From NCBI GenBank assembly GCA_035275345.1, contig DATEMY010000358.1, positions 8,314 through 72,313 on the forward strand: a stretch of 64,000 bases of DNA. Reading direction: 5' to 3'. Origin of the DNA: Blastocatellia bacterium (GTDB lineage Bacteria > Acidobacteriota > Blastocatellia > RBC074). A program made the translations under genes and the position numbers. The notes beneath the pieces are model-generated. The model was given only the letters and a program-made list of their open reading frames with translations. It did no database searches and was not told the origin of the DNA. Positions 1 through 64,000 of this stretch are shown here, one piece after another. Each line of letters begins with the position of its first letter. The first letter of the stretch is position 1.

Positions 1-549
1 CGGCGCGGGTAAGACTTCGGTGTTGGAACAAACCATCAATCGGATCAAGGGCGCCCACAGGCTTGGCGTGATCGAAGGCGATCTGATGACCACAATTGAC
101 GCCGATCGGATCAGCGCGCTGGGTGTGCCTTCGTACCAGATCACGACCGGTACGGTCTGCCATTTGGATGCGAAGATGGTTCACAGCGCCCTGCATAACT
201 TCAAAATTGATGATCTCGACCTGCTCTTTATCGAAAATGTGGGCAATCTGGTCTGCCCAGCTGAGTTTAACCTCGGTGAAGATTTGCGCGTGATGGTTTA
301 CAGCACAGTGGAAGGAGCGGAAAAGCCGAAGAAATACCCGATCATGTTTCACGAATCCGAAGCTGTGTTACTCAACAAGGTTGACCTGCTCCCCTATTCC
401 GGCGTCAGCCTGGACGAGTTGCGCCGCAACGTGCTCGAAGTCAACCCTGAAACGATGATCTTCCCCATCTCTTGCCGCACCGGAGAAGGCGTTGACGAAT
501 GGACCGCATGGCTCAAACAGAAAATAGAGTTCGGAAATGGCGCCCGAAG

Positions 550-562
<13 letters not shown>
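1..562 (+). CDS. hypB: Hydrogenase maturation nickel-incorporation GTPase HypB; 5' end lies outside the window
   Basis: Reading frame is open from base 2 and encodes the P-loop GAGKTSVLEQ, then ENVGNLVCPAEF and ESEAVLLNKVDL motifs typical of HypB/UreG G3E GTPases. Stop at 560-562 overlaps the hypF start. Confidence 0.85.
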
Positions 563-2901
<2,339 letters not shown>

Positions 2902-3086
2902 AGCTCCGCGATTATAGATGGAGCTTGTCTCTCGGCTTACGCGGCTTTCCGCCGCCGCGGAGACTTAGCGCGCGATGACCAGCGCGCCTGATCGAATGTT
3001 TTTCGCTCCTACGATGTCCGCGTGATCGAAATATCCGCATTCATCGCACAGGAACACATCTCTTCTTAAGGGAGAAGGTGAAGGAA

Positions 3087-3353
3087 ATGTGTCTGGCCGT
3101 TCCCGGAAAGATCGTCAGCATTGAGGGCGACGACCCGATATTGCGCGACGGAAAAGTGAATTTCGGCGGAGTAGTCAAGCGGGTCAATTTAAGCTACGTG
3201 CCAGAAGCGAAGATCGGCGATTACGTCGTCGTGCATGTCGGCTTCGCGCTCAGCATAGTTGACGAAGAAGAGGCCAAGCAGGTCTTCGAATACCTGAAAA
3301 CGATTGGCGAGTTGAGCGAGATCGAAGGCGAATCGAATTTGGAGCCTGTATGA
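3087..3353 (+). CDS. hypC: Hydrogenase assembly chaperone HypC
   Basis: Canonical N-terminus [10 protein letters not shown] with Cys2, about 88 aa, RBS-like GGAGAAGGTGAAGG upstream. ATGA overlap with hypD. Confidence 0.85.
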
Positions 3354-4483
3354 AATACATTGACGAATACCGCGACGCAAAAATGGCTGAAGAGTACGCG
3401 CATGCCATCGCCGCAGTCGCGACAAAGCCCTGGACGTTGATGGAGGTCTGTGGCGGCCAGACTCATACCATTGTCAAATTCGGCATTGACGAGCTGCTGC
3501 CTGACAAGATCACTTTGGTTCACGGCCCCGGCTGCCCGGTCTGCGTCACGCCGATCGAGCTGATTGACAAGGCCATCGAGATCGCGTCGCGACCCGATGT
3601 CATCTTCTGCTCGTTCGGCGATATGCTCCGCGTGCCGGGAACGCAGAAGGATTTATTTGTCGTGAAGGCCGGAGGCGGAGATGTGCGCATTGTTTATTCG
3701 CCGCTCGATTGCCTGAAGATTGCGCGCGAAAACTCAGGGAAACAGGTCGTCTTCTTCGCGGTCGGGTTTGAAACGACTGCGCCCGCCAACGCCATGGCCG
3801 TTTACCAGGCGCATCAGCATGGCCTCACGAATTTCTCCGTCCTGGTTTCCCACGTGCTCGTGCCTCCGGCGATGGAAGCGATCCTTTCGTCGCCGTCGAA
3901 CCGGGTGCGGGGATTCCTGGCGGCGGGCCACGTTTGCACAGTGATGGGTTACGCCGAATACGAGCCGATAGCGGCGAAGTACCGTGTCCCGATTGTCGTC
4001 ACCGGCTTTGAACCCCTGGACATATTGATGGGCGTGTTGATGTGTGTGAAGCAACTCGAAGAAGGCCGCGCAGAAGTGGAAAACCAGTACGCGCGATCAG
4101 TCCGACGCGAAGGCAATCGCTACGCTCAACAAATAATCAGTGAAGTCTTTCGCATCACGCCGCGCAACTGGCGCGGTATCGGCGCCATTCAGCAGAGCGG
4201 CCTGGGCTTGAGCGAGAAGTTCGCGAACTATGACGCCGAAACGCGATTCGGCGTCGCGGATTACGCCGCCGAGGAGCCGGCGGAATGCATCAGCGGATTG
4301 ATTCTGCAAGGCGTGAAGAAACCGAATGAATGTTCGGCGTTTGGCAAGCGATGCACGCCAGAATATCCGCTTGGCGCGCCGATGGTGTCGAACGAAGGCG
4401 CGTGCGCGGCTTATCACCGCTACCGCAAGATCCAGGCCGCTGTGAACATTGAGCGGAACGCGGCGCAGGCGAGGGAGGCTTGA
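3350..4483 (+). CDS. hypD: Hydrogenase maturation factor HypD
   Basis: HypD motifs CGG-x-TH, GPGCPVC, FxPxxVS; 377 aa. Confidence 0.9.
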
Positions 4484-4486
4484 CCC

Positions 4487-5542
4487 ATGAGCGTCCTGAA
4501 AGATTTCAACCAAATCTGCCCGATTCCGATTGGGCAATACCCTCAGGTGACGCTTGCCCACGGGGGAGGCGGCAGACTGATGCATCAGCTCGTCGAGCGG
4601 ATGTTCATGCCAGCGTTTTCGAACCCGTTGCTCAGCGCGCGGCACGACGGGGCGACGTTCAGCGTCAATGGGTCGAGGCTCGCCTTCACGACCGATTCTT
4701 ACGTGGTCAGCCCGCTCTTCTTTCCTGGCGGGAACATCGGCGCCCTGGCGGTCAACGGCACAGTCAACGACCTGGCGATGTGCGGCGCGCGGCCGCTCTA
4801 CCTGAGCGCTGGGTTCATCCTCGAAGAGGGATTGCCGATGGAGACGCTCTGGAGCGTCGTTCAGTCGATGCGTTGCGCAGCCGACGAGGCGCGCGTCCAG
4901 CTGGTCACCGGTGACACTAAGGTCGTGGACAAGGGCAAAGGCGACGGCATCTTCATCAACACCGCCGGAGTCGGCGTGGTCGAACACGATCTTTCCATTT
5001 CGCCTGCGAGCGTGCGGCCCGGCGACGCGGTTTTGCTGAGCGGCGACCTGGGCCGTCACGGCATAGCGATTATGGCAGAGCGCGAAGGGCTGGCGTTTGA
5101 GAGCGCGATTGAGAGCGATTGCGCGCCGCTCGGCGACCTGGTGATGAGGCTGATCGACGCGAAGATTGAGATTCTTTGCCTGCGCGATCTGACTCGCGGA
5201 GGGTTGGCGAGCGCGTTGGTGGAGATCGCCGAAGCGGCGAAGGTCCAGATCAGGATCGATGAAAACTCAATTCCGGTTCGCGAAGACGTGCGAGGCGCGT
5301 GTGAGATCCTGGGCTTCGACCCGCTCTACCTGGCGAACGAAGGAAGGTTCGTGGCGTTTATCGCCGCGCCAGACGCTGACCGCGCCCTGGACATTTTGAG
5401 ATCACATCCGTTGGGCGATGGCTCTTGCCTGATCGGAAAGGTTACGAATGACTCTCCGCCTGCAGTGGTAATGAAAAGCAGGATCGGCGCCACGCGCATT
5501 ATTGATATGTTCAGCGGCGAGCAACTGCCGCGCATCTGCTGA
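4487..5542 (+). CDS. hypE: Hydrogenase maturation factor HypE
   Basis: PurM-like fold, 351 aa, C-terminal PRIC motif ending the protein (thiocyanate-carrying Cys). Confidence 0.9.
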
Positions 5543-5563
5543 ATTGGTTAGCAAATCAGTCAT

Positions 5564-5634
5564 TCCGGAGCGGCGGCTCCGGATCACCCCTCGTCGCCCT
5601 GCGCGCAGGAACGCGGCGCGCGAAGAGGGCGACG
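5564..5634 (+). terminator. Two consecutive GC-rich hairpins downstream of hypE (5564-5583 stem tccggagc/gctccgga; 5592-5634 stem cgtcgccct/agggcgacg); possible intrinsic terminators without a clear U-tract
   Basis: Inverted repeats read directly from the sequence, 20-90 nt after the hypE stop. Confidence 0.3.
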
Positions 5635-6110
5635 CCGAGTAGCGACAGCGCATTGGCGGCCACGACCTCAATGTCCGGGTCGGTTCCAGCGCGTTAACCT
5701 GCAAGCGCCGGCTAGCGCCCGATACCGACAAAGTAGCTCAGCTTTGTTTCACCAGTAATTTTCGGCGACTCAGTACAGAATGGTACGGAAAAGTCATCTT
5801 CATATCTGATATCGTCTTAATTCTCCCTTCACTCTCCAGGCCATGGACTGCTTGAATCAAGCAACGTGACAGGCGCTGGCGCATGGCTCGCCTCGTCATT
5901 TTGTGCGCGGACCATGGAGTGAGCTCATGCAAATTCCGTAAGCCGCGGCGTCAAGCGAGGTCTCAAGACCAATCAATCCCGTAACTCCCGACATTTCATC
6001 GTAGATAGCTCACCGATAGCGAGATCCTGGCGGTTCATTTATGACTTCCTTATGGCTTAACTGACAAGGTTCGCGGCGAGACTTTAAGGCGGGATATGGC
6101 GTAATGGGAC

Positions 6111-6149
6111 GGGCGAGCGTCCGAAGATCCGGGCGAGCGTCCGAAGATC
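6111..6149 (+). promoter_or_regulatory. Two perfect tandem copies of the 19-bp motif GGGCGAGCGTCCGAAGATC (period 20 bp) about 43 bp upstream of the actA start; candidate transcription-factor binding site or promoter element of the ACIII-oxidase operon
   Basis: Direct repeat seen at 6111-6129 and 6131-6149. A 20-bp period places both copies on the same DNA face. Confidence 0.4.
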
Positions 6150-6191
6150 AATGACTCTGTCCACGCGGACGGGAGCAATCTGAGAGCGGTA

Positions 6192-6854
6192 GTGCCCCAA
6201 ATTTTTCATCGCAGCGCGAATACGATTTCCAAAGCGAGCATTTACGGCGCGATCTTCATTCTCGCCGGCGTCGCCTGGGCGCTCGCCGAAATCCAACGCT
6301 CGCCCTACAACACGCGGGCCTTCGTAGCGCGCCGGCAGCCCGTGCAGTTCTCTCACAAGCACCACGCCGGCGACGACGGCATTGATTGCCGGTATTGCCA
6401 CACGACGGTCGAGACTTCTTCGTTCGCCGGAATCCCGCCGACCGCGACCTGTATGAATTGCCACTCGCAGCTTTTCGCCAACAGCCAGGCGCTGGCGCTT
6501 GTGCGCGAAAGCTTCAGGACCGGCAGACCGATCGAATGGACTCGCGTCCACGACCTGCCCGAATTCGTTTATTTCAACCACAGCATCCACGTCAACAAAG
6601 GCGTCGGCTGTTCGACATGCCACGGGCGCGTAGATGAGATGCCGTTGATGTGGAATGTCGCGTCGCTGCACATGGAATGGTGTCTGGAATGTCACCGCAA
6701 CCCTGCCAAATACATCAGGCCGCGCGAGCAGGTTGTCAACATGGACTGGCCGCCGCCCGGTTACGACCAGATGACCGAGGGAAAAAGGCTGATGAAGCGA
6801 TACAACATCGATTCCGTCGAGGCGATCACCAACTGCTCGACCTGTCACCGTTGA
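6192..6854 (+). CDS. actA: Alternative complex III subunit ActA, pentaheme cytochrome c
   Basis: Five CxxCH motifs (CRYCH, CMNCH, CSTCH, CLECH, CSTCH), N-terminal membrane anchor, first gene of an actABCDEF block. Confidence 0.8.
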   Translation: MPQIFHRSANTISKASIYGAIFILAGVAWALAEIQRSPYNTRAFVARRQPVQFSHKHHAGDDGIDCRYCHTTVETSSFAGIPPTATCMNCHSQLFANSQALALVRESFRTGRPIEWTRVHDLPEFVYFNHSIHVNKGVGCSTCHGRVDEMPLMWNVASLHMEWCLECHRNPAKYIRPREQVVNMDWPPPGYDQMTEGKRLMKRYNIDSVEAITNCSTCHR

Positions 6855-6858
6855 GGGA

Positions 6859-9800
6859 TTGCCGATGACCGCGAAAGCCAGGGAAATGGATATTGCGGCG
6901 CTCCGCGCGCGGCTCGCGGAGTCGCATGGCAAGGAGTATTGGCGCAGCCTGGAAGAACTGGCCGAGTCCGAAGCCTTCCAGGAATCGCTGCGGCGTGAAT
7001 TTCCGAACGGCGCCGAGGAATGGAACGGCGTAATTGACCGCCGCCATTTTCTGCGACTGATGGGCGCGTCGTTGGCGCTCGCGGGATTGACGGCCTGCAC
7101 GCGCCAGCCGGCCGAGACCATCGTGCCATATGTGTATCCGGCCGTAGATATCACGCCGGGCCGGCCACTCTATTTCGCGACGGCGATGCCGATGGGCGGC
7201 GCGGCCGAGGGATTGTTAGTCGAAAGCCACGAAGGGCGTCCGACCAAGATCGAGGGCAACCCGAACCACCCGGCCAGCCTTGGCGCGACTAGCCTGTTCG
7301 CTCAGGCCTCTGTGCTGACGCTCTACAACCCCGATCGCGCGCGCACCATCACCAACCTCGGAGAGATCCTCTCCTGGGACGCGTTCACCACTGATCTCCA
7401 GCGATCGCTCGCTGAAAAGCGCGCCGGCCAGGGCGCCGGATTGCGCATCCTGACCGGGAGCGTCTCTTCGCCAACACTCATCAATCAGATCAAAACGCTG
7501 GGCGCCGGATTACCGGCGGCGAAGTGGCATCAATACGAACCAGTCAATCAAGACAACGCGCAGGCCGGCGCCCGGATGGCGTTCGGCGAATCGGTCAATA
7601 CGATCTACCGCTTCGAGAATGCCGACGTGATTCTCTCGCTCGACGCCGATTTCCTTGCCTGCGGGCAGGCGAGCCTTCGTTACGCGCGCGAATTCGCTGG
7701 CCGTCGCCGCCTTCTCGACGGCGATCGAGAGATGAACCGGCTCTACGTTGTCGAGGGTTCGATGACTAACACGGGCGCGGTCGCCGACCACCGCTTTCCG
7801 CTGCGGCCGAGCGAAATCGAAAGCTTCGCGCGAGAGGTCGCCGCCAACCTTGGCATCCAGGCCGGAGGGCAGGCCGGAGGACGAGCCGGAGGGCGGCCGG
7901 GCGACGCGCAGACGAAATGGCGGAATTGGGCCGAGCCGATCGCGCTTGACCTTCAAAAGCGCCACGGCAGGAGCCTGGTCATCGCGGGCGATTCGCAGCC
8001 GCCCGCCGTTCACGCGCTCGCGCACGTCATGAATCAATCGCTCGGTAATGCCGGCGTCACGGTCGTCTACGTCGCGCCGGTCGAAGCCAATCAGGTTAAT
8101 CAGACACAATCGCTCGGCGAACTGGCGCGCGATATGGACGCCGGTCAAGTCGATCTGCTGGTTATCGTCGGCTGCAACCCGGTCTACGACGCGCCTGTCG
8201 ACCTGAAATTCGCCGAGCGCATGTCGAAGGTCGGGACGCGTATCCACCTCAGCCTGTTCCACGACGAGACCTCGGAACTTTGTCACTGGCACGTCCCAGA
8301 ATCGCACTACCTGGAGACGTGGAGCGACGCGAGCGCTTACGACGGCACGGTGACGATCATCCAGCCGCTGATCGCGCCGCTCTACGAAAGCAAATCGGCG
8401 CACGAACTGCTGGCGGCCCTGTCAGGGCGGCCTCAACAATCGGGCTACGAGATCGTGCGCGACTTTTGGATGGAACAGCGCGGAGCAAAGGCGCAGCCTG
8501 CGCAGACGCCGCCGCCGATACCGGACCGGGCGCAAAATGAACAGGAGGCGGCTCAGGTCATAACGCAACTCCAGGCGAGACCTCAACCGACGGCCTTCGA
8601 CCAATGGTGGCAGGATGTGTTGAGAACAGGCGTAGCGCCGGACACGGCGTTCCATCCGAAACCGGTTTCAGCGAAAACCGGCTGGCTGAATCAGAGCGCC
8701 GCGCCGACGGCATCCAATCCATCCAGCCAGTCTAATCCGTCTGGCGGTCAGGACTCGCTCGAAATCATTTTCCGCGCAGATCCGTCGATTTACGACGGGC
8801 GCTTCGCGCATAACGGCTGGCTGCAGGAACTGCCCAAGCCTCTCACCAAAATCGCCTGGGGCAACGCGGTCGAGATCAGCCCCACGACGGCGGAACGATA
8901 CGGCCTGAGTTATGAGCTTGCGTGGCGCGGCGGCGAGCACGGCCAGGCGCTGGTCGACATCGTCGAGCTACAATACCTGGGGCGCAAACTGCTCGCGCCA
9001 GTCTGGATCACGCCCGGCCATGCCGACGGCTGCGCGACGGTCCATCTGGGCTACGGGCGTGCGCGAGGCGGCGGCGTAGGCTCCGGCGTCGGTTTCAACG
9101 CCTACGCGATCCGCACCTCCGACGCGCAGTGGTTCGGACAGGGTTTGACGATCCGCAAGACGGGCCAGCGCCAGCCCGTGGCCACGACACAGCTTCACTA
9201 CACAATGCAAGGGCGCGCTCTGGCGCGCTCCGCCACGCTCGACGAGTTCCGTCATCGTCCTAACTTCGCGCGCGAGGAAGACCCGCCGCCGGACAAATCG
9301 CTCTATCCAGAATGGCCGTACAACAGCTACTCGTGGGGCATGACGATCGATCTGAACGCCTGCGTCGGCTGCAACGCCTGCGTCGTCGCCTGCCAGGCCG
9401 AAAACAACATCCCGGTCGTCGGCGAGCAAGAGGTGATGCACGGGCGAGAGATGCATTGGCTGCGCATTGACCGCTATTACTCGGGCGCGCTCGACCGTCC
9501 CGAAACATACTTTCAACCTGTCCCCTGCATGCAATGCGAGAAGGCGCCGTGCGAACTGGTCTGCCCTGTAGGCGCGACATTGCACAGCTCCGAGGGCTTG
9601 AACGATCAGGTCTACAACCGCTGCGTCGGCACGCGCTACTGCTCGAACAACTGCCCGTACAAGGTCCGCCGCTTCAACTTTTTCCTCTACCCGGATTGGA
9701 ACACGCCGCAACTGAAGATGCAGCGCAACCCCGACGTGAGCGTGCGCTCGCGCGGCGTGATGGAGAAATGCACTTACTGCGTGCAGCGCATCCAGGAAGC

Positions 9801-10065
9801 GAAGATCACCGCCGAAAAGGAAGAGCGCAAGGTGCGAGACGGCGAGATCAAGACGGCCTGCCAGCAAGCCTGTCCAGCAGAGGCGATCGTCTTCGGAGAC
9901 ATCAACGACAAGTCTAGCCGCGTGGCGAGGCTCAAACAAGAGCCGCGCAATTACGCCATGCTCGCCGAACTCAATACGCGCCCGCGCACAACCTATCTGG
10001 CGGCTGTGCGCAACCCAAATCCGGAGATCGAATCAGAGGAGGCCGGACCCGATGGCCGTGGATGA
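6859..10065 (+). CDS. actB: Alternative complex III subunit ActB: molybdopterin-oxidoreductase-like domain fused to a 4Fe-4S ferredoxin-like domain, Tat signal
   Basis: Twin-arginine signal RRHFLRLMGASLALAGLTAC; C-terminal Cys clusters CVGCNACVVAC, CMQCEKAPC, CVGTRYC, CTYCVQR; 1068 aa. Confidence 0.85.
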   Translation: MPMTAKAREMDIAALRARLAESHGKEYWRSLEELAESEAFQESLRREFPNGAEEWNGVIDRRHFLRLMGASLALAGLTACTRQPAETIVPYVYPAVDITPGRPLYFATAMPMGGAAEGLLVESHEGRPTKIEGNPNHPASLGATSLFAQASVLTLYNPDRARTITNLGEILSWDAFTTDLQRSLAEKRAGQGAGLRILTGSVSSPTLINQIKTLGAGLPAAKWHQYEPVNQDNAQAGARMAFGESVNTIYRFENADVILSLDADFLACGQASLRYAREFAGRRRLLDGDREMNRLYVVEGSMTNTGAVADHRFPLRPSEIESFAREVAANLGIQAGGQAGGRAGGRPGDAQTKWRNWAEPIALDLQKRHGRSLVIAGDSQPPAVHALAHVMNQSLGNAGVTVVYVAPVEANQVNQTQSLGELARDMDAGQVDLLVIVGCNPVYDAPVDLKFAERMSKVGTRIHLSLFHDETSELCHWHVPESHYLETWSDASAYDGTVTIIQPLIAPLYESKSAHELLAALSGRPQQSGYEIVRDFWMEQRGAKAQPAQTPPPIPDRAQNEQEAAQVITQLQARPQPTAFDQWWQDVLRTGVAPDTAFHPKPVSAKTGWLNQSAAPTASNPSSQSNPSGGQDSLEIIFRADPSIYDGRFAHNGWLQELPKPLTKIAWGNAVEISPTTAERYGLSYELAWRGGEHGQALVDIVELQYLGRKLLAPVWITPGHADGCATVHLGYGRARGGGVGSGVGFNAYAIRTSDAQWFGQGLTIRKTGQRQPVATTQLHYTMQGRALARSATLDEFRHRPNFAREEDPPPDKSLYPEWPYNSYSWGMTIDLNACVGCNACVVACQAENNIPVVGEQEVMHGREMHWLRIDRYYSGALDRPETYFQPVPCMQCEKAPCELVCPVGATLHSSEGLNDQVYNRCVGTRYCSNNCPYKVRRFNFFLYPDWNTPQLKMQRNPDVSVRSRGVMEKCTYCVQRIQEAKITAEKEERKVRDGEIKTACQQACPAEAIVFGDINDKSSRVARLKQEPRNYAMLAELNTRPRTTYLAAVRNPNPEIESEEAGPDGRG

Positions 10066-11458
10066 GCTGCCGCCCAAAGTCGTCAACCGCGAGCCGGACA
10101 TTCCGCCGGTGATCGGCCCCGGCCACAGCTTCGCGTCGATCACCGACAAAATCAGCTCGATCGTCTTATCGCGCCGCACGCCGCCCGGATGGGTCGCGGG
10201 CTTCGCTCTCGCCTTCCTGCTGGTGATGATGCTCGGCTTCGCCGTAGGTTATCTGCTGATCAGAGGCGTGGGCATCTGGGGCATCGACATCCCCGTGGCG
10301 TGGGGATTCGCCATCGTCAACTTCGTCTGGTGGATCGGGATCGGGCACGCTGGCACGCTGATCTCGGCGATCCTGCTCCTGCTTAACCAGAAATGGCGCA
10401 CCTCGATCAACCGTTTCGCCGAGGCGATGACGCTTTTCGCCGTGGCCTGCGCGGGAATGTTCCCGCTGCTGCACTTGGGACGCCCGTGGCTGTTCTATTG
10501 GCTGTTTCCCTATCCGAACATAATGAACGTGCAGCCGCAATTCCGGAGCCCGCTGGTCTGGGACGTCTTCGCGGTCTCGACCTATTTCACCGTCTCACTG
10601 GTCTTCTGGTTCGTAGGGCTGGTCCCCGACCTGGCGACGCTGCGCGATCGTGCGCGATCTCACGCGGGGCGGATCGTATACGGGATGCTGGCAATGGGGT
10701 GGCGCGGTTCGGCGCGGCATTGGAAGCGTTACGAGGTCGCTTACCTGCTGCTGGCCGGACTGGCCACGCCGCTGGTGGTTTCTGTTCACACGGTGGTCAG
10801 CTTCGACTTCACGATCGCGATACTGCCCGGATGGCATTCGACCATCTTTCCGCCCTACTTCGTCGCGGGCGCGATCTTTTCGGGCTTCGCGATGGTGCTG
10901 ACGATCGCCGTCCCGCTGCGCAGGTTCTACGGCCTGGAAGATTTCATCACGCTGCGCCACCTGGACAACTGCGGCAAGGTGATGCTGGCCACGGGGCTGA
11001 TCGTCGCCTACGGCTACATGTGCGAGATTTTTCTCTCCTGGTACAGCAAGGACAAGTTCGAGTGGTTTATGACGCGGAACCGGATATTCGGGCCGTACTG
11101 GATGGTCTTCTGGAGCGTGATGGCGCTCAACGTCGCCGTTCCGCAACTGCTCTGGTCTCGGCGCGTCCGGCGCAGCGCGGCGGCGCTGTTTCTGGTCTCG
11201 TTGGCGATCAACATCGGGATGTGGCTAGAGCGATACATGATCGTGATCACCAGTTTGAGCCGCGATTTTATGCCCTCGGCGTGGGGGCAGTACGCCGCGA
11301 CGGTGTGGGATTACGCGGTTTTCGCGGGAACCATCGGCTTCTTCGTCGCGATGATGTTTCTGTTCTTGCGGTTCCTGCCGGCGATCTCCATCGCGGAGAT
11401 GCGCACGTTGTTGCCGCAGGCCGAAGTCAAAGAAGAAGAAGAGGAGGTACCGGCGTGA
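10052..11458 (+). CDS. actC: Alternative complex III subunit ActC (NrfD/PsrC-like polytopic quinol-interacting membrane subunit)
   Basis: About 10 predicted TM helices with an NrfD-like pattern; follows actB with a 14-nt overlap. Confidence 0.8.
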   Translation: MAVDELPPKVVNREPDIPPVIGPGHSFASITDKISSIVLSRRTPPGWVAGFALAFLLVMMLGFAVGYLLIRGVGIWGIDIPVAWGFAIVNFVWWIGIGHAGTLISAILLLLNQKWRTSINRFAEAMTLFAVACAGMFPLLHLGRPWLFYWLFPYPNIMNVQPQFRSPLVWDVFAVSTYFTVSLVFWFVGLVPDLATLRDRARSHAGRIVYGMLAMGWRGSARHWKRYEVAYLLLAGLATPLVVSVHTVVSFDFTIAILPGWHSTIFPPYFVAGAIFSGFAMVLTIAVPLRRFYGLEDFITLRHLDNCGKVMLATGLIVAYGYMCEIFLSWYSKDKFEWFMTRNRIFGPYWMVFWSVMALNVAVPQLLWSRRVRRSAAALFLVSLAINIGMWLERYMIVITSLSRDFMPSAWGQYAATVWDYAVFAGTIGFFVAMMFLFLRFLPAISIAEMRTLLPQAEVKEEEEEVPA

Positions 11459-11997
11459 GGAGGCGCAAGCCGCGTTATTACGGCCTGATGGCCGAATTCG
11501 ACAGCCCGACGGCGGTCGTCGACGCGACCCGGCGCGCTTACGCGGAAGGCTACCGCCGAATGGACGCTTACACGCCGTTCCCGGTCGAAGGCCTGGCCGA
11601 GGAGATGCGCTTCCACCACACGCGGGTGCCGTTGATCGTGCTGCTGGGAGGCCTGGCCGGATGCCTGGGCGGGTATTTTTTGCAGTACTGGATCGCGGCG
11701 ATCTACTGGCCGCTGAACATCGCCGGCCGGCCGCTCAACAGTTGGCCTATGTTCATTCCGGTGACCTTTGAATTGACGGTGCTGGCGGCGGCGCTCTCGG
11801 CGTTGTTAGGAATGTTGGCGCTGAACGGATTGCCGCACCCCTATCACCCGGTCTTCAACGTCCCGCGCTTCGCGCTGGCGTCGCAGGATCGCTTCTTCCT
11901 GTGCATCGAGGCGAGCGATCCGCGATTCGACCGCGCGGCGACGCGGGATTTTCTGGAGAGTCTGTCGCCACGGGAGGTGAGCGATGTCGAGAGTTAA
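11455..11997 (+). CDS. actD: Alternative complex III subunit ActD
   Basis: GTG at 11455 preceded by GAGGAGG; GTGA overlap with the actC stop. Sequence YGLMAEFDSPTAVVDATRRAYAEGYRRMDAYTPFPVEGL is typical of ActD (DUF3341) with two TM helices. Confidence 0.6.
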   Translation: MRRRKPRYYGLMAEFDSPTAVVDATRRAYAEGYRRMDAYTPFPVEGLAEEMRFHHTRVPLIVLLGGLAGCLGGYFLQYWIAAIYWPLNIAGRPLNSWPMFIPVTFELTVLAAALSALLGMLALNGLPHPYHPVFNVPRFALASQDRFFLCIEASDPRFDRAATRDFLESLSPREVSDVES

Positions 11998-12030
11998 TCA
12001 AAGACACAGAGGCGCAGCGACACAGAGACG

Positions 12031-12200
12031 AAAAGGGGGAGACAAGGGGACAAGGGGACAAGGGGACAAGGAGACAAGGGGACAAAGTGGAAAGGACAGA
12101 AGGAAAATGAAGGAAGGGGAACGGGAGGACATATGTTTTTCTCCTCGTCCCCTTTTCTCCCTGTCCCATTGTCTCCCTGTCCCCTTGTCCCCTTGTCTCC
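12031..12200. repeat. Inverted array of imperfect octamer repeats: (GGGGACAA)x6 on the left arm and (TTGTCCCC)x6 on the right arm, separated by about 45 nt. Predicted long RNA/DNA hairpin inside the ACIII operon between actD and actE
   Basis: Read directly: left arm 12036-12098 is GGGGAGACAAGGGGACAAGGGGACAAGGGGACAAGGAGACAAGGGGACAAAGTGG. Right arm 12150-12200 is CCCTTTTCTCCCTGTCCCATTGTCTCCCTGTCCCCTTGTCCCCTTGTCTCC. Confidence 0.6.
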
Positions 12201-12208
12201 GCGTCTCC

Positions 12209-12760
12209 GTGGCGATAACGCTGGTCTTGTTTGCTGTCGCGTGCCGCCAGGACATGCAGGACCAGCCGAAGTATAAGCCGCTGGCGCCGAGCCGATTCTT
12301 CAGCGACGGGAAATCGGCGCGACAGCTCGTTGAAGGCGTCGTGCCGTTCCAGCCCGGAGGCCAGGCGATTTCGCCGATGACCGACGAGTCGAAGGCCACG
12401 GCGCTACCGTTCCCGCTCACGCCGCAGGCGCTGGATCGCGGCCAGGAGCGGTTCAACATCTACTGCGCGCCGTGTCACGGGCGGTTGGGTTACGGCGACG
12501 GAATGGTCGTGCGGCGCGGATTTCTCGCGCCGCCGTCTTACCACACTGACCGCTTGCGCCGGGAGCCGGTCGGGCATTTTTACGACGTGATGACGAACGG
12601 CTTCGGCGCGATGCCAAGTTACGCCGACAAAGTCGCGCCGCGCGACCGTTGGGCCGTCGCCGCTTACATACGCGCGCTGCAACTGAGCCAGCGCGCGACG
12701 ATCAACGACGCGCCGCCGGAATATCGCGACAAGCTTCAATCGGGAGGGCAAAAGCAGTGA
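12209..12760 (+). CDS. actE: Alternative complex III subunit ActE, monoheme cytochrome c lipoprotein; start uncertain
   Basis: Single CAPCHG heme motif. Lipobox-like LFAVAC followed by RQDMQDQPKYKP. The track ORF begins at 11984, but its first 75 codons are encoded by the octamer repeat array (GDKGTRGQGDK low-complexity peptides). In-frame GTG at 12209 is proposed. Confidence 0.55.
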   Translation: MAITLVLFAVACRQDMQDQPKYKPLAPSRFFSDGKSARQLVEGVVPFQPGGQAISPMTDESKATALPFPLTPQALDRGQERFNIYCAPCHGRLGYGDGMVVRRGFLAPPSYHTDRLRREPVGHFYDVMTNGFGAMPSYADKVAPRDRWAVAAYIRALQLSQRATINDAPPEYRDKLQSGGQKQ

Positions 12761-13962
12761 TTGACGCGCAACAGCTTTACATCGCGCCGACTGCCGCAGG
12801 ACGCATACAACAACGCGCGCTGATCGTCGGCGCCATGGGGCTTATCCTGTGCGTCGTGGGGGCGATCTTTCGTCCCGCCCTGTTCCTGCAATCGTACCTG
12901 TTCGCCTATCTCTTCACACTCGGCCTGGCGCTCGGGAGCATGGCGATTTTGATGTTGCAGTACCTGACGGGCGGCGATTGGGGCGTGGTGGTCCGGCGCG
13001 TCCTCGAAGCGGCGATGCGGACTCTGCCCTGGCTTGCGGCGGGCTTTCTGCCCGTCGCGCTGGGCGTGCGCGAGCTCTACGTGTGGGCGCGCCCAGCGCA
13101 GGCGGCCGCTTTGGGGCTGGATTATCGAACCGAATATTTGAACGTCCCGTTCTTCATCGCCCGCGCCGTCCTCTATTTCGCCGTCTGGCTGGCGATGGCC
13201 CGTCTGCTCGACCGATGGTCGCGGGAGCAAGATCGCGGCGCGGCGCTGGGATGGTTGAAACGACTACGGCGATTGAGCGGACCGGGGCTGGTGATTTATG
13301 CCGTGACGATCACCTTCGCGGCCTACGACTGGCTGATGTCGCTCAACCCGGAATGGTACTCGACGATCTTCGGGCTGCTCATTATCGCCGGACAGGCGCT
13401 CTCTGCTGTGGCGTTCGCGATCCTCGTCGCGGCGCTGCTCTCGACGCGCGAGCCGATGGCGGTGGTTCTCCAGCCGAGACACTTCCACGACCTCGGAAAG
13501 TTGATGCTCGCGTTCGTTATGGTCTGGGCCTATCTGTCCTTCTCTCAGCTTCTGATCGTCTGGTCGGGGAATCTGCCGCAGGAGATCCCGTTCTACCTTC
13601 CGCGAATGCAGAGCAGTTGGCGATGGGTAGGCATCCTCTTGATCGTCTTGCATTTCGCGCTGCCGTTCGCGCTGTTGCTCTCGCGCGATCTGAAGCGGCG
13701 CGCCGGATCGCTGGCGGCGCTCGCGGGCTTGGTGATCGTGATGCGAGTGACGGACCTATTCTGGCTGGTCGCCCCGGAGTTCCGCCGCCAGGGACTGGCG
13801 ATTGACTGGTTTGATCCGGTCACGGTCGTCGGGCTTTGTGGCCTGTGGCTGGCGCTGTTCACCCGGGAATTGAGAACGAGGCCGATGCTGCCGCTGCGCG
13901 ACCCGCATCTGGTCGACGCGCTGAGCGCGGGAGAACAGTATTCGGTTAATCGCCGGGAGTGA
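12757..13962 (+). CDS. actF: Alternative complex III subunit ActF (second NrfD-like membrane subunit)
   Basis: Polytopic membrane protein paralogous in pattern to ActC. GTG at 12757 with GGGAGGG RBS; GTGA overlap with the actE stop. Confidence 0.7.
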   Translation: MIDAQQLYIAPTAAGRIQQRALIVGAMGLILCVVGAIFRPALFLQSYLFAYLFTLGLALGSMAILMLQYLTGGDWGVVVRRVLEAAMRTLPWLAAGFLPVALGVRELYVWARPAQAAALGLDYRTEYLNVPFFIARAVLYFAVWLAMARLLDRWSREQDRGAALGWLKRLRRLSGPGLVIYAVTITFAAYDWLMSLNPEWYSTIFGLLIIAGQALSAVAFAILVAALLSTREPMAVVLQPRHFHDLGKLMLAFVMVWAYLSFSQLLIVWSGNLPQEIPFYLPRMQSSWRWVGILLIVLHFALPFALLLSRDLKRRAGSLAALAGLVIVMRVTDLFWLVAPEFRRQGLAIDWFDPVTVVGLCGLWLALFTRELRTRPMLPLRDPHLVDALSAGEQYSVNRRE

Positions 13963-14007
13963 CCCAATCGCGGGATCCTTCGCCGCATGGCGGCCTGGTG
14001 AATTTAT

Positions 14008-14474
<467 letters not shown>

Positions 14475-14478
<4 letters not shown>

Positions 14479-16280
14479 GACCGCCGACTATAAAAACGAT
14501 CATCTATCTGGCGCTACTCGCCGCCTCGGCCTCGGCCCAGCCTTCGCGTCCCGTCAAGCCGAGCGACATCGGTTTCGATCAACGGCTGGACGAAGCAGTC
14601 CCGCTCGGCCTCACGTTCCGCGACGAGAGCGGAAAGTCGGTTGAACTCGGCGATTACTTCAATGGCAAACCCGTCATCCTCGCGCTCGTCTATTACCAGT
14701 GCCCGATGCTCTGCAACCAGGTGTTGAACGGGTTGGCCGGTGGCTTGAAGGCGCTCCCCTTCGATGCGGGCAGAGAGTTCGAGGTCGTCGTCGTCAGCAT
14801 CAACCCGCGCGAGACTTCGGCTTTGGCCGCCGCGAAGAAGGAGAGCTACGCGCGCGATTACTGGCGCGCGGGCGCGGCTTCGGGCTGGCATTTCCTGACC
14901 GGCGACCCGAAGCCGATTGACTCGTTGTCGAAGGCGGTCGGGTTCCGCTTTGCCTACGACCCGATGCTCAACCAGTACGCGCACGCCTCGGGCGTTATCG
15001 TTCTGACCCCCAAGGGCAGAGTCGCGCGTTACTTTTACGGCGTCGAGTACGCGCCGCGCGACCTGCGATTCGGATTGATCGAGGCGGCCGAGGAGAGGAT
15101 CGGTACGCCGGTGGATCAGGTCCTGCTGCTCTGTTACCAGTACGATCCGAAGACCGGAAAATACAGCGCGGCGGTCATGAAGTCGCTGCGGCTGGGCGGC
15201 GGCGTGACGGTGATCGGTGTTGCCGCACTATTGTTAGCATTGAGCCGCAAGGCGAAGAGAGAAAGGCGAAGCGCCAAGCCCAAGAATTACTGCTTACTCC
15301 CGTTCGGCGCGCTGTTCATTCCGTTCCTGCCCGAAAACGCGTCGAGCTTCGCCGGCGACGTCGACGCGCTCTTTTTCACGCTGGTCGGCCTCTCGGTCTT
15401 TTTCGCCGTGCTGATCGCCGGGCTGGAAATCTATTTCGCGATGAAATACCGCCGCCGCTCACCTGGAGAGATTCCGCCCAAGACCGCCACGTCGTTCGCG
15501 CTCGAAGCGGCCTGGATCGGCATCCCGTTCCTGATCTGCCTGGTGATTTTCGTCTGGGGCGCGAGCCTTTATTACAGGATCTACAGCGCGCCGAAAGAAA
15601 CAATGGAGATTTACGTCACGGCCAAGCAATGGATGTGGCGATTCCAGCACGCCGGCGGCCAGCGTGAGATCAACGAACTGCATGTGCCGCTCGGGAGCCG
15701 CGTCAAGCTGACGATGGCGAGCGAGGACGTCATCCACAGCTTCTTCGTGCCTGCGTTCCGCGTCAAGGCCGACGTGCTGCCAGGCCAGGGACGCTACCGG
15801 GTCGTCTGGTTCGAGCCGACCAAGCCCGGACGATGGCGCCTCTTCTGCGCCGAATATTGCGGGATGAACCATTCGGGGATGATCGGCTGGGTCGAGGTGA
15901 TGCGGCCCCAGGAGTTTCAGGCCTGGCTCGGCGCCGGCGGCGCCGAAGGCTCGATGGCTTCGTCGGGGCAGAAACTGTTTCAGCAACTGCCTTGCGCCAC
16001 GTGCCACAAAACCGACGGGGCGGGGCGCTGTCCAGTGCTCGAAGGGCTGTTTGGCAAACAGGTCCAATTGCAGGACGGGCGAACCGTGACCGTCGACGAG
16101 GACTACGTCCGCGAATCGATCCTCGATCCGAATGCGAAGGTCGCGGCGGGCTACGAGCCGATCATGCCAAACTTCACTGGACTGCTCAGCGAAGAGCAGT
16201 TGGCGCAAATTATCGCTTACATCAAATCGATCGGAGGGCCGCAACAGGGCGCGGCGACCAGGCCGGAAGGACAGAAATAA
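14475..16280 (+). CDS. coxB: Fusion ORF: SCO1/SenC copper chaperone domain + cytochrome c oxidase subunit II (CuA) + C-terminal cytochrome c domain (caa3-type)
   Basis: N-terminal signal peptide, SCO motif CPMLC with downstream His in a thioredoxin-like domain (residues about 40-230). Then TM helices and the CuA site [13 protein letters not shown]...[13 protein letters not shown]. Then CATCHK heme c site. No in-frame stop between domains; internal ATG at 15177 ([14 protein letters not shown]). Confidence 0.7.
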
Positions 16281-17998
16281 TGAGAGCGGAGCCGAGAGAG
16301 GTTGAAACTTACGAAGACTATTTGAACAACGATTACGGTTGGAAGTCGTGGCTGTTCACCACCGACCACAAGCGCATCGGGCTGCTCTATCTGGTCTCGA
16401 TCACGCTCTTCTTCTTCCTGGGCGGCTTTTTCGCGCTGCTCATCCGGCTGGACCTGATGACGCCCCCGGGCGACCTTATTTCGTCCGAAACGTACAACAA
16501 GATGTTCTCGATGCACGGCATCATCATGGTCTTCTTCTTTCTGATCCCCTCGATCCCGACCGTGCTCGGGAATTTTTTCGTGCCGATGATGGTCGGCGGG
16601 CGCGACGTGGCCTTCCCGCGATTGAACCTGTTGAGCTGGTACCTGTTCAACCTCGGCGGGCTGTGCATGCTCTACACCGTGGTCAATGGCGGCGTGGACA
16701 CGGGATGGACGTTCTATCCGCCTTACAGCGCCAGCTTCTCGAACACGAACGTCGCGATGGCCGTTACCGCGATCTTCATTGTCGGGTTTTCGTCGATCCT
16801 GACCGGGTTGAACTTCGTCATCACCATTCATGCGATGCGCGCCGCCGGGATGACCTGGTTCCGATTGCCGCTCTTCATCTGGTCGCTCTACGCGACGAGC
16901 CTGATCCAGGTGCTGGGCACACCCATACTGGCGATCACGCTGGCGCTGGTGGCTGGCGAGCGGCTGCTCCATCTGGGCGTCTTCGACCCGGCTTACGGCG
17001 GCGACCCGATCCTTTTTCAACACCTCTTCTGGTTCTACTCGCACCCGGCGGTCTACATCATGATCCTGCCGGCGATGGGCGTGGTCAGCGAGTTAGTGGC
17101 CACCTTTACGCGCAAAGAGATTTACGGATACAGGTTCGTGGCGGCGGCGAGCGTGGCCATCGCCGTCTTTGGCTTCCTGGTCTGGGGCCACCACATGTTC
17201 ACGAGCGGCCAGTCGATTTACGCCGGGTTGATCTTCTCGCTGCTGAGCTACGCGGTGGCGATCCCTTCGGCGGTCAAGGTCTTCAACTGGACGGCGACGC
17301 TCTACAAATCTTCGGTTTCTCTCCAGACGCCGATGCTCTATGCGTTCGGATTCATCGGGTTGTTCACGATCGGCGGGTTGACCGGGTTGTTCGTGGCGGC
17401 GCTCGGCATAGACATTCACCTGACCGACACCTACTTCGTGATCGCGCACTTCCACTACATTATGGTCGGTGGCGCGGTGATGGGCTATCTGGGCGGGATA
17501 CATTACTGGTGGCCGAAGATTTCGGGCCGGATGTACCCGGAGATCTGGGGCAAGCTGGCGGCGCTGATCGTCTTCGTCGGATTCAACCTGACCTTCTTCC
17601 CGCAATTCGTACTGGGTTATCTGGGAATGCCGCGGCGTTATCACGCCTACCCGGATGAGTTTCAAGTGTTGAACGTGATGTCGTCGGCGGGCGCGTCGAT
17701 ACTGGGAGTCGGCTACATCCTGCCGATGATCTACCTGGCGTGGTCGATGCGCTACGGCGAGAAGGCCAGCGCGAACCCGTGGCCCGCAACGGGTCTGGAA
17801 TGGCATACGCCTTCGCCGCCGCCGCCGGAGAATTTTTTGGCGCCGCCCGTCGTAACGTGGGGCGCATACGACATGTCCGCCCAGCCTGAGTTGGTCGCCA
17901 GATTGAATGATGAGGACCGCATGTACGATGCCGCGCTGCGAACAGGCGCGAGGAAGCGCGAGGAATTGGACGTCGCGCCGCCCGCGGCAGGCGCCTAG
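16280..17998 (+). CDS. coxA: Cytochrome c oxidase subunit I
   Basis: ATG at 16280 overlaps the coxB TAA. 12+ TM helices, heme and CuB His ligands ([21 protein letters not shown] motifs). Confidence 0.85.
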
Positions 17999-18160
17999 AT
18001 CTGATGTCAATTGCGTGTTCAGGGTCAACCACGGGGAACACGTGGCCAAGAAAATTAAGAATTATTGCTCCCCTTCTTCATCTCCGCGCTCCCCGTGTTC
18101 CCAGTGGTTAGTCAGTCTTTGCCGTACATAGATGCGAAATCTGACATAGGAGGTTGGGTA

Positions 18161-18835
18161 TTGGCTGAAACTTCGGTCGTGGATCGATACACACACGGCG
18201 CGGCGCGCGCGCATCAGTTCGACGACGCCGCGCAGCAGCGCGACGCGGCGACGATGGGGATGTGGGTCTTTCTGGTCACCGAGATCATGTTCTTCGGCGG
18301 CCTGTTCGCGTCCTACGTCGTCTATCGCGCGCTGTATCCGGCGGCGTTCGCGGTGGCCAGCCAGGCGCTGGACATCACGCTCGGCACGCTCAACACGGGG
18401 GTGCTACTGGTGAGCAGCTTCACGATGGTGGTCGCAGTCTTCGGATCGCAGACCGGGCGGCGGCGGCCGCTCGTCGGCGGGTTAGCGCTGACCATCGCGC
18501 TTGGGATCGTCTTTCTCGGCATCAAGTTTTACGAGTATTACCAGAAATACGTCGAGCATCACATCCCCGGACCGTCGTTCGCATTCCCCGCTCCTTACAC
18601 TGAGCCGGCGAAGATGTATTTCACGCTCTACTTCGCAATGACCGGATTACATGCGGCGCACATGATAATCGGCTGCGGGCTGCTGAGCATCCTGATCGTC
18701 ATGGCGTGGCGCGGACGCTTCACGCCGGAATATCACAGCCCGGTGGAGATCTCGGGCCTCTACTGGCACTTCGTGGACATCATCTGGATATTTCTTTACC
18801 CGCTGCTCTACCTGATCGGGCGGCACCTGGAGTGA
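18161..18835 (+). CDS. coxC: Cytochrome c oxidase subunit III
   Basis: TTG at 18161, 8 nt after TAGGAGG. N-terminus HQFDDAAQQRDAATMGMWVFLVTEIMFFGG is typical of CoxC. The track ORF starts upstream at 18065. Confidence 0.75.
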   Translation: MAETSVVDRYTHGAARAHQFDDAAQQRDAATMGMWVFLVTEIMFFGGLFASYVVYRALYPAAFAVASQALDITLGTLNTGVLLVSSFTMVVAVFGSQTGRRRPLVGGLALTIALGIVFLGIKFYEYYQKYVEHHIPGPSFAFPAPYTEPAKMYFTLYFAMTGLHAAHMIIGCGLLSILIVMAWRGRFTPEYHSPVEISGLYWHFVDIIWIFLYPLLYLIGRHLE

Positions 18836-18847
18836 GAGATTGAGGTC

Positions 18848-19132
18848 ATGCCGGAGCATATCGTCCCAATCAAAACCTACACGACCGTCCTGATCGCGCT
18901 GCTGGTATTAACCGCCACGACCTGCGCCGTCTCGTTCATCGATATGGGGAAGATGAACGCCGTGGTGGCGGTGGCGATCGCTTTCGTCAAGGCGTCGCTG
19001 GTCGCCTTGATCTTCATGCACCTGCGCTACAGCCGCCGATTGATGCTGGTCGTTGTGGCGGCCGGGCTGTTCTGGCTGGGCATATTGATTGCGTTGACGA
19101 TGAGTGATTACCTGACGCGCGGGTGGCAATGA
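18848..19132 (+). CDS. coxD: Cytochrome c oxidase subunit IV (small CtaF/CoxD-like 3-TM subunit)
   Basis: 94 aa, three hydrophobic helices, follows coxC by 12 nt. Confidence 0.55.
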   Translation: MPEHIVPIKTYTTVLIALLVLTATTCAVSFIDMGKMNAVVAVAIAFVKASLVALIFMHLRYSRRLMLVVVAAGLFWLGILIALTMSDYLTRGWQ

Positions 19133-19373
19133 ACCCGCGAGTGAATTTTGATTCTTGAAATAACGGTATGCGCAGGTCGCTCGGTGTCAGCCGAGTTTTT
19201 CTGCGCTATTCGCCGAGTTATTTGTTAATTGGGTCCGGTTATGTACCGACAGATTGAGAAGTTCGAATGTAAGATCGCTCGGAGGAAATCGTTGTGGCCT
19301 GTTACAGAAGGAGTTCCCCATACATTCCCGGCGAAAAAACAACAAAAATAATAAGCGGAGAGGAGAGGTGAAC

Positions 19374-20429
19374 ATGGCGACAACAGCATCGACATTGAGC
19401 GAGCGCCCGCCGGACGTCAAAGAGGCGCACATCATCTGGCTCACGGCCGGTCTGGGTTGCGACGGCGATACGATCTCGGTGACCAACGCCGAGCAGCCCA
19501 GCATCGAGGACGTGATTATGGGGGCGATTCCCGGGCTACCGAAAGCGCATCTGCACAACCCGGTGCTGGCCAAGGAAGTCGGCGACGAATTCATGGATTA
19601 CTTCTACCGCGCCGAAAGGGGAGAACTTGACCCTTTCATCTTCGTCGTCGAGGGGTCAATTCCGAACGAGACGATCAAGCGCGAGGGCTATTGGGCGGCG
19701 CAAGGAACCGACCCGGAGACGGGGCAGCCGATCACGACCTGCGAGTGGATAGACCGCCTGGCGCCGAAGGCCTGGGCGGTGGTGGCCGCTGGAACTTGCG
19801 CCACTTATGGCGGCATTCACGCGATGGAAGGCAATCCGACAGGCTGCATGGGCCTGGCCGATTATCTTGGTTGGGACTTTCGTTCAATCGCCGATATCCC
19901 GATCGTCAACGTGCCAGGATGCCCGGTGCAGCCGGACAACTTTATGGAGACCTTGCTTTACCTGCTCTATCAGGCGGCCGGACTGTCGCCGATGATCCCG
20001 CTGGACGACAAGCTGCGCCCGACATGGCTCTTCGGCAAAACGGTGCATGAAGGCTGCGACCGGGCGGGTTATTACGAGCAGAGCGATTTCGCCCATGAGT
20101 ACGGCTCGCCCAAGTGCCTGGTCAAGGTCGGCTGCTGGGGGCCGGTGGTCAACTGCAACGTGACCAAACGCGGCTGGATGCGCGGCGTCGGCGGCTGCCC
20201 CAACGTCGGCGGCATCTGCATCGCCTGCACCATGCCCGGTTTCCCGGATAAATTCATGCCGTTTATGGACGAACCGCCAGGCTCGGCTCTCTCGACGGGC
20301 TTGGTTGGCGTCTACGGGGGAATGATCCGCGCGCTACGTGGCATCACCAACAACACCGTCAACAAGGAACCGAGTTGGCGGCATCCGGGGCCGCGCCTCA
20401 CCACCGGCTATCGGCCGCGAACATATTAA
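19374..20429 (+). CDS. hhyS: [NiFe]-hydrogenase small subunit, group 1h (high-affinity, Tat-less)
   Basis: ATG at 19374 with AGGAGAGG RBS. N-terminus MATTASTLSERPPDVKEAHIIWLTAGLGCDGDT starts directly at the conserved Fe-S domain, with no RRxFxK Tat signal. 351 aa; Cys-rich C-terminal region. Confidence 0.85.
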   Translation: MATTASTLSERPPDVKEAHIIWLTAGLGCDGDTISVTNAEQPSIEDVIMGAIPGLPKAHLHNPVLAKEVGDEFMDYFYRAERGELDPFIFVVEGSIPNETIKREGYWAAQGTDPETGQPITTCEWIDRLAPKAWAVVAAGTCATYGGIHAMEGNPTGCMGLADYLGWDFRSIADIPIVNVPGCPVQPDNFMETLLYLLYQAAGLSPMIPLDDKLRPTWLFGKTVHEGCDRAGYYEQSDFAHEYGSPKCLVKVGCWGPVVNCNVTKRGWMRGVGGCPNVGGICIACTMPGFPDKFMPFMDEPPGSALSTGLVGVYGGMIRALRGITNNTVNKEPSWRHPGPRLTTGYRPRTY

Positions 20430-20434
20430 TCGAC

Positions 20435-20505
20435 GCCGCGGGCGGTAGCGAGAGTGGTTCCCTGAGCCGATCATCGAGGAAGTCACTCTCGCTACCGCCC
20501 GCGGC
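20435..20505 (+). repeat. Perfect 22-bp inverted repeat (GCCGCGGGCGGTAGCGAGAGTG ... CACTCTCGCTACCGCCCGCGGC) with a 27-nt loop in the hhyS-hhyL intergenic region
   Basis: Read directly from the sequence; sits between the hhyS stop (20429) and the hhyL start (20528). Confidence 0.5.
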
Positions 20506-20527
20506 GCCCACCTGGAAAAGAAGGATT

Positions 20528-22324
20528 ATGGCTACTGCGACTAAATCGATGAAATCGGTTCTGCCCAAAACCGAAGGGCTGGTGGAGATGAACTGGGACC
20601 CGATCACCCGCATCGTCGGCAGCCTCGGCGTCTTCACCAAGATTGATTTTAAGAACAGAGAGGTTAAGGAGTGTTACAGCACTTCTTCGATCTTTCGCGG
20701 CTACAGCGTCTTCATGAAGGGCAAAGACCCGCGCGACGCCCATTTCATCACCAGCCGAATTTGCGGCATCTGCGGCGACAACCATGCCACGTGCGCCGTC
20801 TACGCCCAGAACATGGCCTTCGGGGTGAGGCCGCCGAACCTGGGTGAGTGGATCATCAACCTCGGCGAGGCGGCGGAGTATATGTTCGACCACAACCTCT
20901 ATCAGGATAATCTGGTCGGCGTAGATTTCTGTGAACAGATGGTCAGGGAGACCAACCCGGGCGTGTGGGAGAAGGCGCAACGGAAAGAAGCGCCGAACGC
21001 CAAGCTGCACGGTTACCGAACCATCGCCGACATTATGACGGCGCTCAATCCGTTCAGCGGCGAGTTTTATCGCGAGACGCTGCAAATGAGCCGGCTGACG
21101 CGCGAGATGTTCTGTCTGATGGAAGGCCGCCACGTCCATCCTTCGACGCTCTATCCAGGCGGCGTGGGCACGGCGGGCACGTTGCAGGTCTTCACCGATT
21201 ACCTCGTGCGGCTGATGAAGTACGTCGAGTTTATGAAGAAGGTCGTGCCATTGCACGACGATCTCTTCGACTTCTTTTACGAAGCGCTGCCCGGTTACGA
21301 GAAGGTCGGCGAGCGGCGCGTGCTGTTGGGCTGCTGGGGATCGTTCAATGATCCTTACGTCTGCGATTACACCTACCGGAACATGCCCGAGTGGGGGCGC
21401 GCGATGTATGTCACGCCGAGCGTCATTGTTGACAACCAGGTCGTGACCAATGACCTGGTCAAGATCAACCTCGGCATCCGCATCCTGCTCGGAAGCTCCT
21501 ATTACGAGGATTGGGAGAATGGCGAGACCTTCGTCAGCCACGACCCGCTCGGCAATCCCGTGGACAAACGCCATCCCTGGAACCAGACCACGATTCCCAA
21601 CCCGCAGAAGCGGGATTTCGAGGGGAAGTACACGTGGGTGATGTCGCCGCGCTGGTACGACGAACGGACTGGCGATTACCTGGCGCTCGACACCGGCGGC
21701 GGGCCGTTGCCGCGGTTGTGGGCGACGGCGGCCAACGGACTCGTGGACATCGGCTACGTCAAGGCCACTGGTGGCGGCGTCGTCATAAATCTGCCGAAGA
21801 CCGCGACGCTGCCCGAAGTCTCGTTCGAGTGGAAAATTCCGAAATGGTCGAACGCCATTGAACGCAACCGCGCGCGAACCTACTTCCAGGCCTACGCGGC
21901 GGCCTGCGCGCTCTACTTCTGCGAACAGGCGCTGGGCGAGGTGCGGGCGGGCCACAATAAGACCTGGTCCGATTTCAAAGTTCCGGAGGAGGCCATCGGC
22001 TGCGGCTTCCACGAAGCTGTGCGCGGCGTGCTCTCGCACCACGTCGTGATCCGCGATGGCAAGATCGCCAATTATCACCCGTATCCGCCGACCCCGTGGA
22101 ACGCCAGCCCGCGCGACATCTACGGCACGCCGGGGCCGTATGAAGACGCGGTGCAGGGCACGCCGATCTTCGAAGAGAACGGGCCGGACAATTTCAAAGG
22201 GATAGACATCATGCGAACCGTGCGCAGCTTCGATCCGTGCCTGCCTTGCGGCGTGCATATGTACCTGGGCGCAGGCAAGACGCTGGAGACGCGCCATTCG
22301 CCAATGTTCGGGATGATTCAGTAA
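20528..22324 (+). CDS. hhyL: [NiFe]-hydrogenase large subunit, group 1h
   Basis: L1 motif TSRICGICGDNHA and L2 motif SFDPCLPCGVH match the group 1h/5 signatures. A 21-aa C-terminal extension follows His (cleaved by the maturation protease). 598 aa from the ATG at 20528. Confidence 0.9.
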   Translation: MATATKSMKSVLPKTEGLVEMNWDPITRIVGSLGVFTKIDFKNREVKECYSTSSIFRGYSVFMKGKDPRDAHFITSRICGICGDNHATCAVYAQNMAFGVRPPNLGEWIINLGEAAEYMFDHNLYQDNLVGVDFCEQMVRETNPGVWEKAQRKEAPNAKLHGYRTIADIMTALNPFSGEFYRETLQMSRLTREMFCLMEGRHVHPSTLYPGGVGTAGTLQVFTDYLVRLMKYVEFMKKVVPLHDDLFDFFYEALPGYEKVGERRVLLGCWGSFNDPYVCDYTYRNMPEWGRAMYVTPSVIVDNQVVTNDLVKINLGIRILLGSSYYEDWENGETFVSHDPLGNPVDKRHPWNQTTIPNPQKRDFEGKYTWVMSPRWYDERTGDYLALDTGGGPLPRLWATAANGLVDIGYVKATGGGVVINLPKTATLPEVSFEWKIPKWSNAIERNRARTYFQAYAAACALYFCEQALGEVRAGHNKTWSDFKVPEEAIGCGFHEAVRGVLSHHVVIRDGKIANYHPYPPTPWNASPRDIYGTPGPYEDAVQGTPIFEENGPDNFKGIDIMRTVRSFDPCLPCGVHMYLGAGKTLETRHSPMFGMIQ

Positions 22325-22342
22325 GCCTGTTTCGTGTAACCG

Positions 22343-22975
22343 ATGAGTGAAGAGAACGCTTTCCAACGACTGAGTCAGCGCATTGAGCGTTTGGTCGCCC
22401 GGATCGAGGCGGCGCCAGATCCGAACGTACGGGCCGATGCGCTGTATTTGGCGCAGTCATTGATGGAACTGCACGGAGCTGGGCTGGATCGACTGATGGA
22501 AATCGTGGCGCAGGCCGGCGACTCAGGCTATGCCCTGATGGACGATTTCGCGGGCGACGATCTGGTGGCCAGCCTGTTATTGCTTTACGGGCTGCACCCG
22601 CACGATTTGGAAACGCGGGTGATGAAGGCTCTGGACAGGACACGTCCGCTTCTGCATTCACATGGCGGCGATGTTGAACTACTGGGCGTGGCCGATGGAG
22701 TGGTCAGATTGCGGTTGGCAGGAAGTTGCCGTAGCTGTCCTTCGTCAACAACGACGCTCAAGCTGGCCGTCGAGAAGGCGATCTATGAAGCGGCGCCCGA
22801 TGTGACGGAGATCGTCACCGAAGGCCAGATGGAGTCGGCGGAGCCGGCGTCGGCAAATGGCCTTGCGCAATTGGAGGGGTTGTCGAACTACGGCGGCTAT
22901 GACCAATGTGTGAGCGCCGGGCCGTCGAAGCGGAACCTTCCGCTAGTAACACTGAAAGGAGAGACTCATGGCTAA
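22343..22975 (+). CDS. NifU/Nfu-like Fe-S scaffold domain protein, hydrogenase-associated
   Basis: C-terminal HGGDVELLGVADGVVRLRLAGSCRSCPSSTTTLKLAVEKAI matches the NifU C-terminal domain (CxxC). Immediately downstream of hhyL. Confidence 0.55.
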   Translation: MSEENAFQRLSQRIERLVARIEAAPDPNVRADALYLAQSLMELHGAGLDRLMEIVAQAGDSGYALMDDFAGDDLVASLLLLYGLHPHDLETRVMKALDRTRPLLHSHGGDVELLGVADGVVRLRLAGSCRSCPSSTTTLKLAVEKAIYEAAPDVTEIVTEGQMESAEPASANGLAQLEGLSNYGGYDQCVSAGPSKRNLPLVTLKGETHG

Positions 22976-23192
22976 ACCGCGACGGGCGCCAGAAACGGCG
23001 GAAGTGTCGGAAAGGCCCATGCCTCATTCGGAAGCCGAGCTAGAGAAAGAGAGCAGAATGCCGGCGGGGAGAGACATTCACCGGAAACATAGGCGCACGC
23101 GGGCTGAAACCACGCCTGAGGACGTCACCGGCATCAACCCGGAAAAGATGCATCCGATTGATCCGAGGATGGTCTATATCCCGCCCGCTTGA
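22968..23192 (+). CDS. Small hypothetical protein (74 aa), weak call
   Basis: ATG overlaps the upstream stop (CATGGCTAA); basic, low complexity; no recognised motif. Confidence 0.2.
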   Translation: MAKPRRAPETAEVSERPMPHSEAELEKESRMPAGRDIHRKHRRTRAETTPEDVTGINPEKMHPIDPRMVYIPPA

Positions 23193-23889
23193 AGACACCG
23201 CATTCGGGAAGTTGTTTTTCGAGCCGGAGGCGCTAATGGATGACACTGAAAGAGCATCGCCGAATAGCTCATTCGCCGCGCTCCAGCGGTTCGCTCATGC
23301 GCGAAGGCCGGTCGAGCGATGCGATTTCTGTAGCGACGAATTGTACGAAGACCACCAGCACTTGATTGAACCTGAACAGCGGAGGCTGGTCTGTGTCTGC
23401 GGAGCATGCGCGATCCTGTTCGGCGGGCGCGGCGAGACCTCGTACAGGCGCGTCCCGCGACGCATCCTTTATTTGAAGGACTTTCGGCTGACGGACGCGC
23501 AGTGGGAAGGGCTACTGATCCCGATCCAATTGGCCTTCTTTTTTCATAGCAGCCCGGCGGGCAGAGTCATAGCGTTATATCCCAGCCCCGCCGGGCCGAC
23601 TGAATCACTGCTCGACCTCGCGATGTGGGAGGAGATCGCGCAAGACAATCCGGCGTTGAAACGAATGTCTCCGGATGTGGAAGGGCTGCTGGTCAATCGG
23701 ACCAGGCGCGCTGGCGGCGCGCCTGATTATTTCATCGCGCCGATTGACGAATGCTTCAAGCTGGCGGGGCTGATTCGCACGAACTGGCGAGGACTGTCCG
23801 GCGGCGAGGAGGTTTGGAAAGAGATCGGGCGGTTCTTCGCCGATTTGAAAGCGCGGTCAAATGAAGTCATGGAGGCGCCGCGTGCCTGA
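23158..23889 (+). CDS. Conserved hypothetical protein of group 1h hydrogenase clusters; four-Cys motif CDFC...CVCGAC
   Basis: Cys motif CDFCSDELYEDHQHLIEPEQRRLVCVCGACAILF suggests metal binding. Start may be the internal ATG at 23236. Confidence 0.45.
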   Translation: MIRGWSISRPLEDTAFGKLFFEPEALMDDTERASPNSSFAALQRFAHARRPVERCDFCSDELYEDHQHLIEPEQRRLVCVCGACAILFGGRGETSYRRVPRRILYLKDFRLTDAQWEGLLIPIQLAFFFHSSPAGRVIALYPSPAGPTESLLDLAMWEEIAQDNPALKRMSPDVEGLLVNRTRRAGGAPDYFIAPIDECFKLAGLIRTNWRGLSGGEEVWKEIGRFFADLKARSNEVMEAPRA

Positions 23890-24568
23890 CCTGAACTTCG
23901 AGATTGAAAGCGTAGCGCCGCGGCCTTACTCGGCGGCGCCATTGCTGAACTTCAAACTGCGCGTCGTCAACGCGACGCGCGAGCCAGCGCACACGGTCAT
24001 TCTGCGCTGCCAGATCATGCTGGACGTAACGCGCCGCCGTTACAACGCCGAAGAGCAAGAGCGGTTGCTCGACCTGTTCGGCGATCCGGAGCAGTGGGAT
24101 CGCACGCTGCGCAACATGCTATGGACGAACACAACCCTCGTGGTTCCCGCCTTCACCGGAGCCACAGTCGTTGATTTACAGGTCCAGTGCACGTTCGATT
24201 TCAACGTGGCGGCCACGAAGTATTTCGCCGGTTTGGAAGAAGGCGAAGTCCCACTCCTGCTGCTCTTCAGCGGGACGATCTTTTACGAGGCGGAAAGCGG
24301 CGCGTTGCAGGTGACGCAGATTCCCTGGGAGAAGGAGGCGCGCTATCGGCTGCCCGTACGAATGTGGCGCGAGATGATGGACATGTACTATCCCAACAGC
24401 GCGTGGCTGTGTTTGCGGCGTGACGTCTTCGACCGGCTGTACAGGTACAAAGTGCGCCGGGGCATTCCGACCTTCGAGCAGGCGTTGGAGAGAGTGATCC
24501 CGGACGTAAGCGCGGAGATGATGGAACCCGGGCTCGAAGATCCGACCTCGAAGGAGACGATTCACTGA
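23861..24568 (+). CDS. Conserved hypothetical protein, hydrogenase cluster-associated
   Basis: 235-aa ORF; alternative GTG at 23882 overlaps the upstream stop. No known catalytic motif recognised. Confidence 0.45.
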   Translation: MKSWRRRVPDLNFEIESVAPRPYSAAPLLNFKLRVVNATREPAHTVILRCQIMLDVTRRRYNAEEQERLLDLFGDPEQWDRTLRNMLWTNTTLVVPAFTGATVVDLQVQCTFDFNVAATKYFAGLEEGEVPLLLLFSGTIFYEAESGALQVTQIPWEKEARYRLPVRMWREMMDMYYPNSAWLCLRRDVFDRLYRYKVRRGIPTFEQALERVIPDVSAEMMEPGLEDPTSKETIH

Positions 24569-25500
24569 TGAACCTCAATCTCGTGAAGAAAATCGCCGAC
24601 GCCGTGCTCTATGAAGGTTATCTGCTCTATCCGTACCGTCCCTCGGCGATCAAGAACCGGCGGCGTTTCAACTTCGGCGTAGTTCATCCGCGGGATTACG
24701 GCCTGGCGCACGACGAGCTTTTCTGTATGCAGACCGAGTGTCTGGCGACGGGTAATCGGCGTATGGCGCTGGACGCGCGCGTGCGGTTCCTGCATATGAC
24801 GGCGCGCGAAGGCTGGCAGGAAGCGGTCGAGCGTGAGGTCGATGCGCCTGACCTCAATGTGGCTGATCTTCTCGCTTCGCCGCGACAAGTGAATTTCGCT
24901 TTTCCATTGAAGCAGGAGGAGAAGGGTGCGGGTGAAAGACCCGAGCAGGAAACCATCAGCGGCAGTATTGATATCAACGCTCATCAGCTTGCGGAGCAGG
25001 TATTCAAAATCACGGTTCGCATCCTGAACCTGACACCGCTGGCGGAAGCGCCGAGCGTGAGCCGCGATGAAGCGTTAACGCGCTCGATGGTTTCAACCCA
25101 CGCCATTCTGGCCGCGCGCGGCGGCGAGTTTGTTTCCCTGCTCGATCCGGCTGAGCCGTGGCGTGAAATGGCCGGCTCGTGCAGCAACATCGGGACGTAC
25201 CCAGTGCTGGTCGGCGCCGAAGGAGAGCGCGACGCGATGCTCTCATCGCCCATCATCCTTTACGACTACCCGCAGATCGCGCCGGAAAGCGCAGGCGATC
25301 TCTTCGACGGGACGGAAATTGATGAAATGCTCACGCTGCGCATCCTGACGCTGACGGACGAGGAGAAACGCGAGATGCGCGCTCGAGACGAACGAGCGCG
25401 GCGGATTCTGGAGCGGACTGAATCGCTGCCCGCCGAGCAATTGATGAAGCTGCACGGCGCGGCGCGCTGTTTGCGACAGGTCGAGGACGGCGCCAGATGA
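24568..25500 (+). CDS. Conserved hypothetical protein, hydrogenase cluster-associated
   Basis: ATGA overlap with the preceding ORF; 310 aa; N-terminus MNLNLVKKIADAVLYEGYLLYPYRPS. Confidence 0.45.
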   Translation: MNLNLVKKIADAVLYEGYLLYPYRPSAIKNRRRFNFGVVHPRDYGLAHDELFCMQTECLATGNRRMALDARVRFLHMTAREGWQEAVEREVDAPDLNVADLLASPRQVNFAFPLKQEEKGAGERPEQETISGSIDINAHQLAEQVFKITVRILNLTPLAEAPSVSRDEALTRSMVSTHAILAARGGEFVSLLDPAEPWREMAGSCSNIGTYPVLVGAEGERDAMLSSPIILYDYPQIAPESAGDLFDGTEIDEMLTLRILTLTDEEKREMRARDERARRILERTESLPAEQLMKLHGAARCLRQVEDGAR

Positions 25501-25841
25501 ACAAATGGGAATGGCAATCGCTCGAAGAACGAACGCCGCTGGAATCGGCCAACGCCGGCGGAATCGAAATCAGGCCGGGCGACCACGTCCGGCTGAGACC
25601 GCGAGCGGGCGGCGACATCTTTGACCTTGCTCTGGCCGGGCGCGCCGCCACGATTGAAGCTATCGAGCAGGATTACGAAGGCCGGATTCATTTTGCGGTG
25701 CTTGTGGACGACGACCCGGGCAAAGACCTGGGAGTCTTGAGGCAGCCCGGCCATCGCTTCTTCTTTGCGCCGGAAGAGATCGAACCGGCGCCGCCAGATG
25801 GAATTGACAAGAAGCCTTTACGTCGCGCTGGACCGCTCTGA
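25497..25841 (+). CDS. Small hypothetical protein (114 aa), hydrogenase cluster-associated
   Basis: ATGA overlap with the preceding ORF; last ORF before the palindromic element. Confidence 0.4.
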   Translation: MNKWEWQSLEERTPLESANAGGIEIRPGDHVRLRPRAGGDIFDLALAGRAATIEAIEQDYEGRIHFAVLVDDDPGKDLGVLRQPGHRFFFAPEEIEPAPPDGIDKKPLRRAGPL

Positions 25842-25864
25842 AACAATGGAAAACGGGAGCGGGA

Positions 25865-25943
25865 GTAGCGCAACCTGCCTAGGTTGCGCTGCTTAACAAC
25901 CCGACTTTTGCCGGAGCAGCGCAACCTAGGCAGGTTGCGCTAC
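25865..25943. repeat. 79-bp twin-hairpin palindrome: two 28-bp arms (GTAGCGCAACCTGCCTAGGTTGCGCTGC and its exact reverse complement) separated by 23 nt; each arm is itself a 12-bp stem with a 4-nt loop
   Basis: Read directly. Located between the last hydrogenase-associated ORF (stop 25841) and hupD (start 25961). Possible bidirectional terminator, RNA processing site or protein-binding site. Confidence 0.5.
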
Positions 25944-25960
25944 TTCTTCTGAGGGGCGCG

Positions 25961-26488
25961 ATGACATCGCCGAAAATTCTGATCGCCGGAATCGGGAATA
26001 TATTCCTGGCCGATGACGGCTTTGGTTGCGCGGTGGCCGGGCGGTTGGCGCGGCGTCCATTGCCCGATGGCGTGCGAGTGGTTGATTTCGGCGTTCGCGG
26101 CTTTGATCTGGCTTACGCATTGATGGACGGTTACGACGTGACAATCCTGATTGACGCCGTTACGCGAGGCGCCGAGCCGGGCGCGCTTTACGTCATCGAG
26201 CCGGACTTGAACGAACTGAACGCGCCGGACGCGCAGGCGATAATGGTCGAAGCTCATGCGATGAATCCGATGCGAGCGCTCGCTCTGGTCAAGTCAATGA
26301 ACGGCGAATTGAAGCGGATTCTGCTGGTGGGTTGCGAGCCGGCGACGCTCGGCCCGGAGGAAGGCCGGATGGGCCTCAGTGAAACGGTGGAAGCGGCGGT
26401 GGATGGAGCGGTCGAGATGGTCGAATCGCTCGTCGCGGAAATACTCGGCGATCAGCGCAAGACGGGCGCTGGCGCGAACCATTATTGA
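25961..26488 (+). CDS. hupD: Hydrogenase maturation endopeptidase (HupD/HyaD/HybD family)
   Basis: N-terminal ILIAGIGNIFLADDGFG motif and overall size (175 aa) typical of [NiFe] large-subunit C-terminal processing proteases. Confidence 0.8.
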   Translation: MTSPKILIAGIGNIFLADDGFGCAVAGRLARRPLPDGVRVVDFGVRGFDLAYALMDGYDVTILIDAVTRGAEPGALYVIEPDLNELNAPDAQAIMVEAHAMNPMRALALVKSMNGELKRILLVGCEPATLGPEEGRMGLSETVEAAVDGAVEMVESLVAEILGDQRKTGAGANHY

Positions 26489-26503
26489 GGGAGGATGGTA
26501 AGG

Positions 26504-26668
26504 ATGAAATTCAATATTAATGTTTACCCCTTCGGCATTGGCCGTAGAAAGAAGACCGATCGTCTGTTGTGGAAGATTATCGGCGGCGCGGCGCTAGCCG
26601 CCGCGGGGGTCGGAGTGATCAGGATGCTCCCGGACATCAAGCGATACATCCGCATCAGCATGATGTGA
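26504..26668 (+). CDS. Possible small ORF (54 aa) not in the ORF track; weak
   Basis: ATG preceded by GGGAGGATGGTAAGG; encodes MKFNINVYPFGIGRRKKTDRLLWKIIGGAALAAAGVGVIRMLPDIKRYIRISMM with one hydrophobic segment. Confidence 0.2.
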   Translation: MKFNINVYPFGIGRRKKTDRLLWKIIGGAALAAAGVGVIRMLPDIKRYIRISMM

Positions 26669-26677
26669 GTGAGGCGT

Positions 26678-27079
26678 ATGCGAATTATCAAACGCAATGG
26701 CCACGATCCATGGAAGGGGCTGGCGGCCGGCGCCGCCGGAGGGCTAGTCGCCGCCTGGGTGATGAATCAGTTCCAGGCTCTGTGGAGCGGGAAGACTCAC
26801 GGGATTGAAAGGTCGCATGGCGCCCAATCTTTGCAGCCTGGCTCGCCGCGACACAGCGTTGCGCGCGCGCTACGGGAACGCGGCGGAGATCGGGAGAGTG
26901 ACAACGCGGCGGTGAGGGTGGCCCGTATTGTTTCCGAAAACGTCTTCTGCCATGGGCTGACCGAAAGCGAGAAGGAGAAGGCGGGCGCGGTCGCACATTA
27001 CGCGATGGGCGTGACGTCAGGCGCCATCTACGGCGCGGCGGCGGAGATGGCGCGGCGCGCGGTGCGGCGCGCGCTGTGA
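26678..27079 (+). CDS. Hypothetical Gly/Ala-rich membrane-associated protein
   Basis: ORF of about 133 aa (GTG 26669 or ATG 26678); no catalytic motif recognised. Confidence 0.35.
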   Translation: MRIIKRNGHDPWKGLAAGAAGGLVAAWVMNQFQALWSGKTHGIERSHGAQSLQPGSPRHSVARALRERGGDRESDNAAVRVARIVSENVFCHGLTESEKEKAGAVAHYAMGVTSGAIYGAAAEMARRAVRRAL

Positions 27080-27092
27080 TAAGGCGGACGCC

Positions 27093-27644
27093 ATGCGATA
27101 CCGCGTTGACTCGAGCCGGAGCCGGTTCATCGTCCAGGCTTTCGCCAAGGGGCTGCTATCGGCCTTCGGGCACAACCCGAGGCTCGCCGTCCGCGACTTT
27201 GAAGGCAAGGCCGAGTTCGACCCCGCCGCGCCCAACGCCGCGTCGCTGAGGATGGCGGCGCGGGTCGATTCGCTCGCCTTGATTGACGACGTGAGCGAGA
27301 AGGATCGGCGCGAGATCGAACGCGTGACGCGCGAAGAGTTGCTCGAAGCGGCCCGTTATCCCGAAATCGTTTTTCAGAGCGCGATCGTCACGGCGCGTCA
27401 AGCGGCTGAAGGCCGATACCAGGTGAGGATCGTCGGCGATCTGTCTCTACACGGAGTGACACTCGAACTCGTGATTGATGTGATGGCGACTTTTGATGGA
27501 GATGACCTGCGCGCGCAGGGTGGTTTCCCGCTGCGGCTGACCGATTTCAACATCCGCCCAATTTCCGTCGCCGGCGGCCTGCTCAAGCTCAAGGATGAAG
27601 TTCAACTCTCGTTCGACATCCTGGCTCGCGCGCCGCGCGAGTGA
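27093..27644 (+). CDS. YceI-family (polyisoprenoid-binding, lipocalin-like) protein
   Basis: 183 aa; pattern GHNPRLAVRDFEGKAEFDP ... RLTDFNIRP resembles YceI-like domains. Confidence 0.6.
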   Translation: MRYRVDSSRSRFIVQAFAKGLLSAFGHNPRLAVRDFEGKAEFDPAAPNAASLRMAARVDSLALIDDVSEKDRREIERVTREELLEAARYPEIVFQSAIVTARQAAEGRYQVRIVGDLSLHGVTLELVIDVMATFDGDDLRAQGGFPLRLTDFNIRPISVAGGLLKLKDEVQLSFDILARAPRE

Positions 27645-27683
27645 GAGTTCGGGCCGGTCGGCGTTATTCGCCGTGAACAAACG

Positions 27684-28031
27684 ATGCACGAGCTTTCCAT
27701 CGCAATCAGCATCATCGAAGGCGCCACGGAAGAGGCGCGGCGTTATGGCGACGTCAAGGTCAACGCCGTGCATCTCAAACTGGGCGCGCTTTCCGGGGTG
27801 GCCAAAGACGCGCTGCTCTTCTCTTACGAGCTGGCATGCGAGGGAACGGCGCTGGAAGGTTCACGACTGGTCATCCAGGAGGTTCCGGTCATGACCTTTT
27901 GTCCGCGCTGCGAAATCGAGCGGGCGCCCGCTTCGATTCAACGGCTGTCTTGTCCGGTCTGCGGCGCGCCGACGCCGCAAGTCGCGCAAGGCAGGGAAAT
28001 CGAGCTGGTCGCTTTGGAGGTCAACGAATGA
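27684..28031 (+). CDS. hypA: Hydrogenase nickel-insertion protein HypA
   Basis: Canonical MHELSIA N-terminus and CPRCE...CPVCG zinc site; 115 aa. Confidence 0.85.
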   Translation: MHELSIAISIIEGATEEARRYGDVKVNAVHLKLGALSGVAKDALLFSYELACEGTALEGSRLVIQEVPVMTFCPRCEIERAPASIQRLSCPVCGAPTPQVAQGREIELVALEVNE

Positions 28032-28675
28032 ACACTACGCCACGCCTGGTCGAAGTCAGACGGAACGCGCTTAAACAGAATGACATCCTGGCTCGCGGGT
28101 TGCGCGACCGTTTCCGCGAGGCCGGCGTCCGCGTCGTCAGCCTGGTTTCAAGCCCCGGCTCGGGCAAAACCACGTTGTTGGAAAAGACGCTGGCGGCGTT
28201 GCGGCGGCAATTGCGTGTGGCCGTTATGGTAGGCGATCTCGCGACCGAGAACGACGCCGCGCGGCTCGCCCGAACCGAGGCGCCGGTCAAACAGATCATC
28301 ACCGGCGCGGTTTGTCATCTCGACGCCGCGATGATCGAGCGGGCGCTCGAAGGCTGGGACCTCGACGCGCTCGACCTGTTGCTGATCGAAAACGTCGGCA
28401 ACCTGGTCTGCCCGGCGAGCTACGACCTCGGCGAGGGGTCGCGGGCGGTGTTGCTTTCGGCGCCCGAGGGCGAAGACAAGCCGCTCAAATACCCGACGAT
28501 CTTCAACACGGCGGACGTGGCCGTGATCACCAAGATTGATCTGGCCGGCGCGGTTGAATTAGATCTTGACGTCGCGCGCGAAAACATTCAACGGGTGCGG
28601 CCCGGCATGCCGACCATCGAGGTTTCAGCGAAGACCGGCGAAGGGATGGAGGCTTGGCTGCGGTTTCTTCAATGA
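28028..28675 (+). CDS. hypB: Hydrogenase nickel-incorporation GTPase HypB (second copy)
   Basis: SSPGSGKTTLL P-loop, CH metal motif, ENVGNLVCPASYDLGE, ITKIDL; 215 aa. Divergent from the copy at 1-562. Confidence 0.9.
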   Translation: MNTTPRLVEVRRNALKQNDILARGLRDRFREAGVRVVSLVSSPGSGKTTLLEKTLAALRRQLRVAVMVGDLATENDAARLARTEAPVKQIITGAVCHLDAAMIERALEGWDLDALDLLLIENVGNLVCPASYDLGEGSRAVLLSAPEGEDKPLKYPTIFNTADVAVITKIDLAGAVELDLDVARENIQRVRPGMPTIEVSAKTGEGMEAWLRFLQ

Positions 28676-30972
28676 CGACACGAGTGCAAATTTTGGTTCG
28701 GGGCGTCGTGCAAGGCGTGGGGTTTCGCCCATACATCTTTTCGTTGGCCCGGCGTCGCGCGCTGCGCGGGCAGGTGGTTAACAACGCCGCGGGCGTTTTG
28801 ATCGATGTCGAGGGCGAAACGACCGCCGTCGAGCAATTCATTAACGAGATCGAACTGGGGCCGCCGCCGCTCTCGCGGATAGAATCGGTCGAGCGCCGCG
28901 ACAACCTGGCTCCCGCCGACTATCCGGAATTCCGCATCGCCGAGAGCGAATCCGCCGGACGGAAGTCAGTTCACATCGCGGCCGACATCGGCGTCTGCGC
29001 CGATTGCCTGAGGGAACTCTTCGATTCGCGCGACCGGCGCTATCGCTATCCGTTCATCAACTGCGTCAACTGCGGCCCGCGCTTCACGATCATCGAGGAC
29101 GTTCCGTATGACCGCGCGAAGACGACGATGCGCGAATTCGTTATGTGCAATGAGTGCCGCGCCGAATACGAAAATCCTTTCGACCGCAGATTTCACGCCG
29201 AGCCGACGGCCTGCGCGGTTTGCGGCCCGTGGCTTTATCTGACGGACGGGAACGGGCGCGAGCTTGAAACCGGCGACGGCGCGATCACCCGCTCGCGCCG
29301 TCTGCTTTTGAACGGAAAGATTCTCGCCGTCAAAGGCGTCGGCGGATTCCATCTCGCCTGCGACGCGACAAACGCCGAGGCGGTCGGGCGATTGAGGCGG
29401 AAAAAATATCGTGAAGACAAGCCGTTCGCGCTGATGGCCGGTTCGATCGAGGCGATTGAGGAACATTGTTCCGTCTCGACATTCGAGCGTGATTTGTTGC
29501 TCTCCGAGCGCCGCCCCGTAGTGTTGCTCGCGCGCAGGCCCGGTTCGTCCCTGTCGAGCCGGTCGAGCGCGGTGGCGCCCGGTCTGAACTCGCTCGGCTT
29601 TATGCTGCCCTACGCGCCGCTGCATTATCTGTTGCTGGAAAACCTCGACCGCCCGCTGGTCATGACCAGCGGGAACGTCTCGGACGAACCGATCTGCCAC
29701 GAGGATCGAGACGCGCTGGAGCGATTGAGTAAAATCGCCGACCACTTTCTGCTTCACGACCGGCGCATTCACGTCCGCGCGGATGATTCGGTGGTTTGCG
29801 CGCGCGGGAACAAAGAGCTGATCCTGCGCCGCGCGCGCGGCTATGCGCCCCACGCCTTGAAAACCCCTTTCAAATTCGAGCGCGAAATTCTGGCCTGTGG
29901 CGCGGAACTCAAAAACACTTTTTGTCTGACGCGCAGAGATCACGCCTTCATCAGCCATCACATCGGCGACCTGGAAAACCTGGAGACGCTCCGTTCGTTC
30001 GAGCGCGGGATCGAGCATTTCAAACGGCTCTTCAACCTGCGTCCCGAAATCATCGCCCATGACCTGCATCCGGAATACATCTCGACTAAATACGCGATGG
30101 CGCTCGGCGATGAAATGGTCAAAGTCGGCGTGCAGCATCATCACGCGCATATTGCCGGTTGCATGGCCGACAACGGCGTCGATGGCCAGGTGATCGGCGT
30201 GGCAATGGACGGGCTGGGTTACGGGACGGACGGACGTTTGTGGGGATGCGAATTTTTCGTCGCCGAATACGCGCGGGCCGAGCGCGTCACGCATCTCGAA
30301 TACGCGCCGATGCCCGGCGGAGCGAAAGCTATCCGCGAGCCATGGCGGATGGCGGCGATCCACCTGCAGCGGGCGTTGGGCGACGAGGCCTTCGATCTGA
30401 ATCTCGATTTCGTGAAACGAATGGATCGGCGCGCTTACGCGACGTTGCGCCGGATGGCCGAACGGGGAGTCAACAGTCCCGAAACGTCGAGCATGGGGCG
30501 GCTCTTCGACGCCGTGGCGAGTCTCGCCGGCGTGCGCGACGTTGCGCGGTATGAAGGCCAGGCCGCGATCGAGTTTGAGATGGCGGCGGACCCAAGCCAG
30601 AAGAGCGGTTATGAGTTCGACTGTTCCGGCAAGATCATCAAGCCGTCGCCGGTAATTCGCGGCGTCGTCGCCGACCTGCTCCGCCACGTCCCAACGCCGG
30701 TGATCGCGGCGAAGTTTCACAACGCGGTCGCCAGCCTGATTTTCCAGACCGCGCGGCGGATCAGGGCCGAGCGGGGGCTTCATCGCGTGGCCCTTTCGGG
30801 CGGCGTCTTTCAGAATCGTCTGCTTTTGAATCGGGCGATGAGGTTGCTCAAAGCCGACGGCTTCGAGGTCCTCACACACGGCCGCGTGCCGCCCAACGAC
30901 GGCGGCGTCTCGTTCGGCCAGGCGGTCGTGGCGGGCGCGCTGACCAGAGCGGACCGGGCAGGAGGTGTTTGA
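28672..30972 (+). CDS. hypF: Carbamoyltransferase HypF (second copy)
   Basis: Same domain architecture as the first HypF (acylphosphatase, two Zn fingers, YrdC, Kae1-like). ATGA overlap with hypB. Confidence 0.9.
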   Translation: MTTRVQILVRGVVQGVGFRPYIFSLARRRALRGQVVNNAAGVLIDVEGETTAVEQFINEIELGPPPLSRIESVERRDNLAPADYPEFRIAESESAGRKSVHIAADIGVCADCLRELFDSRDRRYRYPFINCVNCGPRFTIIEDVPYDRAKTTMREFVMCNECRAEYENPFDRRFHAEPTACAVCGPWLYLTDGNGRELETGDGAITRSRRLLLNGKILAVKGVGGFHLACDATNAEAVGRLRRKKYREDKPFALMAGSIEAIEEHCSVSTFERDLLLSERRPVVLLARRPGSSLSSRSSAVAPGLNSLGFMLPYAPLHYLLLENLDRPLVMTSGNVSDEPICHEDRDALERLSKIADHFLLHDRRIHVRADDSVVCARGNKELILRRARGYAPHALKTPFKFEREILACGAELKNTFCLTRRDHAFISHHIGDLENLETLRSFERGIEHFKRLFNLRPEIIAHDLHPEYISTKYAMALGDEMVKVGVQHHHAHIAGCMADNGVDGQVIGVAMDGLGYGTDGRLWGCEFFVAEYARAERVTHLEYAPMPGGAKAIREPWRMAAIHLQRALGDEAFDLNLDFVKRMDRRAYATLRRMAERGVNSPETSSMGRLFDAVASLAGVRDVARYEGQAAIEFEMAADPSQKSGYEFDCSGKIIKPSPVIRGVVADLLRHVPTPVIAAKFHNAVASLIFQTARRIRAERGLHRVALSGGVFQNRLLLNRAMRLLKADGFEVLTHGRVPPNDGGVSFGQAVVAGALTRADRAGGV

Positions 30973-30975
30973 TTA

Positions 30976-31236
30976 ATGTGCCTTGCGATTCCGGGAAGGA
31001 TTGTCGAAATAGTTGACGAAGCCAACGGCGTCGCCAAAGTGGATGTGAGCGGCGTCCGTCGCAACGTCAACGTCGCATTGCTCGACGACGCGGGCGTGGG
31101 CGATTACGTGTTGATCCACGTCGGCTTCGCGTTGAGCAAGGTTGATGAAAAAGAAGCCGAAGAGACGCTGCGGGCGCTTCGGGAGTTGGGATCATACGAA
31201 CAGGAGTTCGAGCAGTTCAAAAGCTCCCTGACCTGA
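30976..31236 (+). CDS. hypC: HypC (second copy)
   Basis: [13 protein letters not shown]-terminus; 86 aa. Confidence 0.85.
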
Positions 31237-31312
31237 ATCTCTTGAATCGACGGCCTTGATGACAGCCCGTATGCGTCGAACTATGCGAAGGGCAGTTCAG
31301 GTAAGGAGGGTT

Positions 31313-32008
31313 ATGAAAATGAGCAACCTGTCAGAAGATTTCTCGAAGACCTTTTATCCGTTCCTCCACGAAGGCGCCAATCGTGGCGACGGCCACAATA
31401 GTTTGATGGATGAGTTGGGATACGCGCTCGTCGCGAAAGCCCGCGAGAGCGCCGAGGTCAAGACGCGTTTCTTTGAAGAGAACATGGAGACAATTTTGCG
31501 GGCCACGCTGGCGATGGCGCGCGCATTCAATGGCGGAGGCAAACTGCTGGTTTGCGGCAACGGGGGGAGCGCGACTGACGCCGGGCATGTCGCCACCGAA
31601 TTCATGCACCCGATTACCGTCGGTCGCCGCGCGCTGCCCGCGATCTCGCTCACGAACGACGCCTCGACGATGACCGCGGTGGCCAACGATGTCAGCTTCG
31701 CCGACGTCTTCTCGCGGCAGATCATCGCGCTCGGCAAGACTGGAGACATGCTGCTGGGCGTTTCGACCAGCGGCAATTCCGAAAACCTGTTGCGCGCGTT
31801 CGAGACCGCGAAGCGGATGGGATTAATCACGATCGGTTATGCGGGCGGCGATGGCGGCAGGATGGTCTCGAGCGACAGGGTGGATTACTGCCTGACGGTC
31901 CCGACCACCAGCGTCCATCGCGTGCAGGAAACGCAGGTCACGCTCTATCACGTGATGTGGGATCTGGTTCACGAACTGCTTGGGCGCGCTTCCCCGCTGG
32001 CTGGTTGA
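31313..32008 (+). CDS. gmhA: SIS-domain protein, GmhA (phosphoheptose isomerase)-like, embedded in the hyp operon
   Basis: LLVCGNGGSATDAGH and GVSTSGNS motifs of the GmhA/DiaA SIS family. ATG at 31313 after AAGGAGGG. Confidence 0.7.
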   Translation: MKMSNLSEDFSKTFYPFLHEGANRGDGHNSLMDELGYALVAKARESAEVKTRFFEENMETILRATLAMARAFNGGGKLLVCGNGGSATDAGHVATEFMHPITVGRRALPAISLTNDASTMTAVANDVSFADVFSRQIIALGKTGDMLLGVSTSGNSENLLRAFETAKRMGLITIGYAGGDGGRMVSSDRVDYCLTVPTTSVHRVQETQVTLYHVMWDLVHELLGRASPLAG

Positions 32009-32042
32009 AGGCGCAGAGCCATTGGCTCGAAGAGGATGAGTT

Positions 32043-33182
32043 ATGAAACACATCGACGAATATCGCGCGGGCGAGATCGCCGGACGGCTGGCCGAGGAAA
32101 TCGCCCGGCTCTCGGCCCGGATAAGCGATCCGCCGCTCAAGCTGATGGAGGTTTGTGGCGGCCACACTCACACGATCTTCAAATACGGCATTGAAGATCT
32201 GCTGCCGCCGAACATCCAGATGATTCACGGGCCGGGTTGTCCGGTGTGCGTCATTCCGCTGGGCCGCGTGGATGACGCGCTGGCCATCGCCAAACGCGAA
32301 GGCGTCATTTTCACCACCTTCGGCGATATGATGCGCGTGCCCGGATCAAAGACGAGCCTGCTGCAGGCGAAGGCCGAAGGCGCCGACGTACGGATTGTCT
32401 ATTCGCCGCTCGACGCATTGAAGCTGGCGAAGCGGAACCCTGATCGTGATGTGGTCTTTCTGGCGCTCGGTTTTGAAACCACCGCGCCTTCGACCGCGCT
32501 GACCGTGGTGGCGGCGGCGAAAGAGGGCGTCGGGAATTTCAGCGTCTTTTGCAACCACATCATGATTGTGCCGGCGTTGAAGGCGCTGCTCGATTCGCCC
32601 GACCTGAGGCTGGACGGCTTCGTCGGGCCTGGACATGTCAGTACGGTCATCGGCGCGCTCGTTTACGAGTTCGTGCCGCGCGAGTATGGCAAGCCGCTGG
32701 TCGTTTCGGGCTTCGAGCCGCTCGACGTTCTGCAATCGGTGGCGATGATTATCAAACAGATTGTCGAATCCCGAGCCGAGGTCGAAAACCAATACGCGCG
32801 CTGTGTCCCGCGCGACGGCAACGCGAACGCGCTGGCGGCGATCCGCGAGGTCTTCGAAGTCCGCGATTATTTCGAGTGGCGCGGCCTGGGATCGATCGCG
32901 CGCAGCGGGTTGAAGTTGAGAAAGGAATACAGCCGGTTCGACGCCGAGTCGCGCTTCGCCGCGCCGGGATTGCGGATCGCCGATCCGAAGGCTTGCCAGT
33001 GCGGCGAGATTTTGAAAGGCGTAAAGAAACCGTGGGAGTGTAAGGTCTTCGGCACGGCTTGCACGCCGGAAACACCGATCGGCTCCTGCATGGTCTCGTC
33101 CGAAGGCGCATGCGCGGCCTATTACAATTTCGGACGGTTGTCGAAGGCGGCCGAGCGGTCGGCGGCGGTAGCCAGGCCGTGA
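32043..33182 (+). CDS. hypD: HypD (second copy)
   Basis: CGGHTHT, GPGCPVC and other HypD motifs; 379 aa. Confidence 0.9.
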   Translation: MKHIDEYRAGEIAGRLAEEIARLSARISDPPLKLMEVCGGHTHTIFKYGIEDLLPPNIQMIHGPGCPVCVIPLGRVDDALAIAKREGVIFTTFGDMMRVPGSKTSLLQAKAEGADVRIVYSPLDALKLAKRNPDRDVVFLALGFETTAPSTALTVVAAAKEGVGNFSVFCNHIMIVPALKALLDSPDLRLDGFVGPGHVSTVIGALVYEFVPREYGKPLVVSGFEPLDVLQSVAMIIKQIVESRAEVENQYARCVPRDGNANALAAIREVFEVRDYFEWRGLGSIARSGLKLRKEYSRFDAESRFAAPGLRIADPKACQCGEILKGVKKPWECKVFGTACTPETPIGSCMVSSEGACAAYYNFGRLSKAAERSAAVARP

Positions 33183-33251
33183 AGGAGGGCGTAGGCGGCG
33201 CATACACGCTCTTCCTCGCGGTCGGGCTGCCGACACATCGAGCAAACAAAC

Positions 33252-34337
33252 ATGGAATTCACCACTTCACCACTCTTCGAACGCGTCGAACGCGCGCGGC
33301 GAAGAAAACCGAGAGTAATAGATGAATTCATCACGCTCGCGCACGGCAGCGGCGGCAAGGCTATGCATGAGCTGGTTGAAGGGCTCTTTCTCGAATACTT
33401 CCGCAACCCACTGCTCGAAAAGTTGGAAGATCAGGCTGTGTTTGAAATTGCGGGCGATTGCCGCGCGTCGCGCCTCGCTTTTACAACGGATTCATACGTC
33501 GTCACGCCGCTCTTCTTTCCTGGCGGGGATATCGGCCGCCTGGCCGTTTGCGGCGCGGTCAACGACCTGGCGATGAGCGGCGCGCGTCCGCTCTACCTCT
33601 CAGCAGGTTTCATCATCGAGGAAGGGTTTCCGATCGCCGACCTCAAACGCGTTCTGCAATCAATGCGCGACGCGGCGGAAGAAGCCGGCGCGCGGATCGT
33701 CACCGGCGACACCAAGGTTGTGCAACGAGGAGGCGCGGACAAGCTATTCATCAACACGGCGGGAATAGGCGTGATTGAACACGACGCTCGTATCTCGGCC
33801 GCGAACGTCCGCCCGGGCGACAAAATCATTCTGAGCGGCGCGATGGGCGATCACGGCGCGACGATTATGATCGCGCGCGGCGAGTTGGGACTGGAGACCA
33901 ACCTCTGCAGCGATGTCGCGCCGCTCTGGTCGCTGGTCGAAACGATGCTCGACGCGCCGACCGGGATTCACGCGATGCGCGACCCGACGCGCGGCGGCGT
34001 AGCGACGACGCTGAACGAGATCGCGCTCGCTTCCGAAGTCTGCCTGATAATTGACGAGCGGGCTTTGCCGGTGCGCGATGAAGTCAAAGGCGCATGCGAA
34101 ATCCTGGGACTCGACCCGCTTTACATCGGCAATGAAGGCAAGCTGGTGGCCATGGCAGCGGCTGAGGCCGCAGATCGGATCGTCGAGCGGATGCGCCAAC
34201 ACCCTCTGGGCCGCGAGGCGCGAGTCATCGGCGAGGCGCAGGCCGAACCGATGGGCATCGTCGTTCTGAAAACTGGCTTCGGCGGGACGCGGATCGTTGA
34301 TATGCTCGCCGGCGAGCAACTGCCGCGCATATGCTGA
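33252..34337 (+). CDS. hypE: HypE (second copy)
   Basis: PurM-like; ends in PRIC; 361 aa. Confidence 0.9.
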   Translation: MEFTTSPLFERVERARRRKPRVIDEFITLAHGSGGKAMHELVEGLFLEYFRNPLLEKLEDQAVFEIAGDCRASRLAFTTDSYVVTPLFFPGGDIGRLAVCGAVNDLAMSGARPLYLSAGFIIEEGFPIADLKRVLQSMRDAAEEAGARIVTGDTKVVQRGGADKLFINTAGIGVIEHDARISAANVRPGDKIILSGAMGDHGATIMIARGELGLETNLCSDVAPLWSLVETMLDAPTGIHAMRDPTRGGVATTLNEIALASEVCLIIDERALPVRDEVKGACEILGLDPLYIGNEGKLVAMAAAEAADRIVERMRQHPLGREARVIGEAQAEPMGIVVLKTGFGGTRIVDMLAGEQLPRIC

Positions 34338-34384
34338 AATTCGTTCAACCTGCCTGGCCGAATTTAACCATATGCGTTGACGGC

Positions 34385-35476
34385 TTAAGGCGCGCTCGCA
34401 AAGGGCAATTGTTGGTCGGCCCAAACCACTTGAAAACCGCCGTTATCGTCAACGATGACGAGCGCCTTTCTGCCGCCGATCGTGCCGCGCGTGACACCTT
34501 CGGGCTTCATCTTTTTAGCGAAGGCTATGTCAAACCGTCGAACCGCGCTCCCCGAATCCCCGCTCCACTCGTAGAGCGCGAACGGAGACTTCGAGTCGCT
34601 GATTGATTTACCGATAATGACGAGAAACGCGTCACGATCTGGCTCGTTAAAGAAGCCACGAATCCCTTGCTCACCGAGGGGGGCGCCAACCGAGAGCTGA
34701 ATTGGCGGCTGGGCTTCCAGATTGTCCGTCGTCCACGGCCCGGCCAGGTCTTTAACTCTGACGGGCAAGACTAGCGGCTTTCCGTCCGGCGTCGGGGTAC
34801 GCACGCCGAAGAGGAAGGCATGGCGGCGCTTATCCCAGGTGAAGCCCTCAATGTTAAGCCCCCCATCGTCGGGTTTAATCTGTGCGGCGACGGCGAGCTG
34901 AGGGTAGGCGCTGATGAGCCATGCGCGGAAGCCCGGCATATTTTCGGCGCTCAGCGTGTCATCCGGGTTGACGGTCACGCGCAAGACCCCGCTCGGGGGG
35001 ACATCCAACACCTCTTTCTTAGCCTTCTTGACGTATAGTGACGAGGTGACAAATACGTAGCGGCGCCCGTTCTCCTCGACGAGCGTCATGTCTTCCAGGT
35101 CATCAACCGCGCCGGGCGCGAGTCCTTGCAGCGGTCGCCGGATCAACGGCCCTTTCTTCTGCCCGTCGTTTGTCAGGTCTAGCTCGAACAGCGCGTCATT
35201 TGTATTGTTATCGCAGATGAGGAAGCGGGCGTCGGCGAGTTGGACAATGCCCGAAGCGTTGTATTCGTCTTTCACGTTTACCTCGCCGAAGGGGATGGAG
35301 TCCACTGTCAACGCCGCCGGCGCGACAGAACTCAGGCCGCCGGCGCCTGAACCGGCAGGCTTTGAACACCCTGCGGCCAACGAAACGCAGAGCATGGCGA
35401 GCAGCGCCCGTGTAATAAAACCGCAAGTCGCCTGACCTGAGATTGCCCGATTAAAGAGCTTCAAGCACATTCCCAT
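34385..35476 (-). CDS. Hypothetical lipoprotein (signal peptide + lipobox LAAGC)
   Basis: 363 aa; N-terminal hydrophobic segment followed by AAGCSKP. No catalytic motif recognised. Confidence 0.4.
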   Translation of the reverse strand: MGMCLKLFNRAISGQATCGFITRALLAMLCVSLAAGCSKPAGSGAGGLSSVAPAALTVDSIPFGEVNVKDEYNASGIVQLADARFLICDNNTNDALFELDLTNDGQKKGPLIRRPLQGLAPGAVDDLEDMTLVEENGRRYVFVTSSLYVKKAKKEVLDVPPSGVLRVTVNPDDTLSAENMPGFRAWLISAYPQLAVAAQIKPDDGGLNIEGFTWDKRRHAFLFGVRTPTPDGKPLVLPVRVKDLAGPWTTDNLEAQPPIQLSVGAPLGEQGIRGFFNEPDRDAFLVIIGKSISDSKSPFALYEWSGDSGSAVRRFDIAFAKKMKPEGVTRGTIGGRKALVIVDDNGGFQVVWADQQLPFASAP

Positions 35477-35589
35477 TTTTACTCCTCTTATGATGAACCA
35501 AGGGGCAGCAGTTTATGATGAACCAAGGGGCAGCAGTCTGAATCTGTAGTAACAATAATGCCAACGCCTGTGAAGCGCGAAAAGCAGCT

Positions 35590-38388
35590 TTAATTTCCGG
35601 GGGGCCTCTGGTTCGGGCGCTGGGCGCCGGGCTCTCGACCTGACGGGGACGCATCCTGAGGCGGGAATTCCGCCGGCAGGTGGTCGCCTACCATGCCGAG
35701 AGAGATGATTGTCGTGAGGCCATTCTGCGCCGCCCCGTTGGTCCCCGCCAGGCCAGACTCATCGACAGGTTTCAGTGATTCCGGCCCCTCCACCCTTTTG
35801 ATGGCTTCGTTTCGTCTGCCCCGGCCGCTGGCGAGCAGCGAATTCACGCCCACTTTCATAAATGCCGGGTTCTTCGTTTTCAGATAAACGAAGGAGGCCA
35901 GGCGGCCGTCGCGGAGATAGGAGGCGTCACCGCCCTCGGTTCCCGTAGTCATGTCCTTAACGACGACTTCCCTGGGCGCATTATAGAGCCTGCAGTATTG
36001 TAGCCAGAGCTTCCGCCATCGCTCGTCGTCAAACATCAGGTCGAGTTCGAAGACCACTTCGGCCCCGCCCATGTTCGTCACCAGATTATACTGCCCCACC
36101 TCGTCCGACAGTTGATAGAGTTTACCGGTCGCCGGGTCGTAGCCATACAGGAGATTCTTCCCGCTGCGCACGCCGAACGGCATGCGGGCGAGACTCCCGA
36201 CGCCCTCGAGGATCTTGTCACGCCACTTCGTATCGCCCGTGCGCTCCCATTCGGTCATCCAATTGCCGACGAAGGCCAGCCAGTCGGGGCCGAAGCGGAC
36301 GCGGGTCGGATATTTCTTCTCGGCTTCGGTGATCGGCTGGGCTATTCGCATTGGGTCATATTCCGTGACCTTGTAATCAACGTTAATGACCTCGCGCATA
36401 ATGTCGCCGGTACGTTCGTCTGTGGTCAGGTAATGATAGAAGCGGCGGTATGCGGCCTGGCTGATGCGGGCCTCCTTGGCGCCGCAACCCCAGTGCCGCA
36501 CGTTGTGGCGGGAACCCAGCCCCGCGAACTTGCCCAAATGATAGGTGTCCACTTCGCTGGTGTGCCGCGTCATCGCTTCGGCCATGCGGAAGACGTCGGC
36601 GCGACCCGTCCGTAGGAAGCTATACCAGAGCCACATGTCCGTGCCCAACTCGGCGTTGTCCCACGCCATCCCGCCCAGATCGTAGCGCCAGACGTGGCGT
36701 TCGTTGTCGTAGGAGTGCATCACGTCGCCGTAATCCCAGAACCCGTACCAGTTGTGCTGGTCAACCTGCTTTAAGTAAAAGTCGAGCGTGGCCGCGAGCC
36801 TCTCTTCAATCACGCGTTTCACCGAAGTTGACCGGTCCTCCAGTCCCCATACGCCGAAGGCCCGGGCCGAATGCAGGTATTGCGACGAGCAGACCAGCAG
36901 CGGCGGCTCGGCGCCGGCCCGCGCCATCTTCGCCGTCTCCTCTTTGGACGGGACGGCGGCGGTCGCAAACAGCGTCATCTCACTGGTGCGCGCAACGCCG
37001 TGCGATGTGCTGAAACCGGGCTGCACGTCCTCGTAAACGGCTTCGAGGCCGTGCGGGCGGGTGTCGTAGTGTCGCATATCCATGCCCGGCGCTTCAGGCG
37101 ACCACATCCAGACGATCAACTCCCCTGCGCCACCGGACGCCTTCTGCACTTCGAGCGACGCCGGGTATGACTGCCAGAAATTCTTCAGGCTCGCCGCCAG
37201 CCCGCCGCTCACGTCACCCGCGAAGACCAGCCCCGAAGCGCGCTTGCCTGCCCCGGCCGGTATCCAGGCGCTTTCAGGGCCGGTTCGTTTGAGAGTCGTA
37301 AACCCGTCGGCGTTTGGCTGGACCAGCTTGAAATCATCCCACATCGCCCAATCGGCCAGCAGGCTCTGGCCGCGCGCGTTGTAGGCCTCCTTGTTGGGGA
37401 CGCGCTTGCCGGCGACCTGATCCGGATAGACGTCGGCGCCAGTCTGCGGATCGGCCACGAAGCGCCCACCGCGCCCGATCATCGGCTGAATAGGCTCTGC
37501 CCACAGGCCAGAGCCCTCGCCCGAAAAGCGCACGTGGCGATTGTGAACCTGCTCGCGCATCGGGACCGAGAAGATAACGCCAAGCCCGCGGATGAAGTCT
37601 TTACTCTCATCGCCGTCGTAGACGACGGTGTGGACCAGGCGAACCGACTCTTGCCCGGCGTAGAAATACATACGGACTACGAACGGCAGCCACTCTCGAT
37701 TGCTCTTCGACCCCCGATGTTTGCCTTCGATCTTCGCTACTGCGCGCACCGGGCCGGATTGCTCCATCGTCACTTTCTCGACTTTGGTCGAATATTTCTC
37801 ACGCGGCGGGGCGTTCTCAGCGCCGCCGTCGGGGCCGTCCTGCAGGATACATACGAGTCGCCCGTGTCGCGCCACCTCTCTGCCGTCAATCGCCATAGAT
37901 TCGATGAGACTGGCGCCCCACATTGGAATGCGGATCTTCAATCGTCCTGTATCTATTTCAAATGTTGTGTCGCTCTGTCTGACTTGCACGACCGACCCTG
38001 ACGTGGACGCCGCAGTATTGCCCAGTGAGAGCCTGAGTGAACCTGCGGTCTCCGGACCGGCCACAGTGGCGAAGCCGGACCACTTGACCGAGCCGTCCGG
38101 CCACCAGGCGAGAGGCCACGACTGCAGTGGCAAACTCTTCCCGCCGGCTGTGGTCAGGGTGAATGCCTGGTCTTTCCGCACTTTGCCACGAGGCCACGGC
38201 GTCCCCCAACTGACGCCCATCGGCGCCAGTGGCGGCTTATCTCCCAGCCATTTCAATTCGATGAATGAATCGGATTGCGCTGCGGCGCCCAAGGCGCAAC
38301 ACACGACTAGAATGGACGGCAGAGTTATCGATGCAAGCCGCTTACGAAGCCGGTCTGCGACGGCATTTAAGGTCAATCCCGTTTTCAT
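35590..38388 (-). CDS. Large secreted hypothetical protein (about 930 aa), possibly carbohydrate-active (unassigned family)
   Basis: Start proposed at the internal Met giving MKTGLTLNAVADRLRKRLASITLPSILVVCCALGAAAQS signal peptide. The track ORF extends to 38451. Confidence 0.4.
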   Translation of the reverse strand: MKTGLTLNAVADRLRKRLASITLPSILVVCCALGAAAQSDSFIELKWLGDKPPLAPMGVSWGTPWPRGKVRKDQAFTLTTAGGKSLPLQSWPLAWWPDGSVKWSGFATVAGPETAGSLRLSLGNTAASTSGSVVQVRQSDTTFEIDTGRLKIRIPMWGASLIESMAIDGREVARHGRLVCILQDGPDGGAENAPPREKYSTKVEKVTMEQSGPVRAVAKIEGKHRGSKSNREWLPFVVRMYFYAGQESVRLVHTVVYDGDESKDFIRGLGVIFSVPMREQVHNRHVRFSGEGSGLWAEPIQPMIGRGGRFVADPQTGADVYPDQVAGKRVPNKEAYNARGQSLLADWAMWDDFKLVQPNADGFTTLKRTGPESAWIPAGAGKRASGLVFAGDVSGGLAASLKNFWQSYPASLEVQKASGGAGELIVWMWSPEAPGMDMRHYDTRPHGLEAVYEDVQPGFSTSHGVARTSEMTLFATAAVPSKEETAKMARAGAEPPLLVCSSQYLHSARAFGVWGLEDRSTSVKRVIEERLAATLDFYLKQVDQHNWYGFWDYGDVMHSYDNERHVWRYDLGGMAWDNAELGTDMWLWYSFLRTGRADVFRMAEAMTRHTSEVDTYHLGKFAGLGSRHNVRHWGCGAKEARISQAAYRRFYHYLTTDERTGDIMREVINVDYKVTEYDPMRIAQPITEAEKKYPTRVRFGPDWLAFVGNWMTEWERTGDTKWRDKILEGVGSLARMPFGVRSGKNLLYGYDPATGKLYQLSDEVGQYNLVTNMGGAEVVFELDLMFDDERWRKLWLQYCRLYNAPREVVVKDMTTGTEGGDASYLRDGRLASFVYLKTKNPAFMKVGVNSLLASGRGRRNEAIKRVEGPESLKPVDESGLAGTNGAAQNGLTTIISLGMVGDHLPAEFPPQDASPSGREPGAQRPNQRPPGN

Positions 38389-38404
38389 AGCATCCCTCAC
38401 CAGG

Positions 38405-39304
38405 TTATCGGGTTTGTTTGGCAGTAAGCTGCCACACTTTGAAGTTATCATAAGCCACCATCGCCACGCCTTCCATAGAGCGCAGTCCGATCCGCCCCGC
38501 CCCGTGCGAGCGTTCGGGATCGTCCCACCTGATGACGACCCTGCCGTTGATCTCTACTTCGATATGCGCGCCGATCTTCAGAATGCGAATGCGATGCGTG
38601 ACGTCTGTCGGGCCGGTGGTCAGGCTCGGGCCTTCGGCCACCTGTTTGAACCCCGGATTCTTGCGGAAGCGGTTCGAGAGGCTTTCCGCCTCGTTGTTCC
38701 GGCTCCAGTAGGAATCGGTGTAGTTTGCCACAGCGCCGCTGTGGTAGGCCTGGTATTCGGCTCTGCGCGGCGGCAGAGAAGGGTCGAATATGTCTTCGCC
38801 GTTTCGTCCGGCGGCGCAGAAGAGGACAATGGTCAGCCCGTTGGTAGATCCGCAGGGGTTCATCTCGAACTCGAGCAGGAAGTCAGCCGGAAATATGCGA
38901 CGGTTCCAGATCACCATATGTGAGCGACGGCCCGGCTCGACTGGACGTGGCCTGCCAGACGCGTCGAACGGCGACGGGGCCACAAGCAGCCTGCCATCGC
39001 GAACCACAGCGCCGCCCCAGCCCTCGGCAATCCACTCAGCGTCAGGCGCGGGCCTGGTTTTGCGCCGCCATACGGCGCCGGCCTGTTCAATCAGATCCTC
39101 TTCTTGAGCGATCTTCTGCGACCTGCCGAAGTCGTTTTCGTAAAATGGACGCAGGTCGTATCCCGAAAGATCAAGTTGCGCGGCTGCGCCAGCCGCAGTC
39201 TGCGTCGTGGCCGTCCGGGCGGCGCCGGTAACGCACAAGACCACGAAAAGAAAAACCGCGAGGGGACGCATTGCGCGCCGCCTGGCAGCGAAGTACAGGC
39301 TCAA
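38405..39304 (-). CDS. Secreted hypothetical protein, concanavalin-like/DUF1961-DUF1080-like fold suspected
   Basis: Signal peptide, then a domain ending FKVWQL reminiscent of DUF1080/DUF1961 glycosidase-like proteins. Adjacent to the large secreted protein. Confidence 0.35.
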   Translation of the reverse strand: MSLYFAARRRAMRPLAVFLFVVLCVTGAARTATTQTAAGAAAQLDLSGYDLRPFYENDFGRSQKIAQEEDLIEQAGAVWRRKTRPAPDAEWIAEGWGGAVVRDGRLLVAPSPFDASGRPRPVEPGRRSHMVIWNRRIFPADFLLEFEMNPCGSTNGLTIVLFCAAGRNGEDIFDPSLPPRRAEYQAYHSGAVANYTDSYWSRNNEAESLSNRFRKNPGFKQVAEGPSLTTGPTDVTHRIRILKIGAHIEVEINGRVVIRWDDPERSHGAGRIGLRSMEGVAMVAYDNFKVWQLTAKQTR

Positions 39305-39462
39305 GTCGACCTCCAGCGCATAAAAAAATTCCGCGACCGGTAATGATCCCGACTATCGCCTGGTTGTCAATGGCAATTCACTTTCGGCGTCAAAGTTCGG
39401 ATCGCCCAACGGGGGCTTCCGCGCCTGCCGCGCTTTTTCAATCTGTCATTCAATTTTGATCG

Positions 39463-40356
39463 TTAACGCGGGCCGCGCCCTTTCGCCTTCCCGGCGCCCT
39501 GTTGAAGTGAATGAAGGGACTTGAGAATCTCTTGCGCTATCTTAGCCGGCGTCTTGCCTGTGGTTTTGATCGTCAAATGCGATTCGGCGTAGAGCGGTTC
39601 GCGGCGCGCCAGCAGGCTTTTCAAATCGGTCATTACTGACGGACGGCTGAGCAGGCGCGGATTGCCTTTACGCTTCGTTCGTTTCATCAGCTCTTCGGGC
39701 GTTGCGCGCAGCCAGATGGTGAAGCATCGCTGTTTGACCAGGTTCCAGCTTTCAGGGTCGGTGACGACTGAGCCGCCCGGCGCAAACACGCCGCCATGTA
39801 AAGTGGCGAAGAGCCGCGCCAGCGCTTCGTGTTCAAGCGCGCGGTAGTAGTCCTCGCCGTGCGTGGCGAAGAGGTCTGCGAGCGGCATCCCGGCGGCCTC
39901 TTCGATCTCGTGGTCGAGTTCGACAAAGCCGGTCTTCAATCGCCTGGCCAGCAACGGCCCCACAGTGGATTTGCCCGCGCCGAGAATGCCGATCAACGCG
40001 ATGTAACGCGGCGGGGCGCCGCGGCCGTTTCTCTTAGCCAGCCATTGGCGCAACTCGCTCAGGTCTCCGTCGTCGCAGTCGGCGAGCGAACGCCAGACCT
40101 CGGCGCGCAGGCTGTGGTCGGTCTCGGGCGGCGGCAGCAGTTCCGGCAGCGCGCGTCCCAACGCCGACGCCGCCTGCGCCAGCCGGGCGACCGAGATGTT
40201 GCCCGTCCCAGCTTCGAGTTGATTGATAAAACGCGGCGAGAGCGACGCGCGTTCGGCAAATGCGCTGATGGTCAGGCCGGCCTCCAGCCGCAACGCGCGC
40301 ACGCGAGCGCCGAGGCTGACGAGCAAAGCTTCCTTCTCCTGCTGCTTTATTTTCAT
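39463..40356 (-). CDS. Fusion protein: XRE-family helix-turn-helix domain + shikimate kinase (AroK-like) domain
   Basis: N-terminal HTH (LGARVRALRLEAGLTISAFAERASLSPRFINQLEAG). C-terminal P-loop kinase IALIGILGAGKSTVG with AroK-like pattern. ATG (MKIKQQ) chosen; the track ORF continues to an upstream GTG at 40524. Confidence 0.6.
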   Translation of the reverse strand: MKIKQQEKEALLVSLGARVRALRLEAGLTISAFAERASLSPRFINQLEAGTGNISVARLAQAASALGRALPELLPPPETDHSLRAEVWRSLADCDDGDLSELRQWLAKRNGRGAPPRYIALIGILGAGKSTVGPLLARRLKTGFVELDHEIEEAAGMPLADLFATHGEDYYRALEHEALARLFATLHGGVFAPGGSVVTDPESWNLVKQRCFTIWLRATPEELMKRTKRKGNPRLLSRPSVMTDLKSLLARREPLYAESHLTIKTTGKTPAKIAQEILKSLHSLQQGAGKAKGRGPR

Positions 40357-40588
40357 ATAGCGCAGTATAGTGCGCGCAGCTTTTCTGTCAAACAGCAATA
40401 CATCGACAATACCGCCGCAGCGCCGAGGCGCAGTATAATGCGCTTGCAGGCTGGAAGAAGGAGGAGTATAGTGCGCAAGCCCTCCCTGGCTCGTTCGAGC
40501 GCCAAGATTTACAGAGAATTTCACCGGCGTGAGCTATAACCGGTAGATCGCGAAAATAGAATGAGGCGGACACTGTCCATAGCTGCTT

Positions 40589-41596
40589 ATGTCCTCCGTC
40601 ACAGTCGCCAATATTACGCCAAGAGCCATCCTCAATTTTTGCGCAACAAGAGGGGTGGCGCCAGAGAGGCTGCTCTCTGCGGTAGGGATCCCCAAGAATC
40701 TCATCGCGGCCCCGGACGGCAGAGTCCCTGTTCAACAAGTCTTTTCCCTGTGGGAAGAGGCCCAGAAACATAGCAATGACAGGTTGATTACGAGCCATAC
40801 CGTCGAGTTCTTGCCGTTCGGCGCCTATAAAATTATGGACTATTTGATAGCCGCCGGATCGACCCCGCGCGAAGGATTGAAAAAGTTCATCCGGAATTTC
40901 CGGCTCGTCAATGGAGCTTTTGAGTTGCAGTTCACCACTCAAAACGGGCAGCCCAGCCTTGAGCTGCAAAATCCGTTCGATTCCGAAGAATCTTCGCGGC
41001 TCTACCTGGAGTTTATTTTTCTGGCAATTCAGTCGCGCCTCCGTTTTACGACCGGAGTGGATTGGCGGCCAGAGGAGGTCCATTTCATCCATCCTCCTCC
41101 TCACAATCGTCCCGACTATCATCAGGCGTTTCATTGCCCCGTTCGCTTCAATAAGGCGATGAATAGAATGCTGCTCAACGACCGCTCGCTTGACATCCCA
41201 CAGCTTCAGGCGGATCCGCTGCTCTGCGAGATGCTCGATCATCATGCGCAACGCCTGCTCAAGCAATTGCCGGTCGAGGACGATTTTCTGAGCGACCTGC
41301 GCAGCGCGTTATGCGAGGGGCTTTATCGCGGCGATGTTCGATTGAAAACAACGGCCAGGAAATTGGCGCTCAGTTACCGCGCTCTTCAGCGAAAACTCAA
41401 AGAGCAAGGAACTTCGTATCAAGAGGCGCTGGATCACCTGCGCCACGAACTCGCCGTTGATCTGTTAACGGAACGGCAGATAGAAATTGAGGAGATCTCC
41501 CACTTTCTCGGGTTCTCAGAGCCAAGTTCGTTTTACCGGGCTTTCCGAAGATGGACTGGTGAGACCCCTCAGGAATACCTCCGGCTGCCATCCTAA
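40589..41596 (+). CDS. AraC-family transcriptional regulator
   Basis: C-terminal AraC HTH (ISHFLGFSEPSSFYRAFRRWTGETPQEY). Divergent from the HTH-kinase gene. Confidence 0.75.
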   Translation: MSSVTVANITPRAILNFCATRGVAPERLLSAVGIPKNLIAAPDGRVPVQQVFSLWEEAQKHSNDRLITSHTVEFLPFGAYKIMDYLIAAGSTPREGLKKFIRNFRLVNGAFELQFTTQNGQPSLELQNPFDSEESSRLYLEFIFLAIQSRLRFTTGVDWRPEEVHFIHPPPHNRPDYHQAFHCPVRFNKAMNRMLLNDRSLDIPQLQADPLLCEMLDHHAQRLLKQLPVEDDFLSDLRSALCEGLYRGDVRLKTTARKLALSYRALQRKLKEQGTSYQEALDHLRHELAVDLLTERQIEIEEISHFLGFSEPSSFYRAFRRWTGETPQEYLRLPS

Positions 41597-41786
41597 TTCA
41601 TCCATCATTAACACCGCCGGCATCGAATCTTATTCTTTGGCGCGATCGGTCACTCGACTTGGCGCGTTCGGTCATTGTGCGGAATATCTTTTTGGGAGTA
41701 TCTGATAAAGGTAATCCGCCCTGGGCCATATATTGCGCTTTGTTTGAGCGATATCTTACAACGAAACTTTTGTGGGAGGTTACAAG

Positions 41787-44700
41787 ATGAAGAGTTTAAG
41801 ACCGCGCAAGGCTTCTGCGGTTTTATTGAGCCGCTTGAATAGGCTTCTGTCGGCCATGTCACTGATGGCGCTGCTGGCGGGTGTAACCGCATTAGGGCAG
41901 ACCACCACGGCGACCCTGTCAGGCGTAATCCAGGATCCATCCGGCGGCGTCCTTCCCAGTGTGAGGATCAGCGCGAGGAACACGGGCACGGGCGCTACGC
42001 GTGAGACCGCGACTGACAGCGCGGGTCGTTACAGCCTCACTAATTTGGAGCCCGGGCAATACGAGCTCCGCGCTGAGCGCGCTGGTTTCAAGACGGCGGC
42101 GCAAAGCGGCGTGGTCCTGAGCGTTGGCGGCGCCACGGTGGTGGACCTGACTCTGCGCGTCGGAGAGGTGAGCGAAGTGGTTGATGTAAAACAGGAAGAA
42201 CCGCTCATCGAGCCTACCAGAGCGGAAATGAGCCGCGTTATTGAGGGGCGGCAGATCGAATCTTTGCCCAACATCGGACGTAACTTCGTCGACTTCGTCA
42301 AGCTGTCAGCTTTTGTGGCTCCTGGCCGGGAGAACATCGGCGGCGGAGCCTTCAAGGAACCCGATACAGGTGTGGGACAAGCGGCTGCGCCTCGCTTAGC
42401 GTTCGGCGGCCAGAAAGAGATGCATACGATGATCCTCGTTGACGGCGCGGATAATGTCCAGACCTTTACGGGACTGCCGCGCGCCACTCCCTCGCAGGAA
42501 GCGGCCAGAGAGTTCCGCGTGCTCAACAGCGCCTACCAGGCCGAATATGGCCGAGCGCTCGGCGGCTTCGTCAACATCATCACCAAATCCGGTACGAACC
42601 AACCTCACGGCTCGGTCTACTACTTCGGGATGAACGATGCGCTCAACGCGCGGCCACTGCTGACCACGCCGAGCTACGCTCTCCGGCAAAACCAGTACGG
42701 GGCGACCTTCGGCGGCCCCGTCAGGAAGGATAAGATGTTCTTCTTCGGCAACTACGAGGGGCAGCGGCGCGCCGAGTCGAATAAATTCTCGAAGGTCATC
42801 CTCGATAACCTCGGGCCTGCCGATGGCAGTCAGCCGAATACAATTAACGAAGTGAAAAGATTCTACGGGTTGACGCCTGAAACGTCGGACCTCCTTCGAA
42901 GCAACGATTATGACGGGTTTCTGGCGAAGCTGGATTTCAAACTCACAGACGGCAACAGCCTCTTCGCCCGTTACAACCTCCTGGATTCAACCACGCGGGG
43001 GTTTCTTGGCGGAGGCGGGCGGGCGTCACCGGCCTCGTCAACCGCGAGGAATAACTTTTTGCTCGATCAGTCGCTCGTGGTGAGCGATATTGCGCTGTTC
43101 GGGGCAAACAAGGTCAACGAAGCGCGGGTCCAGTGGGCGCGACGTAGTTTCGATTTTCCGTCGGCGCTCAGGGAGCCTGACCTGGAAATCTCGAACCTGC
43201 TCCTGACCGGGAAGAGCACATCGGATTCCGACTTCTACCGCGAATCAAGATTACAGATCTCCGACAGCTTCAGCTACACCCGTGCGAGCCATGCCTTGAA
43301 GTTTGGGGCTGACTTTAACAACATCCGCGACACGACCGAGTGGGATCTGTTCTTCCCCGCTCGAGTGATCTTTACGAACCTGGGTGGAGCTGGACCGACT
43401 TTTTTCAACCATACTCCGGTGGTCTTTTGGTGGCCGATCCCCACCGGGACCACGCAGGGGACGCCTACGCCCGTCCCCTTTACGCAAGCCGTTCCCGCGC
43501 CATACCAGCCCCTCACCATCATCAAGTTCGATCACAATAGTCTTGGTTTTTTTGTCCAGGATGAGTGGAAAGCGACGTCCAAACTGACGCTCACCTACGG
43601 GCTCCGTTACGACTTTGAAAGCTACCCCAATGAGATCGTGCTGCGCGAGGACCTCAACAATTTTCAGCCGCGACTGGGACTGGCTTATGCCTTAAGTCAG
43701 CGCACCGTCGTTCGCGCCGGATTCGGGATTTTCAGTGACCGCGTCGCTTCGAGCGGCATCGGTCAGATGATCGGTCCCAACATTTTCAACGGCGTCGGGT
43801 ATTTGCCGAACTCTCAGGTCCTGTATCCGGGCATCCCGCCCGTGCGAGGCCGGTTTATCAATCCCACGGTGCGCGGCCCAGTCCTGGCGCCCCCTGCCGC
43901 GCTCACCTTCACCACAACCGGGCAGGTCCCAGCGACGCCGACGGTCGGCGGCGTCATCAATCCGGGACTCAACGGAAACCTCTCCGGAAACCTCCGCACG
44001 CCTTACGCCGAGCAAGCGAGCGTAGAGATTTCTCGTGAGATCGGCGGCGGCGTGATCGTGTCTGCGCGCTACTTATATGTGCACGCTCTCAAGCTGCTGG
44101 CGCCTACAGGCATGCTCAACGGCGCGCAGACCGGGACACAACCCAACGGCAAGCCCATCTTCGGGGCAAGAAGATTTCCGGAGCTGGGCGACTTCTTTGT
44201 TTTCGACAATGGCGGATACTCCATTTTTAACGGCGGGAGTTTCGAACTCCAGAAGCGGTTCGCGCAGGGTTTCAGTTTTCACAGCAGCTATACTTACTCT
44301 CAGTCCATCAGCAACACCGAGTCCGTGGCTGCAGTCAACGACTTTCCCGAGAACCCCGAGCGGAATTTGGAGCGCGCGCTATCACGCCAGCACGCTCGCC
44401 ACCGTTACACCCTGGCCTTCGTCAGTCAAATTCCGCATGGCGTGCCCGTCCTGAGCGATGTCAGGTTCAGTTCGATCCTTACCGCCCAAAGCGGCCGGTT
44501 CTTCACCGTCTTTGCCGGCTCGGACGCCAATGGCGACGGCAACCCGACCAGCGACCGCCCCGGCGCGCTCGGCCGCAACACGCTGGAAGGTCCCGGATTT
44601 GTCAGCTTCGACCTGCGCGTCGCGCGCGAAGTCCGGATGGGCGAGCGCCTGCGCGCCGAATTCACTTTCGATTTCTTCAACCTGCCCAATCGTGTCAATA

Positions 44701-44831
44701 TCACGGATCTCAACACGCTTTATGGAGGGACCGATCTCAGCTTGCCTCCGAATCCCATTCTGGGATTTGGCACGCCGCGCGATGTCGCGAATCCGCGGCA
44801 GATCCAATACGGAATCAAGCTGAAATTTTAG
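41787..44831 (+). CDS. TonB-dependent outer-membrane receptor with N-terminal carboxypeptidase-regulatory-like domain
   Basis: Signal peptide. CarbopepD_reg-like segment (SGVIQDPSGGVLPSVRISARNTGTGATRETATDSAGRYSLTNLEPGQYELRAERAGFK), plug region, long beta-barrel. C-terminal ...YGIKLKF ending in Phe. Confidence 0.75.
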   Translation: MKSLRPRKASAVLLSRLNRLLSAMSLMALLAGVTALGQTTTATLSGVIQDPSGGVLPSVRISARNTGTGATRETATDSAGRYSLTNLEPGQYELRAERAGFKTAAQSGVVLSVGGATVVDLTLRVGEVSEVVDVKQEEPLIEPTRAEMSRVIEGRQIESLPNIGRNFVDFVKLSAFVAPGRENIGGGAFKEPDTGVGQAAAPRLAFGGQKEMHTMILVDGADNVQTFTGLPRATPSQEAAREFRVLNSAYQAEYGRALGGFVNIITKSGTNQPHGSVYYFGMNDALNARPLLTTPSYALRQNQYGATFGGPVRKDKMFFFGNYEGQRRAESNKFSKVILDNLGPADGSQPNTINEVKRFYGLTPETSDLLRSNDYDGFLAKLDFKLTDGNSLFARYNLLDSTTRGFLGGGGRASPASSTARNNFLLDQSLVVSDIALFGANKVNEARVQWARRSFDFPSALREPDLEISNLLLTGKSTSDSDFYRESRLQISDSFSYTRASHALKFGADFNNIRDTTEWDLFFPARVIFTNLGGAGPTFFNHTPVVFWWPIPTGTTQGTPTPVPFTQAVPAPYQPLTIIKFDHNSLGFFVQDEWKATSKLTLTYGLRYDFESYPNEIVLREDLNNFQPRLGLAYALSQRTVVRAGFGIFSDRVASSGIGQMIGPNIFNGVGYLPNSQVLYPGIPPVRGRFINPTVRGPVLAPPAALTFTTTGQVPATPTVGGVINPGLNGNLSGNLRTPYAEQASVEISREIGGGVIVSARYLYVHALKLLAPTGMLNGAQTGTQPNGKPIFGARRFPELGDFFVFDNGGYSIFNGGSFELQKRFAQGFSFHSSYTYSQSISNTESVAAVNDFPENPERNLERALSRQHARHRYTLAFVSQIPHGVPVLSDVRFSSILTAQSGRFFTVFAGSDANGDGNPTSDRPGALGRNTLEGPGFVSFDLRVAREVRMGERLRAEFTFDFFNLPNRVNITDLNTLYGGTDLSLPPNPILGFGTPRDVANPRQIQYGIKLKF

Positions 44832-44869
44832 CGTCGCGACACGCCGCTCATCCGAAAGGAAAAGTCTCT

Positions 44870-46735
44870 GTGCCCCATCTTCCGCCATTGGCTGCATTCG
44901 TCCCGGTCAACTTCCTTCCGGCGAAAGTTGACTGCGAGCGGCGCGCCGACGGCGCGATTGCGCTGCGCTCGCCCGAACCGCTCCGCGATTACCCTCGCTG
45001 CATCGGCGAGCATCTGGAACACTGGGCGAAAGAGCGGCCAGAGACAGTCTTTCTGGCGCAGCGTAATGGCGACGGCTGGCGCAAGCTGAACTTTGCGGAG
45101 GCGCGAACTCTTGTCCGCGCGATTGCGACGAACCTGCTTGAACGTAATCTCTCCGCTGAGCGCCCGGTCGCCATCCTCTCGGAAAATTCCATCGAGCATG
45201 CGCTACTGGCTTTAGCGGCAATGCACGCAGGGATTCCGGTCGCGCCGGTTTCAGCGGCTTACTCGCTCCTTTCGCGAGATTTCAAAAAACTCGGCGCGGT
45301 CTTTTCGCTGCTCACTCCGGGACTGGTGTTTGCCGATGATGGAGAGCGGTTCGCCCCGGCGCTTGCGGCGCTCGGCAATCACGATTTTGAGCTCGTGGTC
45401 ACCCGCAACAGCGCCCCCCTGGCGCGACCGGCGCAAGCCTTCGCCGAACTCTTGGATCGCGAAGATGCGACGGCGGTGGAGCGCGCTTTCGCTTCCCTCG
45501 GGCCTGACACGATTGCCAAATTCCTACTGACTTCAGGTTCGACCGGAGAGCCGAAAGCCGTCATCAACACTCAGCGGATGCTCTGCTCCAACCAACAGGC
45601 GCACGCGCAATGTTGGCCCTTCCTCAAAGAAGAGCCGCCCGTCATCGTGGACTGGCTGCCGTGGAATCACACGATGGCGGGCAACAACATTTTCGGCGCG
45701 GCGCTCACCCACGGCGGCTCTTATTACATTGACGAAGGCCGCCCGCTCCCCGGTCTGGTCGAAAAGACCGCGCGCAATTTGCGCGAAATCGCTCCGACCA
45801 TCTATTACAACGTGCCGCGCGGCTACGACGCGCTGCTGCCTTTCCTCGAAAGCGAGGCCGAATTACGGCGCAATTTTTTCTCGCGTTTGAAGGTCATGTG
45901 TTACGGCGGAGCGGCGCTCCCAGCCATAGTGTGGGATCGGCTCAACCGATTGGCCGAAGCCGAATTGGGCAAGCGCGTTCACATTTGCGCCGGCTACGGT
46001 TCGACCGAGACGGCGCCGGGCGCGACGATTGCGCATTACGAGGTCACTGGCGCCGGCGTCATCGGGCTTCCTATTCCCGGCGTGACGCTGAAGCTGACGT
46101 CCCTGGCGAATTCCGACAAATACGAATTGCGCGTGAAAGGCCCCAACGTCACGCCAGGTTACTGGCGGCGCGAGGATTTGACCGCCGCGGCCTTTGACGA
46201 AGAAGGCTTTTACAAAATCGGCGACGCCGCGCGCCTGGTTGACGCAGGCGATCCCGCCAAAGGTCTGGAATTCGCCGGGCGAGTTTCGGAAGAATTTAAA
46301 CTGACCAGCGGCACGTGGGTTCGCACAAGCGCGTTGCGCATTAAAGCCATCGCCGCGCTAGCGCCTGTCGCGCAGGACGTCGTTGTCGCCGGACAGGATC
46401 GCAATGACATACGCTTTTTGATCTTCCCGAATCTGGCCGGTTGCCGCAGCCTGTGCGCTGAATCGAGCGAAGGGACGCCGCCTGATGAATTGCTGGCTGA
46501 TGCGCGCGTGCGCGAGCGGGTACGCGCTGGTCTGGCAAAGCTGAAAGCGGAAGGCGCCGGCAGTTCGACATACGCCACGCACGCGATGTTTCTGACCGAG
46601 CCGCCTTCAATTGACGCAGGTGAGATCACTGATAAAGGCTATATCAATCAGCGCGCAGTGTTGGAACGACGGGCGGAGTTGGTTGAGGAGTTATATGCCG
46701 CGACAACGTCGTCGGATTTGAATTTAGGATATTGA
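44870..46735 (+). CDS. AMP-dependent synthetase/ligase, feruloyl-CoA-synthetase-like acyl-CoA ligase
   Basis: AMP-binding motif LLTSGSTGEPKAV, 621 aa; overall pattern of Fcs-type CoA ligases. Exact substrate not inferable. Confidence 0.65.
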   Translation: MPHLPPLAAFVPVNFLPAKVDCERRADGAIALRSPEPLRDYPRCIGEHLEHWAKERPETVFLAQRNGDGWRKLNFAEARTLVRAIATNLLERNLSAERPVAILSENSIEHALLALAAMHAGIPVAPVSAAYSLLSRDFKKLGAVFSLLTPGLVFADDGERFAPALAALGNHDFELVVTRNSAPLARPAQAFAELLDREDATAVERAFASLGPDTIAKFLLTSGSTGEPKAVINTQRMLCSNQQAHAQCWPFLKEEPPVIVDWLPWNHTMAGNNIFGAALTHGGSYYIDEGRPLPGLVEKTARNLREIAPTIYYNVPRGYDALLPFLESEAELRRNFFSRLKVMCYGGAALPAIVWDRLNRLAEAELGKRVHICAGYGSTETAPGATIAHYEVTGAGVIGLPIPGVTLKLTSLANSDKYELRVKGPNVTPGYWRREDLTAAAFDEEGFYKIGDAARLVDAGDPAKGLEFAGRVSEEFKLTSGTWVRTSALRIKAIAALAPVAQDVVVAGQDRNDIRFLIFPNLAGCRSLCAESSEGTPPDELLADARVRERVRAGLAKLKAEGAGSSTYATHAMFLTEPPSIDAGEITDKGYINQRAVLERRAELVEELYAATTSSDLNLGY

Positions 46736-46949
46736 TATTGTTTACCTGAACGGTTATGGCTTTCCGGCGTGGCGTGGCGGGCCGATGTTGTACGCCGATA
46801 CCGTTGGCGTAAAGGAAGTCTATGGCCGAGAATGCGAATTCCATGCGCGGCGCGGCGCCTGGTGGGAGCCTGCGCCACTACTCAAACGGCTTGCTGAGAC
46901 GGGCGGGACCTTCGCCGCTTGGGACAAAGACAAGGAGGCAAAGAAATGA
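46728..46949 (+). pseudogene. Relic of the C-terminus of a 3-hydroxyacyl-CoA dehydrogenase (no start codon, about 73 codons)
   Basis: Frame opened right after a TAG encodes DIDIVYLNGYGFPAWRGGPMLYADTVGVKEVYGRECEFHARRGAWWEPAPLLKRLAETGGTFAAWD, matching the conserved C-terminal tail of multidomain 3-hydroxyacyl-CoA dehydrogenases. Its TGA overlaps the next gene's ATG. Confidence 0.4.
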
Positions 46950-47791
46950 ACACCGACGACTTGATCGCCATTGACGTACACGTTCACCTCGAAACTGAAA
47001 TCGAAGACAACGCGGCCAATGAAGCCGCAAAGAAATACTTCGGCGATTCCGGCCTGGGCCGCAACCGTCACGAACTGGCCGAGTATTACCGCTCGCGCAA
47101 GATCGGCTGCGTGATCTTCACCGTAGACGAGCGGCTCACGGGCCGTCCGCCGATTCCGAACGATGAGATCGCCGCTTTCGCCGCCGAGAACGCCGACATC
47201 ATGTTCGCCTTTGCGAGCGTTGACCCGACGCGCGGCCAGGAGGCCGTGGATGAAGCGAAGCGACTGATCGCGGCGGGCGGCATTCGCGGCTTCAAACTGC
47301 ATCCACCGCTGCAACAGTTCCACCCGAACGACCAACGTATTTATCCGTTTTACGAAGTCATCAACGAAGCCAGACTGCCGGTGATCTTTCACACCGGCCA
47401 CAGCGGCATCGGCACGGGGCAGCGCGGCGGAGGCGGCGTCCGGCTCAAATACGGCGCCCCGATGGATATTGACGACGTGGCCGTAGACTTTCCCGATATG
47501 CCGATCATCATGGCGCACCCGTCATTCCCCTGGCAGGACGAAGCCATTTCGATTTGCCTGCACAAGCCACAGGTTTACATTGATCTGTCGGGCTGGTCGC
47601 CGAAGTATTTCTCACCGACTCTGGTGCAGTATGCGAACACGCTGCTTAAACACAAGGTGCTGTTCGGCTCCGATTATCCGTTGATCTCGCCGGATCGTTG
47701 GATGGCCGACTTCGAGAAGATCGCCGTCCGTGAGGAGGTGCGACCGCTGATTTTGAAGGAAAATGCGCTGCGGCTGTTTGGGTTGAGCTGA
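46946..47791 (+). CDS. Amidohydrolase-2 family metal-dependent hydrolase (ACMSD/LigJ-like TIM barrel)
   Basis: ATG at 46946 after AAGGAGG; N-terminal AIDVHVHLE metal-binding motif; 281 aa. Confidence 0.6.
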   Translation: MNTDDLIAIDVHVHLETEIEDNAANEAAKKYFGDSGLGRNRHELAEYYRSRKIGCVIFTVDERLTGRPPIPNDEIAAFAAENADIMFAFASVDPTRGQEAVDEAKRLIAAGGIRGFKLHPPLQQFHPNDQRIYPFYEVINEARLPVIFHTGHSGIGTGQRGGGGVRLKYGAPMDIDDVAVDFPDMPIIMAHPSFPWQDEAISICLHKPQVYIDLSGWSPKYFSPTLVQYANTLLKHKVLFGSDYPLISPDRWMADFEKIAVREEVRPLILKENALRLFGLS

Positions 47792-47879
47792 ATGCGGCGT
47801 GCCCTGCGCGCCGACGATGGCGCGTTGATTTCCGCGCGCGCTAGGGGGTTTCGTCTGTTAGCCATAATCGCATCATGGC

Positions 47880-48911
47880 TCATACCGAATGGGTTTCGTT
47901 AGCGGAGGGCAGGAACGACTCGATCAAATTTCCCAGATTCTGTGCGGTAGCCAGATCATAGATGAACTTGCTGACAGCCAGGTCGAGAATGCCCAGTCCG
48001 AAGGGGCTGAAGATGACCGGACGATTTCCGTCGCTCCGCGCTTCGGCGGCGCCTCTGATGATGTCTCCGATCGTGCAACGTATGAAGTCACGGTTGCCAG
48101 AAAGCCGTTCGGCCAGATGGACAGAGGTTTCGGCCCGGCACACATGATCAACATCATCAACGACGTTGTCAGACGACAGAATGATTTCCGGAGAGAGGTC
48201 TCGCAATGAGACGTGCAGGATCGTGCTGGCGGGTTGGATGAGAGCCGGATCGAAAATATGCGGCGTGCCCGCAGTGGTCGCCATGCTCACGAGCGTCGCG
48301 CTTCCGAAAACCTCATTGAGATCGCTGGCGACTTCGACGTCGATGTGGCCGAAAACTTCCTGACCTCTGACCTTGAATTCAGCGGCCCGCGACGGATCCA
48401 GGTCGAAGACCTTGAACCGTCGCAGATCGGGGAAAGTGGCGCGCAGAAACCGGGCGATTTCAAAGTTAATCGGGCCACAGCCGACCAATCCTGCCGAGCC
48501 GATCTGTTCTCTGCTACAGAGGAGTTTCGCGGCCAGCGCGGCGCTCGCCGCCGTCCGTTTAGCGCTGATCATCGAACCTTCCAGAATGGCTTCCACCCTT
48601 CCCGTCAATAAGTTATTCAGGATCACGACCGCCGAAGCTCGATCCAGATTTTGGGAGACGTTATCCGGAAAGGAGGAGATCCATTTGATGCCGGCGACAT
48701 TGAACCGGTTTCCGAGGTAGGCCGGGAGCGCGATGATTCGGTTTTGTGGCTGGCCGGGGAATCGCAGGAAACTGGAATGCGGTAGCGAACTTTCTCCCAG
48801 CGCATGGATTTCATAGGCCGCCCCCACGATGTCCATGAGATCGGCTTCACGGTCGCTAATGAGCGAGAGGACTTCCTTCGCGGTTAAGATGCGCACACTG
48901 TTGGAATACAT
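47880..48911 (-). CDS. Ornithine cyclodeaminase/mu-crystallin family NAD-dependent enzyme, SbnB-like
   Basis: OCD-family pattern with Rossmann segment GLVGCGPINFEIARFL; 343 aa. Co-clustered with an SbnA-like gene. Confidence 0.7.
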   Translation of the reverse strand: MYSNSVRILTAKEVLSLISDREADLMDIVGAAYEIHALGESSLPHSSFLRFPGQPQNRIIALPAYLGNRFNVAGIKWISSFPDNVSQNLDRASAVVILNNLLTGRVEAILEGSMISAKRTAASAALAAKLLCSREQIGSAGLVGCGPINFEIARFLRATFPDLRRFKVFDLDPSRAAEFKVRGQEVFGHIDVEVASDLNEVFGSATLVSMATTAGTPHIFDPALIQPASTILHVSLRDLSPEIILSSDNVVDDVDHVCRAETSVHLAERLSGNRDFIRCTIGDIIRGAAEARSDGNRPVIFSPFGLGILDLAVSKFIYDLATAQNLGNLIESFLPSANETHSV

Positions 48912-49020
48912 GAAAAACCTTCAGATTCGTTTCTCGGAGATGGTTTACATCCCGGATATTGTTGCGGAACCACTCGTCAGAGTAGATACATTGGTACTGC
49001 AAAGAGCCGTTTCTTAAAGA

Positions 49021-49626
49021 TCAATTCCCGGCGCTTGTCTCTATTTTTTCCAGCCGGCCATTACCATCGAGTGTTTTGAGGTTTATGTCGGCTATGCATC
49101 TGACATTCACATAATCCAACATCAGGGCGCCTTCGACATGAACCACCCCACTTCCGTTTTCAAAATCGGCTTTGCTGAAATCACAAGCATCACGATCCAA
49201 TCTGATGCCCAATTCCGTGCCCCCCTTCGTCTCGGTGAACTTAACATGAACATAATTGCGATCGACCGCCTCCTTGAAGAGCTTAACAGTCTTTTCCGGA
49301 CGCAGCCCTGCTTCAATGACATGGTCGCCTTCGCAAAGTCTATCCACAAGACTCTTCTCACGCGGCCTGTTCGTGTCGGGAGGCGGAGGCGGAGGCGGAG
49401 GGTTCTTAGCCATCTCCTCCATCTTTTTCTTGAGACTGAGGGGCCTCATATCCGTCCAAACTTCCTTGATGAAAGCGAGGCATTCGGCTTTCGGCCCCAC
49501 TTTCCCGCCGTCATTCCAACCGATTGGGTTCTCTTTGTATTCAGGCCAAATCGAATACTGTTCCTCGTGGTTTACGACAACTTTGTAAGTGGTAGTGTCT
49601 TCTTTGTCAGGGTCGGCCCAACTCAT
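49021..49626 (-). CDS. MbtH-like domain fused via a poly-Pro linker to a C-terminal domain of unknown function
   Basis: N-terminal [49 protein letters not shown] matches the MbtH signature. PPPPPPPP linker, then about 110 aa of unassigned domain. Confidence 0.7.
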
Positions 49627-49628
49627 AA

Positions 49629-50192
49629 TTATGTAATCTCCTTTTTATGTGAAGCCATGGCTGCGCGCGCAGCCGGTTGCTCGAACCGGAGCATTCGTTC
49701 GTCTCTTGTGAGAAGACGGCACAGGCCGTATTCCGTCAAGAAAGTTTTCTCTCCGGCCGAAAAGCCCAGTTGAGTACACAGAAACGATGACTGCGCTACC
49801 GCGGCGCCGAGCACAAGCCAGGTGTACTCAAAATTCCTTGGCGCCACGAACAGCCGGTGCGCTTCCAGCATCATTTTCATTGGGATGTTCAGACCGCGAT
49901 ATGATCGGATTACCGCTAATTGCGTGTAACGAGCCGACCTCGCCGACGGGGTAAATTCCAAGCAACATTTTTGGTGTAGCGCAAGATCTCCAGTGGTTTC
50001 GACCACGCTCAGCGTCGCAACGGGCTTACACTGCAGATCATCGATCGCCAAGATATGAAGCGCGTCTGAATTGTCGCTTACTCTTAGCGGCGCGAGCGCA
50101 ATCTTCAGTTCCTGCTCAAAGACGGATCGTCTGATATCCAACATCGCCGCTTCCTGGAAGCGGGTCGTAACCGGCTCTATTATTATCGCCAT
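49629..50192 (-). CDS. Hypothetical protein, possibly GNAT-fold N-acyltransferase
   Basis: 187 aa; weak resemblance to acyl-CoA N-acyltransferase folds; 2-nt spacing to the MbtH-fusion gene. Confidence 0.3.
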
Positions 50193-50376
50193 TTGAATTT
50201 CTCCTTTCCATAACTTGGAGTTTCCGATCCGGCGATCGATCCGATTCGATTTTCCCGCAATCCAATTTGATTACTCGATCCGCCAGATGAAAATATTTAT
50301 CGTCATGATTGATGGCCAATATGCACTTACCTCGACTTTGCGGGCGCCGTCCGCCACAGGCGAGTTGATCTGTTCT

Positions 50377-51429
50377 CTACGAGTAGAGGGTCCTCAAGGG
50401 GAAAGACTTCATTTCCTGGTCGGTTGGCTGCAAGTTCCAAGATCTCCCTCCCTCCTCAAATGGTATCTCCCAGAGGTGTGAGACATCCCCGAAATGTTCC
50501 AAGACCCATTGGTCCGAATAAATCGTGTCCATATATCGATCGCCTCGGTCCGGCAAGATAACTACGCAATTGGAACCGTCCGGAATTCTACCTTGTGACT
50601 TATTTACCGCGCTGATAACGGCTCCCGAAGATCCGCCCGCCAAAATCAACTCTTCCCTGACAAGTCGGCGGCAACCGACAACGCAATCCAGATCGGACAC
50701 CAGGACACACTCATCCGCCAGGTGAGGCTCGTAAAGCGATGGTCTGACCGACGCGCCATGACCTGGGATCAAGCGACGACTTGTCTTCCCGCCGAAGATC
50801 ACACTGCCTAGCGCGTCTACCGCAATTATTCTGGTTCTCAGATCTTGAACGTAGGCGTACTCAGAGCAACCGCGAAGCGTCCCGCATGTGCTTGTCGCAC
50901 AAAACAAGTAATCGACTCGCCCATCCAGGGCCTCGGCGATTTCACGCATGGTTTGATGATGGGCCTGGGCATTCCACAAGTTCGCATATTGATTCGGCCA
51001 AAAGCTGTGTGGAATCTGCGCCGTCAATTGCTTAACCCGATCGATTCGCGCCTGGAGATACTCGCCCGTAAGAGGGTCAGGTACCGTCACACACTCAATC
51101 TCGGCCCCGTACAGTCTCAAAATGTCGAGATTTTGCTTGGTAGTCTTGGGATCCACCACACACACAAACCGCAGGCCGAAGTACCGGCACATTTGAGCCA
51201 GCCCGATTCCCATATTCCCCGAGCTGGACTCGACTACGGTCGCGCCTGGACTAAGCTCCCCCGATATAACGGCATTTTTGATGATAGTCAGCGCAGTTCG
51301 ATCTTTTATGCTCCCGCCGGGATTAACCCCTTCAAGTTTGGCGAATAATCGAAAGCGCGCGTCAGGAAAAATCCGACTGAGCCGCGCCATCGGGGTATTG
51401 CCGATTTTCGAGATTATATCTCCAATCAT
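50377..51429 (-). CDS. PLP-dependent cysteine-synthase-fold enzyme, SbnA-like (N-(2-amino-2-carboxyethyl)-L-glutamate synthase family)
   Basis: NPGGSIKDR PLP-Lys motif, WPNQYAN, ILPDRGDRY, YSDQWV. Pattern closely parallels staphyloferrin SbnA. ATG at 51429 after GGGGAGAG. Confidence 0.75.
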   Translation of the reverse strand: MIGDIISKIGNTPMARLSRIFPDARFRLFAKLEGVNPGGSIKDRTALTIIKNAVISGELSPGATVVESSSGNMGIGLAQMCRYFGLRFVCVVDPKTTKQNLDILRLYGAEIECVTVPDPLTGEYLQARIDRVKQLTAQIPHSFWPNQYANLWNAQAHHQTMREIAEALDGRVDYLFCATSTCGTLRGCSEYAYVQDLRTRIIAVDALGSVIFGGKTSRRLIPGHGASVRPSLYEPHLADECVLVSDLDCVVGCRRLVREELILAGGSSGAVISAVNKSQGRIPDGSNCVVILPDRGDRYMDTIYSDQWVLEHFGDVSHLWEIPFEEGGRSWNLQPTDQEMKSFPLRTLYS

Positions 51430-51478
51430 CGCTTTCTCTCCCCTATTGTCTGAGTCTGTTGTTCCGGACAACCGAAAG

Positions 51479-51888
51479 TTAAACGGGGACGGCTGCTGTT
51501 GATGCAATGGACGTCTTCAACGCATTGGCTAGGCCCCGGACATTTGGCTCTCGTAGGATGGTGGTGTGGTTTCCGGGAACCCGGCGCCGAGTTATTTGCG
51601 CCGATGCATATTTGCCCCAACCCAGAGTCGAATCTGCGGGTTTGTTCTCGTGTCCATCATCGGCGGTGAAGATTGCGATCTCCCCGTGAAAAATTGCGGG
51701 ATTGTATTTTCGCAGAGCCGCCATGTTTTTCTTGGCGACTTCCAGGAAGCGCCGGGCATAGGTGATTTCGATATCAGGTGGTCGAACGGTAAATCAAGAA
51801 CGCCAGGGCTGCCCTTTAACCGGTTGGTCCAATAGTCGAGCTGCGATGTCAGCCCCCCACTTTGCAGCCATTTCTGAAATATCCTCAT
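51479..51888 (-). pseudogene. Frame-scrambled remnants of NRPS condensation and thioesterase domains downstream of the adenylation domain
   Basis: ORF 51592-51888 encodes LDYWTNRLKGSPGVLDLPFDH (condensation-domain N-terminal region). ORF 51479-51724 in another frame encodes AIFTADDGHE...VPGNHTTILREPNVRGLANAL (thioesterase C-terminal region). Neither is a full domain. Confidence 0.45.
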
Positions 51889-53236
51889 GATCGCGTAACA
51901 GCTTTTCTATTTCGCCCAATTCAACTCTTACACCCCTGATCTTGACCTGGTTATCCAGCCGACCGATCAACTCGAAATCCCCATTGAGCGTGACTCGACC
52001 GATGTCTCCTGTTCGGTAGATGAGGTCCTGAGGATCGTTTACGTTAAAGGGGTTCCGAATGAACGACTCCCGAGTCAGTTCAGGTTGTCGATAATATCCA
52101 TGGGAGCGATAGGGAGTGCGGATGAAGATTTCACCGACGACCCCTGGTGGACAGACCTCCATCTTTTCATCGAGCACCAACGCCTTGGCCCCTCTGATCG
52201 GCTTTCCCACCGGGATCAGACGGCGTTCCTGATCTGCAGGTTGGATAAAATAACAGAACTTGGCAAGCGTAGTTTCTGTAGGCCCATAAAGATTGACCAG
52301 TTGGATACGGTCGCCAAAAACGCTATACCATTTCTTCAGATCTGCAGGAAAAATCGGTTCTCCCGCCAGGAGGATGTACTTTAACGATTGGAAAGAATCA
52401 GGGCTCAGGGGCTCATTCAATATTGACCTGAACAGGCTGGGGGTGCAATGCATCAGGTTGATCTGGGCCGAATCAATCCATCTGACCAATTTCTCCGAGT
52501 CGAGCGCCGTCTCCCGATCCGGCGGGAGAGATAGTGTGGCTCCCGCGCATAAAGGTAGAAAGATATCTCTGAGAAACGGGTCAAAGGAGGGCGGAGTGAG
52601 CTGACTTACCCGGAAGTTTTCGTTTACTCCACATGTCTCGATCTCCCAATCTATGAAATGTAATAGACCGCGGCGGCTCCCGGCGATTCCCTTTGGTTTA
52701 CCGGTAGAGCCGGAAGTAAAGTAGATATAGCCGAGGTCCTTCGGGTTGTCGTTTGATACCTTCAACTCTTCCCCGGAAAAACTGGCGCAATGAGGAATCT
52801 TTCTCACGTGAACCGCCTGACCGGCCTTAATCACAATGATGGAGCAATCCGAACGGTTGTTTGCCGCGATCTGCTCGGCCGCTTCCTCGAATCCTTTTTC
52901 CACTATGAATCCTTGCGGCTCCGCTGTCGAGACCATTGCTTTGAGTCGGTTGACCGGGTATTTAGTATCCAGGGGCGCGAAAACGCAATTTGCCTTCAGT
53001 ACTCCGATGATGGATGCCACCAATTCAGCCGTATCCTCTATCAGTAAAGCCACGACGGAGCCATTAGCGACCCCGGCCGACGTCAACAGATCTCGCACCT
53101 TATTCGACCGCTGTTCCAACTCGTCATAAGAAAGTATGTGATCTTGCCATACTATTGCGTCTTTAGATCCGCGCTTTTTACCGCGCTCAATCAGTAAGTC
53201 AACGATTTCGCTGTTAATCGTTTGAGTAAGCTCCAT
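51794..53236 (-). CDS. NRPS adenylation domain, stand-alone and truncated after core A8 (lacks A9/A10 and any carrier domain)
   Basis: Cores A1 LSYDEL, A3 YFTSGSTGKPKGI, A4 FDPF, A5 NLYGPTETT, A7 YRTGDIGR, A8 GRLDNQVKIRGVRVELGEIE. Only about 35 aa follow A8. ATG at 53236 after AAGGAG. Confidence 0.7.
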   Translation of the reverse strand: MELTQTINSEIVDLLIERGKKRGSKDAIVWQDHILSYDELEQRSNKVRDLLTSAGVANGSVVALLIEDTAELVASIIGVLKANCVFAPLDTKYPVNRLKAMVSTAEPQGFIVEKGFEEAAEQIAANNRSDCSIIVIKAGQAVHVRKIPHCASFSGEELKVSNDNPKDLGYIYFTSGSTGKPKGIAGSRRGLLHFIDWEIETCGVNENFRVSQLTPPSFDPFLRDIFLPLCAGATLSLPPDRETALDSEKLVRWIDSAQINLMHCTPSLFRSILNEPLSPDSFQSLKYILLAGEPIFPADLKKWYSVFGDRIQLVNLYGPTETTLAKFCYFIQPADQERRLIPVGKPIRGAKALVLDEKMEVCPPGVVGEIFIRTPYRSHGYYRQPELTRESFIRNPFNVNDPQDLIYRTGDIGRVTLNGDFELIGRLDNQVKIRGVRVELGEIEKLLRDHEDISEMAAKWGADIAARLLDQPVKGQPWRS

Positions 53237-53746
53237 TGGCGCGCTCCTTTTTGAATGGGTATAGGATGAAGAAGTAATGTGGAAGAGATGACAAGCTTCG
53301 CTGGAGTGATTGCTGCTGATGCCCTTGAACATGGTCCGGGGGCTGACCAAACCCGGAAACGTCAAAACCTGATTAAGCCCGGTGAGATCGACTTCGCGCG
53401 TCGCCCCAGGATAACAGAGCGCCTATGAGATAATTGATTAGCAGCTCTCATTGCCATTATCCATGCGGCTCAGTTATTCCCAAACACAGACAGGCTACCG
53501 CTATTGCGTTTGGAATCTTCCTCCGCCCTCGGCTTCCGAGTAGGCTACCGCCATCGCAATTCTGCCCACCCTCCCAGACTTTTCCGACGGTGATACCTAA
53601 CGAGCGCCGATTACCAAGGGAATGAGCGCGCAGGGCGCAGAACATTTTTCTCTCTGATCGACTTCCTTAACTGACAAAACTATGAACGCGCTTACGCCAA
53701 GTCTTTTTATCTTTCCGGCTCCTGCTTCTGAAACAACACTCAAGGG

Positions 53747-56368
53747 TTATGCGGCTTTTGCTAGGCATGCGCCTTGCGTTGCCTTACGACCGGGATGAAC
53801 CAACGCCGGTCTGAACCCATGGCGATCAGCCAGCCAACCCATCTCCCTGACCTTATCAATGTCTAGATCAATTCCGAGGCTGGTATCTTCAAACCTATGC
53901 TCCAAAGCCAGGATCATAGTTTCGGCCATGCAGGCATAGGCAAGCCCGGTGTCTATATCCAGGGTGAAACTGATCTTAGAGTCGCCCGGCAAACTCACCA
54001 CGCCGCCATCGATCACAAAGATATCAGGACGGCTCATTCTGACGGCTCGACTTACATTCGGCGGGCGTGAGATATCACATACAACCGCCCCCTCTTTGAT
54101 GTATTCAGGCGCCGCCAAATCACCTGCTACATTTGTCGAAGTAATCACTACGTCAGCTTCTAGGAGCGACTGACGCATGTCGCGAGTGTCGGTAATAACA
54201 CACAAGCGGCGCCCCATTTCTGTGGCGAGTCCAATCCAATCTATCCTGCCTCTGTCCTGACGTCCGGCAAGCAGGAGGTCGCAGATCTCACCGGCGAGTG
54301 TTCCTTTAAGAAAGCTTTTGCCTTGCAAACCCAGTTCCTGGATCGAGCGTAAAATTTCCACGCTTACTTGTACCAGGCGGCGCTTACTCTCCGCCGGACG
54401 AGCCGGATTTCCGATTAAAAACAGTCTCTCTACATGCTGCGAGAGCAGAATGGAGATGGCGCGCCCTATCGAACCTGTGGCGCCCACAACTGCCGTACAG
54501 CTTGTAGACAAACGGCGCCCAGTCATCTCAAGCGCCGCTTCGATGGATTGCTTGGCGGCGACGGCAGTATAGGAGTTGCCAGTGGTCAGCGGCGGCAATC
54601 CATTGTCTCCGAGGTAAAGACCACCACGCGTTACTATCGACGTATACGCGCCCAATCCGATTATTTTCGCTCCCCTTTCCTGAGCTATCCGCACCGCCGT
54701 CCTTATTTCTGATACGGCCTCGTAATAGGGCATCTGCGTCAGCTCTTCCGCGGTGCGCGGCACGATAATGAACTCGCCGTAAGCAGTCTGACCAGTCTTT
54801 GAGACGACGTGCGCATCGCCGATTACGAATGGGTCAAAATTCTCGGCGACACATGAGGCCAGTCGCGCAACCTGCCGATCTGAAAGTATGCTAAGGCTTG
54901 TGTCGATGTTCGCATAGTCACGCACTGTCAATGGATGCAGAAGAAAGGCAAAGCGATTGACTCTATCGGTCACGGGGAATTGGTAGACGTTCGAACGCCC
55001 CTGGGGCTTCAACTCCTTGACGTCAACATCTATTCCCGTAAGATGGGTGGTGAAATACGCCGTGTTGCGTAACTCCAATGCATCCAGGGTATCTTCAAAA
55101 GCTTCCAGGAAAAGCTCACACTCCTTCCAGGTAGCGATCAGCGGAGGTTCGATGCGGAGCACCCCGCCATCGTTCAGGGTATATCCTAGGCGTACGCCGC
55201 TTACCGCCAGCATACGACTCACAACGAGCGAAGCTAAGGCTTCATTTTCTCCAAGGCAGCCCAGCAGACCGGAACCCCAGTTGAAGCGGTTGATGCCTAA
55301 ACGAATTCCCAGCATGTAGCCGCGTCCGCTAATTACGTTGACAATGTTCGGATGTTTCTCCTTAAGATACTGCAATTCCTGTTTCAAGCGAGCGCCGTTA
55401 TCCGCAACCTGCCTGATTAACTGGCGGTCGTTTTCCTCCAGGAGATCCAGCGTGGCCAATCCGATTCTGCACGCGAGAGTATTTCCGGCGAAAGTAGAAG
55501 TGTGCTTCAGCGCGAAATCATCATTGTAAACATCTTCCTTACATAAGCAGGCGCCGATCGGCGCCAGCCCGCCGCCGAGGGCTTTAGCAATGGTAATAAC
55601 ATCCGGAATAACCCCCTCAGTATCGCAGGCAAACATCGCACCGGTGCGCCCCAAACCTGTTTGGATTTCATCGACGATCATCTTGGTCCCGCTTTTCCTA
55701 CAGATTTCTCCGGATTGCGCGAGATACCCTGGAGGCGCCTCGATGATCCCCCCTTCTCCTTGAATCGGTTCGACGATGAAGGCCGAATAAAACCGGCTGG
55801 CTAACGCGCGTTCAAGCGCCCCAAGATCGCCGAAAGGAACATAATCAAACCCATTGACCGGCGCCCCGAAACCTTCCTGATACTTTCTCTTATCGGTTGC
55901 GGACAGGGCGCCCAGGGTTTTCCCATGGAAACCGTTATTGGTGGCCAGAACACCGATCCTGCCTGTGCTGGACCGGCACAGCTTAAGAGCGGCTTCGACC
56001 GTTTCAGCCCCACTGTTGGCAAAGGTCACGTACTTCATACCCGGTGGCGCCACATTGACCAGCCGCTTTGCTAATTCACCGGCGGCTTCAAGGCAGGAGG
56101 GTTGAACTAAGCTCGGCTCAAGACGTGTTCGCACCTGCTCAACGGCTTGCCATATATATGGATTGTTGAACCCGAATGGGAGGGCGCCATATTGAGCCAG
56201 AAAGTCCAGATAACGCCTTCCCGACTGATCGTAAAGGTAACAACCTTCCCCCCGAACGAACACCTTATCCATCTCAAATTGCGACATCAACCGCCCAAGG
56301 CGCGGATTCATATGGTTGAAGAACGGATGATCCCGTCTTAAAGACTTTTCTTGTTCGTCTTTCATCAT
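53747..56368 (-). CDS. Bifunctional fusion: class-III (omega) aminotransferase domain + acyl-ACP reductase (AAR)-like NAD(P)H-dependent reductase domain
   Basis: N-terminus has PLP motifs DEIQTGLGRTG and ITIAKALGGG. C-terminal 340 aa (GAYTSIVTRGG...TTGNSYTAVAAK...AVVGATGSIGRAISILL...DKVREMGWLADRHGFRPALV) parallels cyanobacterial acyl-ACP reductase. Start ATGATG at 56368 after AAAGGAG. Confidence 0.75.
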   Translation of the reverse strand: MMKDEQEKSLRRDHPFFNHMNPRLGRLMSQFEMDKVFVRGEGCYLYDQSGRRYLDFLAQYGALPFGFNNPYIWQAVEQVRTRLEPSLVQPSCLEAAGELAKRLVNVAPPGMKYVTFANSGAETVEAALKLCRSSTGRIGVLATNNGFHGKTLGALSATDKRKYQEGFGAPVNGFDYVPFGDLGALERALASRFYSAFIVEPIQGEGGIIEAPPGYLAQSGEICRKSGTKMIVDEIQTGLGRTGAMFACDTEGVIPDVITIAKALGGGLAPIGACLCKEDVYNDDFALKHTSTFAGNTLACRIGLATLDLLEENDRQLIRQVADNGARLKQELQYLKEKHPNIVNVISGRGYMLGIRLGINRFNWGSGLLGCLGENEALASLVVSRMLAVSGVRLGYTLNDGGVLRIEPPLIATWKECELFLEAFEDTLDALELRNTAYFTTHLTGIDVDVKELKPQGRSNVYQFPVTDRVNRFAFLLHPLTVRDYANIDTSLSILSDRQVARLASCVAENFDPFVIGDAHVVSKTGQTAYGEFIIVPRTAEELTQMPYYEAVSEIRTAVRIAQERGAKIIGLGAYTSIVTRGGLYLGDNGLPPLTTGNSYTAVAAKQSIEAALEMTGRRLSTSCTAVVGATGSIGRAISILLSQHVERLFLIGNPARPAESKRRLVQVSVEILRSIQELGLQGKSFLKGTLAGEICDLLLAGRQDRGRIDWIGLATEMGRRLCVITDTRDMRQSLLEADVVITSTNVAGDLAAPEYIKEGAVVCDISRPPNVSRAVRMSRPDIFVIDGGVVSLPGDSKISFTLDIDTGLAYACMAETMILALEHRFEDTSLGIDLDIDKVREMGWLADRHGFRPALVHPGRKATQGACLAKAA

Positions 56369-58424
56369 TGTCGCTCCTTTCATTTTTCGTGGGGTAAACA
56401 AGAAGGAATGACGCTAATTGGGATATGCTTGGATCGCCTCTGAAAAGGTTGTCAATGGGAACCTCTATCCCAAGCGATTCTTCAATACTGCTTACAAGCT
56501 CGGTTGCGGCAAGAGAGTCCAGACCATAGCGGGCAATAGGCTGATCCGTGTCTATTTTATGGGGGCTGATATTAAACATTGAGGAACACTTAAGCGACAG
56601 CCAAGCTTTCAATGACTCCAAGGTCCGCGGCGCGTCTTCGGGCTGGAGAGTTTGCCCGCTCGCCGACTGGCTGGCTGTGAACTGGCGTCGATAAACCGAC
56701 TCCAGGCTTTCGTTCAGAAACGCGGAGCGGACTGCGCTGCGCTGAATCTTACCGCTGGATGTTTTCAGTAAGCTTCCAGGTCTAATCAATACGATGGTGG
56801 AAATATCTATTTCGTGTTCTACCAGGATCGCCTGGCGGACGCTATCCACCACTTCATTCATATCGACACTGTTTCGACGCTCACGATTCAATTCGGCGAC
56901 TAAGATCAATCGCTCCGTCTCATCACCAGCTACGGCGAAAGCCGCCGAACATCCCGGACGCAACGCCGGGTGACTCGCTTCCGCCGTAATCTCTATATCC
57001 TGCGGGTAATGGTTGCGTCCGCGAATGACGATCAGGTCCTTAATGCGCCCGGTCACATATAAGTCGCCATGAAAGAGGACTCCAAGGTCTCCCGTGCGTA
57101 GGTATGGACCTTCATTGGTATCGGTGAGCCGCGCGCGGAAAGTCGCATCGGTCAACTCCGGTCTTCCCCAATATCCTTGAGCCACGGCGGCGCTCGATAC
57201 CCAGATTTCTCCCACTTGACATTCATCACATTTAGTGAGGGTCTGTGGATTAACGGTAATAATTCGTTCTCCGAGCCATGTCCGTCCGCTGCTTACAAGC
57301 GTTACTCCGTCCTGAAGACGACTGGACACAATCGCTCTGTGATCTTCCAGCCCGGCTTTATCGAAAGTAGTGACGGCCGGAGCTTTTGAACCTACGCCTC
57401 CACTCACAAATAAGGTAGCTTCGGCGAGTCCATAGCATGGATATAACGCCTCCGGGCGAAACCCGTATGGTGAAAAGGCCTCGGCAAATCGTCTCAGCGT
57501 CTCATCTCGAACAGGTTCCGAACCGTTGAATGCGGTTCTCCAGCAACTCAGGTCCAACCCCTCGAGGTCTTCCTGACGCGCTTTACGCACACAGAGATCG
57601 TATGCGAAGTTTGGCCCCCCGCTGAAAGTGGCCCTGTATTTCGATATGGCCTTCAACCAACATGCCGGTTTCTGTAGGAACTCCGTAGGCGCCATCAGGT
57701 AACACGGAGCGCCATTGTACATTCCCGCAAGAATGTTCCCGATTAGGCCCATGTCGTGATACATCGGTAACCATGACACGATGACAGTGTCGCCATCATG
57801 TCGGAGGCCTTCTCTCATCATCGCCTGGTTATATAGGAGGTTACCGTGACTCACCAGCACGCCTTTCGGCGTCGAAGTGGAACCGGATGTGTATTGCAGA
57901 AATGCGATGGTCTCCTCATTAACTCTGGTTTCCTTCCAGAGTTCCGCCTGCCCCAGGTCGACGTCGTCTGTTATAACCCACCGTATGGATCTTAACTTGG
58001 GGATCTGATCCAACTGGTTTTGAAGGCGTGAGAATATAGCCGAGGTAGTCAATGCGACTACCGGGTTTGAATCATCAATAATAGCTAGTAAACGTCCCAG
58101 ATTTTGGTTCAATCGTGGCGGATTAGCGGGAACGGCCACAGCCCTTCCATAAAGACAGGCGTAAAAAGCGACGATATAATCCAACCCTGGCGGGTAGAGA
58201 AGCAGGACCCGTTCATCCTGCGCCTTCAGCTCCTGAAGATGGGCGGCGACGGCGCGGGCTTTATGCTGTAATTGAGCGAAGGTCAACCGGTCCGCCTCTT
58301 CACAATCAGATAGAAAAACATAGCTTGGCTGGTCCGGTTGTATTTTGGCCATTGCGTTCATTACATCAATGAACGAAGAGGCGCGACTCAAATCAAATCC
58401 ATATTGTGATATTTGACTATTCAT
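56274..58424 (-). CDS. Fatty acyl-AMP ligase (FAAL) fused to a C-terminal acyl carrier protein domain
   Basis: AMP-binding cores (YTSGSTSTPKGV, YRTGDLG, GRIKDLIVIRGRNHYPQDIE). C-terminal PP-binding segment LDSLAATELVSSIEESLGIEVPIDNLF with Ser in DSL. 8-nt overlap (ATGAATAG) with the upstream receiver gene. Confidence 0.8.
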   Translation of the reverse strand: MNSQISQYGFDLSRASSFIDVMNAMAKIQPDQPSYVFLSDCEEADRLTFAQLQHKARAVAAHLQELKAQDERVLLLYPPGLDYIVAFYACLYGRAVAVPANPPRLNQNLGRLLAIIDDSNPVVALTTSAIFSRLQNQLDQIPKLRSIRWVITDDVDLGQAELWKETRVNEETIAFLQYTSGSTSTPKGVLVSHGNLLYNQAMMREGLRHDGDTVIVSWLPMYHDMGLIGNILAGMYNGAPCYLMAPTEFLQKPACWLKAISKYRATFSGGPNFAYDLCVRKARQEDLEGLDLSCWRTAFNGSEPVRDETLRRFAEAFSPYGFRPEALYPCYGLAEATLFVSGGVGSKAPAVTTFDKAGLEDHRAIVSSRLQDGVTLVSSGRTWLGERIITVNPQTLTKCDECQVGEIWVSSAAVAQGYWGRPELTDATFRARLTDTNEGPYLRTGDLGVLFHGDLYVTGRIKDLIVIRGRNHYPQDIEITAEASHPALRPGCSAAFAVAGDETERLILVAELNRERRNSVDMNEVVDSVRQAILVEHEIDISTIVLIRPGSLLKTSSGKIQRSAVRSAFLNESLESVYRRQFTASQSASGQTLQPEDAPRTLESLKAWLSLKCSSMFNISPHKIDTDQPIARYGLDSLAATELVSSIEESLGIEVPIDNLFRGDPSISQLASFLLVYPTKNERSDNDERRTRKVFKTGSSVLQPYESAPWAVDVAI

Positions 58425-58806
58425 GGCTCACCTTTCCGACAAGCTCAAATACAATTCGAGCGACTTCCGACAGAGGCTTCGGCTTGTGCAGGAACGCGTG
58501 CGCGCCGCAATCTCGGGCGGCCGACTCTACATCGCTGGAACCGTAAGCCGTTAAGACAATAACTCGCATTTCAGGGAATCGTTCCCGAGCCATACTTATT
58601 ACCTCGAACCCGTCCAGGCTATGAGTTCCACTTAAGTCCAAATCTACAATCACAGCTGAATAGCAAGATGTGTTAAGGAGACTCGCAGCTTCGTCTACGG
58701 CATGGGCGCAATCAACTTGATAGTCATACAGCTTGAAGTACTCGCGCATTGCGAAGCAGAGCGTCGCTTTATCGTCAACCATCAGTATTTTTCTCTCGCC
58801 GTACAT
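58417..58806 (-). CDS. Stand-alone response-regulator receiver domain (CheY-like)
   Basis: 129 aa; conserved DD...D...K receiver pattern (MVDDK, VIVDLDL, LTAYG, HAFLHKP). Confidence 0.75.
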   Translation of the reverse strand: MYGERKILMVDDKATLCFAMREYFKLYDYQVDCAHAVDEAASLLNTSCYSAVIVDLDLSGTHSLDGFEVISMARERFPEMRVIVLTAYGSSDVESAARDCGAHAFLHKPKPLSEVARIVFELVGKVSHE

Positions 58807-58817
58807 GCGCTCCTTTT

Positions 58818-58833
58818 AGCAAATCGCGCTCCA
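58818..58833 (-). promoter_or_regulatory. Candidate sigma-54 promoter (-24/-12): TGGAGCGCGATTTGCT, GG-N10-GC spacing correct
   Basis: Minus-strand sequence CGCCTCGTGGAGCGCGATTTGCTAAAAGGAGCGCATG. Matches 10 of 12 defined positions of TGGCACG-N4-TTGCW. Sits only about 11 nt upstream of the receiver ATG, so a leaderless transcript would be implied. Confidence 0.25.
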
Positions 58834-58939
58834 CGAGGCGTATGATCTCGTCCCTCTACTAAACCTCGAAAATTGACGATATTGATTTTAGAGTGAGAGT
58901 GGATCAGGAGGCGGGTTGTCTGAGATTCAGAATAGGATT

Positions 58940-60295
58940 CTAGACTTTGGACGTGGTTATCTGGAACTTCTTGATTTTCTGGTAAAGCGAACTTCGGGGG
59001 ATACCAAGGCGCTTCGCCGCGCGTTCGACCTGGCCATTCTCCTCCGCAAGCACCAGTTCGATGTGTCGACGTTCGAGTTCCAGCAGGGAAAGTTGTGAAT
59101 CATAGACCGGCGTTTCCCTCTTCGCCGCGTCATCGAAGCGCAGGTCTGTGGCCAGCAGAATGCGCCGCTCGCTGAGCAGCGCTGCGCGTTCGAGCACATT
59201 GCGCAACTCACGTATATTCCCCGGCCAAGCATACGCCAGAAGCGCGCGTTCCGCATCCGGCGATAGTTCCAAGTCGTTACGACCGAGGTCGGCGGCGCAT
59301 TTTGCAAGCAGATGCCGCGCGAGCGCCGGTATGTCCTCGACTCTTTCCCGGAGGGCCGGCGTCATCAGTGGAATTGTGCTGATTCGATAGTAAAGGTCAC
59401 TGCGGAATCTATTTTCCCTCATTAATCGGCTGAGGTCCTGACAGGTAGCGGCGACCAGGCGGACATCGACTTGCCGGTCGCGAACACTTCCCAGCCGACG
59501 GAACTTTTGTTCCTCCAGAACCTTGAGTAGTTTTGGTTGCACTTGCAAATCGACGTCTCCGATCTCGTCAAGGAATACCGTGCCGCGATGGGCCACTTCG
59601 AATAGGCCGAGTTTGCTTGTCGTCGCCCCGGTGAATGCCCCCTTCTCGTGGCCGAACAACTCAGTTTCAAGAAACCCTTGTGACAACCCCGCACAGTTAA
59701 GATCAACAAAAGGTTCTTCGCATCGGGCGCTGTTGTTATGTATCCACTGCGAGAGCACGCCCTTGCCAACGCCCGTTTCGCCGAGAAGCAGGATTGGGCT
59801 CTCCGTCGACAACACCCTTTTTGACTGTTCGGCCAATTGTCTGATGGCGGCGCTAGAGCCGATGAACGGATCGACGGCTTGGCGGGCTTGTTGCGACTTC
59901 CGGGCAATTTGCTTCCGAAGGTTGCGCTGGTTTTCAAGCAAACGCTCGAGAATGACCAGAAGTGTTGAAAGGTCAAGCGGCTTGGTAAGAAATTGCTCGG
60001 CGCCTTCCTTAATCGCCCGCACCGCCAGGTCGATTGACCCGTGGCCGGTCAGAATAATTAGAGGGGCGCCCGGATCTATCGCTTTCAGTCGAGGTAAGAG
60101 ATCGAGCGCAGTGCCGTCCGGCAATAAATAGTCGATGACGGCTGCATCGGGGCGCATAGCCCTAAACATATCTTCCGCTCCCCGACAACAGTTCGTGTCA
60201 TAAGCCTCATACCCGTGCGCCTCAAGAAATTCGCGCATTCCGAATCGGACGCCGGATTCGTCATCTACTATCAAAATCTTACTCTTCGACATCAA
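58940..60295 (-). CDS. Sigma-54-dependent response regulator (NtrC family): receiver + AAA+ sigma-54 activator + Fis-type HTH
   Basis: Receiver (ILIVDDE...D...K). Walker A LLGETGVGKGV. GAFTGA loop (HEKGAFTGATT). Arginine finger region. C-terminal HTH RAAKRLGIPRSSLYQKIKKF. Confidence 0.8.
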   Translation of the reverse strand: MMSKSKILIVDDESGVRFGMREFLEAHGYEAYDTNCCRGAEDMFRAMRPDAAVIDYLLPDGTALDLLPRLKAIDPGAPLIILTGHGSIDLAVRAIKEGAEQFLTKPLDLSTLLVILERLLENQRNLRKQIARKSQQARQAVDPFIGSSAAIRQLAEQSKRVLSTESPILLLGETGVGKGVLSQWIHNNSARCEEPFVDLNCAGLSQGFLETELFGHEKGAFTGATTSKLGLFEVAHRGTVFLDEIGDVDLQVQPKLLKVLEEQKFRRLGSVRDRQVDVRLVAATCQDLSRLMRENRFRSDLYYRISTIPLMTPALRERVEDIPALARHLLAKCAADLGRNDLELSPDAERALLAYAWPGNIRELRNVLERAALLSERRILLATDLRFDDAAKRETPVYDSQLSLLELERRHIELVLAEENGQVERAAKRLGIPRSSLYQKIKKFQITTSKV

Positions 60296-60768
60296 AGCAC
60301 ATCCCCTAAAATTTTATTAGCCGCGCTCGGCCGGGATACTCACGACAATTTCGGCCCCGTCCCCTGAAGGATTTGCCTGCCATGATCTTTCCGCTATGGT
60401 CCTGCGCAATCCGCTGCGCAATAGCGTTATCCACCCTCCTGTAAAAAGGCAGTTTAATTAGAAAGCCGCGGCTTCATGCGCTGATTCTTCCCGACTAGCC
60501 CTTGAGCCTGATTGTAATTTTGCAACCGCAGTTTTGCCAAACCCTTCTGAAAGTTTTAGAAAGGGCGATTGCGCGAGGACAGACTTCACCTGCGAGCGTC
60601 GTCAAGATGGCTTCTGCTTTAGTGATGCGGATTCCGCCGAACAGTCCGGCTACGACGGTAATGAAACAAGGACCGATGTGGTTTTCATAGGAATCGAGCT
60701 AAGGAATTTTCCGCTATTACGTCTGGACGCCAACAATAACCCCGTCCCATAGGTCGCCGAACTCGACT

Positions 60769-61513
60769 TCAACGCCGCCCCTGCAAATTAGCCCACTCGC
60801 CTGACTGAATGAAACCGGCCCAATAAAACGGATGGCGGCGATCCTGGCTCTTCAGCATCCGCAACTGCACCTGGCGCAACGCCGCGCTGCGTCCTCGCCC
60901 CTGTTGTAAGGCCTTGTAATAATCGACCATCAGGCCCAATGTCTGGTGGCGCAAGGTCCGGCAGAAAAAAGCCATGCGTAGCAATGTGAAGCAGGTGGGG
61001 GCCGCGCATCTGCTTGACCGCCACTTCGGTCGCTTGATCGCTCAACAGAACCACGGCTTCAGGCAACACCTTTTTGAGCGCCAGCGCCTCGTCCGCTGTC
61101 GCCGATAATGGAAGGAAGAAAAGGCCGTCGAGGTTAGCGCTGGAGGTTTTGGCGTCTTGAGTCCCCTGGCGTACATTTGCCACCTCGCCATAATTCGGAT
61201 TGGCCACGATCAAGGCCGGCTGCCTGCTCGACTGCTTCACCTGCAAGCGCAGCAGATCGCGCCCGCTTGTCAGATAACTGAACTCGTAGCGTTCAACCAG
61301 AAATCGAGATCGCTCATCCACGAGCGCGGCAAAAGGGATGAGATTGAGCATCCCATCCGGCGAGAGCAACACCCTGAGCGTCGCGCCCAACCGCGTACGC
61401 ACTGGCTGCATCACCAGCCGGTCCAACGCGCGCGCCCATCGCGACACATCGCGCCGCTTGGGATCGCGAAGCGCCTGGCGCCAGGCTTCGATCTCGCGAT
61501 CTATCGCCTTCAC
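60769..61513 (-). pseudogene. CHAT (caspase-like) domain gene, apparently frameshifted
   Basis: ORF 60788-61513 carries the HIATHG catalytic-His region and then turns into non-CHAT sequence. A separate frame (60769-60984) encodes the CHAT C-terminal HPFYWAGFIQSGEW. Confidence 0.45.
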
Positions 61514-61917
61514 TTCGCCGCCAATTCTTCGAGAAGCGATCCGCCGATTACCGCCGTGATATCCACGACGGTCTTTTCTTGCTGGTCGACCTGCGCGTTA
61601 ACTTCGAGCGTCCGCAATCCGGCCGCGACCTCCTGCCCGCGCAGCATTTTGACAGCATAGAGCAGTTGGGAATCGAGTTTTTGCTGCGCGGGCGAGCGCG
61701 ACGCCTTCTCATCCAGCAGTGATCGAATCTGGCGCAGCGCGCTATCGGAAATTCTCGGGGCGCGGCCTTGAGTTGCGCCAATCACAACCGAACTGGACGC
61801 AGGTCGGCTGAAGAGGTAAGGCCAACCGCCGATGCCGGCCGTAACCAGCAATCCCATGATCATAAGCAGAATCATCGAACCGAACAGAAACTTGAAGTAA
61901 TTGGCTGGAACTTTCAT
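61510..61917 (-). CDS. Hypothetical N-terminally membrane-anchored protein; ATGA-coupled to (or N-terminal part of) the CHAT gene
   Basis: TM helix FKFLFGSMILLMIMGLLVTAGIGGW, then soluble region; stop overlaps the CHAT ORF start. Confidence 0.35.
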   Translation of the reverse strand: MKVPANYFKFLFGSMILLMIMGLLVTAGIGGWPYLFSRPASSSVVIGATQGRAPRISDSALRQIRSLLDEKASRSPAQQKLDSQLLYAVKMLRGQEVAAGLRTLEVNAQVDQQEKTVVDITAVIGGSLLEELAAK

Positions 61918-62050
61918 CGAGTGGCCTCCTCATTAACGTTGAAGTTTAGGCGCGGCGCGTCCATTTGCGAGCCGCGCCTGATTTGGTTGTTTAGGGTTGC
62001 GAATCACGCTCTAAGTTATTGGCGCCATGCGAAAGCGTTTCTCCTCCGGC

Positions 62051-62728
62051 TCAACTAGCCAGCCAGTCGCGCCGCCGTCTCCGCGCGAAATTGATCTCCG
62101 CCTCCCAAGGCGCCATGGCGTCCTGCGGAAGTTCATCGCGTTCAGGGCGCGACAGACAAAACCAGATGAATGGCTGGAAGCTGAGCGTGTTGCTCGAATT
62201 GCCGGCGGCGTCAACCAGATTGAAGGATACCGAGAACGTTCCGATGCTGAGCGATCCCGGCTGATAGACGATGGCGAAATCAATCGTCCCGGCGATTTGT
62301 CCGGGCAGGTTGAGAGACGGCCCTGTGCCCGAGACGACGCAGGAGTTGATTCCGGTTGAGAGCGTGAAGCGTACCCTCGCGCTGTTGCTCTGGCTGCCGG
62401 TGAAGACGATATTGCCGTCGGCGTCGGCGAAATCCACCCGGCCCGTTACGATGACATTCGAGCCGTCAGCGCCAGGTGAGTTGACCGTCAGGTTCGAGAT
62501 CGTGGGAGTGTTCGACGTCGGCCGAGAGACGATTTCAAAAGGGCGCGTGTTGGATCGGCCCGAAGGCGAGACCACCGTCACCGTTCGCGCGCCGAGCGAG
62601 GCGTTGGAGTCGATCGAGAGTCGGACTGTCACTGAATTTCCCGTCGAGACCAGATTGCTGATCGTGACGCCGTTTCCCGGAGTTACCTCCACCGAGTTGA
62701 CAGTGGCCATATCTGTCCCGTTGATCAC
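62051..62728 (-). CDS. Ser/Thr/Asn-rich repetitive protein fragment (possible Ig-like or cell-surface protein); start undefined
   Basis: Low-complexity beta-rich repeats (VTVSPSGRSN..., TISNLTVNSPGADGSNVIVTG). The open frame continues upstream of the annotated Met. Confidence 0.25.
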   Translation of the reverse strand: MINGTDMATVNSVEVTPGNGVTISNLVSTGNSVTVRLSIDSNASLGARTVTVVSPSGRSNTRPFEIVSRPTSNTPTISNLTVNSPGADGSNVIVTGRVDFADADGNIVFTGSQSNSARVRFTLSTGINSCVVSGTGPSLNLPGQIAGTIDFAIVYQPGSLSIGTFSVSFNLVDAAGNSSNTLSFQPFIWFCLSRPERDELPQDAMAPWEAEINFARRRRRDWLAS

Positions 62729-63077
62729 GAAACTACCGAACGTCTGTCCGGGTACGCCGATGCGCTGACTGATTGTGTTGATTTTCAGCGCGCAGAGCTT
62801 GGTACTCCCGCAAAGCTTCCTCGGGAAATATTGGCGTTGATCTCGCAGTAGACAGACTGCTCCTCACCAAGGCTTAGGGCCTCGCTTAAGAAACTCGCAG
62901 CTTGAAACAGTTCGGCTGATTACAAGGCGACGCGCTCAAGTTAGCGGTCCATGTTTACTCCTGATCGTGAAGTATCAGCGCGCGTATCCACATCTCTCCT
63001 CGGCCCCCCTGCGTCAGACAGGCAGCCGAAGCTAATGAGATTGGCTTTCCTGTCTGTTCATTAATGGCGGTTGAGCG

Positions 63078-63105
63078 AAAAATTCTTCAGTCTGAAGATT
63101 TTTTT
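63078..63105. terminator. Bidirectional terminator-like hairpin (AAAAATTCTTCAG-T-CTGAAGATTTTTTT) in an intergenic region
   Basis: A-tract/stem/T-tract read directly. No convergent gene pair explains it. Confidence 0.25.
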
Positions 63106-63336
63106 GCGACGGTGATTTTGTATTCGAGGGAGAGGTCAATGCCGCTCGGAGTGATACTACTGTCCGTCAAAACTGGGACATCTCAATCCGGGCTGACCGA
63201 GTAAGAACACGCGCGGGGATTGTCTTCCCAAATCGACCCCAAGCCCGCGAGGGCGGAAATTTTTTCAAACCCGGCATCTCAGCTGACCATCTTAATGACT
63301 AATTTTCTAAATTCGCTGAACCGAGGTACTGTAGGG

Positions 63337-64000
63337 ATGAATAGATGTATAAGGACAGCCGTCGCAATATTTAGCGCCCTGATTTGCTGCGCGATATGCG
63401 TCATCACAGGCGCCGCGCAAACTCAAAAGCAGAATTCAGAACAGACCATCAAGATTGACACGACATTGGTCAGTGTGCCGGTCATCGTCAGCGACCGGCA
63501 GGGCCGCTATATCGCTGGTTTAAAGGCGTCGGATTTCGCGCTCTACGAAGATCGCGTCAAGCAACCGATTGTTTTTTTCGCCGATACCGAGGACCCGATC
63601 AATGTCGCATTGGTTCTGGATACCAGCAGGAGCGCGGCGGGGGTTCTGGACGACATCAAGAAAACGGCGACGGACTTTGTCACGCAATTGCGCTCGCAAG
63701 ATCGCGCGATGATCGTCACTTTTGATCGCGACATGTTGGCGCTGTGCGAGTTGACCTCGAATCGCAAAACGCTGGAACGCGCCATCGGTAATGCTCAAAT
63801 CGGCGAACGCCTGGGAACGAAGTTGCGCGACGCGGTCAATGCCGTAATGAAGGAAGAATTCAGAACGGTTAAAGGCCGCAAGGCCATCGTGTTGTTGACC
63901 GACGGCAAGGACCATGGCAGCGAGATCGCCGAAGAAGCGTTGCTCGAAAACGCGGCGGAAGCCGATACCCTGATCTACTCGGTTTTTTATCTGTCCTTGC
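63337..64000 (+). CDS. von Willebrand factor A (VWA) domain protein with signal peptide; 3' end lies outside the window
   Basis: N-terminus MNRCIRTAVAIFSALICCAICVITGAAQ. VWA pattern with MIDAS-like VALVLDTSRS and later LLTDGKD. No stop before the window end. Confidence 0.55.
   Translation, partial: MNRCIRTAVAIFSALICCAICVITGAAQTQKQNSEQTIKIDTTLVSVPVIVSDRQGRYIAGLKASDFALYEDRVKQPIVFFADTEDPINVALVLDTSRSAAGVLDDIKKTATDFVTQLRSQDRAMIVTFDRDMLALCELTSNRKTLERAIGNAQIGERLGTKLRDAVNAVMKEEFRTVKGRKAIVLLTDGKDHGSEIAEEALLENAAEADTLIYSVFYLSL

Follow-up and report, generated by a model that had tools for sequence, protein, structure and literature searches.

A putative SbnA/SbnB-type L-2,3-diaminopropionate cassette in an apparently decaying NRPS-type gene cluster of a Blastocatellia bacterium

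The predicted L-Dap enzymes and the genes around them

The analyzed window is a stretch of 64,000 nucleotides from a single short-read metagenome contig, assembled with MEGAHIT (k141), of a Blastocatellia MAG (a soil acidobacterium). Every gene from position 60295 down to 47880 is encoded on the minus strand. The last part of this group contains a gene pair that is predicted to form L-2,3-diaminopropionate (L-Dap), and a preliminary description had delimited it exactly as 47880-51429: the first position is where the stop codon of the SbnB-like reading frame ends, and the second marks the ATG of the SbnA-like reading frame.

The SbnA-like gene (50377..51429, minus strand) encodes an intact protein of 350 amino acids that was assigned to the SbnA family of PLP enzymes, the N-(2-amino-2-carboxyethyl)-L-glutamate synthases. 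The mechanically called reading frame extends to a TTG at 51507, and the ATG was taken as the start. In a profile search the protein reached 430.1 bits with the SbnA equivalog model TIGR03945 (cutoff 349.95), and Pfam PALP matched with 209 bits, as befits a fold-type II PLP enzyme. The rival models for CBS, cysKM, cysK, and cysM yielded 238, 208, 194, and 160 bits, respectively, all below their own cutoffs. The best-scoring relative of solved structure was SbnA of S. aureus (5d84, 258 bits), followed by a CBS with 187 bits. With an identity of 43%, S. aureus SbnA is also the nearest characterised protein. The motif-for-motif likeness to SbnA that had been noticed earlier was borne out: the translation contains GVNPGGSIKDR, FWPNQYAN, VILPDRGDRY, and YSDQWV, which align with NPGGSMKDR, WINQYAN, ILPDRGDRY, and YSDTWL of S. 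aureus SbnA, and the E value of the TIGR03945 match (3.7e-129) is far beyond chance.

K47, R132, Y152, and S185 have been named as the determinants of O-phosphoserine (OPS) selectivity (PMC12414870). In a phmmer alignment to 5d84, Lys47, the Schiff-base lysine, and the OPS-selectivity residues Arg132, Tyr152, and Ser185 (S. aureus numbering) are all identical in the SbnA-like protein. In the same alignment, the equivalents of the Arg and the Ser are missing from Mtb CBS and from 9k2p. A neighbor-joining tree of 27 sequences and 316 columns grouped the protein with SbnB-linked homologues and SbnA of S. aureus in a single clade (200 of 200 bootstraps), leaving E. coli CysK, E. coli CysM, Mtb Rv1077 (CBS), and 9k2p outside. 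An identity as CysK, CysM, or CBS was therefore rejected, on the basis of both the scores and the tree.

[quoted passage not shown] It passed the SbnB equivalog model TIGR03944 (413.1 bits versus a cutoff of 326.9, E=6.9e-124) and matched PF02423 with 121 bits. The scores were far below the cutoffs for the ornithine cyclodeaminase model NF005762 (49 versus 350 bits) and for the archaeal AlaDH model (114 versus 409 bits). S. aureus SbnB (4m54, 128 bits) was the best solved relative, whereas the P. putida ornithine cyclodeaminase 1u7h reached only 37 bits, and the G-C-G motif of the dinucleotide fold aligns with that of SbnB. The earlier assignment as SbnB-like was thus upheld, and an ornithine cyclodeaminase of the proline pathway was rejected as an identity.

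The two genes are 1.5 kb apart on the same strand. Among relatives the linkage is often closer, as 41 of 80 genome loci have an SbnB homologue (45-60% identity) immediately beside the SbnA homologue. In the window, two genes lie in between. The first (49021..49626, minus strand) encodes an MbtH-like protein (Pfam MbtH, 72 bits) with an additional C-terminal domain of about 120 amino acids. PA2412, an MbtH protein, matches residues 10-73 with 91 bits, and the C-terminal part reached 28 bits with Pfam CBF_beta (cutoff 25). The fusion protein is 77-82% identical to its copies in two related loci, L005 and L086.

The second gene (49629..50192, minus strand) encodes a protein of 187 amino acids, or 171 if the ATG at 50144 is used, which appears to be a divergent GNAT-fold acyltransferase of a small uncharacterised family. 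A Pfam scan of the protein itself gave no match. The family has 112 representatives among 1.84 billion proteins; among 45 members, Acetyltransf_7 was matched by 19, Acetyltransf_1 by 14, and FeeM by 5. These GNAT models were reached weakly, and only by relatives and the family profile. The AlphaFold model (pLDDT 92.9) had the GNAT protein SACOL1063 as its first Foldseek match, with FeeM, ElaA, and BjaI also among the top matches (E 1e-9 to 1e-7); the GNAT match of this predicted model had an E value of 3.5e-9 and a TM-score of about 0.65. One family member, P0243, is flanked by a NusG paralogue and a gene for a lipid-A-type acyltransferase.

Upstream of the L-Dap genes, the cluster contains a class-III aminotransferase fused to an acyl-ACP-reductase-like domain (53747..56311, minus strand, 854 amino acids; Aminotran_3, 287 bits). 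In its C-terminal half it is similar to the PigE N-domain (4ppm, 101 bits) and to a cyanobacterial acyl-ACP reductase (6jzq, 70 bits), and the identity to the L086 orthologue is 81%. It is preceded by a fatty acyl-AMP ligase (FAAL) with an acyl carrier domain (56274..58424, minus strand, 716 amino acids), for which AMP-binding, a DIP2-like C-domain, and PP-binding were found, and which scored 493 bits with the fatty-acid--AMP ligase model NF004509. The head of the cluster is formed by a receiver-only response regulator (58417-58806, minus strand; Pfam Response_reg) and a sigma-54 activator response regulator (58940-60295, minus strand; Pfam Response_reg, Sigma54_activat, HTH_8), which are 70% and 87% identical, respectively, to the L086 genes at the same positions.

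Remnants of the NRPS and of the exporter

The L-Dap genes, the GNAT-fold gene, the MbtH fusion, the FAAL-ACP, and the aminotransferase-reductase are intact. The NRPS, in contrast, is represented by three pieces on the minus strand. Piece 1 (51794..53236) comprises an adenylation core up to motif A8 with a frameshifted tail. It covers positions 4-384 of the 384 positions of the Pfam AMP-binding profile and reached 364 bits with TIGR01733. The Pfam scan matched neither AMP-binding_C nor PP-binding in this piece, which has no A9/A10 subdomain and no carrier domain, and its translation stops 23 residues past RGVRVELGEIE. Piece 2 (51788..51876), in another frame, encodes about 32 residues of a central condensation-domain segment (QKWLQSGGLTSQLDYWTNRLKGSPGVLDLPFD). 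It is 40-58% identical to the corresponding segment of dozens of condensation domains from related loci and matched positions 184-236 of 456 of Pfam Condensation weakly (E 0.048). Piece 3 (51479..51787), in the third frame, comprises the C-terminal 102 or so residues and the stop codon of a thioesterase (TE), and the catalytic N-terminal part is missing. It matched positions 144-221 of 226 of Pfam Thioesterase weakly; it shares 77% identity with the end of a TE-containing gene in L001, a related locus with 93% nucleotide identity, and 26-33% with NRPS TE ends in other loci. A complete NRPS module, i.e. an A domain with A9/A10, a carrier, and a C domain and/or a TE with a catalytic serine, was not found at the locus.

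Of an ABC transporter gene, no more than the final 72 codons are present (50125..50340, minus strand). They correspond to residues 508-579 of the 581-residue ABC_tran protein of L001 with 75% identity, and residues 1-507 have no match. In L001, the TE sequence farther upstream is preserved, and a radical SAM gene and a complete ABC transporter are also present; the window lacks all three, and in the DNA alignment positions 3443-4978 of L001 are absent from the window. The genes of relatives that are missing from the window cluster are those for a radical SAM protein, a NusG paralogue, HSP90, and a second regulator.

Judged from these comparisons, the cluster appears to be decaying, with its NRPS reduced to three out-of-frame fragments and its exporter mostly deleted. 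Because the NRPS is debris, the exporter is cut to 72 codons, and genes of the relatives are absent, the locus probably makes no peptide product now. With the NRPS non-functional and the exporter deleted, the earlier proposal that L-Dap is probably a building block of the cluster product cannot hold as stated for this locus. The neighbours named in that proposal were recovered with modifications: the MbtH-type protein is present, but is fused to the additional domain; the GNAT-like protein is supported by its family profile and predicted fold and not by a Pfam match of its own; and the adenylation domain is a truncated remnant.

Cluster type and the question of a siderophore

The relatives were surveyed at 55 genome loci that have flanks of 5 kb or more on each side. 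NRPS adenylation domains were found within 10 kb in 47 of them, and an SbnB gene was directly adjacent in 31. The nearest homologues (58-68% identity) stem from MAGs of Blastocatellia, Pyrinomonadaceae, and Thermoanaerobaculia, and most of them are located beside A domains. The regulators, the FAAL-ACP, the aminotransferase-reductase, the MbtH fusion, and SbnA recur in L086, L087, and L088, where large NRPS genes follow. The cluster is therefore of a FAAL-primed, NRPS-centred type, to which the L-Dap pair belongs, as in most relatives from Acidobacteriota and actinomycetes.

The absence of NIS synthetases that had been claimed for this locus holds for the window and about 8.7 kb beyond. Among the plausible window genes, Pfam scans gave no match to IucA/IucC, none occurs among the called genes in about 8.7 kb past its right end according to precomputed Pfam labels, and none in the labelled contexts of the relatives L002, L005, L086, and L088. 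A staphyloferrin-B-type NIS cluster was rejected for this locus, as these scans revealed no SbnC/E/F-type synthetase beside the L-Dap genes. The intact ancestral cluster could still have made an NRPS-type siderophore; in one relative, a TonB-dependent receptor is located 8 kb away. The view that the pair lies outside a siderophore context was thus correct with respect to the NRPS setting and the lack of NIS genes in view, but not with respect to its being unusual, given the frequency of A domains at related loci and the precedents from 2003-2011. Because NRPS-linked SbnA/SbnB pairs have been known since those years, the finding is correct but ordinary.

Proposed role, alternative explanations and known systems

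In our view, the locus likely contains a two-enzyme L-Dap cassette that was the precursor-supply part of a FAAL-primed NRPS cluster, and not of an NIS cluster, and this cluster appears to be decaying. The proposed chemistry follows from homology to the S. aureus enzymes, which have been characterised. In a PLP-dependent step, the SbnA-family protein would exchange the phosphate group of O-phospho-L-serine for the L-glutamate amino group, yielding N-(2-amino-2-carboxyethyl)-L-glutamate (ACEGA). The SbnB-family protein would then oxidize ACEGA with NAD+ to L-Dap and 2-oxoglutarate, and the L-Dap would have fed the now-lost NRPS.

It is possible, albeit doubtful, that only the local assembly line was lost and that SbnA and SbnB still supply L-Dap in trans to an NRPS or another pathway elsewhere. 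SbnA, SbnB, the GNAT-fold protein, and the MbtH fusion are all full-length reading frames, and such use within a genome is plausible because several acidobacterial MAGs carry at least two SbnA loci (e.g. L007 and L010, L012 and L030, L048 and L050). Comparison with the 93%-identical SbnA copy of L001 yielded a dN/dS of 0.18, which averages both lineages and does not describe the window branch alone. This value indicates purifying selection and is compatible with L-Dap still being used, perhaps by an NRPS encoded at another site in the genome, but the selection may predate the deletions. In addition, Pfam revealed no further NRPS on the contig within 47 kb to one side of the cluster and about 14 kb to the other.

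As the source is a single MEGAHIT contig, assembly errors might in principle explain the deletions, and NRPS genes are repetitive and often misassembled. In that case, the NRPS, the exporter, and the accessory genes would be intact in the true genome, and L-Dap from the pair would go into a lipopeptide. This is unlikely, because repeat collapse joins homologous positions in frame, whereas the two deletions inside the NRPS join A8 to mid-C and mid-C to late TE, non-homologous positions in different frames. At least four separate deletions were found; the radical SAM gene and 507 ABC codons were lost independently and in non-repetitive DNA, and the neighbouring CHAT gene is likewise truncated.

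Another explanation, which we regard as improbable, is an NRPS-independent lipoamino-acid route, in which FAAL-ACP loads a fatty acid and the GNAT-fold protein, whose predicted fold is similar to FeeM and AHL synthases, acylates the L-Dap made by SbnA/SbnB with the carrier-bound chain, or in which a fatty amine made by the reductase-aminotransferase is joined to L-Dap. Among the top folds are BjaI and FeeM, the latter an N-acyl amino acid synthase that depends on acyl-ACP; five of the 45 family members match Pfam FeeM, the surroundings of P0243 would fit, and the FAAL-ACP gene lies next to that of the acyl-ACP-reductase-like fusion, with both intact. However, the first fold match is a generic small GNAT, and the TM-scores reach only about 0.65. 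There is no conserved link between the GNAT-fold gene and SbnA, because among 91 loci they occur together only in the window and in L001. In relatives the FAAL-ACP and the fusion protein precede large NRPSs and not GNATs, and the MbtH protein and the NRPS debris indicate NRPS ancestry. That FAAL-ACP, the fusion protein, SbnA, SbnB, and the GNAT-fold protein survive as a working pathway to an N-acyl-L-Dap lipoamino acid or a fatty-amine-Dap conjugate is quite improbable. If true, the GNAT family of about 200 amino acids, which has no Pfam model, would represent a new class of carrier-protein-dependent N-acyl amino acid synthases. Finally, L-Dap can also be made by DabB and DabC, a homologous pair of a PLP enzyme and a dehydrogenase (PMC10906522), but synthesis of another diamino acid, e.g. 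2,3-diaminobutyrate from O-phosphothreonine and aspartate by such chemistry, is hardly to be expected, as the SbnA equivalog cutoff is passed, all OPS-selectivity residues are kept, and no GHMP-type threonine kinase (DabA) was found in any Pfam scan of the window.

Under the preferred reading of a former precursor module of a decaying NRPS cluster, the locus has little importance beyond annotation. It confirms SbnA/SbnB-type L-Dap cassettes as common precursor modules in NRPS clusters of soil Acidobacteriota, whose natural products are nearly all uncharacterised, and it flags L-Dap as a likely residue in an acidobacterial lipopeptide family. Intact relatives of the cluster are found in L086/L087, L088, and L005. 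For genome mining it is a caution: MbtH, A domain, and precursor genes let this copy score as a biosynthetic cluster, yet its assembly line is debris.

The comparison with S. aureus SbnA/SbnB of staphyloferrin B revealed likeness in both families, in the Schiff-base lysine and the three selectivity residues, and in the location of both genes in one operon. In contrast to the adjacent S. aureus genes, the window pair is split by two genes, and instead of IucA/IucC proteins (SbnC/E/F) its neighbours are FAAL-ACP, the MbtH protein, and NRPS remains. That SbnA/SbnB homologues feed L-Dap to NRPS or amide-ligase products was proposed in 2003 for viomycin, and L-Dap cassettes have been documented for zwittermicin A, dapdiamides, capreomycin, sulfazecin, and a PKS-NRPS locus of Acidobacterium capsulatum (PMC3179956; PMC10906522). 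The SbnA-like/SbnB-like pairs are VioB/VioK (viomycin), CmnB/CmnK (capreomycin), Zwa5A/Zwa5B (zwittermicin A), DdaA/DdaB (dapdiamide), and SulH/SulG (sulfazecin) (PMC3179956; PMC10906522). The window resembles these antibiotic clusters in having the pair within a non-NIS cluster of the kind that is supplied with L-Dap as a building block, but its assembly line is destroyed, and its proteins are nearer to S. aureus SbnA/SbnB than to CmnB/CmnK (258 versus 171 bits and 128 versus 76 bits). Within the same phylum, ACP_1153 of A. capsulatum is a fused SbnA-SbnB protein at an 'unknown polyketide-NRPS' locus (listed by Beasley et al. 2011). This locus and the many uncharacterised SbnA-SbnB-NRPS loci of Acidobacteriota and Blastocatellia share with the window the combination of L-Dap genes with NRPS or PKS machinery, whereas in the window SbnA and SbnB are not fused, part of the cluster has been deleted, and a member of a rare GNAT family is inserted.

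Identity of the SbnA- and SbnB-like proteins

The two enzymes are encoded on the minus strand by open reading frames of 350 aa (51429-50377, SbnA-like) and 343 aa (48911-47880, SbnB-like), which were read from the sequence and are the same in the gene calls of the source contig, k141_2494077 of ENA sample ERZ27257057; the coordinates in the preliminary description were exact. Every motif quoted there was found in the translation and aligns with those of S. aureus SbnA. The SbnA-like protein scored 430 bits with TIGR03945, the NCBIfam SbnA equivalog (cutoff 350), and stayed far under the cutoffs of the models for cysK, cysM, cysKM, and cystathionine beta-synthase (CBS). The best solved structure was S. 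aureus SbnA (258 bits), followed by mycobacterial CBS (187 bits), CmnB (171 bits), and cysteine synthases (about 150 bits). The selectivity of S. aureus SbnA for O-phosphoserine is determined by Arg132, Tyr152, and Ser185, and its PLP lysine is Lys47 (PMC12414870). The equivalents of all four residues are identical in the window protein, and the CBS and 9k2p sequences are devoid of the Arg and Ser equivalents. A neighbour-joining tree was calculated from the window protein, 20 homologues from the fetched loci, S. aureus SbnA, Mtb Rv1077, 9k2p, and E. coli CysK and CysM. In 200 of 200 bootstraps, the window protein shared with S. aureus SbnA a clade from which the other four references were excluded. 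Model scores, structures, residues, and tree thus agree that the enzyme belongs to the SbnA family and not to the ordinary CysK or CysM proteins, as had been proposed.

The proposal of an SbnB-like partner was also borne out. The protein reached 413 bits with TIGR03944, the SbnB equivalog (cutoff 327), whereas the models for ornithine cyclodeaminase, ectoine EutC, pyrroline-2-carboxylate reductase, and archaeal alanine dehydrogenase gave 38-114 bits against cutoffs of 266-500. Among the solved relatives, S. aureus SbnB (4m54) was best with 128 bits, and the P. putida ornithine cyclodeaminase had 37 bits. The closest homologues in genomes (45-60% identity) directly adjoin SbnA homologues in 41 of 80 loci. 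Judged from its sequence, the protein is not a cyclodeaminase of a proline pathway. Diaminobutyrate synthesis of the DabB/DabC type was rejected, because Pfam scans of the window gave no DabA-type kinase and the SbnA residues are conserved.

Probable decay of the NRPS and its neighbourhood

The NRPS of the window is present in three pieces. The first is a complete A core (53236-51794, minus strand) that stops 23 residues past motif A8, without the A9/A10 subdomain and without a carrier domain; the adenylation domain described previously therefore exists, but only as this core. Directly downstream, a second frame encodes 32 residues (QKWLQSGGLTSQLDYWTNRLKGSPGVLDLPFD) that match dozens of condensation domains from related loci, always over the same internal segment, and a third frame encodes the final approximately 102 residues of a thioesterase (TE) domain with its stop codon. 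In the closest relative, locus L001 (93% nucleotide identity over SbnA), which by its accessions appears to stem from a different sample of the same ENA series, the TE frame stays open further upstream, and its translation can be aligned with other TE domains. The interval from the TE stop to SbnA holds in L001 a gene for a B12-binding radical SAM protein and a 57-aa ORF (L001 634-2302), both of which are missing in the window. SbnA and the gene for a GNAT-like protein are separated in L001 by a complete ABC transporter gene (581 aa); of this transporter, only the last 72 codons are left in the window.

In more distant relatives (L086/L087, L088, and L005), the counterparts of the window's regulators, FAAL-ACP, aminotransferase-reductase, MbtH fusion, and SbnA are 65-87% identical. 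Large NRPS genes also belong to these clusters, together with a NusG paralogue, an HSP90 gene, and another activator of the sigma-54 type; all of these are absent from the window. The HSP90-family gene was found in L086 and L005, with none called in L088, and the second sigma-54 activator in L086 and L088. The NusG, HSP90, and sigma-54 genes are located at L086 10013-14191, L088 12649-15082, and L005 6513-7097 and 12962-14902. The junctions lie at about 51.88, 51.78, 51.47-51.53, and 50.34 kb of the window. As those within the NRPS connect positions that are not homologous and are out of frame with each other, and as four or more losses occurred independently, the deletions are read from the sequence as real gene decay and not as a repeat collapse in the assembly. 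Beside the cluster, a CHAT-domain ORF (60788-61513) has only 241 aa, compared with 973 aa for the TPR-CHAT protein of a relative, and the region 60300-63000 is full of short overlapping ORFs, which suggests further decayed genes.

Comparison with the L001 orthologues yielded dN/dS values of 0.18 for SbnA, 0.42 for the GNAT-like protein, and 0.38 for the TE tail. The value for SbnA fits long-term constraint, which may be older than the deletions. The favoured reading is that the surviving genes are a recent relic; a less probable alternative is that the surviving pair supplies L-2,3-diaminopropionate (L-Dap) in trans to another pathway.

Neighbouring genes and the siderophore question

Two genes are situated between SbnA and SbnB. 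The MbtH-type neighbour (201 aa, 49626-49021, minus strand) is real (Pfam 72 bits, PA2412 91 bits), although it carries an extra C-terminal domain of about 120 aa (49021-49380, minus strand). This domain matched the eukaryotic Pfam family CBF_beta with 28 bits (cutoff 25), and a sequence search for a solved relative of it found none. The fusion shares 77-82% identity with its counterparts in L005 and L086 and is thus more conserved than SbnA (65-66%). The "GNAT-like ORF" (187 aa, 50192-49629, minus strand) had no Pfam match of its own, but the designation holds at the level of the predicted fold. Its family is small, with 112 representatives among 1.84 billion proteins, and its relatives and family profile reached GNAT models weakly. 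An AlphaFold model based on a 45-sequence alignment (pLDDT 92.9) matched GNAT structures, e.g., SACOL1063, FeeM, ElaA, and BjaI.

Two genes for response regulators, including a sigma-54 activator, stand at the head of the cluster. Upstream of the pair and on the same strand lies a FAAL-ACP fusion (58424-56274, minus strand; FAAL, fatty acyl-AMP ligase), directly followed by an 854-aa protein (53747-56311, minus strand) with a class-III aminotransferase and an acyl-ACP-reductase-like domain. The latter domain, at the C-terminus, resembles cyanobacterial acyl-ACP reductase and the N-domain of PigE, a protein in which the domain order is reversed. Proteins about 50% identical to the 854-aa fusion are encoded in Symbiobacterium, Thermaerobacter, Stigmatella, Archangium, and Streptomyces, and some of them possess an additional carrier or docking domain. 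The arrangement looks like a module for the conversion of acyl-ACP via the aldehyde to the amine. Between 47.5 and 59 kb, predicted promoters and terminators were no more numerous than in shuffled sequence.

The least likely reading is an NRPS-independent lipoamino-acid route that uses FAAL-ACP and the FeeM-like GNAT. A member of this small GNAT family with 49% identity is flanked by a NusG paralogue and a Lip_A_acyltrans (LpxL-type) gene at locus L091 (481-2941), hinting at a lipid-related role of the family. However, when a family HMM was run over the fetched loci, the GNAT was found near SbnA only in the window's own contig and L001, and a conserved GNAT-SbnA partnership was therefore rejected.

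The absence of NIS synthetases had been noted before, and indeed no IucA/IucC protein was found in a Pfam scan of the plausible genes of the window, nor any NIS-type gene in the next approximately 8.7 kb of the source contig. Within what can be seen, the NIS siderophore reading is therefore excluded. In L005, a TonB-dependent receptor lies about 8 kb from SbnB; the ancestral intact cluster may have specified an NRPS-type siderophore. A TonB-type outer-membrane protein in the window (41772-44831) was rejected as a marker of a siderophore locus: it is encoded on the other strand, its DNA is richer in GC, and its neighbours are an AraC regulator, an acyl-CoA-ligase-like gene, and an amidohydrolase.

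Besides this AraC-controlled uptake/ligase/amidohydrolase unit, the window has, outside the cluster, genes for hydrogenase maturation proteins, a NiFe hydrogenase, alternative complex III, cytochrome oxidase, and a rhamnogalacturonan-lyase-like protein. Two separate hypF-hypD-hypE sets (499-5542 and 28654-34337, plus strand) flank alternative complex III, cytochrome oxidase, and the NiFe hydrogenase with its maturation genes. The G+C content is about 0.60 in 1-48 kb and falls near 48000 to 0.51-0.54 over the cluster (48-60 kb), which is compatible with acquired DNA.

Frequency and precedents of L-Dap cassettes

A genome scan retrieved 80 loci with SbnA relatives (58-68% identity) from Acidobacteriota (Blastocatellia, Pyrinomonadaceae, Thermoanaerobaculia, Holophagales), Streptomyces, Plantactinospora, and others. 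Neighbourhoods were counted for those 55 loci that had 5 kb or more of flanking sequence to either side. At least one NRPS A domain was present within 10 kb in 47 of them, SbnB was adjacent in 31, and an MbtH gene and a FAAL were found in 18 and 13, respectively. In 22 of the 55 loci, including L008, L010, L020, L030, L040, and L046, no protein encoded within 10 kb qualified as an SbnB homologue (minimum of 40% identity over 250 aa or more); in these, another enzyme may catalyze the second step, or its gene may be located elsewhere.

Taken together, the observation in the preliminary description was confirmed, and its interpretation of L-Dap as a building block of the cluster product was partly supported, the assembly line being degraded here. 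A by-product of the analysis is a pointer to intact relatives of the cluster, such as that of L086/L087 on contig Ga0187894_10002548 and that of L005 on a contig of 1.14 Mb. Homologues of sbnA/sbnB have been reported in the zwittermicin A, viomycin, and dapdiamide clusters and also in an "unknown polyketide-NRPS" locus of Acidobacterium capsulatum (Beasley et al. 2011, PMC3179956), and SulH/SulG (sulfazecin) and CmnB/CmnK (capreomycin) are characterised L-Dap pairs (PMC10906522). In view of the frequent A domains and these precedents, the central idea is correct in kind but not new: the SbnA/SbnB pair is a precursor cassette of a well-known kind, located in a degraded version of an uncharacterised NRPS cluster of Acidobacteriota.

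Follow-up and report, generated by a model that had tools for sequence, protein, structure and literature searches.

The window analysed here, a stretch of 64,000 nucleotides, belongs to an 89,444-bp contig of a metagenome-assembled genome from an uncultured soil member of Blastocatellia (Acidobacteriota). Every gene of interest at its NRPS locus is carried on the minus strand (Table 1). A FAAL-ACP gene and a gene for a class-III aminotransferase fused to a reductase-like domain are followed by a truncated adenylation (A) gene, short relics of a condensation (C) domain and of a thioesterase (TE), an sbnA-type gene, the 3' end of an ABC-transporter gene, a gene for a 187-aa protein, an MbtH-like fusion and an sbnB-type gene. 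SbnA and SbnB scored 430.5 bits against TIGR03945 and 413.1 bits against TIGR03944, above the NCBIfam equivalog cut-offs of 349.95 and 326.9, respectively. The sole carrier domain nearby is held by the FAAL-ACP gene. Neither the 64-kb window nor the 10 kb past its high-coordinate end contains a further NRPS C, T or TE gene, and the flanks of the A remnant, for at least 10 kb in each direction, are free of any separate Asub, T or C gene. The remaining content of the window comprises genes for hydrogenase maturation, alternative complex III, cytochrome oxidase, regulators and a TonB receptor.

Table 1. Features of the NRPS locus in the window, in the order in which the minus strand is read, and the blocks that it shares with the related contig L087.
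Feature	Position in window	Strand	State or evidence	Position in L087	Nucleotide identity
FAAL-ACP gene	56274-58424	-	open
Class-III aminotransferase fused to reductase-like domain	53747-56311	-	open
Truncated NRPS adenylation gene	51794-53236	-	480 aa from ATG 53236
Junction 1, A (~15 residues past A8) to mid-C, +1 frame shift	51860-51880	-	A-T and C-segment HMM alignments
C relic, 34 aa (QKWLQSGG...LDLPFDHL)	51775-51876	-	+1 frame; Pfam, NCBIfam and PDB matches, segment HMM, motif regex
Junction 2, C relic to TE lid region	51781-51785	-	L087 DNA homology starts here (CC.CCTGATATC)
TE relic, last ~100 residues, catalytic His (PGNH), native stop TAA 51479-51481	51479-51785	-	BLASTP, phmmer, L087 alignment
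sbnA-type PLP enzyme, L-2,3-diaminopropionate pathway	50377-51429	-	ORF intact; TIGR03945
ABC-transporter relic	50125-50340	-	last 72 codons
187-aa protein, no known family	49629-50192	-	ORF intact; syntenic orthologue in L087/L168
MbtH-like protein, poly-Pro linker, extra C-terminal domain (fusion)	49021-49626	-	ORF intact
sbnB-type dehydrogenase, OCD/mu-crystallin family	47880-48911	-	ORF intact; TIGR03944
Shared block: TE tail	51781-51468			157-470	87.6%
Shared block: sbnA	51525-50337			2238-3425	93.1%
Shared block: ABC 3' end, 187-aa gene, MbtH fusion	50339-49242			4960-6056	88.2%

The longest open reading frame of the A remnant starts at a TTG (53365) and ends at 51794 on the minus strand; the ATG at 53236 gives a product of 480 aa, which is 100% identical to P0001, [quoted passage not shown] (NCBI/ENA/Logan). 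The frame matched PF00501 (AMP-binding, E=1e-72) and TIGR01733 (364 bits, cut-off 317), and Pfam found neither AMP-binding_C (PF13193) nor PP-binding in it. Motifs A1-A7 belong to Acore and A8-A10 to Asub, and the GRxD hinge begins A8 (PMC11253843). A regular-expression search located all of A1-A8 in the protein, so that the whole Acore series is present and Asub retains A8 without A9 and the A10 lysine. A8 (GRLDNQVKIRGVRVELGEIE) finishes at residue 444 and the protein at residue 480, which agrees with the first-pass annotation, where a stop about 35 residues past an intact A1-A8 series and the absence of both the A10-bearing C-terminal subdomain and any carrier domain had been described. A profile built from 39 A-T and A-T-TE homologues aligned with the protein at model positions 3-458 of 639 only; the A homology stops near nucleotide 51860, at ...EIEKLLRDHEDISEMAAK, about 15 residues past A8. 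The last ~21 codons before the TGA at 51794-51796 have no A-domain similarity and represent an out-of-frame reading of the C relic. In a search of 5.8 billion proteins, every homologue at 62-67% identity was a full A-T protein of 640-658 aa. The closest of these (P0002, P0004 and P0006) were considered as orthologous loci and rejected, as they lie in another type of cluster (methyltransferase, Asn synthase, A-T).

The C relic, QKWLQSGGLTSQLDYWTNRLKGSPGVLDLPFDHL, corresponds to about positions 185-220 of a C domain of ~450 aa and has no flanking C sequence on either side. It matched the Pfam Condensation profile at positions 184-236 (E=0.079; 12 bits, below the cut-off of 30.6) and an NCBIfam NRPS model (E=0.0066), and eight of its nine PDB matches were C domains aligned at the same position (E=0.25-1). 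The database matches are weak one by one, yet all of them agree on where in the C domain the piece belongs. The pattern YW...L.G.{2,4}L.LP.D occurred 33 times in 4.5 million six-frame residues from the window and the fetched loci, and the other 32 occurrences were all within full C domains. When an HMM was made from 29 of these regex-matched C domains, the window piece stood out among 1662 six-frame window pieces with E=9e-9 (runner-up, E=3.2), a value that is somewhat flattering because the training segments had been chosen by the same motif; the match covered model positions 107-140 of 258 only. A short condensation piece with the YW...L.G...LP.D pattern, noticed earlier in a frame other than that of the A gene, is thus real and lies in the +1 frame. 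With 34 residues matching the PF00668 fold and HHxxxDG missing, it is a fragment of a former member of the Condensation family and no longer a member.

The TE relic sits 50 nt upstream of sbnA. Its 104 residues, read from 51793 to 51482 and ending ...VPGNHTTILREPNVRGLANAL..., matched the C-termini of A-T-TE proteins at 30-38% identity in BLASTP and phmmer searches (E~1e-14 to 1e-15; BLASTP, E~1e-14). An exhaustive phmmer search of 1.8 billion representatives returned 2939 matches, nearly always to the very C-terminal end of proteins 1,000-3,700 aa long. These searches bear out the earlier recognition of a thioesterase end from its vPGnH motif. Pfam gave no match for an 81-aa ORF spanning most of the relic, and a chimeric query of the C and TE pieces recovered nothing from the word-indexed search of 5.8 billion proteins, as it had no 5-mers in common with them. 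Of the catalytic residues expected of PF00975, the relic keeps the His but has neither the Ser (GxSxG) nor the Asp. The first-pass annotation placed both pieces in frames other than that of the A gene; this holds for the C piece, but the TE relic shares its frame with the A gene, with the TGA at 51794-51796 between the two.

Only ~380 nt separate the end of the A homology from the TE stop codon. In all six frames of 51380-52000, regular expressions for A9, A10, T (GGxS), C3 (HHxxxDG) and TE (GxSxG) found nothing, and GG[HD]S was likewise absent from every frame; the thiolation domain that would adjoin A in an NRPS module is therefore missing from this interval. Two of the three junctions at the locus, counting one in the ABC-transporter gene, were resolved to within a few bases. 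At junction 1 the A and C homology alignments overlap by ~16 nt, so that it is placed in an interval rather than at an exact base. No repeats flank the NRPS junctions and no IS remnants were detected there; scans for repeats, promoters and terminators around the scar gave nothing above chance.

These fragments could be produced by faulty assembly, and the first-pass annotation had allowed for assembly indels, naming one or two frameshift errors as a way to restore a continuous A-T-(C)-TE frame. In that case the genome would carry an intact A-T-C-...-TE gene, and its broken state would stem from indels made by the metagenome assembler or from a jump from one NRPS repeat to another. Such repeats are well known to mislead assemblers; the window comes from a metagenome-assembled genome, and two contigs from related loci (L087 and L168, see below) both end inside the TE domain. 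Against this, a Logan contig (SRR5195143) obtained with a different assembler is 100% identical to the window over 3046 nt (50234-53279), a stretch that takes in both NRPS junctions and the beginning of the ABC scar. An ENA contig differs from the window by four SNPs, none of them in the scar, and by no indels. The junctions link non-homologous domain positions (15 residues past A8 with mid-C, and mid-C with the TE lid), the first with a frame shift, and have no flanking repeats; they are therefore unlike a repeat collapse. Several hundred or more residues are missing, which is beyond the repair of small indels, and in the ~380 nt available no change of one or two bases could in principle bring back A9-A10, T, the greater part of C and two thirds of TE. 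An assembly artefact is thus highly improbable. As both assemblies may derive from one and the same set of reads, a population polymorphism, in which intact and deleted alleles occur together, is formally possible.

The interval was also compared with a related locus. A metagenome scan with SbnA found L087 (JGI Ga0154003_1002109, 6174 bp), and two further contigs (L168 and L169; ENA, Logan contigs) have the same arrangement. L087 and L168 are close relatives, with 88-93% nucleotide identity to the window; BLASTN aligned L087 with the window in three collinear blocks (Table 1). The TE frame of L087 is already open where the contig begins and includes 52 extra TE-lid residues upstream of the point at which homology with the window starts (PPDI...). 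Since the lid continues in L087 where the window has the C relic, junction 2 is placed at 51781-51785. Comparison with orthologous loci, which had been proposed as a check, thus revealed a relative whose TE frame runs at least 52 codons upstream of the breakpoint, but did not recover an intact A-T-C-TE gene: the L087 and L168 contigs break within the TE domain, and none of the contigs found extends into the main part of the relative's NRPS. When the 187-aa protein was used as query, only L168 and L169 came up again, together with one unrelated locus. In L087, TE and sbnA are further separated by a radical-SAM gene that has an imperfect direct repeat (~59 bp of the TE 3' end) on either side; the window has a single, chimeric-looking copy of this repeat. 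More distant relatives have no radical-SAM gene, and the difference could reflect either a gain in L087 or a recombinational loss in the window. In distant sbnA loci a recurrent order was observed, ...C-A-T-(tailoring)-TE, ABC transporter, sbnA, sbnB and MbtH. This layout (C-A-T-TE, ABC, sbnA, sbnB) matches the kind implied by the fragments in the window.

The same comparison brought to light a second, independent scar at the locus, which the first-pass annotation had missed. L087, L168 and L169 carry a complete ABC-transporter gene of 581 aa, flanked in L087 by sbnA and the 187-aa gene. Of this gene, only codons 508-579 are left in the window. The deletion amounts to 1.53 kb, with the junction GCAAAG/TCGAGG at about 50337-50339, and AAA(G) is present on both sides of the junction in L087, as is typical of a microhomology deletion. 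Disrupted fragments in the window are thus matched, for both TE and ABC, by longer or intact versions in the close relatives L087 and L168. The suggestion that the NRPS part of the cluster decays while the FAAL, aminotransferase-reductase and SbnAB genes stay intact is accordingly true of those reading frames, which are open; the part regarded as intact has nevertheless lost its exporter. The FAAL-ACP and aminotransferase/reductase genes form a conserved two-gene unit without an NRPS in Candidatus Angelobacter, Pyrinomonadaceae, Holophagales and Thermoanaerobaculia. In a contig search with the fusion, none of 80 loci had the A gene, sbnA, MbtH or sbnB downstream of it. Because the pair is found as a unit without an NRPS in other Acidobacteriota, it is probably a separable module and no evidence of an otherwise whole cluster.

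Taken together, the interval is very probably a pseudogene, namely the deletion-scarred remnant of an NRPS in a decaying cluster. The proposal that it is the deletion scar of a once larger NRPS is supported by the identity of the Logan contig, the ~380-nt gap, the longer TE of L087 and the ABC scar. The direction of change would then be a loss in the window and not a gain elsewhere. The reverse, in which the window represents the ancestral state and its relatives gained sequence by insertion, is plausible for the radical-SAM gene of L087, given its ~59-bp direct-repeat bracket and its absence from distant relatives, but is scarcely credible for the NRPS and ABC genes, as the pieces that remain (34 aa of C, the final third of TE, and the last 72 of 581 ABC codons) are incomplete domain fragments that make sense only as leftovers of complete genes.

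The state of the A core calls for separate consideration. Over 458 A-homologous residues it contains no stop and no frameshift, and none of 78 near-invariant positions (columns at least 97% conserved among 116 A homologues) is changed relative to the consensus, compared with a family mean of 0.6 deviations. The C and TE relics also lack internal stops. Pairwise dN/dS against L087 reached 0.77 in the ABC relic and 0.41 in the TE relic, as against 0.18 in sbnA and 0.11 in the MbtH part; these values derive from few sites, too few to date the deletions, and are not decisive, although their direction is as expected. Because the A core shows no decay, the loss of the NRPS would be recent, which fits a deletion that is young relative to the divergence of the window and L087 (dS about 0.2-0.3), with the reservation that site counts are small. 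An intact A core is consistent with a recent deletion but also with continued selection on the A core itself.

The truncated A core might have been kept as a functional stand-alone protein, for example one that binds an amino acid and ATP as partner of the MbtH fusion, or one that relies on an Asub or carrier provided in trans. On this view the C and TE fragments would be mere debris of no relevance. The undamaged core speaks for such a role, as do the open frames and low dN/dS of the MbtH-like fusion and sbnA/sbnB; A-core constructs without Asub (PqsA and NpsA) also fold well enough to crystallise (PMC11253843). These engineered truncations (PqsA 5OE3 and NpsA 6VHW, cited in PMC11253843) likewise comprise the N-terminal A subdomain and lack a functional Asub, but they are laboratory constructs, whereas the protein in the window results from an out-of-frame genomic deletion and keeps the hinge, A8 and a nonsense tail. 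Its end is set by that out-of-frame junction and not by a clean domain boundary. No gene for a partner Asub, T or C was found in at least 10 kb of flank on each side, and the homologues at 62-67% identity are without exception full A-T proteins. Moreover, adenylation requires the A10 lysine (K517 in GrsA), which stabilises the adenylation half-reaction (PMC11253843). A retained stand-alone function is thus very unlikely. Its more specific form, in which Acore and A8 are under selection as an amino-acid/ATP-binding protein working with the unusual MbtH fusion, for example as a sensor or as the partner of an Asub or carrier in trans, is extremely unlikely; if true, it would account for the 78 intact near-invariant positions despite the lost synthetase.

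For the NRPS remnant, the preferred course of events would be as follows. The 3' end of the NRPS gene, with TE and its stop codon, would still be at its native place just upstream of sbnA, and at least two deletions by illegitimate recombination would have taken the interior. The first would extend from ~15 residues past A8 to mid-C with a +1 shift, removing A9, A10, the carrier and the first ~185 residues of C; judged from typical domain lengths and the 639-node A-T profile, its size would be at least ~1.1 kb. The second would run from just past the LPxD of C to the TE lid and would have taken away what remained of C, whatever further modules there were, and the Ser and Asp of TE; it would measure at least ~1.1 kb with TE directly after C, and about 3 kb or more with one or more A-T pairs in between. 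The only translatable leftover is Acore, the hinge, A8 and a nonsense tail of ~21 residues. At the same locus the exporter would have been lost through the 1.5-kb microhomology deletion in the ABC gene. As the relatives' contigs stop inside TE, we infer both the number of NRPS deletions and the ancestral architecture, which would have been A-T-C-[A-T]n-TE in one gene or two. The closest A homologues are stand-alone A-T didomains, so the ancestor may have comprised two genes (a stand-alone A-T, then C-...-TE) instead of one.

Without the A10 lysine, a phosphopantetheine site, a condensation active site and a TE nucleophile, the remnant would yield no product; the function of the NRPS appears to be lost and the assembly line dead. 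Since the ABC exporter is lost as well, the cluster seems to have been dismantled piecemeal, with sbnA, sbnB, the MbtH fusion and the 187-aa gene still open.

The nearest documented analogue is the mcy cluster of Planktothrix. In non-toxic strains, 90% of the cluster was lost, leaving flanking genes and remnants (Christiansen et al. 2008, PMC2464740). Both cases involve the deletion of a big NRPS/PKS-type cluster with short remnants and open accessory genes left behind. The mcy deletions were associated with remnants of transposable elements (PMC2464740), whereas the junctions in the window have no IS element or repeat and one of them shows 3-4 nt of microhomology; unlike in Planktothrix, the gene itself still contains its first A core and its TE tail. 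Among intact systems, the A core resembles canonical A-T didomains (P0002-P0011), to which it has the 62-67% identity given above, and the TE tail resembles the C-termini of A-T-TE proteins such as P0014/P0099. Canonical modules of the C-A-T-TE type include the terminal module of L129, and the order of TE, ABC, sbnA and sbnB is shared with relatives from soil metagenomes. Compared with canonical NRPS modules, the window has no Asub past A8, no T, little of C and no TE nucleophile, and thus no working member. SbnA and SbnB correspond to the staphyloferrin B type of pathway and adjoin NRPS genes as in many loci; the difference is that the NRPS presumably consuming L-Dap has been destroyed in the window.

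In sum, the locus is an ordinary case of a pseudogenised NRPS and of cluster decay, and opens no new question. Its main value is practical, as a caution for the counting of clusters in metagenome-assembled genomes: genome-mining tools would score the locus as an NRPS/FAAL cluster, but the assembly line and the exporter are gone and no peptide is expected. It also provides a clean example of a biosynthetic cluster dismantled by small non-homologous or microhomology deletions and not by transposons, in which the precursor-supply genes sbnA and sbnB and a separable FAAL/aminotransferase-reductase module outlast the synthetase.

A second truncated gene lies close to the NRPS scar. A complete ABC-transporter gene is present in all three contigs of the close relative (L087, L168 and L169), whereas the window retains only its C-terminal end (see table); the remainder has been lost in a deletion of 1.53 kb that shows AAA(G) microhomology. 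This relic was absent from the first-pass annotation. The relative also carries, in L087, a 517-aa radical-SAM/DUF4070 gene between the end of the thioesterase (TE) and sbnA, flanked by two imperfect, directly repeated copies of the 3' end of the TE (~59 bp, about 80% identical). The window has a single copy of this repeat, the 5' side of which resembles repeat 1 of L087 and the 3' side repeat 2. The difference may reflect either an insertion in L087 or recombinational loss in the window.

In the relative, L087 and L168, from two independent assemblies, both begin at nt 1 within the TE domain, and these contig ends fall 156-174 nt upstream of the position matching the window's breakpoint. The shared stop may be due to coverage, strain variation or a repeat. 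The window and ENA contig k141_2494077 differ by four single bases, with no indels, over 21.4 kb; these differences probably stem from variation among strains or from consensus sequences that differ between depositions.

Positions of features discussed here (window coordinates unless a contig or locus is named)
Feature	Position	Strand	Remarks
HypF carbamoyltransferase paralogues (two, full-length)	499-2901; 28654-30972	+	
NiFe hydrogenase large subunit	20375-22324		
Bases differing from k141_2494077	50938; 47114; 45658; 42713		
MbtH-like fusion gene	49021-49626	-	counterparts L163 12703-13383, L130 3244-3825
187-aa protein	49629-50192	-	no family match
ABC-transporter relic	50125-50340	-	last 72 codons of 581-aa gene
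TE 3'-end repeat	51468-51525		copies in L087 412-470 and 2237-2295
FAAL-ACP and fused class-III aminotransferase/reductase-like protein	53747-58424	-	

The A domain has its nearest homologues (62-67% identity) in stand-alone A-T didomain proteins at four loci (L001-L004), where they belong to a different conserved cluster. There, a methyltransferase and an asparagine-synthase-like gene lie upstream of the A-T gene, and an aminotransferase is transcribed divergently; it adjoins a 716-aa ketosynthase in L001 and L002, and a separate thioesterase and a PPTase follow downstream in L001.

In the MbtH-like fusion, a run of eight prolines links the MbtH-like domain to an additional C-terminal domain of ~120 aa, which matches Pfam CBF_beta weakly, at E=7e-6 and only slightly above the Pfam cut-off. 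Loci L163 and L130 retain the fusion, with conservation of 84% and 61% respectively; the L087/L168 protein diverges past residue ~128 and ends early. The 187-aa protein had no match in Pfam or NCBIfam, and a search of 5.8 billion proteins found only three relatives: itself, the L087-type orthologue (80%) and a third, at 49%, whose context is unrelated.

Elsewhere, two full-length HypF paralogues occur within the same 64 kb, and an alternative complex III ActD subunit and cytochrome oxidase subunits are also encoded.

FAAL-ACP and the aminotransferase/reductase fusion form a conserved two-gene unit without any NRPS in several acidobacterial lineages (six loci: L007-L010, L018 and L051), and the fusion protein by itself turned up at over 590 genome loci in many phyla. 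It partially matches PigE (NF053554), and may convert a fatty acyl thioester to an amine by way of an aldehyde.

Follow-up and report, generated by a model that had tools for sequence, protein, structure and literature searches.

Two overlapping genes in a 64,000-nucleotide stretch of DNA from a soil acidobacterial contig (the window, i.e. the whole stretch analysed) probably constitute a TamA/TamH-type module that would make a primary fatty amine from a free fatty acid. [quoted passage not shown] Both the architecture and the chemistry were published between 2019 and 2022, and a claim to a new enzyme architecture does not stand. Coordinates are positions in the window, and all features given with coordinates lie on the (-) strand.

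The FAAL-ACP didomain gene (56274..58424; ATG start) encodes 716 aa. The adenylation domain is found at about 56700..58349 (Pfam AMP-binding, residues 26-419, E 3.8e-63) and the carrier domain at about 56403..56585 (Pfam PP-binding, residues 614-674, E 1.3e-12). PF23024, the FAAL-typical C-terminal subdomain, covers residues 463-575 in the Pfam search. The phosphopantetheine serine, Ser637, belongs to a GLDSLA motif (codon at 56514..56516). The top single-enzyme NCBIfam models are fatty-acid--AMP ligases: PRK05850 (493 bits, under its curated cut-off of 775) and FadD32 (451 bits, also under its cut-off). The protein is an adenylation enzyme with an ACP, its FAAL class being predicted from models that score below cut-off. 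A preliminary description of this DNA had read it in the same way, as a 716-aa FAAL carrying its own C-terminal ACP with a DSL serine, and the Pfam AMP-binding, PF23024 and PP-binding matches together with Ser637 bear out this layout.

The bifunctional transaminase/AAR-family reductase gene (53747..56365) encodes 872 aa counted from a conserved Met. The longest open reading frame (53747..56401; 884 aa) has a TTG start; the TTG at 56401 was dropped in favour of the Met at 56365, which is preceded by an AAAGGAG ribosome-binding site and conserved in relatives. The public gene call starts at 56311 and gives 854 aa. Residue numbers below are those of the 884-aa frame. The class-III PLP aminotransferase domain (55085..56263; residues 47-439; Aminotran_3 E 3.5e-85) includes the Schiff-base Lys273 (codon at 55583..55585), the motif around which aligns with LAKSLGGG of PtTamH; its top PDB matches are PigE 4PPM (7e-77) and the putrescine aminotransferase YgjG (2e-75). 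The AAR-family thioester reductase domain (53804..54955; residues about 483-866) contains a TTGNSYT motif (residues 606-612), the GxxGxxG motif GATGSIG (residues 640-646; 54464..54484) and the catalytic Cys824 (codon at 53930..53932), aligned with AAR Cys294. Lys273, the GxxGxxG motif and Cys824 are invariant across 15 homologues at 48-80% identity.

The assignment of the C-terminal domain was examined by sequence and by structure. [quoted passage not shown] The structure model of the domain alone (pLDDT 83, pTM 0.86) has AAR 6JZU as its top PDB neighbour in Foldseek (E 1.3e-22; target TM-score 0.84). TIGR04058, the cyanobacterial AAR equivalog model, gives 92 bits (E 4e-26) against a cut-off of 449.7. 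The best NCBIfam match is the PigE equivalog model NF053554 (545 bits, under the cut-off of 850), which aligns in three stretches with the domains permuted. No match to GluTR or to shikimate dehydrogenase ranks above AAR in PDB, NCBIfam or Foldseek; an identity of either type was rejected, the Rossmann part giving only weak sub-threshold Pfam matches and AAR ranking far higher. As judged from these matches, the domain is an AAR homologue and not an equivalog. The fusion of an aminotransferase with an AAR-type domain, proposed in the preliminary description for the 884-aa frame, is upheld by the Aminotran_3 match, the PDB match to AAR and the AAR-like model, with the start corrected. The same description had named two grounds for refutation, a better alignment to shikimate/glutamyl-tRNA reductase-type proteins with no conserved AAR cysteine, or a missing PLP lysine. 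Cys824 is conserved, AAR outranks both alternatives, and Lys273 is present; both outcomes favour the functional reading.

The closest characterised counterparts in layout are PtTamA and PtTamH, of the tambjamine YP1 pathway of Pseudoalteromonas tunicata (PMC5939613, PMC9594044). PtTamH has an N-terminal transaminase and a C-terminal AAR-family reductase (PMC9594044); the latter is called AAR by its characterisers (27-28% identity to cyanobacterial AARs, GxxGxxG, catalytic C887; PMC9594044). PtTamA (FAAL-like adenylation domain and ACP) and PtTamH together convert a C12 acid into a C12 amine in vitro (PMC9594044), and PtTamH requires acyl-ACP, not acyl-CoA (PMC9594044; bioRxiv 10.1101/2025.08.11.669332). 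Two statements of the preliminary description were therefore wrong: that the TamH reductase is an NRPS-type (SDR) thioester reductase, since it was characterised as an AAR (PMC9594044), and that no fusion of AAR and aminotransferase had been described, since at least three such fusions are on record, PtTamH (2022), KecF (2019) and PigE (2021) (PMC9594044, PMC6498172, PMC8341465).

The window pair has the two-protein layout of PtTamA/PtTamH and is colinear with them over the full length. FAAL-ACP aligns with PtTamA across both domains (E 1e-124, 34% identity, 663 aa), with the carrier Ser637 opposite TamA S622. The transaminase-reductase aligns with PtTamH (BLASTP; E 2e-63, 28% identity, 777 aa), with YACMAET and GATGSIG opposite TamH YACCGET (C887) and GAAGNIG; the PLP-lysine motif is aligned as well. 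Unlike PtTamA/PtTamH, to which it is only 34% and 28% identical, the pair is hosted by an acidobacterium (Blastocatellia MAG), and its neighbours in relatives include sigma-54-type regulators, a NusG paralogue and PKS/NRPS genes. Unlike the tambjamine YP1 locus, the window lacks bipyrrole (MBC) genes, a TamT-type desaturase and a condensing enzyme; Pfam scans of the larger ORFs found no MBC genes and no condensing enzyme in the window, and a tambjamine or prodigiosin cluster was rejected for want of MBC genes. The remaining window content comprises regulators, L-2,3-diaminopropionate (Dap) genes, a TonB-type receptor, and genes for hydrogenase maturation and respiration.

Other known systems share part of this anatomy. 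PigE, of the MAP branch of prodigiosin biosynthesis, has the two domains in reversed order, reductase first (PMC8341465). Like the window protein, PigE (PDB 4PPM) holds both activities in one chain, and it is the best PDB sequence match for each half; unlike the window protein, it has its reductase at the N-terminus and acts on a branched keto-thioester supplied by PigD. The cyanobacterial AAR (Orf1594; 6JZQ/6JZU/6JZY) has the fold, GxxGxxG, TTGN, catalytic Cys and C-terminal RHGF in common with the window domain; it is, however, a protein of about 340 aa that stands alone and passes its aldehyde to the deformylating oxygenase ADO, whereas the window domain forms one chain with a transaminase. 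The sequence thioester, aldehyde, amine is also the logic of the TR domain plus transaminase of coelimycin-type PKSs and of TabE plus TabA, the Streptomyces route to tambjamine BE-18591. In those routes the reductase is not fused to the transaminase and comes from another family, being either of SDR type (the TR domain) or ALDH-like (TabE).

The proposed conversion has four steps, all drawn from homology and anatomy. The FAAL-type domain would adenylate a fatty acid and load it onto its own ACP, on the phosphopantetheine arm at Ser637. The acyl-ACP would then dock onto the second protein at its C-terminal AAR-family domain, where the acyl group would be transferred to Cys824 and reduced with NAD(P)H to the fatty aldehyde. 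The N-terminal class-III PLP transaminase (Lys273) would finally convert the aldehyde into the amine with an amino-acid donor. The order given in the preliminary description (a self-loading FAAL-ACP, AAR-type release, transamination) is supported by gene-by-gene homology to the biochemically tested TamA/TamH and is likewise a prediction.

Several observations count against a fatty-amine module. The pair is only 28-34% identical to the characterised enzymes. For its two proteins every equivalog model scores below its cut-off (PigE 545/850, TIGR04058 92/450, PRK05850 493/775). Some homologues use extended polyketide chains (KecF; locus L026, where a PKS module separates the two genes). Finally, amine-using genes are missing or broken in the window, so the pair may be a relic.

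The two genes overlap out of frame by 92 nt (56274..56365), the end of FAAL-ACP covering the start of the transaminase-reductase. The 92-nt overlap and both frames are retained in relatives L001, L083 and L085, and the two frames of L084 overlap too. This overlap, in the window and in relatives, fits coupled expression. Each gene is open over its full length, retains all catalytic residues and is 77-82% identical to its counterparts in relatives. Elsewhere the parts occur in one chain: homologues P0041 and P0049 (about 1532 aa) are FAAL-ACP-transaminase-AAR proteins, and homologues P0048 and P0091 are ACP-transaminase-AAR fusions. These natural fusions connect the predicted carrier to the predicted reductase and are counted in favour of the fatty-amine module.

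Upstream of the pair lie two regulators. A single-domain response regulator gene (58417..58806; Pfam Response_reg E 8.9e-18) shares 8 nt with the start of FAAL-ACP and has an identical position in all close relatives (L001, L083, L084, L085). A sigma-54 enhancer-binding response regulator (58940..60295; receiver, AAA+ and HTH_8 domains) lies further upstream, and in L084 and L085 a homologue directly precedes the cassette. No sigma-54 promoter was matched near the operon at <=1 mismatch; a generic promoter/terminator scan returned fewer sites than shuffled sequence and was hence uninformative. In the close Blastocatellia relatives the cassette consists of response regulator, FAAL-ACP, transaminase-reductase and NusG paralogue, and stands at the head of PKS/NRPS clusters. 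Where its start is visible (L001, L085), the downstream NRPS/synthetase begins with its own FAAL-like module. The amine is, for this reason, most likely a separate building block, e.g. an amine cap.

This context bears on a first alternative, in which the transaminase-reductase would release a longer PKS/NRPS-bound intermediate, FAAL-ACP would be just a lipid-loading module, and the product would be an amino-polyketide or a cyclic imine. Its model is KecF, of the koreenceine cluster of Pseudomonas koreensis, with an N-terminal transaminase and a C-terminal AAR (PMC6498172) and a proposed role in releasing and transaminating a triketide (PMC6498172). KecF has the domain order of the window protein and the same proposed logic, reduction then transamination; homologues from Pseudomonas (L036, L065; possible kec clusters) share about 44% identity with the window protein and are closer to it than TamH. 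A KS-AT PKS module is located between FAAL-ACP and transaminase-reductase in L026, a PKS just upstream in L004 and a KS-first PKS downstream in L084. KecF, however, is proposed to act on a chain extended by a type II PKS, with subsequent cyclisation, whereas no KS or other PKS gene is found in the window. The two genes moreover overlap here and are fused in other organisms, and the downstream synthetases of L001 and L085 have a FAAL-like module at their own start. Release of an extended chain is accordingly considered unlikely.

Downstream of the pair, synthetase genes are represented by fragments. An asparagine-synthase-like fragment of 36 codons (53312..53419; tblastn 81% identity, E 4e-14) corresponds to residues 167-202 of a 623-aa protein. 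A truncated adenylation-domain gene (51794..53236) matches residues 1-450 of 642-aa A-PCP orthologues; it stops just past motif A8, with A9, A10 and the PCP missing. Its match to the A-PCP of L086 (tblastn, 68% identity) is confined to the same residues 1-450, and its nearest homologues are all A-PCP proteins of about 640-650 aa. The closest orthologues (L086-L088) occur in unrelated small clusters that contain KS, transaminase, methyltransferase and asparagine synthase and neither FAAL nor transaminase-reductase; these contexts were set aside. A thioesterase C-terminal fragment (51482..51793; last ~100 residues) follows in frame right after the stop of the truncated A domain. Across 102 aa it is 77% identical to the final part of an ORF that lies at the contig edge in L091, and its Pfam Thioesterase match is weak (E 0.11; profile positions 144-221 of 226). 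A 32-residue C-domain-like stretch between the A-domain and thioesterase fragments has only weak matches (tblastn E 0.005; Pfam E 0.087), and no C domain is claimed there. A stand-alone A domain coupling Dap to the amine was considered and dropped, the domain being truncated.

Further downstream, the Dap genes are intact. The SbnA-family gene (50377..51507; TIGR03945, 430 bits, cut-off 350) and the SbnB-family gene (47880..48911; TIGR03944, 413 bits, cut-off 327), both for L-2,3-diaminopropionate biosynthesis, match their models over the full length. Between them, a 187-aa protein (49629..50192) has no Pfam or NCBIfam match; its family, divergent and GNAT-like, is rare (112 representatives in 1.84 billion proteins), and the family profile matches PDB GNAT acetyltransferases (SACOL1063, 1.7e-5; Naa10, 1e-4). 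Linkage of this family with SbnA/B or with the amine module was rejected: among 80 metagenome loci, the SbnA-GNAT-MbtH arrangement is found in the sister contig L091 alone, and some other loci adjoin NusG paralogues and KS genes. The adjacent 201-aa protein (49021..49626) combines an MbtH-like domain (E 2.7e-20) with a CBF_beta-like C-terminal region (E 6.9e-6); the same fusion recurs in the clusters of relatives L001, L083 and L085 and in L091.

These fragments raise a second alternative, namely that the pair is an intact-looking remnant of a decayed cluster and makes nothing of consequence in its host. The asparagine-synthase fragment, the A domain cut after A8 and the thioesterase end are directly downstream of it; the window has neither the NusG paralogue nor the PKS/NRPS genes found after the pair in L001 and L083-L085, and it also lacks two further genes present around SbnA in L091. 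Against this stand the completeness of both frames and of their catalytic residues, their 77-82% identity to relatives, and the intact upstream regulators and downstream SbnA and SbnB genes. The view is moreover that of the window, which leaves out 23 kb of its contig and all remaining parts of the genome, and the scar region may include an assembly error. A functionless remnant is judged improbable; the synthetase genes of the window persist as fragments only, and the module may now act alone or be newly orphaned.

It is highly improbable that the C-terminal domain amidates its thioester instead of reducing it, as proposed for the terminal amidation domains (TADs) of the carmabin and vatiamide NRPSs, which are AAR-related and have the Cys and a Thr-Thr-Gly motif in common with the AAR-type domain (bioRxiv 10.1101/2024.10.28.620694): CarI TAD structures are the second-best structural neighbours (9E50, E 3e-17) and turn up in the sequence search too (9E4X, E 1e-5), but AAR is closer (E 1.3e-22, target TM-score 0.84, 24% identity vs 17-19% for TAD), the fused aldehyde-type transaminase would have no role, and the homologous TamH produces aldehyde and amine (PMC9594044).

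Read as a fatty-amine module, the pair would bring the TamA/TamH type into Acidobacteriota and into surroundings that lack bipyrrole genes. Its divergence from the characterised enzymes (28-34% identity) could widen the biocatalyst panel for fatty amines, and the decayed synthetase genes beside it provide a small example of biosynthetic cluster erosion. It also points to a very large, mostly unannotated transaminase-AAR family beyond pigment and alkaloid pathways; the fusion is found in many phyla, its members being annotated publicly just as 'class III aminotransferase'.

A wider reading joins these elements and is offered tentatively, as a rather doubtful one. Rather than serving a pigment pathway as a tailoring step, the Blastocatellia module would be a conserved, separately regulated cassette heading lipopeptide/polyketide clusters, and the amine would be a chain-terminating nucleophile or a diffusible long-chain signal. 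If so, the cassette would comprise the sigma-54 activator, response regulator, FAAL-ACP, transaminase-reductase and NusG paralogue, the visible synthetase starts bringing their own lipid loader. The cassette would have outlived the synthetases here, and its intact state beside the Dap genes after synthetase loss would suggest a function of its own. The FAAL partner is absent at 39 of the 46 transaminase-AAR family loci, which would suggest a general and unstudied way in which bacteria make fatty amines from fatty acyl-ACP.

The FAAL-ACP gene (56274..58424, minus strand) encodes a protein of 716 aa with an AMP-binding domain (Pfam, E 3.8e-63), the C-terminal subdomain typical of fatty acyl-AMP ligases (FAALs; PF23024) and a PP-binding domain (residues 614-674) with Ser637 within GLDSLA. 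A FAAL carrying its own C-terminal ACP, as read in the preliminary description, is thus borne out. Fatty-acid--AMP ligases are its top single-enzyme NCBIfam matches, every one under the curated cut-off. The next gene encodes the transaminase-reductase fusion; its longest form (53747..56401, minus strand) gives 884 aa from a TTG, and residues are numbered accordingly. Residues 47-439 form a class-III aminotransferase domain (Pfam, E 3.5e-85), whose best solved relatives in a PDB sequence search are PigE of the prodigiosin MAP branch (E 7e-77), then E. coli putrescine aminotransferase. The C-terminal region has no Pfam family above threshold. Against the PDB, it matches the acyl-ACP reductase (AAR) of Synechococcus elongatus (6JZQ/6JZU, E 1.4e-18) over nearly the entire AAR chain; the AAR catalytic Cys294 lies opposite Cys824 (YACMAET), and VVGATGSIG opposite the nucleotide-binding motif.

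Scanned alone, the C-terminal domain matches PigE (166 bits) and the acyl-ACP reductase model TIGR04058 (92 bits, E 4e-26), with no match to glutamyl-tRNA reductase or shikimate dehydrogenase models. Its AlphaFold2 model, built for this domain alone (pLDDT 83, pTM 0.86), retrieves AAR 6JZU as the top PDB structure in Foldseek (E 1.3e-22, target TM-score 0.84, 24% identity). The second neighbour is the AAR-related 'terminal amidation domain' of carmabin CarI; lower ranks are generic Rossmann dehydrogenases only, more than 10 orders of magnitude weaker. Across 15 aligned homologues (48-80% identity), no variation occurs at the PLP lysine, the three glycines or the cysteine. The proposed union of a class-III PLP aminotransferase and an AAR-like domain in one ORF is therefore upheld by Pfam, PDB match and predicted fold; AAR is favoured over glutamyl-tRNA or shikimate reductase, with the catalytic cysteine conserved, and the PLP-binding lysine is present.

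The TTG is unlikely to be the start of the fusion gene. A Met at 56365, preceded by AAAGGAG and kept in four relatives, gives 872 aa; in the public annotation the gene begins at 56311 (854 aa). Starting at 56365 creates a 92-nt out-of-frame overlap (56274..56365) with the end of the FAAL-ACP gene. The same overlap is found in three close relatives (L001, L083, L085), and the two frames of a fourth (L084) overlap too. Relatives at 77-82% identity preserve the overlap as well as the sequences of both proteins, which elsewhere form a single chain.

The domain order of the fusion is already known. For PtTamH, from the tambjamine pair of Pseudoalteromonas tunicata, its characterisers describe a PLP omega-transaminase at the N-terminus joined to a thioester reductase at the C-terminus; the latter 'can be confidently classified as an AAR', sharing 27-28% identity with cyanobacterial AARs and having GxxGxxG and catalytic C887 (PMC9594044). 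KecF of the koreenceine cluster (2019) has identical domain order and identical proposed chemistry (PMC6498172), and PigE has both domains in reverse order (PMC8341465). The claim that an AAR-aminotransferase fusion was undescribed consequently fails, as does the statement that the TamH reductase is NRPS-type rather than AAR. PtTamA joins a FAAL-like adenylation domain to an ACP (S622); in a one-pot reaction, PtTamA and PtTamH turn fatty acids into amines, and acyl-CoA is not accepted by PtTamH (PMC9594044; PMC5939613; bioRxiv 10.1101/2025.08.11.669332). In direct comparison with sequences from the supplements of the two Tam papers, the alignment of the FAAL-ACP to PtTamA spans both domains (34% identity/663 aa, E 1e-124; Ser637 opposite S622). 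The fusion is colinear with PtTamH (28% identity/777 aa, E 2e-63), and its lysine, GxxGxxG and cysteine motifs pair with the corresponding PtTamH motifs.

From this homology and anatomy, the pair probably runs the TamA/TamH reaction sequence from fatty acid to primary fatty amine, and the function first proposed is sound on the same grounds. The FAAL domain would adenylate a fatty acid; the acyl group would be self-loaded onto Ser637 of the same protein's ACP and moved to Cys824; hydride reduction would give the aldehyde, and PLP-dependent transamination at Lys273 the primary fatty amine. Direct hand-over from carrier to reductase is supported by single-chain proteins: FAAL-ACP-transaminase-AAR (P0041, P0049; about 1532 aa) and ACP-transaminase-AAR (P0048, P0091).

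Gene order in the four close relatives (L001, L083, L084, L085; 77-82% identity) is response regulator, FAAL-ACP, transaminase-reductase, NusG paralogue, sigma-54 activator. L084 and L085 have a histidine kinase and an additional sigma-54 activator upstream of the response regulator. Large PKS/NRPS genes lie downstream in L001, L084 and L085, and a gene for an MbtH fusion further downstream in L001, L083 and L085. The downstream synthetase of L001 and L085 opens with a FAAL-like module of its own, so lipid loading there does not require the stand-alone pair, whose product is more likely an amine used as a separate building block. A KecF-like role, the release of a longer chain, is unlikely for the pair in the window; such use is found at L026, where a KS-AT module lies between the two genes.

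The window is part of an 89,444-bp MEGAHIT metagenome contig whose proteins are labelled Blastocatellia bacterium by NCBI. Upstream of the pair are genes for a single-domain response regulator, overlapping the FAAL start, and a sigma-54 activator (Pfam). A two-mismatch sigma-54 -24/-12-like element (TGGAGC-N5-TTGC; 58819..58833, minus strand) precedes the response-regulator ATG by 13 nt, so close that the transcript would omit the ribosome-binding site; it is probably a chance match. A NusG gene and all synthetases are absent from the window. Three gene fragments (51482..53419, minus strand) occupy the 2.3 kb that separates the pair from SbnA. One is 36 codons from a gene for asparagine synthase; another is an A domain that matches residues 1-450 only of 642-aa A-PCP orthologues, breaking off after motif A8 and lacking a PCP; a third is the final ~100 codons of a thioesterase, with 77% identity to the final part of an ORF at the contig edge in the sister contig (L091). 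This run looks like a decayed NRPS region; it may be a chimeric assembly. That the pair is itself a relic without current role is improbable, and TAD-like amidation is very improbable.

SbnA (50377..51507) and SbnB (47880..48911), for L-2,3-diaminopropionate synthesis, are intact and above equivalog cut-offs (minus strand); no intact NRPS lies nearby as user of the product. Between them are two further minus-strand genes. In the protein of one (49021..49626), an MbtH-like domain is joined to a C-terminal part that matches CBF_beta weakly, a fusion recurring in related acidobacterial clusters (L001, L083, L085, L091). The other (49629..50192) encodes a GNAT-like protein of 187 aa without Pfam or NCBIfam match; its family is rare (112 representatives among 1.84 billion proteins), and the family profile weakly matches GNAT acetyltransferases. 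Some members adjoin NusG paralogues and PKS KS genes in soil metagenomes. Just beyond the SbnB/SbnA pair are a TonB-type receptor (41772..44831) and a 621-aa AMP-binding enzyme (44870..46735). A 232-aa ORF (46820..47518, minus strand) looks like a spurious antisense frame of an amidohydrolase gene (46919..47791, plus strand; Pfam Amidohydro_2, E 8e-48).

G+C is 51-54% in 48000..60000 versus ~60% in the remainder of the window, consistent with acquired DNA. The remainder encodes hydrogenase maturation, alternative complex III, cytochrome oxidase, a TonB-type receptor and sugar-related enzymes; the window has no bipyrrole genes. Two full-length HypF carbamoyltransferase genes (499..2901 and 28654..30972, plus strand) stand beside HypD, a HypE-like gene, a NiFe hydrogenase large subunit, and alternative complex III and cytochrome c oxidase genes.

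The fusion belongs to a very large family: 2451 of the candidates scored match significantly, GTDB species genomes contain at least 577 loci, and 144 plasmid or megaplasmid records have full-length matches. Hosts include Acidobacteriota, Bacillota, Myxococcota, Planctomycetota, Pseudomonas, Rhodococcus, Sphingomonas and Ralstonia; public names are merely 'class III aminotransferase'. Of the 46 full-length genome loci whose upstream sequence is long enough, only 7 have a FAAL-ACP gene ahead of the fusion. Fusions lacking a FAAL partner and outside obvious biosynthetic clusters are common: examples are in Symbiobacterium thermophilum (L172), on a Rhodovulum plasmid within an exosortase XrtD/polysaccharide locus (L090) and on a Ralstonia megaplasmid (L089). 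The pair in the window adds a divergent new example to a known type of enzyme pair; its host is unusual and its cluster partly decayed.
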